Notes under the pieces: generated by a model
Told to the model about the DNA's origin: nothing
The model's database searches: none
The model's input: only the letters and a program-made list of their open reading frames with translations
Part shown: positions 1-28,959 of the stretch, in pieces
Position numbering within the stretch: position 1 is the first letter of the stretch
Layout: each line of letters opens with the position of its first letter
Program-made: the position numbers and the translations under genes
NCBI GenBank assembly: GCA_964010765.1
Contig: CAXGMD010000042.1
Span: 1 to 28,959, forward strand
Origin: an uncultured bacterium
GTDB lineage: Bacteria > SAR324 > NAC60-12
Reading direction: 5' to 3'
DNA length: 28,959 nt

Positions 1-77
1 TGGCAACGGTAGCGTTGGACACCCCGGCTGGTGCCATAGTGAATAGAGTCAGGATAAACGCAGTGGGGACATTGCAT
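1..77 (-). mobile_element. N-terminus of an IS1-like (InsA-type zinc-finger) transposase, truncated by the window edge
   Basis: The reverse strand from ATG at 77 reads MQCPHCVYPDSIHYGTSRGVQRYRC..., matching the CPxC...G...G.QRYxC zinc ribbon of IS1-family (also IS6/IS1595-type) transposases. Not in the ORF track. Confidence 0.7.
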
Positions 78-404
78 CGTTAGTTTTTCAAATCCTGGAG
101 ATTACTTCATTTGTTTGAATGACTCAATTGCTCCAACCACCAACAACCAAAATTAATTTCACATATTTGTAATGGATAAAGAAAAATTGTTTTGTTTGGT
201 AGGCTTAATGTCAAACAATTTATAGTGAAAAGGTGTGTAGATGAAGTCTAAAAAAATTAGGATTGATATTTTAGTAGAATAATTTATTGATTAATTCTTT
301 TTTTCATGATGAAAGCAAATGTTGTCCATTTAAATAGAAAGGAGGTGTAAAAAATAAATATTAATTTTTCGAACCAATTAATCCTTAATTCCAACGAGGG
401 AACT

Positions 405-1313
405 ATGTTAGTAAAAAAAATGGCCATGTTCTGTGTGATGATGATTGCTGCCAGCTTAGTTTATGCGAAAACAATAGCTCTTGTGCAGATTAATCAGCAG
501 GCACAATTCTTCACTGATATGAATAGAGGAGCAGAAGCCGAAGCTGCTAAGCTAGGGCATAAATTGGTGATCTATAATGCCAACAATGATCCAGCAGCAC
601 AAAATAACGCGATTGAGACATACATTCAGCAGAAAGTGGATGGTCTTATCGTGGTTGCCATTGACACCAACGGGATTATGCCAGCAGTGATTCAAGCTGC
701 GAATGCAGGTATTCCAGTTGTGGCGGTGGACGCCATTTTACCTGATGGGCCCCACATTGCCCAAGTGGGTGTCAACAATTATGGTGCTGGAGTAATGATC
801 GCAAACGCATTTTTGGATTATGTCTCCAAAGAGATGGGTGGTAAAGCGAACATCGGAATTGTGGGCGCTTTGAACTCTACAATTCAAAATGTCAGACAAA
901 AAGGATTTACTGACACGCTGAGCAAAAACTCTAATGTGAACATTGTTGGAGTAGTTGATGGCAGAAACGTAAGTGAGCAAGCAATGGCTGCAGCAGAAAA
1001 TCTTTTCACTGCCAATCCCTCGATGAATGCGGTTTACGCTACTGGTGAGCCGGCTTTAATTGGAGCCGTTGCCGCAACTGAGGCACAAGGACTGGAGGGT
1101 GATATCAAGATTTTTGGATGGGACCTTACCTCACATTCCATCAATGGAATAGACAAAGGTTATGTGATTTCTGTGGTACAGCAGTCTCCTTATGGAATGG
1201 GCCAATATGCCGTTGGTGCTTTGAATGACAATTTTAATGGAAAAATGAGTCCAAGAGTTGTTGATGTACCAATCACATTGGTCAATAAATCAAACGTAGG
1301 TCAATTTAAGTAA
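405..1313 (+). CDS. Sugar ABC transporter substrate-binding protein (RbsB-like, Peripla_BP_4)
   Basis: Signal peptide (MLVKK..SLVYA); motifs FF..MNRGA, QNNAIETYIQQKVDGLIV, GIPVVAVD, IFGWD, QQSPYGMG; GAGGG RBS upstream. Confidence 0.93.
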   Translation: MLVKKMAMFCVMMIAASLVYAKTIALVQINQQAQFFTDMNRGAEAEAAKLGHKLVIYNANNDPAAQNNAIETYIQQKVDGLIVVAIDTNGIMPAVIQAANAGIPVVAVDAILPDGPHIAQVGVNNYGAGVMIANAFLDYVSKEMGGKANIGIVGALNSTIQNVRQKGFTDTLSKNSNVNIVGVVDGRNVSEQAMAAAENLFTANPSMNAVYATGEPALIGAVAATEAQGLEGDIKIFGWDLTSHSINGIDKGYVISVVQQSPYGMGQYAVGALNDNFNGKMSPRVVDVPITLVNKSNVGQFK

Positions 1314-1322
1314 ATCAATTAG

Positions 1323-1348
1323 ATGTAGGGGGCTTTTGCCCTCTACAT
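1323..1348 (+). terminator. Intercistronic stem-loop after the binding-protein gene (mRNA stabiliser or partial terminator)
   Basis: ATGTAGGGGGC-TTTT-GCCCTCTACAT: 11-bp stem with one G-U pair, 9 nt after the stop codon; only a short T run follows. Confidence 0.65.
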
Positions 1349-1393
1349 TTCAGCTAATTTTTGAAAAGTTAAATATTATATTTTTAGTAGAAA

Positions 1394-2134
1394 ATGGAAA
1401 AAAACATTGTTGAAATGAAAAATATAAAAAAAACTTTTGGCAATGTTGAGGCGCTTCGAGGAGTCAACCTGTACCTGAAAGAAGGAGAGGTGCTTGGTCT
1501 AGTGGGAGATAATGCGGCTGGGAAGTCCACCCTCACCAAAATCTTGGCTGGAGCAATTGAACCCACAGAGGGTGATATTATCCTCAACGGCGAGAAGATG
1601 ATTTTTAAAAATCCAGCTGATGCAAAATCAAAAAAAATTGAGATGGTTTACCAAGATTTGGCTTTGTGTAATTCAATAGACGTATCTGGAAACATTTTTT
1701 TAGGTCGTGAAAAAATTTTGAAAATTCTTGGTCTCAAATTTCTGAAAAAAAAAGAGATGCAGGAAGAGACTAAAGAGATTTTAGATGATCTTGCTATCAA
1801 AGTTAAATCGGTAAGTTCAAAAGTTGAGTTCTTATCAGGGGGACAACGACAGAGTATAGCTATCGGGAAAGCTGTCGCATCTAATCCAAAAGTTTTAATT
1901 ATGGACGAACCTACATCCGCTCTTGCAGTTGCAGAAGTTGAGTCCGTTTTAAATCTAATCAATAAGGTTAAAAGTCTAAAAGTATCAGTTATTCTCATAA
2001 CTCATCGATTACAAGACATATTCAAAGTTTGCGATCGTATAATGGTTTTGTATGAGGGTAGAAATGTGGCTGAGAGAAGAATTAATGAAACGGATCTTTC
2101 TGAAATAGTTTCATTAATTGTCGCTGAGCATTGA
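1394..2134 (+). CDS. Sugar ABC transporter ATP-binding protein (single domain)
   Basis: Walker A GDNAAGKST, signature LSGGQRQ, Walker B VLIMDEPT, H-loop ITH. Confidence 0.95.
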   Translation: MEKNIVEMKNIKKTFGNVEALRGVNLYLKEGEVLGLVGDNAAGKSTLTKILAGAIEPTEGDIILNGEKMIFKNPADAKSKKIEMVYQDLALCNSIDVSGNIFLGREKILKILGLKFLKKKEMQEETKEILDDLAIKVKSVSSKVEFLSGGQRQSIAIGKAVASNPKVLIMDEPTSALAVAEVESVLNLINKVKSLKVSVILITHRLQDIFKVCDRIMVLYEGRNVAERRINETDLSEIVSLIVAEH

Positions 2135-2138
2135 AATC

Positions 2139-3101
2139 ATGATGCGCAATCAATTCATCAGAGAAAATATTGCCGTAATAAGTATATTTCTTTTTTTCAT
2201 TGTTGTTGTTACTTTTTTCTCAATAAGTGCAGATGCTTTCTTCTCAAAAAGGAACATACTAAATTTATTGAGGCAGAGCGCACCAGTTTTGATAGCTGCA
2301 TGTGCAATGACTTTCGTAATCACTACAAAAGGGATTGATCTTTCGATTGGTTCTACGTTGGCAATTATAAATGCTCTCTGCGCAGTTCTTTTACAGCTTG
2401 GATGGGATTGGACAGTAGTATTAGTTAGTTTACTTTTCCTCGGAATGATTCTTGGGGGTTTTCAAGGATATTTTATAGCTTATGAGGGTATTCCAGCCTT
2501 TATTGTCACTCTCGCTGGAATGAGTGTCATCAGAGGCTTCGCCCTTTTAATGACTGAAGGATTTACAATCCCTATCTCGAGTGATATCCCAATTGTTCAA
2601 TTAGGCCGTGGATGGCTCTATGGCATGCCGATACCAGCTCTAATAGTTATTTTCATAGCTGTCCTCAGTTTTATTCTAATGGAGCTTACAACTTTTGGGA
2701 GATATGTCACAGGTATAGGATCCAACCAGGAATCAGTCCGAAGATCAGGTGTGAATGTCAATTTTTACATTTTATTGACGTACATGATGACAGGCTTCTG
2801 TGCTGCGTTAGGGGGAATAATTATAGCTGGTAGACTAGGGAGTGGATCTTCAAACGCTGGTGTCATGTTTGAACTGGAAGTCATAGCTGCTGTTGTTCTT
2901 GGTGGTACAAATTTATTCGGAGGGAAGGGGACGATAGTTGGTACAATACTAGGAGCGCTAACAATCGCTGTAATAGGCAATGGGCTTATACTAGCTCATG
3001 TTTCACCTTTTTATACACAGATCATTACTGGATTTATTATTCTCATCGCGATTTGGATAAATACCAAATACTTCCAGAAAAGAACCAGAGAGCAATCATG
3101 A
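2139..3101 (+). CDS. Sugar ABC transporter permease (RbsC-like, BPD_transp_2)
   Basis: Hydrophobic; motifs GIDLSIGS, IPAFIVTL, FGRY..GIGSN, ELEVIAAVVLGG. Start refined to ATG 2139 (or 2142). Confidence 0.94.
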   Translation: MMRNQFIRENIAVISIFLFFIVVVTFFSISADAFFSKRNILNLLRQSAPVLIAACAMTFVITTKGIDLSIGSTLAIINALCAVLLQLGWDWTVVLVSLLFLGMILGGFQGYFIAYEGIPAFIVTLAGMSVIRGFALLMTEGFTIPISSDIPIVQLGRGWLYGMPIPALIVIFIAVLSFILMELTTFGRYVTGIGSNQESVRRSGVNVNFYILLTYMMTGFCAALGGIIIAGRLGSGSSNAGVMFELEVIAAVVLGGTNLFGGKGTIVGTILGALTIAVIGNGLILAHVSPFYTQIITGFIILIAIWINTKYFQKRTREQS

Positions 3102-4132
3102 CAACAGTAAATACCGTACTTGGTGAGGTCAGTTCAGATGAATTAGGAGTCGTGTTGATGCATGAACATCTCTACGCAAATAATAGCGGATGGTGGCATT
3201 GTCCTTCATGTTCAAAAAGAATGCACCTGGCAGAAGAAAAGGTGAATATTGGAATCCTGTCCGATTTAAGAATGGATCCATTTGTCAATAAAGATAACCT
3301 CCTTTTAAATGATGTCGGTTGTGTCATCAAAGAGCTTATTGAATACAGGGAGCTCGGAGGAAACACGATTGTTGATCCAACAAACATTGGTATTGGTAGA
3401 GACCCAGAAGTCATCAAGCAAATAGCTGAGTCGACAGGTTTGAACATAATCTTGGGAAGTGGTTTTTACCTAGAACCAACCCATCCTGATTATGTAAAGA
3501 AAATGGACGAGGGGGACATATCCCAATTGATTCAGAAAGAATACTATGAAGGTATTGAAAACTCAGATGTCAAAATTGGAATTATAGGAGAAATTGGCAT
3601 AAGCAAGGATTTCACAGATGAAGAGAGAAAAGTCCTTGTTGGAGCCTCTCGAGCAGCTGCCAAGACAGGAATTCCGCTATCAGTTCATTTGCCGGGTTGG
3701 GAACGATTAGGTGGTCAAATTTTAGATGTGGCCTACGAAAATGGATGCCAAGAAGGTCAAGTAATTCTTTGTCATATGAACCCAAGCTTCGACGACATTA
3801 GGTACCAGATTGAGCTTGCTGAGCGTGGAGCCTGGATTGAGTACGATATGATTGGCATGGACTTCTTCTATGCTGATCAAGACGCTCAGTGTCCGTACGA
3901 TACAGAAAACGCAAACGCTATCAAATTATTGGTTGATGAAGGCTTCAGCCATCGAATTCTTCTTTCACAAGATGTATTTATTAAGATGATGCTAAAAAGC
4001 TACGGGGGAAATGGTTATTCGTACATTTTAAAATACTTCAAGGAAAGATTGATAAAAGCTGGTTTAACTGGCGAACAATTTATGAGCATCATGACGATCA
4101 ATCCAAGATCTTGTTTTGAATTCTTAAACTAA
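3098..4132 (+). CDS. Phosphotriesterase-family (PTE/PHP, COG1735) amidohydrolase; probable esterase or lactonase
   Basis: VNTVLG, HEH metal motif, GGNTIVDPT, GRD, GEIG (Glu bridge), SVH, CHM, LLSQD, NPR. ATG 3098 overlaps the permease stop (ATGA). Confidence 0.92.
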   Translation: MTTVNTVLGEVSSDELGVVLMHEHLYANNSGWWHCPSCSKRMHLAEEKVNIGILSDLRMDPFVNKDNLLLNDVGCVIKELIEYRELGGNTIVDPTNIGIGRDPEVIKQIAESTGLNIILGSGFYLEPTHPDYVKKMDEGDISQLIQKEYYEGIENSDVKIGIIGEIGISKDFTDEERKVLVGASRAAAKTGIPLSVHLPGWERLGGQILDVAYENGCQEGQVILCHMNPSFDDIRYQIELAERGAWIEYDMIGMDFFYADQDAQCPYDTENANAIKLLVDEGFSHRILLSQDVFIKMMLKSYGGNGYSYILKYFKERLIKAGLTGEQFMSIMTINPRSCFEFLN

Positions 4133-4153
4133 ATAAATTTCTCAGAGACAAAT

Positions 4154-4915
4154 ATGAAGAAATTCCTTTTGGTAGGTGAATCCTGGGTATCTTCGGCAAC
4201 GCATTACAAAGGATGGGATCAGTTCTCAAGCACCACCTTCCACCTTGGTGCAGAGGATCTTCTAAAGGCAGTTAACAGCAATGAAATTGAAATTACTCAT
4301 ATGCCAGCGCATGAAGCTGCTGAAAAATTTCCCAGTACTCTGTCTGAATTAAAAAAATATCAGGGAGTGGTTTTTAGTGATATCGGTAGCAATACCATTC
4401 TGCTTCATCCAAAAGTCTGGATTGATGGGGAAGTTTTCCCAAATAGGTTGGATCTAGTTAAAGAATATGTTGAGCTTGGTGGCGCATTCATGATGGTAGG
4501 TGGGTATCTAAGCTTTCAGGGAATTAACGGGGCAGCGAGGTTTCGAGGTACAGCGATTGAAGAAATCTTGCCAGTAAATATCCTACCTTACGACGATAGA
4601 ATTGAAATTCCCCAAGGGTTTTCAATCGAAATTGGTCCCTCTTCTGGATCTCATACTATTCTTCAAGGTCTTGAAGGTAAGTGGCCTCCGCTTTTGGGAA
4701 TTAACGAGGTTACAGCTAAAGAAGGAGCCAACCAGATTCTTCAAATTCCGGAAAAGTTTGGGAGTCATCCGCTATTAGTTGAATGGAAATTTGCAAAAGG
4801 GAAAACGATTGTTTGGACTTCAGATATTGGTCCACATTGGGTTTCAAAGGAATTTTTGAACTGGGAAGGATATTCTAAATTGTGGAATCAAATCTTCCAT
4901 TGGATGGCTCAGTAG
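4154..4915 (+). CDS. Class I glutamine-amidotransferase-like protein (DUF1355 / STM3548-like)
   Basis: Motifs LLVGESW, SDIGSNT, MVGGYLSFQG, DDRIEIPQG and TSDIGPHW characteristic of the GATase1_like family. Confidence 0.85.
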   Translation: MKKFLLVGESWVSSATHYKGWDQFSSTTFHLGAEDLLKAVNSNEIEITHMPAHEAAEKFPSTLSELKKYQGVVFSDIGSNTILLHPKVWIDGEVFPNRLDLVKEYVELGGAFMMVGGYLSFQGINGAARFRGTAIEEILPVNILPYDDRIEIPQGFSIEIGPSSGSHTILQGLEGKWPPLLGINEVTAKEGANQILQIPEKFGSHPLLVEWKFAKGKTIVWTSDIGPHWVSKEFLNWEGYSKLWNQIFHWMAQ

Positions 4916-4950
4916 AAAAACTCCTTTCAAACACAGATTCTAAGAATTTC

Positions 4951-5844
4951 ATGAAGACTGCTGAGGGTTTCTGCCTGTTTGGTGGATATTTAAACTACGA
5001 TATTACTCTCAGATTGAATTCAAAATTTAATATTGGAAAGAGGATTAATTCACAAATTCGCACTTCTGTAGGAGGTATGGCAGCAAACTCAGCAAGTATT
5101 GCGGCTAGCCTAGGTAGCAAAGCGATCCTGTTTTCAAGCATTGGTGATGATGAAATTGGAAGATATCTGAAATTAAATTTAGAAAAATTCGGTGTCAATA
5201 CTTCTTATTTAGATCTTCAAAAAGGCCTTAAATCTCCTCACTGTATCATTCAAGTAGAATCTGATGGGCAGAGAACCATCATAAGTGAAAAGATCAATTT
5301 CAACTACTCAAAGATCGTTCAATTTATTTCGCAAAATTCAAATAAGATTAGAATAATCTATTTGGATGGATATCGTTTTTTAGATTGTGATTTGTTATTA
5401 GAAATTTCAAAAGAAACTGGAATCCCAGTCATCATTGATTTAGATGGATATGAAGGTCATGATATTGATTTAGAGAAATTAAGTTATTTCAATACAATTA
5501 TACTGAATAAATATCTCCTCAAACAATTAACAGATAACGTTAGTTTAGAAGATAATGGACACTATTTTAGGTGCTTATCTTCAAATAAAGTTATCTGTAC
5601 TTGTGGTGAAGATGGTGTGGAAACGTTGTTTAATGGCCACTTTACTAAAATTCCCGCCCCAAAAGTCGATGTAGTTGATACAACAGGAGCTGGGGACACA
5701 TTCGCTGGCGCTTACTTACACGGTCTGGAAAAAGATACACCTTTTCTAGAAAATGTTGAGAACGCAGTTAAAATTGCAAGTAGATCAACATCTTATGATG
5801 GTTCTCTTGGTCTGCTGTTGGAAAATCTTGTAAAATTTGATTAA
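4951..5844 (+). CDS. PfkB-family carbohydrate kinase (ribokinase-like)
   Basis: GGMAAN, IGDDEIG, DGQRTI and C-terminal signature VDTTGAGDTF. Start refined to ATG 4951. Confidence 0.9.
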   Translation: MKTAEGFCLFGGYLNYDITLRLNSKFNIGKRINSQIRTSVGGMAANSASIAASLGSKAILFSSIGDDEIGRYLKLNLEKFGVNTSYLDLQKGLKSPHCIIQVESDGQRTIISEKINFNYSKIVQFISQNSNKIRIIYLDGYRFLDCDLLLEISKETGIPVIIDLDGYEGHDIDLEKLSYFNTIILNKYLLKQLTDNVSLEDNGHYFRCLSSNKVICTCGEDGVETLFNGHFTKIPAPKVDVVDTTGAGDTFAGAYLHGLEKDTPFLENVENAVKIASRSTSYDGSLGLLLENLVKFD

Positions 5845-6182
5845 AAATAGAATTAACTACAGCTGTATTATGGTTCATTGAAACTACAAGTGCCTAATAA
5901 TTCAATGAAAGAAAAATTTCGTGAGGATCATAGACAAAAGCTACAAAATTTTTCAGTTTGAAAACGCAATAATTTCTTTGCATTCGTCTTAAACTCGTTC
6001 GACTAATACACTACAACCCCGACTGAAATTTATGTTTCTTCTAACGCCAGCCAGCTCCCAAATAATTTGATGATGATCCAAAACAGGGAGCATACCCCAA
6101 ATCTTTAATTCATCATTCAAAATTTTTCGAATCTTCAGGATCTTCCCAAAACAACAAGGCAGGTATTTTTTCTGTTCCAATC

Positions 6183-6974
6183 TTACCAAACGGTTTTGAT
6201 TGACCCGCCATCAACAGCGATACTGCTACCTGTAACGTAGGACGCAGCATCTGAGAGTAAAAAAGCTCCCATCTTTCCAAAGTCTTCTATTGTGCCATAC
6301 CTTTGAAGCGGAATGGTTGCCTGGCTCTGGGCCTTACGTTCCTCCACAGTAATGCCAGCTGCTTTCGCCTGATTCTTATCAATGGAGCGCACACGATCGG
6401 TATCAATTCGTCCAGGCATTAGGTTGTTTACTCGAATATTTTTGGGAGCTAACTGTAGCGATAAGCTCTTTACGAGGCTTGTTACTCCGGAGCGCATTAC
6501 GTTTGAAAGAATTAGAACATCAATTGGTTCCTTCACTGAAGAAGAGGTCACTGTAAGAATGGAACCACCTCCACGAGATTCCATCGATGGAATAACCTGA
6601 CGAATCATTCTAACCGCGCTCATCAGGTTCATATCGAAGGCTGATTGCCAGTTCTCGTCAGTAAAATCCATAAATTTTCCCGGAGGAGGCCCTCCTGCAT
6701 TGACCACCAGCAGATCTACTCCGCCAAAGTGATCGGTTGTTCTTTTGGTCCAATCTTCGATACTTTGGTTGTTGGATGCATCTAGAATTGAACTCAAAAC
6801 ATCTGCCTGGGTTTCTTCTCGTAACTTTTTGGCTGCTGATTCAATTCCGTCTTTTGATCTGCTGCCAATCGACAATTTTGCACCTTCAAGAGCCAATTCC
6901 TGGGCAATTCCGAATCCCAGGCCTTTGCTTGAGGCGGCAACCATCGCGACTTTGCCTTTTAAATTTAACTGCAT
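6183..6974 (-). CDS. Short-chain dehydrogenase/reductase (FabG-like subgroup lacking YxxxK)
   Basis: AASSKGLG nucleotide-binding motif, VNAGGP, IRVN, PGRIDT, SYVTG..VDGG. Start at 6974 has a GGAGAA RBS. Confidence 0.92.
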   Translation of the reverse strand: MQLNLKGKVAMVAASSKGLGFGIAQELALEGAKLSIGSRSKDGIESAAKKLREETQADVLSSILDASNNQSIEDWTKRTTDHFGGVDLLVVNAGGPPPGKFMDFTDENWQSAFDMNLMSAVRMIRQVIPSMESRGGGSILTVTSSSVKEPIDVLILSNVMRSGVTSLVKSLSLQLAPKNIRVNNLMPGRIDTDRVRSIDKNQAKAAGITVEERKAQSQATIPLQRYGTIEDFGKMGAFLLSDAASYVTGSSIAVDGGSIKTVW

Positions 6975-7237
6975 TTTCTCTCCAGAATCTTTTGGTTTAA
7001 GTTTGGTTATTGAAGTGACATTCAACAGACTGGAAGCTTTCCTAAGATGCAAGATGTTCAACCAAAAATTCCACGACGAAAGTTATCGGCTTTTTCGCAA
7101 ACATCGACTTTGATCCGCTTCTAAAGGGTATCCTGGTCTTCAACTAAAATTATCACTGGGTGTTCATCTAGGCAGTAGATTGATCACTTGGTTCTAAGTG
7201 GATTGATCCTCAATTTTCATAATTTTAGGTACAGAAA

Positions 7238-7639
7238 ATGGCGCATGTTGATTTAATTCAATACGAACAGGCATCGAAAGAAGTCAAAGAAGTTTTCGAT
7301 GATATCAAGAATTTACGGAAAATTCCTGATGTGAATAATTTTTGGAAATGCCTGGCCAATCACCCACCAACACTCAAACGAACCTGGGAAAGCTTGAAGG
7401 AGGTGATGGCTCCTGGGGCTCTGGATTCACTAACAAAGGAACTGATCTATGTCGCGGTGAGTGCTAGCAATGGATGTGAGTACTGCATTCATTCCCACAC
7501 TGCCGCAGCAAGAAAACAAGGCATGACGGATGAAATGTTTGGGGAGTTGATGGCGGTAGTGGGGATGGCCAATGAAACTAACCGCTTAGTTCACGGATAT
7601 CAGGTGCCTCTGGATCCACAATTTTGCAAAGAAGATTAG
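7238..7639 (+). CDS. Carboxymuconolactone decarboxylase / AhpD-like protein
   Basis: KELIYVAVSASNGCEYCIHSH (E..CxxC..H AhpD core). Confidence 0.9.
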   Translation: MAHVDLIQYEQASKEVKEVFDDIKNLRKIPDVNNFWKCLANHPPTLKRTWESLKEVMAPGALDSLTKELIYVAVSASNGCEYCIHSHTAAARKQGMTDEMFGELMAVVGMANETNRLVHGYQVPLDPQFCKED

Positions 7640-7710
7640 GGTCAACTTTTTCAGAGCAAGTGAAAAAATCGTCTCTCTGAAATTCAGCAGCAACAAGCTT
7701 GAGGTAATCA

Positions 7711-8460
7711 ATGAAAACTAAAGAAATGAAAAAAGGTGGATACGAATATATCCCAGGGGTCATGCAGTATTCTGGTGGCGTATCATCCTTGCCAGGCTTC
7801 CAAATTGTTCGTGTGAGATTTATGCAACCTGTTCCGATGGAGGTTGGCTTCCAGAAGATTGCGACTCATCTTGAGCAAACTGGCAGACCCAGAAATGCAT
7901 TTTGCGCCTGTGAACTACGATCGCCTGGACAGTTTACCCAGGCTGGTTTTGAAGAATTTAATCGTAATTATGCGAATACCCTCAGGGATTGGCAGATTAT
8001 GGTAGGGAACGACAATCCTGTCGCTCGTTCCAATGTCTGTCCAGCCGTCAATGCTCCGGATTCACCATCCTTTCACGCTTTTTGTTACACAGCGGAAGCC
8101 GAAGCCAATGAACAGACATTTGTCATCGCTGGCTCTGGAGAAGCCCCCGAGGGTAAAGGAAACTATGCGGATGTTGCTATCAGTTATGGGGACACCAGCG
8201 AGAGTGGAATCCGCTCAAAAGCAGAATTTGTTCTTGGAGAGATGGAACGCAGAATGTCTTTCTTCCAGAGCGATTGGACCTCCACAACTGCTGTTCAGTT
8301 ATACACCGTTTATGATGCACATCATGTCCTTGTCAAAGAGATGAGTGAACGGAAAGTCCTTGAGCACGGTATCACTTGGCACAACTGCCGACCCCCTGTG
8401 ATTGGCTTGGATTTTGAGATGGATTGCCGTCGGGTTTTTAAAGAAAACGTTCTTCCATAA
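7711..8460 (+). CDS. CnbZ-like protein (2-amino-5-chloromuconate deaminase family, RidA-like fold)
   Basis: Motifs QYSGGV, FCACELRSP..F...GF..FN..Y, NPVARSNVCP, FVIAGSGE, RPPV.GLDFEMDCR, recalled from CnbZ homologues; GAGGT RBS. Confidence 0.72.
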   Translation: MKTKEMKKGGYEYIPGVMQYSGGVSSLPGFQIVRVRFMQPVPMEVGFQKIATHLEQTGRPRNAFCACELRSPGQFTQAGFEEFNRNYANTLRDWQIMVGNDNPVARSNVCPAVNAPDSPSFHAFCYTAEAEANEQTFVIAGSGEAPEGKGNYADVAISYGDTSESGIRSKAEFVLGEMERRMSFFQSDWTSTTAVQLYTVYDAHHVLVKEMSERKVLEHGITWHNCRPPVIGLDFEMDCRRVFKENVLP

Positions 8461-8618
8461 AATAAGATATGAGTTCTCATTGAAAAGCAGTTGTTCACTC
8501 AACAAAGAAACTGATTGGCAGCATTATTACTACCTCTTCAGATCCTTCAAAAAGGGTGATTGTTACTGAAATGGAGTGGGTGGCCTTATTACTTGGTTGA
8601 GATGAACATGTGAGTTGA

Positions 8619-9980
8619 ATGAATTTATTTAAAAATAAGGGTTTCAATAGGTTTTTCCAGCCGAGTTTTCCTTTTGAGCCAAAGAGATTCCCATTCTTCT
8701 ATGGCTGGTGGATCCTAGTAGTTGCAACCTTTGGAATGCTTGCGAGTATTCCTGGTCAAACAATTGGAGTTGGAGTATTCACGGAGCATTTGCTTAATGT
8801 GTCGAATTTGAGCCGCCTCGATCTGAGCATTGCTTACATGCTTGGTACTGTTGGGAGTAGCTTACTTATTCCATACGGAGGAAAATTATTGGATCTTTTG
8901 GGATCTAGGATCATGATCATCTTTGCCGGATTGGGGTTGGCATTTGCTCTCTTTCTTCTAAAAAATACGGAGGGGTTGTTAGCTTTTCTGAACCAGTTAT
9001 CCTGGCTTTCCCCACTTGTAGTTAGTTTTATCATTCTATCGTTGATCTTCTTGCTCTTGCGTCAGTTTGGACAGGGACTGATGACCATGGTTAGTCGCTT
9101 TGCCTTGTCAAAGTGGTTTGACCGCAGACGTGGGTTAGTGACAGGAATCAACGGTATTTTTGTCTCCTTTGGTTTCTCTTCAGCACCCCTTTTTTTGAAC
9201 ACACTGATTGTAGAGCAGGGTTACCTCGGTAGTATGGTGATCCTTGCAATCATTTGTGGTTTAAGTACCGCTTTCTTAGGTTGGTTGTTTTTCAGAGATC
9301 AGCCTGAAGACTGTGGATTGGAAATGGACGGCTCGCCCCCTCAAAAGTTGGGGGGTATTGATTCCAATCTAGGTTCACCCCAAAACACTACTGCGAAAGA
9401 CCTCCCACTTGAAGAGGTTCGAAAGAGTTTCACCTTTTGGATTTTTACTATGGGGATGGCGTCTTCCTCACTCATCATCACAGGGTTCACCTTTCACATT
9501 GCTTCCATTGGAGAAATGGCGGGCCTGGACCGATCTGCCATCTATTCGATCTTCCTGCCGATTTCAATCATCAGTGTGATCACAAATTTCACTTCTGGTT
9601 GGTTGAGTGATCGCATTCCTCTGAAATATCTGCTGATGGTACTTGTGTTGTCACTCGGCCTAGGGAGTTTCGGAATGTTATATCTTCACGAAACGATTGG
9701 AAGGGTTTTGGTAATTATTGGCTATGGCATTCAGGGAGGAGTATGGGGGTGTCTTTCTGTGGTCACCTGGCCAAGATTTTATGGTCGGAAACACCTTGGC
9801 GCCATCTCAGGCCTCTTCATGGGCGTTGTCATTTTCGCAAGTGCTATCGGTCCAGCTTTTTATGGAATTTCTCAACAAGTAACTGGAAGTTACGATACTT
9901 CAGCATGGGTTGCTGTGTTTATGAACCTAGTCATTTTTGTTGGGGCATTCAAGGCTCACAAAGCTATATCATTCGAATAA
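8619..9980 (+). CDS. Major facilitator superfamily transporter
   Basis: About 12 hydrophobic segments; FFYGWWI, GKLLDLLGSR, KWFDRRRG, GWLSDRIP, YGRKHLGAISG. Confidence 0.92.
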   Translation: MNLFKNKGFNRFFQPSFPFEPKRFPFFYGWWILVVATFGMLASIPGQTIGVGVFTEHLLNVSNLSRLDLSIAYMLGTVGSSLLIPYGGKLLDLLGSRIMIIFAGLGLAFALFLLKNTEGLLAFLNQLSWLSPLVVSFIILSLIFLLLRQFGQGLMTMVSRFALSKWFDRRRGLVTGINGIFVSFGFSSAPLFLNTLIVEQGYLGSMVILAIICGLSTAFLGWLFFRDQPEDCGLEMDGSPPQKLGGIDSNLGSPQNTTAKDLPLEEVRKSFTFWIFTMGMASSSLIITGFTFHIASIGEMAGLDRSAIYSIFLPISIISVITNFTSGWLSDRIPLKYLLMVLVLSLGLGSFGMLYLHETIGRVLVIIGYGIQGGVWGCLSVVTWPRFYGRKHLGAISGLFMGVVIFASAIGPAFYGISQQVTGSYDTSAWVAVFMNLVIFVGAFKAHKAISFE

Positions 9981-10143
9981 TTTATTAAATCAATGCAATG
10001 TTTACAATCCTTGTTTAAGCAGAAAAATTGGTGCTTAGAGAAATTTGATCTAGCTGTGATAGCAACAAATAATAGAAATGAAAGTAAGTAACTTAGTTAT
10101 ACGTATTATTAGAAACTGAAAATCTGAATTCCTTGGTCAAAAT

Positions 10144-11853
10144 TTAGAATTCTTGCTGTGCTACCCAATGATTAGGTTCTACCTCCAGCAGTGGTCCCCT
10201 ATTGAAAGATCGTTCCAGATTTGTATACTTCAGTTTTTGTCTTTTTGTTGGGTCGGGGATGGGCACAGAGTTTATGAGAGATTTCGTGTAACCATTTAAT
10301 GGGTTCTGTAGGACCTGTGACGTGGAGCCTTTTTCAAGTATTCTACCTTCACACAATACAGCAACAGAGTCAGATACCTGCTGAACTACAGCTAAATCGT
10401 GACTTATGAATAAAAAAGAAATATTTTGCTCATCTTTCAATTTTAAGAGTAATTCAAGAATCTGGGCTTGCACAGTCACATCAAGTGCTGAAGTGGGTTC
10501 ATCCGCCACAATAATTTTGGGTTCGGTAGATATTGCTCGTGCTATTGCAATGCGTTGCCTCTGACCTCCTGAAAATTCGTGTGGATATCTCTTTGCCGAA
10601 TCAGGATCTATCCCAACGGCTGTTAGGAGCTTGCGCACTTTTTCTTGGATCTCAGTTGCTCTGTACTTATTCTGAATTATTAATGGTTCCGAAATGCTAT
10701 AACCAATAGTACGCTTGGGATCAAGTGAGCTGTATGGGTCTTGAAAAATAATTTGAATGGTGGACCGAAATCTTTTAAGTTCTGTAGATTTATTACTGTA
10801 AAAATTTAATCCATCAAACCTAATTGTTCCCTTGTCTGCGTTTGTTAGTTTAAGTAAAATTCTTCCAAGTGTAGATTTTCCAGACCCACTCTCGCCAACC
10901 AATGAAACCACTTCACCATGTCCTATTTGTAAACTTATATTTTCGAGGGCATTAACAGAAATTTTCTTTTTCGAAAAAAAAGTATTTCTCAAGAAAGATT
11001 TAGATAAGTTTTCTATCGAAATAAGGTTGGATTTTGGCAAATTTTCTTTAAATTTAGAATTAGAAGTTAGTCGTGGTACTGAAGCTAGTAGTTGTTTAGT
11101 GTAATCTTCATTAGATCCTACAAAAATTTCTTCTACCTTCCCATCCTCAATTTTTTTCCCATCTTTCATCACAAGAACTCTATCAGCTGTTTGAGCTACT
11201 ACACCCATATCATGGGTGATGAGAATCATTGACATTTTTTTTTCTTGGACGAGTGCAGAAAGTAAATCAAGGATTTGAGCTTGAATAGTAACGTCAAGTG
11301 CAGTGGTAGGTTCATCAGCAATGAGGATATTTGGTTCCATCAACATCATCATTGCAATCAAAATTCTCTGTCTCATTCCACCAGAAAATTCATGTGGAAA
11401 TTGCAACATTCTCTCTTTTGAATGTGGAATACCTACACGATTCAACATCTCTAATGCCATCTCATAAGCAATTTTTGAATCTACCTTTCTACTAATAATC
11501 ATTGACTCAGTCAATTGTTCACCAATAGATAAAACAGGATTTAAAGCTGTCATAGGTTCTTGAAAAATTAGTCCAATTTCATGACCCCGGACACTTAACA
11601 TTTCTTTTTCATCAGTCTGAATCAAGTTTTTTTCATAATATCTAATCTCTCCAGATACAGAAAAGTTTTTTGGTAATAGACCCAAAATAGATTTTGCTGT
11701 AATACTTTTACCTGACCCTGATTCCCCTACAATTGATAAAATTTCACTGGGTAACAGTTCAAATGAAAGGTTATCTAATAGAGTTACTTTCTTTGATTCA
11801 TTCGAGGTGGTAATTACCAGATCTTTAACAGTTAATATTGGAGAAACTTTCAT
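10144..11853 (-). CDS. Peptide/nickel-type ABC transporter ATP-binding protein with two fused ATPase domains
   Basis: Two GESGSGKS Walker A motifs, two PHEFSGG signatures, two ADEPT Walker B motifs. Start refined to 11853, overlapping the upstream stop (TGATG). Confidence 0.95.
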   Translation of the reverse strand: MKVSPILTVKDLVITTSNESKKVTLLDNLSFELLPSEILSIVGESGSGKSITAKSILGLLPKNFSVSGEIRYYEKNLIQTDEKEMLSVRGHEIGLIFQEPMTALNPVLSIGEQLTESMIISRKVDSKIAYEMALEMLNRVGIPHSKERMLQFPHEFSGGMRQRILIAMMMLMEPNILIADEPTTALDVTIQAQILDLLSALVQEKKMSMILITHDMGVVAQTADRVLVMKDGKKIEDGKVEEIFVGSNEDYTKQLLASVPRLTSNSKFKENLPKSNLISIENLSKSFLRNTFFSKKKISVNALENISLQIGHGEVVSLVGESGSGKSTLGRILLKLTNADKGTIRFDGLNFYSNKSTELKRFRSTIQIIFQDPYSSLDPKRTIGYSISEPLIIQNKYRATEIQEKVRKLLTAVGIDPDSAKRYPHEFSGGQRQRIAIARAISTEPKIIVADEPTSALDVTVQAQILELLLKLKDEQNISFLFISHDLAVVQQVSDSVAVLCEGRILEKGSTSQVLQNPLNGYTKSLINSVPIPDPTKRQKLKYTNLERSFNRGPLLEVEPNHWVAQQEF

Positions 11854-12695
11854 CAATTTTTCTCTGTTGGGTCTAAAGCACTCCTCAATCCATCTCCCAA
11901 TAGATTGAAACCCAGTACAGTTAAAGCTATGGCAACCCCAGGAATGGTCATTAACCATGGAGCTCTGTTAATATAATCTCTTGAACCTGCTAGCATGTAA
12001 CCCCATTCAGGAAGTGGTGGTTGTGCTCCCAATCCTAGAAAGCTCAATCCAGCAGCTGCAAGGATTGCCGTTGAAACTCCAAGAGTTGAAACAACGATCA
12101 TTGTTGGCAAAACATTGGGTAAGAGGTGATATACTATCAGTCTAAAATGTCCTGCACCACAGGCAATACATGCTTCAAAGTATGGCTTTGAAGATTCGAC
12201 TAAGGCGGCTGAATAGCATATTCTTGCATAGTATGGTATGCCAGCGATCCCTACCGCAATTACAGCATTTTCGAGACTTGGGCCCAATACTGCTACGCAT
12301 GAAAGTGCAATTAGTGTCTCTGTAAATGAAAACAGCACATCCGTGCCTCGCATAAGAATTTGTTCGAGAATTCCTTTCCTGTAAGCAGCAATTAATCCTA
12401 TGAACATGCCGGTACTCAAAGAAATACCAACTGCGGTTGCTCCAATCATTAGGGTAAGGCGGCTTCCATGTAGAATTCGTGAAAGCATATCTCTACCGAA
12501 TTCATCAGTGCCAAGAACATAATTACTGCTTGGCTTTGAAAATCTTTTACCTGCGCCCATTTTAGTTGGGGAATATGGAGATATAACTTCAGCCATCAAT
12601 GCTGAGAAAATAAGGATTGCAACGATTGAAATGCCAATTAATCCGCTAGGTTTAGTTATAAATCTTTTCAAAAAAAACTTTACACCTTCCATCAT
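11853..12695 (-). CDS. Peptide/nickel ABC permease (DppC-like)
   Basis: LGTDEFGRD, HLLPN, LSFLGLG, PEWG, NLLGDGLR. Confidence 0.95.
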   Translation of the reverse strand: MMEGVKFFLKRFITKPSGLIGISIVAILIFSALMAEVISPYSPTKMGAGKRFSKPSSNYVLGTDEFGRDMLSRILHGSRLTLMIGATAVGISLSTGMFIGLIAAYRKGILEQILMRGTDVLFSFTETLIALSCVAVLGPSLENAVIAVGIAGIPYYARICYSAALVESSKPYFEACIACGAGHFRLIVYHLLPNVLPTMIVVSTLGVSTAILAAAGLSFLGLGAQPPLPEWGYMLAGSRDYINRAPWLMTIPGVAIALTVLGFNLLGDGLRSALDPTEKN

Positions 12696-12737
12696 CTGAC
12701 TCTCAAGAAGAATGATTTAGTAAGTATTCTATTTATG

Positions 12738-13661
12738 TCAACTTCTCCTTATTCTTGGATCAATGAAAGCATAAATAACGTCTAGAGAAATTGTAACAAA
12801 GACTACAATTACTGAAAAAGTTAGTATAAATCCCTGGATTATTGGGTAATCTCTTTGGAATATTGCTTCCACTGCCATTCTACCAACTCCATTCCAGGAA
12901 AATATATTCTCTACTACTATCGCTCCTCCCATCATAAAAGCGAATTGCATTCCCATCATTGTCACAAGGGGTATCAATCCCGCCCTCAAAACATGTTTTC
13001 TCAAAACATATTTTTTTGGGAGTCCTTTAGCGAGGGCTGTAATAACAAAATCCTGTTGTAAAATCTCTATCATAGAAGTTCTTGTCAATCTGGCAAATAT
13101 AGCAGCATTAGAAATCCCTAAGGTCAAAGCAGGTAAAACCAAATTTAATAATCCACTTCCACTGACTGGCAACCAACCTAAGTCCACTGCAAAAATAAAT
13201 AATAAAATTAGTCCTAACCAAAAGTGAGGCATTGAAATACCAGAAATAGCTAATATCATAATTAACGTATCGGAAATTGTTCCTTTGTTGTAGGCTGCCA
13301 AAAAACCTAGTGGAACACCCAACAAAATAGCAATCATCATTGCACTAGTTGCCAGAAGTATTGTATTAGGTAGTCTTTGAAAAATTACTTCTAACACTGG
13401 TTGGCCACCTCTAATCGTTTTTCCTAGATCCCCTCTAGATAATTGATCTATATAATTGAGATACTGGATATAAATTGGTTGATCTAATCCTAAATTGATA
13501 CGTACTTGTTCAATCTGTTCAGGTGTACTTCCTTGACTTTGTGCAAACATGATTTGGACTGGATCACCGGGCACAATATGTATCAGAAGAGTCACCAGGA
13601 TTGTGGTGACAAAAATAGTAAAAAAAGCTAATAGAAATTTCGTAAATAAAAATCTAATCAT
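12738..13661 (-). CDS. Peptide/nickel ABC permease (DppB-like)
   Basis: PGDP, LGLDQP, GDLG, ARLTR, AKGL, VENIFSWNGVG, RDYP, DPRIR. Confidence 0.95.
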   Translation of the reverse strand: MIRFLFTKFLLAFFTIFVTTILVTLLIHIVPGDPVQIMFAQSQGSTPEQIEQVRINLGLDQPIYIQYLNYIDQLSRGDLGKTIRGGQPVLEVIFQRLPNTILLATSAMMIAILLGVPLGFLAAYNKGTISDTLIMILAISGISMPHFWLGLILLFIFAVDLGWLPVSGSGLLNLVLPALTLGISNAAIFARLTRTSMIEILQQDFVITALAKGLPKKYVLRKHVLRAGLIPLVTMMGMQFAFMMGGAIVVENIFSWNGVGRMAVEAIFQRDYPIIQGFILTFSVIVVFVTISLDVIYAFIDPRIRRS

Positions 13662-13871
13662 CAGATATAATAGAGTAAATAAAAAAAATATATATGTGGA
13701 AATCCATGGAACTTTGGATGAGTCGTTTAATTAAATTTGTGGCGGAAATTTCAGAAACAGCGCCGGAAGAAATCGGTGGGGAAATTTTGAGTGAATGAAA
13801 TAATCAGATCGATTGGATTTGTCAATTAGGTATTGTAATTGTTTACTCCATTTGAAATTTTACAGAGCGCT

Positions 13872-13904
13872 GTGGACTATTATCATCTTTAATAAATAGT
13901 CCAC
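13872..13904 (-). terminator. Intercistronic inverted repeat downstream of the binding-protein gene
   Basis: GTGGACTATT-N13-AATAGTCCAC: perfect 10-bp inverted repeat about 50 nt after the SBP stop codon. Confidence 0.55.
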
Positions 13905-13953
13905 CTTTTTCAATTAATAAATTTTATTTTAATAATTTACTTGAATTAAAATT

Positions 13954-15507
13954 TCAATTTTCAATTTTCACGTCACTGAAAATGGGATATACGAAGGGTG
14001 CAACCATGAAACCTTTCACTTCTGGTCTTACTGCAAATACCCACTCCCATCCTGGTGTGTAGAGAGGAATGTGTACACCATTTTCCAAGAGATGTTTAAA
14101 TACTTCCTGTACAACAGCTTTACGATCTGCTGGATCACTCAAAACTCGGGTTTCCTCAAGCAGTTTGTCCAGTTCAGGAGTTGTGTATCCTCTATATGCT
14201 CCGGGTGTATGCCAGAGTGCATATAGAATATCTGGATCGTACCATGACCATGTCATCATATCCATGCTTCCTTTGGTGCCGGACTTGTTCTCATTTTCTT
14301 GACGAACCCTTGCATTCATTGATCCGATGTCCATAATCTCAATTTCGGCCTTGATATTCACTTCCGCAAGCTGTGCCTGAAATATTTCAGCGAGCTTTTG
14401 CCTGTTACCACCTGTCCAAACAATCATTGAAGTCTCGAGAGGATTGTCTTCTCCAAAACCCATTTCTGCCAACAAGGCTTTTGCCTTTTCTGGGTCGTAA
14501 TCAGGACGATACTTTTTGCAAAACTCTTGATCATTACCGAAAACACCCCTTGATACGGGACAAGCTTCAGGAATTGAAAGATCACCGTAGATTAGATCAA
14601 TAGCTGTTGCAGGATCTGTTGCATGGCCTACTGCCAATCGAGCACGCTTATCGTTGAAAGGCGGTCGGTGGACTGCAAATTCCCAAAAGACATTTTGTCC
14701 AGTATTTTCTGCAACGATTATTTCCAAATCACCTGAATCTTTAATTGCTGGTACATCATCAAAGGGAGGCTCTGCGACATGTACTTCACCCGTTTTTAAC
14801 GCAGCTAGACGAGCTTGTGGTTCGGGAACTACAGTAATGATGAGACCATCCATGTGTGGGGGACCAGAATTTTTGGCTAGTTTACCAAAGTTACGATATG
14901 ATGGATTTTTTTCGAGAACGATGCGATCTCCCTTAGCCCACGAATTGAATTTCCATGGTCCTGATCCTATGGCCACAGAGGTGCCGAAACCCGATTCATT
15001 TTTGTTAGAATCGCAAATAATTGATGAGAAGCTATCTGCAAGGAAAGAAATTAGAGCAACAAATGGTTTCTCTAATGTAAATTGAATCTTTACTGGGCTA
15101 ATAACTTTAACTTCTGTGATGGGCCCCCAACTTCCTTTGGTCAAACTGGGATTTTCACTATTGAACGCTTTCTCAATCGTGTATTTAATGTCGTTGGCGT
15201 CAAGTGCTGTACCATCATGACATTTGATACCGTCGTTTAATTCAAAAGTGTACACCCTACCGTCACTGCTTGAACTCCAACTTTTAGCGACATGTGGAAC
15301 AATGTTGCCATTTTTGTCAGTGGCCAACATTGTGTCGTAAATCAGACTCCAAACTTGTAGTGATAGTGTGCTTGTGGCTTTGTGGGGATCAAGCGAATCA
15401 ATGTCCCCATACCTTGCCCAAACAATTTCATCAGCATTAATATTTGAGCAGATTATAAAGCTGCTTAGCAGCAAAATTAAACATTTAAAAGCATATTTTC
15501 CAAGCAT
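13954..15507 (-). CDS. Family-5 ABC substrate-binding protein (DppA/OppA-like)
   Basis: Signal peptide; SLDPH, DGRVYTFEL..GIKCHDG, IGSGPW, PPFNDKRAR, YDPEKAKALLAE; AAGGA RBS. Confidence 0.94.
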   Translation of the reverse strand: MLGKYAFKCLILLLSSFIICSNINADEIVWARYGDIDSLDPHKATSTLSLQVWSLIYDTMLATDKNGNIVPHVAKSWSSSSDGRVYTFELNDGIKCHDGTALDANDIKYTIEKAFNSENPSLTKGSWGPITEVKVISPVKIQFTLEKPFVALISFLADSFSSIICDSNKNESGFGTSVAIGSGPWKFNSWAKGDRIVLEKNPSYRNFGKLAKNSGPPHMDGLIITVVPEPQARLAALKTGEVHVAEPPFDDVPAIKDSGDLEIIVAENTGQNVFWEFAVHRPPFNDKRARLAVGHATDPATAIDLIYGDLSIPEACPVSRGVFGNDQEFCKKYRPDYDPEKAKALLAEMGFGEDNPLETSMIVWTGGNRQKLAEIFQAQLAEVNIKAEIEIMDIGSMNARVRQENENKSGTKGSMDMMTWSWYDPDILYALWHTPGAYRGYTTPELDKLLEETRVLSDPADRKAVVQEVFKHLLENGVHIPLYTPGWEWVFAVRPEVKGFMVAPFVYPIFSDVKIEN

Positions 15508-15841
15508 TTTGGATTCCTTTTTAAAGAATTAGAGGCATTTGGTGAGATATGACCTTCCATCCCGAATTGGAGTTAACAGATTAGAAAATTTTTCGACGCA
15601 TTGAATATTCTGCAAATTGGAACCCCGGTATTAGTAATTTATAATTAACTGTTTAAATTATTGATTTCATGTAATTTTAAATTTTTCAGATGATTGAAAA
15701 CAAGAAGGTTAAAGTGATACCCAATTAATCACTTAGCTAAAATTTAATCAAAATTTATGGACTGCTCAAAAATTAGAACAAAATAAATCATAAATATTTA
15801 AATATATAGTCGTCTAAATTGACAAACTTCTGAATTATTTA

Positions 15842-16144
15842 TTTGAGACAGAGGTCACCGCAAAGGGCGATGATAAACAAATTTTTGGGAAAGAACGCGA
15901 ATATGAATTATCGCCGACGGCGTTGGCGCAGTTGCGTCGTTGAGACGAATGAAGTATTCACCGAAATTTGGTGAATGTTATTCGCTCTGGCTATCAGTGG
16001 ACTTAATCTTTGGAAAGGTCTTCGGTTTTGGCTTGGGAAGGAAACTAACAAAAAAGGTAAGGTCTTTAGCAGCAGATCAAGCACATGCCGACGATGGGCT
16101 ATGGCACGGACATGCTGAAGGCCCTCGAGAACTTGATTCCATAA
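15842..16144 (+). pseudogene. Possible decayed 3' gene remnant, family not identified
   Basis: One frame reads FETEVTAKGDDKQIFGKEREYELSPTALAQLRR*DE*SIHRNLVNVIRSGYQWT*SLERSSVLAWEGN*QKR*GL*QQIKHMPTMGYGTDMLKALENLIP*. It has six internal stops, and the last codons are mostly G/C-ending. Confidence 0.35.
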
Positions 16145-16324
16145 ACAAAGCATCAAGTAATAAAGACCCTTGCCACATTATGCGAATCTCTGAACTGCCG
16201 ACTCAGACATTATTTAGCGAGGCTCCATCTTAAAACATCGTGCTAAAGCAAATCAAAAGCAATAGTGGAAGTTTCTTTGCTCATCCATAAGCTAAAAAAC
16301 CCTTAAGCTCTAACGCGAAGTTGA

Positions 16325-17014
16325 CTACCTATCAGACGCCGAAATCTGTAAGGCTTTTGTTACTTTTTCCTGCATTGTAGGAAGCCATTGGCTACCCTCT
16401 TCGCTCGTGATGGCCAACCAAAATAAGAAGGCACAAGCCGCAATTACGGATAATCCAATGCCAAATCCACCTTTTTCTTTTTCCTTCTCGCGGTGAATGG
16501 GTTCGTTCAAGCCTTGCTGAATCACTTCCATTTCCTGAGGCGTGACATGATCGGCAGGGGATGGTGTTGGAATATCAGCATTGACCCTACTTGGCGCACT
16601 ATTGTGGAGGAGTAATCCCTCCACTTCCTTTCGAAGTGTCTGAATATCTGCGGAGAGGGTACCAATCATTTGCTCGGTACGCTGAGAGATCTGCTTCTCC
16701 AACTCCAGAGTCTTTAACAATTCCGACTTTTCCAGGGTCAACACTTCCACCTGCTTTTTCAGAGATGATAACTCTTCTTGCAAAGCAATGATTTGTTGAG
16801 CTGACTCTTGCTCTGCTTTGCCTTTTCGGATTTTTGGAGTGGAAGTCGAATCTTCTTGGAAGGAAATTGCTTGCTGGATTTTTTGGAATTGCTCTTCGTC
16901 CAGAAGTCTTCGTCGACCATCCTGATGAGGATTGATCTCCAATTCCTTCATCAGACGATACAGCTTGGACTTCCCAATCTGTAGATCTTGGGTGAGTTGG
17001 GTCAGTGTAATCAT
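16325..17014 (-). CDS. Uncharacterised protein: N-terminal MerR/excisionase-like HTH, coiled coil, Pro-rich linker, C-terminal transmembrane helix
   Basis: MITLTQLTQDLQIGKSKLYRLMKEL..DGRRRLL (HTH plus wing); heptads IIALQEELSSLKKQVEVL..; TM GFGIGLSVIAACAFLFWLAI. GGAG RBS precedes ATG 17014 (ORF-track start 17038). Confidence 0.75.
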   Translation of the reverse strand: MITLTQLTQDLQIGKSKLYRLMKELEINPHQDGRRRLLDEEQFQKIQQAISFQEDSTSTPKIRKGKAEQESAQQIIALQEELSSLKKQVEVLTLEKSELLKTLELEKQISQRTEQMIGTLSADIQTLRKEVEGLLLHNSAPSRVNADIPTPSPADHVTPQEMEVIQQGLNEPIHREKEKEKGGFGIGLSVIAACAFLFWLAITSEEGSQWLPTMQEKVTKALQISASDR

Positions 17015-17184
17015 CTTTAACTCCAATGTTTGATGCATACCTGCAGTATTTTATTCACTATCCATTAGTGATGGTACTGACGTGACGCTATGATAATCAT
17101 TTCATCTTTTTTTCCCATTAATTTTTTTATGGGAAAAGAATTATCGGTCCCTCCTTTGACGATGAGTTGGAAAAATTAGATTAA

Positions 17185-17913
17185 CTACCAATTTTTTCGA
17201 ATGCTGCTAACGATCGAGTTCAGCCGAGAGTCGCTGATCCCGAGTCCCTGTTCTGCAAGATGACTAGACAATTCCTGCTTCACATTTGAAGGTAGCCGAG
17301 AGGGCATTCCCCAAGGGAAAGTTTTTCTCAATAAATTCTCAATAATAGCTTGTGCACCATTCGTTTGTTGGGACTCCAGTTGTTCATTTACGTGAAATCC
17401 GTTTAATTTTTCTCCCGAATACAATTGACCACTGGCCAATTCATCAGCACTTACCTCTGACATTGAGGTCGGCACTAGATTATTCGAAATATTTTTTTTG
17501 TAATTTTCAATTTCTTGTCGGAGTTTGAGATTTTCACTCTGAAAGTTCATCATCAGTTTTTGCCACTGACTGACTTGTTCGATTAACTCCATATTTTGGG
17601 TCCGCTCTGCTTCTACCTGAGATTTCAGAAAGCCAATCTGATCGCGTAATTCACTGATCAATAAATCCTGTTGTCCAAGATCAATTGCCGATTCCGCGTC
17701 TAGAAGATTTTCCTCTTTTTCATGTTTAGTTTCAGTGGAAGAAATTACTTGGGTTTGTTTTTTCAACAAACCTTTTAGATGTTGATAGTCTTCTTTTTGG
17801 ATCAGCTGCTCACCGCCATTGGAAACCAGCTTGATTCGATAGTCCCTGACGATTCTCTCAAATTCATCGCTTGAAATCCCTAATTTTTTTGCGGCTTCAA
17901 TCGCGGTTTTCAT
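17185..17913 (-). CDS. Uncharacterised protein: N-terminal HTH, coiled coil, small C-terminal helical domain (RacA / pSK1 Par-like architecture)
   Basis: MKTAIEAAKKLGISSDEFERIVRDYRI (HTH); LISELRDQIGFLKSQVEAERTQNMELIEQVSQWQKLMMNFQSENLKLRQEIENYKK (coiled coil). Confidence 0.75.
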   Translation of the reverse strand: MKTAIEAAKKLGISSDEFERIVRDYRIKLVSNGGEQLIQKEDYQHLKGLLKKQTQVISSTETKHEKEENLLDAESAIDLGQQDLLISELRDQIGFLKSQVEAERTQNMELIEQVSQWQKLMMNFQSENLKLRQEIENYKKNISNNLVPTSMSEVSADELASGQLYSGEKLNGFHVNEQLESQQTNGAQAIIENLLRKTFPWGMPSRLPSNVKQELSSHLAEQGLGISDSRLNSIVSSIRKNW

Positions 17914-18172
17914 TTGTTGTTCAGAGTGATTTTGCTGCGGAAATCGTCAGTGCAATGTTTTTGAGATAAAGAAAGACAGTTTGTGGAAAGGAGAAGATTT
18001 TTACAGTTGATTTTTAAAAAATTTAGACTTGCAGTTTATTTGCCGATGAAGGGCGGGTTTACTTTTCTGAAGAAGAATACTTTCAAAAGTTAAATGCTGA
18101 TGGCATGTCAATTTTGAATTACTAAACTCTCAGTCAGGTCTATTTATGAACGATTCTTCTCAAAGGAATTTA

Positions 18173-19111
18173 ATGAAACGCAAAATTATCATTGATACGG
18201 ATCCTGGACAGGATGACGCGCTCGCTATCTTATTGGCGTTGGCAAGCCCCGAAGAATTAAATGTTTTGGGAATTGTGACGGTTGCTGGAAACGTCCCCCT
18301 ACCATTGACAACGCGTAACGCCAGGGCACTTGTTGAGCTTGCGAATCGGCCAGAGGTTCCGGTTTTTGCTGGGTGTCCACGTCCCCTGATGCGGAATTTA
18401 GTCACAGCAGAGCATGTTCATGGCAAGACGGGTTTGGATGGATGGGACATGCCGGAACCCAGTGTCGCATTGCAGTGGGAACACGGAGTTGACTGGCTGA
18501 TTGAAACGCTACGACAAGCTGAGGATGATTCCATCACCCTTTGTACATTAGCTCCGCTGACCAATGTGGGGATGGCTTTTGCCAAAGCGCCCGATATTCT
18601 CCCGAAAATCAGAGAGATTGTCACGATGGGAGGAGGTTATTTTGTTGGCGGTAATGTCACCCCTGCAGCAGAATTCAATGTCTATGTAGATCCACATGCT
18701 GCCCAGACAGTCTTCTCCTGTGGTCGTCCACTGACTGTGATGCCCCTGGATGTCACTCACCAAGCATTGATGCCGAAAACCTGGATTCAGAGTCTCAGAG
18801 AACTTGGAACTCCGGTTGGAGATGCTACTTCAGGGATGCTGAGTTTTTTTGAAAGATATGATGTCAAAAAATATGGATCAACAGGAGGGCCACTTCATGA
18901 TCCGACAGTGATTGCCTATCTACTCAAGCCAGAACTGTTTGAGGGGAAATTGGTTAATTTAACCGTGGAAACGCAATCAGATTTGACAATGGGAATGACG
19001 GTTCTTGACTGGTGGGGAGTAACGAAACGCAAACCAAATGCGACTGTCATGAACAAAATCGATTCAGAGGCCTTCTTTGCTTTGCTGCTGGAGAGACTTT
19101 CAAAATTGTAG
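18173..19111 (+). CDS. Nucleoside hydrolase (inosine/uridine-preferring, IUNH family)
   Basis: DTDPGQDD Ca-binding motif, VAGN, HGKTGL, PLTN, MGG, AEFN..VDP, LDVT, PLHDP. Start refined to 18173 (AAGGA RBS). Confidence 0.95.
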   Translation: MKRKIIIDTDPGQDDALAILLALASPEELNVLGIVTVAGNVPLPLTTRNARALVELANRPEVPVFAGCPRPLMRNLVTAEHVHGKTGLDGWDMPEPSVALQWEHGVDWLIETLRQAEDDSITLCTLAPLTNVGMAFAKAPDILPKIREIVTMGGGYFVGGNVTPAAEFNVYVDPHAAQTVFSCGRPLTVMPLDVTHQALMPKTWIQSLRELGTPVGDATSGMLSFFERYDVKKYGSTGGPLHDPTVIAYLLKPELFEGKLVNLTVETQSDLTMGMTVLDWWGVTKRKPNATVMNKIDSEAFFALLLERLSKL

Positions 19112-19121
19112 AACGAGTTTT

Positions 19122-19763
19122 TTATTTGCTTGGAATCTCTCTTATAAACGCCTGATAGTATGGTTCCTTGAATTCTTTGAGCAGTCGCGTCAACTCCATC
19201 AGTGGGTCTGGGTGATCGTCAACCCTGAGATTACACCAAGGAAAAGGTTGCTCTCGAATGGTCAACAAGGCTGCTGATTGCCTGCCACGTTTATCACCTC
19301 CGGCCTCCTCGCCAGCAAACAATGCCTGAAGAAGTCGGGATTCGAGTGATCGATCAGTTGAAAATTGCAGTGACTCCATACACGCTTTTAAAACTTCGGG
19401 TCCAGCGAGAAAATTTCCGGCTACGCTGACATTTTTTTCGCCTATCTGTCCAGCCCAACTCTTAGCGTTTGTGCCAGTCCAAGCCCAAAAATTTCCGGAT
19501 TTATCTAATCCGTGAATTTGCCTAGATTCAGGATTATCGTCAGCAGCCAAGGCACTTTTGAGAGCTGATTCAATCGCCTCACCTGATCTCAAAGAAGCCA
19601 ACCCTTTTAACCCGAGGTATGGATTAGTTGAAGATTGAGTCGCTATTGCTCCGAATCCGGCTTCAAGAAAAGGAACCCTAGCTCCCACAGCTAGGTGCTT
19701 CGTGGCAACAGCTATCCCAAAATGATTTTTTTCAGGGTCACGGAGAATAATTGAATAAGTCAT
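19122..19763 (-). CDS. DUF1028 family protein (Ntn-hydrolase-like)
   Basis: MTYSII.RD....FGIAVA, VGARVP, GAIATQ, VAGN, GGDKRGRQSAAL, LRVDDHPDP. Start refined to 19763 (AAGGA RBS). Confidence 0.9.
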   Translation of the reverse strand: MTYSIILRDPEKNHFGIAVATKHLAVGARVPFLEAGFGAIATQSSTNPYLGLKGLASLRSGEAIESALKSALAADDNPESRQIHGLDKSGNFWAWTGTNAKSWAGQIGEKNVSVAGNFLAGPEVLKACMESLQFSTDRSLESRLLQALFAGEEAGGDKRGRQSAALLTIREQPFPWCNLRVDDHPDPLMELTRLLKEFKEPYYQAFIREIPSK

Positions 19764-19786
19764 TTTAAGTCCTTTTATCAATTTCT

Positions 19787-19838
19787 AATAATTTATCATG
19801 ATAAATTATTGACAGCATCAAATTTATCAGGATAAATT
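19787..19838. promoter_or_regulatory. Twin palindromic operator (AATTTATC-A(T/G)-GATAAATT) overlapping a sigma70-type promoter
   Basis: Perfect 24-bp palindrome AATAATTTATCATGATAAATTATT (19787-19810) and a second copy AATTTATCAGGATAAATT (19821-19838). TTGACA lies at 19809-19814, and an AT-rich -10 candidate lies inside copy 2. Confidence 0.85.
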
Positions 19839-19890
19839 CGTTGCGTTGCCATCTTCGGGCAACTTTTCCTTACTCTCTTTGGAGAAGATC

Positions 19891-21456
19891 ATGCTGAAGA
19901 AACAGATACGAGTGATGTTGCTGCTCAGTTTCCTTTTGCTCAGCTTCGGACTGACCATCCAAGCTGCGACCCCAAAAGATGTGCTGGTGGTGGCTCAGAT
20001 TGCGGAGCCGAAGTCAATGGATCCTGCGACAGTGACAGCGGTCAATGATTTCCGAATCCTGATGAATGTTTATGATGGGCTGGTCCGTTACCGAAGCGGA
20101 ACGCTTGAGGTTGAACCCGGCCTGGCGGAGTCCTGGACAATCAGTGATGATGGAAAAGTCTACACATTCTCACTGCGCCAAGGAATTAAATTTCACGATG
20201 GCAGTCCCTTCAACGCAGAAGCGGTCAAGTTTAACTTTGATCGTATGTTGGTCAAAGATCACCCTTACGCTGAGACCGGGCCTTTTCCCCTATCGTTCTT
20301 CTTCTCAGCAATCAAGGAAACAACAGTTGTAGACGAATACACGGTGCGTTTCCGTATGGACGATCCTTATGCTCCATTACTTTCGAATCTGGCCTACCCC
20401 ACCGGGCTGATCATTTCCCCGGAAGCTGTCAAAAAACACGGCAAGGATGTTGGGCGGAATCCAGCTGGAACTGGACCTTACCAATTTAGAGAATGGAAGA
20501 GTAATCAGCACGTCATTCTGGATCGGAATGGCAGCTACTGGGATGGACAGGCCGGATTGAAGTCTGTGGTGTTCCGACCAATTACTGATGCAAACACCCG
20601 GGTCGCAGAGATGCTTTCAGGTGGTATTGATATGATGGTCGAAGTTCCCCCCGACAACGTCGCGACTTTCTCTTCAAACACTAGCTATGCCCTGCATGAG
20701 CAGGCAGGACCACATCTTTGGTTTCTGATTCTGAATTTGAAAGAGGGACCACTTCAAGACAAGCGAGTTCGACAAGCTTTGAACTATGCCATCAACAAGC
20801 AGGCACTAGTTGAGAATGTTCTCCAAAATACTGCCACGGTGGCAAGCGGCCCAACCCCGGCTGCGTTCTCCTGGGCTTACAATGATGCGCTGCAACCCTA
20901 TCCCTACGATCCAGCTAAAGCCCGCGAGTTGGTGAAAGCTGCTGGTGCAGAGGGTGCTACATTGACCTTCTACGTAACTGAGGGGGGCTCTGGAATGTTG
21001 GACCCTGTCCCCATGGGTACTGCTATTCAGGCGGACCTCAAGGCGATTGGTTTGAACGTCAAGATTGAAACCTACGAGTGGAATACTTTCTTGGGCAAGG
21101 TCAATCCAGGTTTGGAAGGCAAGGCGGACATGGCTGAGATGGCCTGGATGACCAATGATCCCGACACTCTTCCGTTCTTAGCCTTGCGAACTTCCGCTTG
21201 GCCTGATCAAGGTGGATTCAACTCGGGTTACTATTCCAATCCTCAAGTGGACGAGCTACTCGAGCAGGCCCGTGTCAGCACAAGCCAAACTGTTCGTGCT
21301 GCACTCTACAAGGAGATGCAGCGTATCGTGCACGATGATGCCCCATGGGTCTTCGTGGCGAACTGGAAGCAAAACGCTGTGACTGGGAGCAATGTGCAAA
21401 ACTTCCGCTTGGAGCCATCCTTCCTCTTGCTTCTGCACAAAGTTAGCAAGAACTGA
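19891..21456 (+). CDS. Family-5 ABC substrate-binding protein (DppA-like)
   Basis: Signal peptide; SMDPA, PGLAESW..SDDGKVYTF.LR.GIKFHDG, GTGPY, DKRVRQALNYAIN, YDPAKA. GGAGAA RBS precedes ATG 19891. Confidence 0.95.
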   Translation: MLKKQIRVMLLLSFLLLSFGLTIQAATPKDVLVVAQIAEPKSMDPATVTAVNDFRILMNVYDGLVRYRSGTLEVEPGLAESWTISDDGKVYTFSLRQGIKFHDGSPFNAEAVKFNFDRMLVKDHPYAETGPFPLSFFFSAIKETTVVDEYTVRFRMDDPYAPLLSNLAYPTGLIISPEAVKKHGKDVGRNPAGTGPYQFREWKSNQHVILDRNGSYWDGQAGLKSVVFRPITDANTRVAEMLSGGIDMMVEVPPDNVATFSSNTSYALHEQAGPHLWFLILNLKEGPLQDKRVRQALNYAINKQALVENVLQNTATVASGPTPAAFSWAYNDALQPYPYDPAKARELVKAAGAEGATLTFYVTEGGSGMLDPVPMGTAIQADLKAIGLNVKIETYEWNTFLGKVNPGLEGKADMAEMAWMTNDPDTLPFLALRTSAWPDQGGFNSGYYSNPQVDELLEQARVSTSQTVRAALYKEMQRIVHDDAPWVFVANWKQNAVTGSNVQNFRLEPSFLLLLHKVSKN

Positions 21457-21463
21457 AAGAATC

Positions 21464-21495
21464 TGGGGGTTGCACGATTTGAGGTGCGACCCTCA
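21464..21495 (+). terminator. Intercistronic stem-loop after the binding-protein gene
   Basis: TGGGGGTTGCAC-N8-GTGCGACCCTCA: 12-bp stem with two G-U pairs, followed by pyrimidine-rich CTTCTCTTTT. Confidence 0.65.
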
Positions 21496-21523
21496 CTTCT
21501 CTTTTCGAAGCTAATTCTCATTG

Positions 21524-22480
21524 ATGTTGCGCTACACAATTCACCGACTGCTGTTGACCATCCCAGTACTGGTTGGGATTTCAGTGGTCGTGTTTCTGAT
21601 CATGGCCCTAATTCCCGGAGATCCTGCAACCGCAATTCTTGGGGCCTTTGCCACTCCAGAAAATGCTACCAAACTCAGAGCTGAATTGGGCTTGGATCGG
21701 CCATTGATTGAACAATACTTCACTTGGGCGGGCAATCTTCTCTCGGGTGATTTTGGACGAAGCTATGCTTTGAATCGTCCGGTATTGGATGAATTATTGG
21801 AACGTCTGGGGCCTACCCTCCTTTTGGCTGGGTCGGCGATGTGTGTCTGTGTTTTACTGGGGCTAATCGCTGGATTACTAGCTGCGGTCAAACAATACAC
21901 ATGGGTTGATCAGGGACTGACCCTTTTTACATTGATTGGGATTTCTGCACCATCTTTCTGGTTAGGCCTAATGGCAGTTTCCCTGTTCACCGTTCAGTTG
22001 GGTTGGTTGCCCGCAAGCGGAATGTACACGCCCTATGGAGATGAGAGTCTGGGTGATTTACTGGTCCACCTCTTAATGCCGGCGGTCACACTTGGATTAG
22101 TGGCGTCGAGCGTAATTGCAAGACTGACTCGCACCAGCATGTTGGAACAGCTTCGCCAGGATTACGTTCGTACTGCGCGGGCAAAAGGAGAGCGCGAAAC
22201 CGCAGTAGTGATTAGACATGCTTTTCGGAATGCACTCGTTGGCCTGATTCCAGTTCTGGGTCTGCAGGCTGGATTCGTTTTAGGGGGTGCTGTCTACATA
22301 GAAACTGTATTCCAGTGGCCAGGCATCGGCAGGATGCTGGTCAATGCAATCTCCACACGTGACATCCTCCTTGTTCAAGGAGGGGTAATGATGGTGGCCA
22401 CAATCTACGTATTCTTCAACTTATTGGCTGACCTGATTCAGCATGCTTTAGATCCGCGAATTCAGCATAGCCATGGTTGA
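21524..22480 (+). CDS. Peptide/nickel ABC permease (DppB-like)
   Basis: IPGDPA, LGLDRP, GDFGRS, DYVRTARAKG, ETVFQWPGIG, DPRI. The start may be TTG 21521. Confidence 0.95.
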   Translation: MLRYTIHRLLLTIPVLVGISVVVFLIMALIPGDPATAILGAFATPENATKLRAELGLDRPLIEQYFTWAGNLLSGDFGRSYALNRPVLDELLERLGPTLLLAGSAMCVCVLLGLIAGLLAAVKQYTWVDQGLTLFTLIGISAPSFWLGLMAVSLFTVQLGWLPASGMYTPYGDESLGDLLVHLLMPAVTLGLVASSVIARLTRTSMLEQLRQDYVRTARAKGERETAVVIRHAFRNALVGLIPVLGLQAGFVLGGAVYIETVFQWPGIGRMLVNAISTRDILLVQGGVMMVATIYVFFNLLADLIQHALDPRIQHSHG

Positions 22481-24398
22481 AAAAAACACTCCAGCGCTGG
22501 AATTCTGGCAGAGATTGAATCGTAATCGATTGAGCACAGTCGGACTACTTATGCTAGGGCTCATCTTCGTGCTTTGTCTAATAACTCCCTGGCTCCCCCT
22601 GCCTGATCCAGATGCTACCGATCTGGCAAATCGTCTCAAAACTCCCTTAACTTCAAATCATTTGCTTGGAACCGATGAACTCGGTAGAGATCTTCTTTCA
22701 AGGCTGCTTTGGGGTACTCGAGTGAGCTTGGTGGTTGGGTTTGTGGCGACGCTTGCAGCAGCATTGGTTGGCAGTCTAATTGGTCTGGTCTCTGGATATT
22801 TTCAGGGCTGGATTGATAGCGGACTCATGAGAGGGGTGGATACTTTGATGGCATTCCCCTACATGTTGCTAGCGCTGGCGATTGTAGCCGCCTTTGGCCC
22901 CGGACTCCTCAATGCCCTTTTTGCTATAGCGATCGTAAATGTCCCCTTCTTCGCAAGAACGGTTCGCGGAGCTACGATCTCGTTGGTACAGCGAGAATTT
23001 GTCCTGGCAGCTAGACTTGGTGGGGCAAGCCACTTTGGTGTACTGTGGCGTGAACTACTGCCCAACATCCTACCTGTGATTGTCGTCACAATTTCAACCA
23101 CGGCTGGATGGATGATTCTGGAAACTGCAGGATTGAGTTTCTTGGGCTTGGGTGCTCAGCCTCCGACTGCAGATCTTGGGTCCATGTTGGGTGAAGGAAG
23201 GAAGCTTCTCTTTACAGCGCCCCATGTTTCTACGCTTCCTGGGTTAGTAATCCTGATCTTGGTTATCTCCTTGAACCTGCTAGGAGATGGGGTCCGGGAT
23301 GTTTTGGATCCACGGTTGCGGGGAGGAGCTTTGCGCAGTCCACAACCAAGGACAGAAGTCCTCAGTGCTGAGCTGGGCTCAGCTCAGGTTAGATCTACGG
23401 AAAAACTGGTTATCCGTAACCTCACGACAGAATTATTTCAACAAGGACAAGCCAAGCCCCTGGTGAGAAATGTCGATTTTGAATTGAGGCCTGGAGAGTG
23501 TTTGGGGCTGGTTGGTGAGTCGGGTTGTGGGAAGTCTGTGACCGCATTATCTCTTGCAGCCCTGGCTGCGTCCCCTCCTCTACGAATTGCTTCAGGAACT
23601 GTAGAGCTGGACGGAGAGGACATTCTGCGCCTTCCTCTCAGACTGCTTCAGGATATCAGAGGCAAACGAGTCTCTTATATCTTTCAGGATCCTCTCACAA
23701 CTCTAAATCCAGTGTTGACGATTGGTGAACAACTCATTCAGGTGATAAGAAGACATCAATCACTTTCTTCAAGAGCGAGTTATACGGAGGCGTTGCACCT
23801 GTTATCCAGAGTAAGAATTCCTTCTCCTGAGACTAGGATGAAGGCTTATCCTCATCAGCTTTCTGGAGGAATGCGTCAACGAGTTTGCATTGCAATTGCC
23901 TTGGCTAATCGTCCCGAAGTTTTGATTGCAGATGAGCCAACCACGGCTTTGGATGTAACAATTCAGGCTGAAATCCTGTCATTACTCAATGATTTGAGAA
24001 AGACCACTCTTAAAGATAGCCAAACAGGAAAAAAAACAGGTTTGTCAGTCCTTTTCATCACTCATGATCTGGGGATAGTCTCGACAATATGTGAAAAAGT
24101 TGCGGTGATGTACGCAGGTCAAATTGTTGAGTTTGGGGAAACAAAATCAATTTTAGAATCGCCTCAACATCCATATACACAAGCTTTGTTGGCATGTACA
24201 CCGCGGCTTGGAGCAAAGCACAAGGTGCTGGGGGGCATACCTGGAACACCCCCACCTCCAGGCTCGTATCCTTCTGGATGTGGGTTTCTGGATAGATGCA
24301 AAGTTGCCTCTGTTAAATGCCAGGATCCTGTCCATTTGATGCAGCTAAGCTCAAACAGGCAAGTTCGTTGTGTTCTCAAGCAGGGTGCAAATGCCTGA
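22473..24398 (+). CDS. Fused DppC-like permease + DppD-like ATPase
   Basis: N-terminal half has LGTDELGRD, LSFLGLG and NLLGDGVRDVLDPR. C-terminal half has GESGCGKS, LSGGMRQ, ADEPT, HPYT and a Cys-rich tail. One uninterrupted 641-aa frame. Confidence 0.93.
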   Translation: MVEKNTPALEFWQRLNRNRLSTVGLLMLGLIFVLCLITPWLPLPDPDATDLANRLKTPLTSNHLLGTDELGRDLLSRLLWGTRVSLVVGFVATLAAALVGSLIGLVSGYFQGWIDSGLMRGVDTLMAFPYMLLALAIVAAFGPGLLNALFAIAIVNVPFFARTVRGATISLVQREFVLAARLGGASHFGVLWRELLPNILPVIVVTISTTAGWMILETAGLSFLGLGAQPPTADLGSMLGEGRKLLFTAPHVSTLPGLVILILVISLNLLGDGVRDVLDPRLRGGALRSPQPRTEVLSAELGSAQVRSTEKLVIRNLTTELFQQGQAKPLVRNVDFELRPGECLGLVGESGCGKSVTALSLAALAASPPLRIASGTVELDGEDILRLPLRLLQDIRGKRVSYIFQDPLTTLNPVLTIGEQLIQVIRRHQSLSSRASYTEALHLLSRVRIPSPETRMKAYPHQLSGGMRQRVCIAIALANRPEVLIADEPTTALDVTIQAEILSLLNDLRKTTLKDSQTGKKTGLSVLFITHDLGIVSTICEKVAVMYAGQIVEFGETKSILESPQHPYTQALLACTPRLGAKHKVLGGIPGTPPPPGSYPSGCGFLDRCKVASVKCQDPVHLMQLSSNRQVRCVLKQGANA

Positions 24399-25362
24399 GC
24401 CTCTTTTGCAGTTTGATCGCGTTACGAAGGAGTTTGACCTATACAAGAACTGGTTTGGCAAGACGTCGAAGAGATTTCGGGCGGTTAATGAGGTGACATG
24501 GCAGGTCGAGCCAGGAGCAGCATTGGGAATCGTTGGAGAGTCAGGTTGTGGTAAGTCAACAATGGCTCGCATGGCAGTTGGGCTAGAGTTGCCCACTTCT
24601 GGAGAGATCCGCTTCGCAGGAAAAACGTTGGACAAGTGGTTGAAGGAAGAAGCCTTGCTGCTGCGACAATCTGTCCAAATGGTTTTTCAGGATCCTTCAG
24701 CGTCCCTGAATCCGAGACAACGCATCCGTGAAATTCTGGAACTGCAACTTCAACGGTTGACAGACTTCAGAGCAGAACAGCGAATGCAGCGAATGAAAGA
24801 AGTTTTGGAACAGGTACAACTTCCCTTGGTAGCGTTGGATCGCTATCCTCATGAGTTTTCTGGGGGGCAGGCACAAAGAATCAGTATTGCTCGAGCTCTG
24901 ATTTCGAAGCCAAGACTCTTGTTGCTCGATGAACCAGTTTCTGCGTTGGATGTTTCTGTTCAAGCACAAATTCTCCTGTTGCTGGAGGAGATGCGTAAGG
25001 AGTTGGGAGTTACCTACGTTTTCATCAGTCATGATTTAGCTGTCGTCGAACAGCTTTGTCCCAGTGTCCTGGTCATGTATGCCGGTTCGATTGTTGAAAG
25101 TGGCCCAACCAATCAGCTTTTTCAGCAACGTAATCACCCCTACACGGATTTGCTGATCAGAAGTGTTCCCGTACCTGGAAAATCTCTGGAATTGAAAAGT
25201 GAGGAGATGGCGAATTTGGAAAATTCTCAAGGCTGTGCTTTCCGTAATCGCTGCTCGAAAGCTAATCAGCAATGTTCACAAGCTCCAATATTGAAAGAAG
25301 TTTCAGGCTCTATGGGAGGACATGAGTGTGCTTGCCACTATCCACTAAGTGAGGCGGCGTGA
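24391..25362 (+). CDS. Peptide ABC transporter ATP-binding protein (DppF-like)
   Basis: GESGCGKST, FSGGQAQR, LLDEP, HPYT, Cys-rich tail GCAFRNRC..C..CACH. Start refined to ATG 24391. Confidence 0.95.
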   Translation: MPEPLLQFDRVTKEFDLYKNWFGKTSKRFRAVNEVTWQVEPGAALGIVGESGCGKSTMARMAVGLELPTSGEIRFAGKTLDKWLKEEALLLRQSVQMVFQDPSASLNPRQRIREILELQLQRLTDFRAEQRMQRMKEVLEQVQLPLVALDRYPHEFSGGQAQRISIARALISKPRLLLLDEPVSALDVSVQAQILLLLEEMRKELGVTYVFISHDLAVVEQLCPSVLVMYAGSIVESGPTNQLFQQRNHPYTDLLIRSVPVPGKSLELKSEEMANLENSQGCAFRNRCSKANQQCSQAPILKEVSGSMGGHECACHYPLSEAA

Positions 25363-26405
25363 AGAATTCAGACACTTTCCTCGTTGAGACCCTGAGAAGT
25401 CTGACCAGTATTCCCAGCCCTAGCGGAAGAACAGAGCAAATTGTTAGCTGGACGCTGGAGCTACTTCAATCGTGGGGATATACACCCGAACTCACGCGTC
25501 GAGGGGCAATCAAGCTCAAGCTGCCGGGTAAAGACTCTAGTCGAACACGGGCTTTGACTGCTCACCTGGATACGCTTGGAGCGATGGTGCGGCATCTCAA
25601 AGGCAATGGACGATGTGCGCTGGCTCCTGTTGGAACTTGGTCAAGCCGCTTCGCAGAAGGTGCCAGAGTGACCCTCCACACCGATGAACATGAATATCGA
25701 GGAACGATCTTACCACTCTTGGCTTCAGGCCATGCCTATAATGAAAAAGTCGATCAGCAACCAGTCAACTGGGAACAAGTAGAGCTACGAATCGATGAGT
25801 ACTGCAATAGTTTTCAGGACTTGGAAAAGCTGGGGGTTCAACCAGGTGATTTCGTCTCCATTGATACGGGAACGGAGGTTTTAGAAAATGGGTTTATCTT
25901 TTCAAGGCATTTGGATGACAAAGCCGGAGTGGTGGCTCTACTGAACGCACTAAGATTGATTCATGAGGAGGGTTCTCAACTTCCTTGCACCACGTATTTG
26001 ATTCTGACAGTGCGCGAAGAAATTGGAGATGGAGGATCTGCTGTTCTTTCCCCGGATGTTTGGGAACTGGTAACAATTGACAATGGAGTTCAGGCTGGCA
26101 CTCAGCATTCCAGGGAGTTTGGAGTCACCTTGGCGATGGGGGACAAGACGGGGCCATTTGATCGAAGACTGGTCTTACATCTGGACCGACTTTGCAAACA
26201 GAACCAACTTTCTCATCAGCGAGATCTATTCAAACACTATCGTTCTGACCTGGCAGCCGCAGTGGAAGCAGGTTTTGATGTTCGAACTGCCCTGATTGCG
26301 ATTGGATTGGATGGAAGTCATGGCCATGAACGGACCCATCTTGATGCAATTCGAACTGCTTCTGATCTCGCACACCTTTACTTACTTTCCCCACTTCTGG
26401 ACTAG
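25359..26405 (+). CDS. M42 family metallopeptidase, resembling the osmoprotectant NAGGN-system M42 peptidase subfamily
   Basis: IPSPSG, AHLDTLGAMV, GTWSSRFAEGARV, SRHLDDKAG, EEIG, SHGHERTH. GTG start overlaps the upstream stop (GTGA). Confidence 0.88.
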   Translation: MKNSDTFLVETLRSLTSIPSPSGRTEQIVSWTLELLQSWGYTPELTRRGAIKLKLPGKDSSRTRALTAHLDTLGAMVRHLKGNGRCALAPVGTWSSRFAEGARVTLHTDEHEYRGTILPLLASGHAYNEKVDQQPVNWEQVELRIDEYCNSFQDLEKLGVQPGDFVSIDTGTEVLENGFIFSRHLDDKAGVVALLNALRLIHEEGSQLPCTTYLILTVREEIGDGGSAVLSPDVWELVTIDNGVQAGTQHSREFGVTLAMGDKTGPFDRRLVLHLDRLCKQNQLSHQRDLFKHYRSDLAAAVEAGFDVRTALIAIGLDGSHGHERTHLDAIRTASDLAHLYLLSPLLD

Positions 26406-26411
26406 AATAGA

Positions 26412-27641
26412 ATGCTCAAAATCAATGGAGCCCGACTCTGGGATAGCTTGATGGAAATGGCAAAAATTGGGGCAACTCCAGAAGGTGGGGTTTCCAGGGT
26501 GGCAGTCAGTGAAGAGGATCGGCTAGGTCGAGATTTGCTCAGATCGTGGGCAACTCCTCTTGTTGAAGATTACCACTTTGATGAAGTGGGTAACATGTTT
26601 TTCGTTCGTCATGGGCTGCAACCAGGATCCCCAATGATCCTGACAGGAAGCCACCTAGACACCCAGATCCATGGCGGTCGATTTGACGGTGCTTTTGGAG
26701 TGATGGCTGGCTTGGAAGTCCTGAGAACTCTTGCTGAAGAAGATGTACGATTGCCGTATGGGATTGGCTTAGTCGCCTGGACAAATGAGGAGGAAGCACG
26801 TTATTGCCCAGCAATGGGCTCGGCAGTCTTTGTTGGCAAGCAAGACCTGCAATCAGCATTAGATTGTGTTGGACTCAACGGGAAGGTTTTTGGGGAGGAA
26901 CTGAAGAAAATTGGTTATCTTGGCAGTCCGCTAAACTTGAATATTTCTGCTTATCTGGAGGCCCATATTGAGCAAGGGCCAGTACTTGAGAATGAAGAGA
27001 TTCAAATTGGCGTAGTCTCTGGCGCGCAAGGGCAAATCGCTATGAATGCTGAAATTATTGGGGAGGCTGGCCACTCAGGAACTGTTCCAATGAGATTACG
27101 CAAAGACGCCTTGGTTTGTGCGATTGATGTTATCAATACTTGCCGAGATCTTGTCGTCGAGGAGGGGAAGGGGGTCATTACAGTTGGAGCCTTCAAACTG
27201 GAGCCGAATTCGAGGACCACAATCCCAGATAAAATTTCTTTTGGGATTGATTTACGTCACCCAGATGCAGATTCACTCCAAAATTTACAGAATTTGATCA
27301 ACAAGAAAATCAAAGAGAAGGCGGCAGAACATTGCTGTCAGGAAAGAATCGAAGTCCTTTTTCACAAAGAACCGGTTGTCTTCACCGATTCGTGTGTCGA
27401 AAGTGTTCAATCTGCGAGTGATCAACTGAAATACAGCTCTCTTGTGATGCCATCAGGTGCGTTCCATGATGCCTGTTTACTGGCTAGCCAAGTCCCCACA
27501 GGAATGATTTTTGTGCCAAGTCAAAAAGGGGTCAGCCATAATCCCACTGAGTATTCCTCCTCAGAACAACTAGAAAAGGGAGCGAACGTCTTGCTGCACG
27601 CTTTGCTGAATTTGGCTGAAAAAGGAGTTCCGTTGTCATGA
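26412..27641 (+). CDS. M20 family Zn amidohydrolase (N-carbamoyl-amino-acid / beta-ureidopropionase / allantoate amidohydrolase-like)
   Basis: GSHLDT..GGRFDG, WTNEE, EAHIEQGP, GH.GTVPM, SGAFHDA, GMIFVP, SHNP.E. Confidence 0.92.
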   Translation: MLKINGARLWDSLMEMAKIGATPEGGVSRVAVSEEDRLGRDLLRSWATPLVEDYHFDEVGNMFFVRHGLQPGSPMILTGSHLDTQIHGGRFDGAFGVMAGLEVLRTLAEEDVRLPYGIGLVAWTNEEEARYCPAMGSAVFVGKQDLQSALDCVGLNGKVFGEELKKIGYLGSPLNLNISAYLEAHIEQGPVLENEEIQIGVVSGAQGQIAMNAEIIGEAGHSGTVPMRLRKDALVCAIDVINTCRDLVVEEGKGVITVGAFKLEPNSRTTIPDKISFGIDLRHPDADSLQNLQNLINKKIKEKAAEHCCQERIEVLFHKEPVVFTDSCVESVQSASDQLKYSSLVMPSGAFHDACLLASQVPTGMIFVPSQKGVSHNPTEYSSSEQLEKGANVLLHALLNLAEKGVPLS

Positions 27642-28378
27642 CAGCAGAGGTGCCGAAGAGTATCCGGAAGAGATCCGATTTGGTTGCTGACAAAATCAAG
27701 GAGGCTATCATCAGTAAAAAGTTACCTCCTGGTGAGAGGCTCTCAGATGAAAAAGATTTCCTGAAGACTTATCGAGTCAGCAAGGGGACAATGCGGGAAG
27801 CCTTGAAATCACTGGAGGTTCAAGGTCTCGTCAACATCAAGACTGGTCCTGGAGGCGGAGCCTCTGTTGCGAGAGTCAGTGCTGAGAAAACGAATGAGCT
27901 ACTGTGGAATTACTTTTTTTCAAGAAACTTGTCCCTAGAGGATATCTATGCTGTACGTAAACTCGTAGAACCGGAACTAGCAGCGAGTGTAGCAGAGCAT
28001 CTGGATGAAGAAGACCTGCAATTGCTGGAACAATCAGTTGGCCACTGTTCTCTCCACGGATTTGAAAGTAATGATCGAGCGCAGCGCATTCAGGAATTAG
28101 ATTTCCATTTGGTGATGGCAGATGCCTGTCCGAATCCTGTGTTGGCTTTTTTTACAAAGTTTATCCTCAGCCTTCTGGCCCGCATCATCATTCATGAGGA
28201 ACTGAATCCCGATCCACAAACCAGCGCTCAACATAGCCAACAAGGTTTTGACTACCATCAAGCTTTGCTGTTGGCATTTCGAGAACGTAACCCACAGAAA
28301 GCTCGAGAGGTGATGATCGAGCACATGGAATCAGCAGAATCCTTCATGCTGCATATTAGCCACCCGAAGACTTCCTAG
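27638..28378 (+). CDS. GntR-family (FadR subfamily, FCD domain) transcriptional regulator
   Basis: L.PGERL..E......VSKGTMREALKSLE..GL winged HTH; R...E, D..FH, CPNP, H and EHM FCD motifs. ATGA overlap with the M20 gene. Confidence 0.93.
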   Translation: MTAEVPKSIRKRSDLVADKIKEAIISKKLPPGERLSDEKDFLKTYRVSKGTMREALKSLEVQGLVNIKTGPGGGASVARVSAEKTNELLWNYFFSRNLSLEDIYAVRKLVEPELAASVAEHLDEEDLQLLEQSVGHCSLHGFESNDRAQRIQELDFHLVMADACPNPVLAFFTKFILSLLARIIIHEELNPDPQTSAQHSQQGFDYHQALLLAFRERNPQKAREVMIEHMESAESFMLHISHPKTS

Positions 28379-28557
28379 ACTACCCCCTCTAAAATCTACT
28401 GCTTCAGCTATTTCAGCTGAATTGTCCAAGCTGAAACTATCTTTCATTTCTTCAAAATCTAAAATCCTCGACTGAAAACCAGCAATATTTCCATACAACT
28501 GCTACTCTTGTTGGACCAGTTGAAAGGACAGATTATCTGAATCCCTCTGGAGAGATA

Positions 28558-28959
28558 ATGGCTGAGGAATCTGGAAAGGTTGATCAAAAAACCTGGGAAA
28601 ATGACCCAACCCAATCTGAGATAGTGAAAGGCTATGCTTCCTTAACTCAAAGATTAAGCTCTAGTGTTGATGCGGGTGTTTCATCTGAAGTCTTAGAAGA
28701 TCCAACAAATCAGAAAATTTGGGATGCTTCCCCACTTCCATTTGAATTCACAGGAAAAGCCAAAGAATTTTTTGGGATCTGGCTCTCAAATCTTTTGCTG
28801 AGTATTCTCACGCTTGGGATCTACTCGGCCTGGGCTAAAGTTCGTAGACGTAGATTCTTCTTGGGGCATACCCTGATTGGAGGTCACCGCTTTGATTATC
28901 ACGCTGATCCAAAGGTGATTTTAAAAGGAAGAGCTGTCGTAGTCTCTGTGCTGGTTGTG
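28558..28959 (+). CDS. yjgN: YjgN / DUF898 family inner-membrane protein, 3'-truncated by the window edge
   Basis: From ATG 28558 (GGAGAG RBS) an open frame includes ..FEFTGKAKEFFGIWLSNLLLSILTLGIYSAWAKVRRRRFFLGHT..FDYH, the DUF898 signature. Not in the ORF track. Confidence 0.88.
   Translation, partial: MAEESGKVDQKTWENDPTQSEIVKGYASLTQRLSSSVDAGVSSEVLEDPTNQKIWDASPLPFEFTGKAKEFFGIWLSNLLLSILTLGIYSAWAKVRRRRFFLGHTLIGGHRFDYHADPKVILKGRAVVVSVLVV

Follow-up and report, generated by a model that had tools for sequence, protein, structure and literature searches.

The locus raises the question of what two adjacent genes, here called g1 and g2, do for their host when both encode a protein with an N-terminal HTH module and a long coiled coil, and one of the two proteins ends in a transmembrane (TM) helix. 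The genes lie in a window of 28,959 nucleotides, which is the whole stretch of DNA that was analysed. The explanation that we favour, at somewhat short of an even chance, is that the pair is a DNA-to-membrane tether working like RacA-DivIVA, RocS, RicO, Par and TubY. The evidence for and against this explanation, and for three alternatives to it, is set out below.

The g1-g2 gene pair

The first-pass annotation had described two adjacent co-oriented genes, and both open reading frames were confirmed, with products of 242 residues for g1 and 229 (or 237) residues for g2 (Table 1). The co-orientation stands; the strand, which the annotation did not give, is the minus strand for both genes. The g1 reading frame starts with MKTAIEAAKKLGIS. 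For g2, translation could also begin further upstream, at 17038, in a reading frame of 237 residues (16325..17038) in which the MITLTQ start at position 17014 is Met9. The 229-residue protein is the likelier product because an SD-like GGAG is located six bases upstream of Met9 and 12 of the 23 g2 homologue clusters are 228 or 229 residues long.

Both g1 and g2 are real genes. Comparison with three related loci (L001-L003) gave dN/dS values of 0.23-0.36 for g1 and 0.10-0.16 for g2, showing purifying selection on each. The annotation had proposed checking whether the pair stays together in relatives, and a genome scan found g1 and g2 adjacent in 3/3 of these loci, a count that rests on genomes about 90% identical in DNA; because of this closeness the synteny tells little. 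Adjacency and the purifying selection of both genes were counted in favour of a tether, and the ~90% DNA identity was counted against it. At E ≤ 0.001 g1 has 155 homologues, the best 120 of which are 86-97% identical, while the g2 homologues form 23 clusters (75-96% identical, 502 member sequences). The family is very small, with 12 representative clusters among 1.84 billion.

Table 1. Features of the g1-g2 locus, in window coordinates
Feature	Position	Strand	Basis or remark
g1, soluble: winged HTH, linker, coiled coil, three-helix C-terminal domain	17185..17913 (incl. stop codon)	-	ORF, 242 aa
g1 residues 1-56, predicted MerR/excisionase-type winged HTH	17746..17913	-	AF2 and Foldseek
g1 residues 71-145, one long helix with a heptad coiled-coil pattern	17479..17703	-	AF2 pLDDT 90-97
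g1 residues 178-242, conserved three-helix C-terminal domain (predicted)	17188..17382	-	AF2 and alignment
g1/nucleoside hydrolase divergent intergenic region, 232 nt	17914..18145	.	Conserved in L001-L003
g1-g2 intergenic spacer, 170 nt	17015..17184	-	Imperfect hairpin/inverted repeat at 17107-17140
g2, tail-anchored: winged HTH, linker, coiled coil, short conserved helix, TM, short tail	16325..17014	-	ORF, 229 aa
g2 residues 1-56, predicted MerR/excisionase-type winged HTH	16847..17014	-	AF2 and Foldseek
g2 residues 64-139, one long helix with a heptad coiled-coil pattern	16598..16825	-	AF2 pLDDT 91-98
g2 residues 159-169, short conserved helix within otherwise disordered juxtamembrane linker	16508..16540	-	AF2
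g2 residues 186-203, transmembrane helix (tail anchor)	16406..16459	-	Kyte-Doolittle, AF2, alignment
g2 conserved tail, ~26 aa, after TM helix	16328-16405	-	

Predicted structures of g1 and g2

The AF2 models of g1 and g2 have mean pLDDT values of 74 and 72, respectively. Their input alignments were shallow (31 and 25 rows, mostly >75% identical), which was counted against a tether. The HTH that had been annotated at both N-termini was recovered as a strand-helix-helix-hairpin-helix module common to the two models (residues 1-56, pLDDT 81-87). In g1 the elements are helices 4-11 and 15-24, strands 29-32 and 35-38 and helix 40-56 (pLDDT 81-84), and the order of elements in g2 is the same (pLDDT 84-87). 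The linker and long heptad coiled coil reported earlier for both proteins were also found. The linkers (residues 55-74 of g1 and 58-63 of g2) have pLDDT values of <50 and are the least conserved columns of either protein. The helices that follow keep to one heptad register over 63 residues in g1 (83-145; LIVM fraction of 0.61 at the a and d positions, matched by 6/2000 shuffles) and over 68 residues in g2 (72-139; LIVM fraction of 0.74, matched by 1/2000 shuffles).

The C-termini of the two proteins differ, in agreement with the annotation, which had placed a TM helix in one of them: the maximum of the 19-residue Kyte-Doolittle profile is 2.35 in g2, where the AF2 model has a helix at residues 186-203, versus 0.28 in g1. 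The TM helix is invariant in 14 sequences and holds the sole cysteine of g2. It is preceded by a K/R-rich stretch and followed by an acidic one, and with these flanks g2 would fit an N-in/C-out topology. On the N-terminal side of the TM helix, the DHVTPQEMEVIQ block that forms helix 159-169 is nearly invariant in the 14 sequences and is flanked by variable sequence; this helix may be a docking motif.

The C-terminus of g1, a protein that contains no cysteine, had been annotated as soluble. The region is more than that, namely a predicted domain of three helices (178-198, 209-221 and 228-241; pLDDT 80-87) that is near-invariant from residue 186 on in 16 sequences. Pfam, PDB-sequence and Atlas searches returned no match to it. 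A second HTH within this domain was suggested by the resemblance of GLGISDSRLNSIV to the N-terminal KLGISSDEFERIV. BLASTP gave no alignment of residues 1-60 with residues 170-242 at E ≤ 100, and the domain matched no HTH family in Pfam (best match at E 0.17) and no PDB sequence at E ≤ 10; the second HTH is unsupported and was kept as a lead. An amphipathic helix formed by the last 12 residues of g1 was likewise considered and set aside, as the hydrophobic moment of 0.57 (moderate) and mean hydrophobicity of -0.03 are not decisive.

Paralogy and distant relatives

By sequence comparison, g1 and g2 are diverged paralogues, as had been proposed. BLASTP aligns them with 27% identity over 164 residues (E 9e-6), hhalign gives E 2.6e-4 with a probability of 42%, and the relative P0147 bridges the pair, matching g1 at 2e-25 and g2 at 5e-10. 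The g1 profile search also identified P0149, P0152 and P0153 as distant relatives. All four have an HTH and a coiled coil, followed by a TM helix at the end of P0147 and P0149 and by a short tail that was read as amphipathic in P0152 and P0153. A C-terminal membrane element thus recurs in the family, as a TM helix in g2, P0147 and P0149 and as an amphipathic-like tail in P0152 and P0153, and this recurrence was counted in favour of a tether. In a tree of the HTH and coiled-coil regions (14 rows) 8/11 inner branches were unresolved, and g2, P0152 and P0153 had long branches. A further search with a mixed alignment gave 188 matches, the best 120 of which were all close homologues.

Fold and family relationships

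The resemblance to RacA and to pSK1 Par that was put forward in the annotation is borne out by the fold comparison, in which the DNA-binding domains of these two proteins are the top PDB matches of the g1 and g2 models. For g1, Foldseek ranked the RacA domain first (5i44; E 0.022, prob 1.00, TMt 0.71), and the match of g1 to Par (8csh_A) has a TMt of 0.88 and an r.m.s.d. of 1.1 Å over 52 columns. For g2, the pSK1 Par domain was ranked first (8csh_A; E 0.014, prob 1.00, TMt 0.90, r.m.s.d. of 0.9 Å over 51 columns), with RacA next in the list. The sequence identity in the RacA fold match is 11-22%. As matches between predicted models and solved domains, the two top hits were counted as favouring a tether. 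Counted against it were the lack of any Foldseek match at E ≤ 0.001 with either model and the fact that the winged-HTH fold of g1 and g2 is common to excisionases and ordinary MerR regulators, which are also present in the Foldseek lists.

At the sequence level, the g2 family profile matched pSK1 Par (chain 8csh_D) colinearly over residues 1-132 at E 0.021, a result counted in favour of a tether, and the g1 profile found no relative in the PDB at E ≤ 10, which was counted against it. Also counted against it was the finding that no RacA, DUF536, MerR or HTH_17 model of Pfam or NCBIfam reached its curated cut-off in g1 or g2; the NCBIfam RacA model had no match at E ≤ 10 in either protein, and DUF536 (PF04394) was absent from the Pfam lists of both at E ≤ 10. 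An ESM Atlas feature search with g2 returned DUF536/RocS-like clusters at 0.85, which serves as a lead only. Membership of the RocS/Par subgroup, which is marked by DUF536 and then a MinD-like C-terminal amphipathic helix, was rejected, given that DUF536 is missing and that g2 ends in a TM helix and a 26-residue tail.

The weaker matches point to a broader class. In g1 these were the TIGR01764 excisionase model (E 0.014, 15.8 versus 28.8 bits) and HTH_28 (E 0.25), and in g2 they were HTH_17 (PF12728; E 0.01, 16.5 bits versus a cut-off of 27 bits), TIGR01764 (E 8.4e-4, 19.7 bits versus a cut-off of 28.8 bits) and the PADLOC mad1 HTH (E 4.8e-6). The relative P0152 is above the Pfam cut-off for HTH_17 (29.2 versus 27 bits), and P0149 and P0153 match this model at E 1.5e-4 and 6.4e-5, respectively. 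By transitivity through these three relatives, g1 and g2 probably belong to the HTH_17/excisionase domain superfamily.

The same fold class leads to the main alternative explanation, which we consider possible yet on the unlikely side: g1 and g2 could be MerR-superfamily transcription regulators that dimerize through the long helix. In such a scheme the targets of g1 would be the nucleoside hydrolase and peptide-uptake genes transcribed divergently from it, and its C-terminal domain would serve as a ligand sensor. g2 would either be a regulator tethered to the membrane or act as an anti-regulator by sequestering g1 there. The pair shares its fold class with MerR regulators: HiNmlR, SoxR, CadR, MtaN, CueR and GlnR all occur in the Foldseek lists. 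HTH proteins mostly regulate transcription, and that most of them are transcription factors was also counted against a tether. TubY itself is described as a membrane-binding transcription factor (PMC7762940). The models nevertheless resemble full-length MerR regulators poorly (TMq ~0.2, r.m.s.d. of 10-23 Å), and the Pfam MerR and MerR_1 models have no match in g1 or g2, the sole trace being MerR_2 at E 0.27 in g2. A disordered linker of 6-20 residues parts the HTH from the long helix in g1 and g2, whereas in classical MerR proteins, according to the available text of PMC7762940, the HTH is joined directly to the long helix. The lack of cysteine in g1 and the location of the single cysteine of g2 within the TM helix also speak against regulators of this kind. 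Assignment to the classical MerR regulator class was rejected on the missing MerR/MerR_1 match, the disordered linker before the long helix and the cysteine-free sequence of g1.

A further explanation takes g1 and g2 to be membrane-associated coiled-coil scaffolds for division or morphogenesis, with the winged-helix modules making protein-protein contacts and not binding DNA. The most conserved parts of g2 are indeed the coiled coil and the TM tail, and the models of DivIC and YabA give weak coiled-coil matches, each falling far short of its cut-off. However, the N-terminal modules are conserved as well as the coiled coils, their nearest structural matches are DNA-bound domains and division or cell-wall genes are absent nearby; we regard scaffolds as very improbable.

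Neighbourhood and intergenic DNA

Among 24 neighbouring open reading frames, a single one is without a family; the other 23 fall into transport, metabolic, regulator or DUF families. None belongs to a ParA/ParB, ParM, TubZ, replication or phage family, in keeping with the annotation, which had noted no partition, replication or phage genes nearby. A ParABS, ParMRC or TubZRC system was rejected, as no partition NTPase family is found among these 24. The absence of segregation genes nearby was counted against a tether, as was the failure of a repeat search to find a centromere-like direct-repeat array around g1 and g2.

The gene divergent from g1 encodes a nucleoside hydrolase (IU_nuc_hydro), and the region between the two holds a 16-nt inverted repeat (18082-18118; arms 81% complementary, 5 nt apart) that is, judged from its sequence, a candidate operator. 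The divergent arrangement, with a conserved region that carries an inverted repeat, is consistent with g1 being a regulator of the hydrolase gene; on the other side, the neighbouring operon already has a GntR/FCD regulator. The hairpin in the spacer between g1 and g2 has 15-nt arms that are 87% complementary and 4 nt apart, and it is kept in four loci with a loop length that differs by 2 nt. Scanning the window for Rfam families and tRNAs gave no match, and neither did a second Rfam scan, with permissive settings, of 15400-18200. Promoter-like and terminator-like sequences were counted at 5 and 5, near the values for shuffled sequence (means of 6.5, sd 2.7, and 2.4, sd 1.7, respectively).

Directly downstream of g2 is a variable spot: L001 has 546 bp in place of 9956-16319. 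The spot is compatible with the pair being a mobile-element leftover that is now chromosomally fixed, for example a single-protein plasmid partition module of the pSK1 par kind, a recombination directionality factor resembling excisionases or a DNA-recognition protein resembling small terminases. The TIGR01764 matches of g2 and g1 given above point the same way, together with a match of g2 to phrog_66 ('excisionase and transcriptional regulator'; E 0.017), the matches of P0152 to phrog_66 (1.7e-6) and to the small terminase phrog_57 (4.6e-5), and the best viral fold matches, which are phage MerR/excisionase HTH proteins. Against this origin, integrase, transposase, replication, terminase and partition ATPase genes are absent from the 24 neighbouring reading frames, and tblastn of g1 and g2 against 72,556 plasmid and 50,697 phage records gave no match at E ≤ 0.01. 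Homologues are found on contigs of up to 690 kb, the g1-side flank is syntenic with L003 over >10 kb and both genes are under purifying selection. We consider a mobile-element origin quite improbable.

Predicted g1-g2 complex

A complex was predicted for residues 71-242 of g1 and 70-192 of g2 (237-aa numbering), with a score of 0.49 versus 0.00 for the best of three controls, which were unrelated proteins with no other coiled coils among them. The verdict for this score is 'weak support', which according to the tool is more often wrong than right unless the pairing is likely beforehand. At least 62% of the contacts are common to the runs, and the partner pLDDT is at least 63. The prediction was counted in favour of a tether, and the low reliability of such a verdict and the choice of controls were counted against it. 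In the benchmark the mark was reached by 116/157 solved complexes and 2/215 mismatched pairs, and scores of ≤0.60 were reached by only 18/157 solved complexes and by both of the mismatched pairs that passed; the prediction used alignments made for this analysis, so these counts hold only roughly.

A possible DNA-to-membrane tether

The tether that we favour would follow a family plan that begins with a MerR/excisionase-type winged HTH at the N-terminus, passes through a flexible linker into a long coiled coil and closes with a membrane-targeting element at the C-terminus. The architecture, the paralogy and the adjacency of the pair are found here directly, and the fold class of the N-terminal modules is predicted. 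In this plan g2 would be a tail-anchored inner-membrane protein with its HTH and coiled coil on the cytoplasmic side, and its oligomerization through the coiled coil would hold bound DNA at the membrane. The anchor would have been lost from g1, or never present in it, with the conserved three-helix domain in its place. g1 would also bind DNA and would associate with g2 via the coiled coil or via the conserved juxtamembrane helix of g2; alternatively, it would link the complex to another partner. Together the two proteins would form a nucleoid-to-membrane tether, as RacA-DivIVA, RocS, RicO, pSK1 Par and TubY do in Firmicutes. In this plan DNA binding, oligomerization, contact between g1 and g2, membrane tethering and any role in chromosome organization or segregation are inferred.

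A more specific form of this proposal, which is possible yet on the unlikely side, is that the pair is a two-component integral-membrane nucleoid anchor of the RacA/RocS/RicO type that operates without ParAB in a Gram-negative uncultured lineage, with g2 as the receptor and g1 as the docking soluble DNA-binding paralogue, such that chromosomal DNA is held or organized at the inner membrane. Relative to the anchors described to date, the new features would be the integral anchor, the two-gene form and a host labelled Deltaproteobacteria.

In the available text of the cited sources, the described winged-HTH-coiled-coil anchors of DNA to the membrane or pole (RacA, RocS, RicO, Par and TubY) are all from Firmicutes. 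If the tether explanation is correct, such proteins are not confined to Firmicutes and the known range of the mechanism is widened, also by a true TM anchor and by the split into a soluble and an anchored paralogue. The family would then be a natural example of a membrane element being swapped between a TM helix, an amphipathic helix and a partner protein. The host is uncultured, but the pair is compact, with two genes, and lends itself to tests in Escherichia coli. Were the two proteins regulators instead, the pair would be an unusual MerR-like regulator, tethered to the membrane, and its interest would be modest.

Comparison with known DNA-anchor systems

RocS, RicO and TubY are the closest published analogues of the pair. 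The first-pass annotation had named neither these three nor the transcription-regulator alternative. A disordered region and then a coiled coil follow the winged HTH in RacA (PMC4914108), and a linker and coiled coil are likewise described for RocS and Par (PMC11500499). By analogy with this shared layout, the disordered, poorly conserved linker and single long heptad helix of g1 and g2 were counted in favour of a tether. A C-terminal amphipathic helix is described as the membrane element of RocS (PMC11500499), RicO (10.64898/2026.03.06.710092) and TubY (PMC7762940).

RocS from Streptococcus pneumoniae resembles the pair in its N-terminal MerR-type winged HTH and coiled coil, and resembles g2 in having a C-terminal membrane element. 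It is described as bridging DNA and membrane, with the coiled coil driving self-association (PMC11500499). Its element is a peripheral amphipathic helix after DUF536, as given in the available text, whereas g2 lacks a DUF536 match and is anchored by an integral TM tail. RocS is also a single gene in a Firmicute, in contrast to the two paralogues found here, whose MAG lineage is labelled Deltaproteobacteria. RicO from Staphylococcus aureus, which according to a preprint anchors origin-proximal DNA at the membrane (10.64898/2026.03.06.710092), shares with g2 the small N-terminal HTH, the coiled coil and a C-terminal membrane element. As the preprint text presents it, RicO differs in being a single gene with an amphipathic helix and defined ricS sites, where g2 has a TM helix. 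The search of its authors for RicO, RacA and RocS homologues covered, in the available text, 500 Firmicute genomes only (10.64898/2026.03.06.710092).

TubY, from type III plasmid partition in the Bacillus cereus group, is reported to have a MerR-like HTH and a parallel coiled coil on which DNA binding depends, and its C-terminal tail to bind membranes only once oligomerized (PMC7762940). It works with TubZ and TubR, which are both absent near g1 and g2, and its tail is described as lysine-rich and amphipathic, in contrast to the TM helix of g2. pSK1 Par has, like the pair, a winged HTH at the extreme N-terminus and, after it, a coiled coil, and it is the sole member of the anchor family with a borderline colinear sequence match to g2 (E 0.021). 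Par is described as encoded on plasmids of Firmicutes, where centromere repeats lie upstream of par, and as having a C-terminus made up of DUF536 and an amphipathic helix (PMC11500499); unlike Par, g1 and g2 are chromosomal, with no repeat array and no plasmid relatives. MerR regulators and HTH_17/excisionase proteins share the winged-HTH fold class with g1 and g2. The pair differs from them in the disordered linker that separates the HTH from the long helix, in the lack of an effector-binding Cys/His motif and in the TM anchor of one of the two proteins, and neither g1 nor g2 reaches the cut-off of any of these models.

The closest analogue of the division of labour proposed for g1 and g2 is RacA-DivIVA. 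In Bacillus subtilis, RacA is described as a soluble DNA binder that is held at the membrane through a coiled-coil contact with the membrane-associated DivIVA (PMC4914108). DivIVA, which is no paralogue of RacA, lacks an HTH, whereas g2 carries one of its own.

The gene pair and its homologues

The two adjacent, co-oriented genes of similar size described in the first-pass annotation were both recovered as open reading frames on the minus strand (see the table of features), encoding a soluble protein of 242 residues (g1) and a protein with a predicted transmembrane tail (g2). The previously proposed start of g2 (MITLTQ...) is Met9 of the longer ORF, at position 17014. Because GGAG lies six bases 5' of Met9 and 12 of the 23 clusters of g2 homologues have a length of 228 or 229 residues, the g2 product is taken to be 229 residues long, and its residues are numbered accordingly unless the 237-residue form is named. 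The spacing between g1 and g2 is 170 nt, and 232 nt separate g1 from a divergently transcribed nucleoside hydrolase gene.

Both g1 and g2 are real genes. There are 155 homologues of g1 at E ≤ 0.001 (86–97% identity among the 120 matches listed) and 23 homologue clusters of g2 (75–96% identity), and the member sequences are similar in number (434 for g1, from the 120 clusters listed, and 502 for g2). The source MAGs are labelled by their depositors 'Deltaproteobacteria bacterium', 'Pseudomonadota bacterium' or plain 'bacterium'. Against three related genomes, dN/dS is 0.23–0.36 for g1 and 0.10–0.16 for g2, compared with 0.08 and 0.10 for two neighbouring genes. In the same genomes the dS of g1 (0.07–0.19) is lower than those of g2 (0.17–0.48) and of the two tested neighbours (0.32 and 0.73), which may reflect additional constraint at the DNA or RNA level or a recent recombination.

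Predicted structures

AlphaFold2 models, built from alignments of 31 (g1) and 25 (g2) rows of mostly close homologues, have an identical layout of elements in the two proteins. The N-terminal HTH that had been read from both sequences is predicted as a winged HTH (wHTH) module, and the linker and long coiled coil are likewise borne out. The linker columns are the least conserved of both alignments, and a single heptad register runs for 63 residues in g1 and 68 in g2, with fractions of Leu, Ile, Val or Met at the a/d positions (0.61 and 0.74) that were equalled in 6 and 1 of 2000 shuffles, respectively. The C-termini differ as had been claimed: the Kyte–Doolittle maximum is 2.35 in the g2 TM helix versus 0.28 in g1, which ends in a predicted three-helix domain that is near-invariant across 16 sequences. 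Read directly from the sequence, basic residues precede the TM helix and acidic residues follow it, a pattern that fits an N-in/C-out tail anchor.

The C-terminal stretch LAEQGLGISDSRLNSIV of g1 (residues 212–242; 17188–17280) resembles KKLGISSDEFERIV, the signature of the N-terminal HTH. The resemblance hints at another HTH-like module beyond the coiled coil of g1, for which BLASTP, Pfam and PDB-sequence searches gave no support.

Features of the g1/g2 region (nucleotide positions, or residues where a protein is named)
Feature	Position	Strand	Details
g1	17185–17913	minus	ORF, 242 aa
g2, longer reading	16325–17038	minus	ORF, 237 aa
Winged HTH, g1 and g2	short strand, H4–11, H15–24, β-hairpin ~29–38, H40–56	minus	pLDDT 81–84 (g1), 84–87 (g2)
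Low-confidence linker	g1 55–74; g2 58–63	minus	pLDDT < 50
Single long helix	g1 71–145; g2 64–139	minus	pLDDT 90–97 (g1), 91–98 (g2)
g1 C-terminal part	three helices 178–241	minus	disordered stretch, then the helices; pLDDT 80–87
g2 C-terminal part	short conserved helix 159–169; TM helix 186–203	minus	otherwise disordered before the TM helix; 26-aa tail; AlphaFold2 model
16-nt inverted repeat	18082–18118		g1/nucleoside hydrolase divergent region; arms 81% complementary, 5-nt spacer
Imperfect hairpin TTTTCCCAT ... ATGGGAAAA	17107–17140		g1–g2 spacer; stem conserved, loop varies by 2 nt between genomes

Fold and sequence comparisons

In the PDB, the pSK1 Par DNA-binding domain (8csh_A; E = 0.014, probability 1.00, TMt 0.90, r.m.s.d. 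of 0.9 Å over 51 columns) matches the g2 model best, with RacA (5i44) next in the list. RacA is the top match for g1 (E = 0.022, TMt 0.71), and Par aligns with a TMt of 0.88 and an r.m.s.d. of 1.1 Å. For these predicted models, in which a small domain sits in a long query, no PDB match reached E ≤ 0.001. The comparison points to the DNA-binding domains of the two proteins, RacA and pSK1 Par, named in the first-pass annotation. Scaffold proteins that do not bind DNA are a highly improbable reading of the pair, as this would leave the conserved wHTH out of account.

No Pfam or NCBIfam model reached its cut-off in either protein. The weak matches below cut-off, namely HTH_17 to g2 (E = 0.01), the excisionase-type TIGR01764 (g2, E = 8.4e-4; g1, E = 0.014) and the 60-residue PADLOC mad1 HTH to g2 (E = 4.8e-6), all agree in direction. 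The g2 family profile is colinear with Par chain 8csh_D over residues 1–132 (E = 0.021), and a PDB search with the g1 family profile retrieved no relative. Both fold lists continue with BldC, excisionases of phages and transposons, and classical MerR regulators, and matches in a viral fold library were to MerR/excisionase-type HTH proteins only.

That g1 and g2 are MerR-like transcription regulators, one of them membrane-tethered, is the main rival to the tether considered below and somewhat less likely than it: the MerR models found no match, the whole-chain fit of MerR regulators is poor (r.m.s.d. of 10–23 Å), a linker lies between the HTH and the long helix, a Cys/His effector site is lacking and the adjacent operon already has a GntR regulator. 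This reading does draw on TubY, a regulator as well as a segrosome part, and on the conserved region over which g1 diverges from the hydrolase gene. The 16-nt inverted repeat in that region is conserved in the related loci, three of which have T in place of C within the 5-nt spacer, and is a candidate operator. The hairpin between g1 and g2 is not followed by a T-run and is therefore not a canonical terminator.

Paralogy and the wider family

The earlier suggestion that g1 and g2 are diverged paralogues holds. They share 27% identity across 164 residues (E = 9e-6), and their profiles match with E = 2.6e-4 (probability 42%). A search of 1.84 billion representative proteins with the g1 family profile gave just 12 at E ≤ 0.001, several of them fragments. 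Two full-length relatives, P0147 (212 residues) and P0149 (249 residues), carry an HTH, a linker, a coiled coil and, close to the C-terminus, a TM helix. P0147 shares 39% identity with g1 (E = 2e-25) and 27% with g2 (E = 5e-10) and, judged from these alignments, is a bridge between them. A tree of the shared region has 8 of its 11 inner branches open and places g2 on a long branch.

Two further relatives, P0152 (163 residues) and P0153 (234 residues), have an HTH and a coiled coil followed by short C-terminal tails that read as amphipathic; that of P0153, GIWGRLRRVFLGGE, looks like what we take to be a MinD-type membrane-targeting helix. P0152 scores above the Pfam HTH_17 cut-off (29.2 versus 27 bits), and by transitivity the N-terminal domain of the family therefore likely belongs to that superfamily. 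P0153 also carries the motif DELVNELRDRV-FLE-E-E-RR in two tandem copies, matching the start of the g1 coiled coil (SELRDQIGFLKSQVEAER).

Genomic context

The pair is adjacent in all three loci found by the genome scan (g2 is cut by a contig end in L002); because these loci are ~90–95% identical in DNA to the window, the adjacency is weak evidence of functional linkage. Among 24 neighbouring ORFs, 23 have transport, metabolic, regulator or DUF families (including sugar and peptide ABC systems, phosphotriesterase, PfkB kinase, SDR, MFS, nucleoside hydrolase, DUF1028, M42 and M20 peptidases, GntR and DUF898) and one has no family. The absence of ParA/ParB, replication and phage genes nearby was confirmed: none of the 24 encodes a partition ATPase, ParB or an integrase or is a replication or phage gene.

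The 6.4 kb directly 3' of g2 (9956–16319), including a peptide-type ABC transporter operon (10144–15507) and ~0.8 kb of AT-rich non-coding DNA, is missing from the related locus L001, where 546 bp (1792–2337) encode a GFA-family protein (PF04828, E = 2e-26) instead. A different change of ~400 bp follows g2 in the related locus L003, so the spot downstream of g2 is variable. Although this might suggest a mobile-element origin of the pair, we regard such an origin as very unlikely given the neighbouring genes, the conserved flank and the plasmid and phage collections, in which tblastn with g1 and g2 found nothing at E ≤ 0.01. Homologues are present on contigs of up to 690 kb among the matches listed.

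Other features of the region were observed. The SBP_bac_5 solute-binding gene is one ORF of 536 residues in the window (19846–21456) and is split into ORFs of 308 and 205 residues in L003 (6461–8071), for which a frameshift, a pseudogene or misassembly are possible explanations. A 249-residue ORF flanked by the CMD-family gene and the MFS gene (7711–8460), conserved in L001 (3834–4583), matched no Pfam family at E ≤ 0.01. Two ORFs are unusual ABC transporter fusions: one of 641 residues (22473–24398) combines an OppC-type permease with an ATPase domain, and one of 604 residues (10144–11958) has two ABC_tran stretches.

Comparison with known DNA–membrane anchors

The architecture of g1 and g2 is that of Firmicute proteins that anchor DNA to the membrane or to a cell pole. 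RacA is described as a winged HTH linked through a disordered region to a coiled coil that touches the DivIVA coiled coil (PMC4914108). RocS is reported to combine a MerR-type wHTH and a coiled coil required for self-association with DUF536 and an amphipathic helix, and to be membrane-bound only once oligomerized; the same source also describes pSK1 Par (PMC11500499). RicO, whose DNA-binding domain is accompanied by a coiled coil and an amphipathic helix, is described as anchoring origins to the membrane (10.64898/2026.03.06.710092), and TubY as combining a MerR-like HTH with a parallel tetrameric coiled coil and a tail that binds membranes (PMC7762940).

By analogy, we infer every functional step of a possible g1/g2 tether. 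g2 would oligomerize through its coiled coil, keeping DNA at the inner membrane; g1 would also bind DNA and would join g2 through the coiled coil or the conserved juxtamembrane helix of g2. Alternatively, the three-helix domain of g1 may connect the complex to something else. A complex prediction with g1 71–242 and g2 70–192 (237-residue form) was returned as 'weak support' with a score of 0.49, and the best of three controls, which were unrelated proteins and not coiled coils, scored 0.00. Its runs had at least 62% contact agreement and a partner pLDDT of at least 63. Of 157 solved complexes 116 passed the mark, as did 2 of 215 mismatched pairs, counts that are rough here as our own alignments were used; scores ≤ 0.60 include only 18 of the 157 solved complexes and both passing mismatches. 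The predicted complex carries little weight.

The RacA/pSK1 Par architecture proposed earlier stands in part: the predicted structures agree in fold and domain order, whereas sequence similarity to the RacA/RocS/RicO/Par group is at the borderline in g2 and was not found in g1, and DUF536 with its amphipathic helix was sought in both proteins and not found. The pair is therefore not filed in the RocS/Par family. Among the titles and abstract openings of the literature searched, no transmembrane or proteobacterial member of such DNA anchors was found. The family is very small, and the evidence on structure comes from predictions. The architecture is solid, with a striking likeness to the known anchors, and the pair may work like, and has at least the build of, RacA, RocS, RicO and Par.
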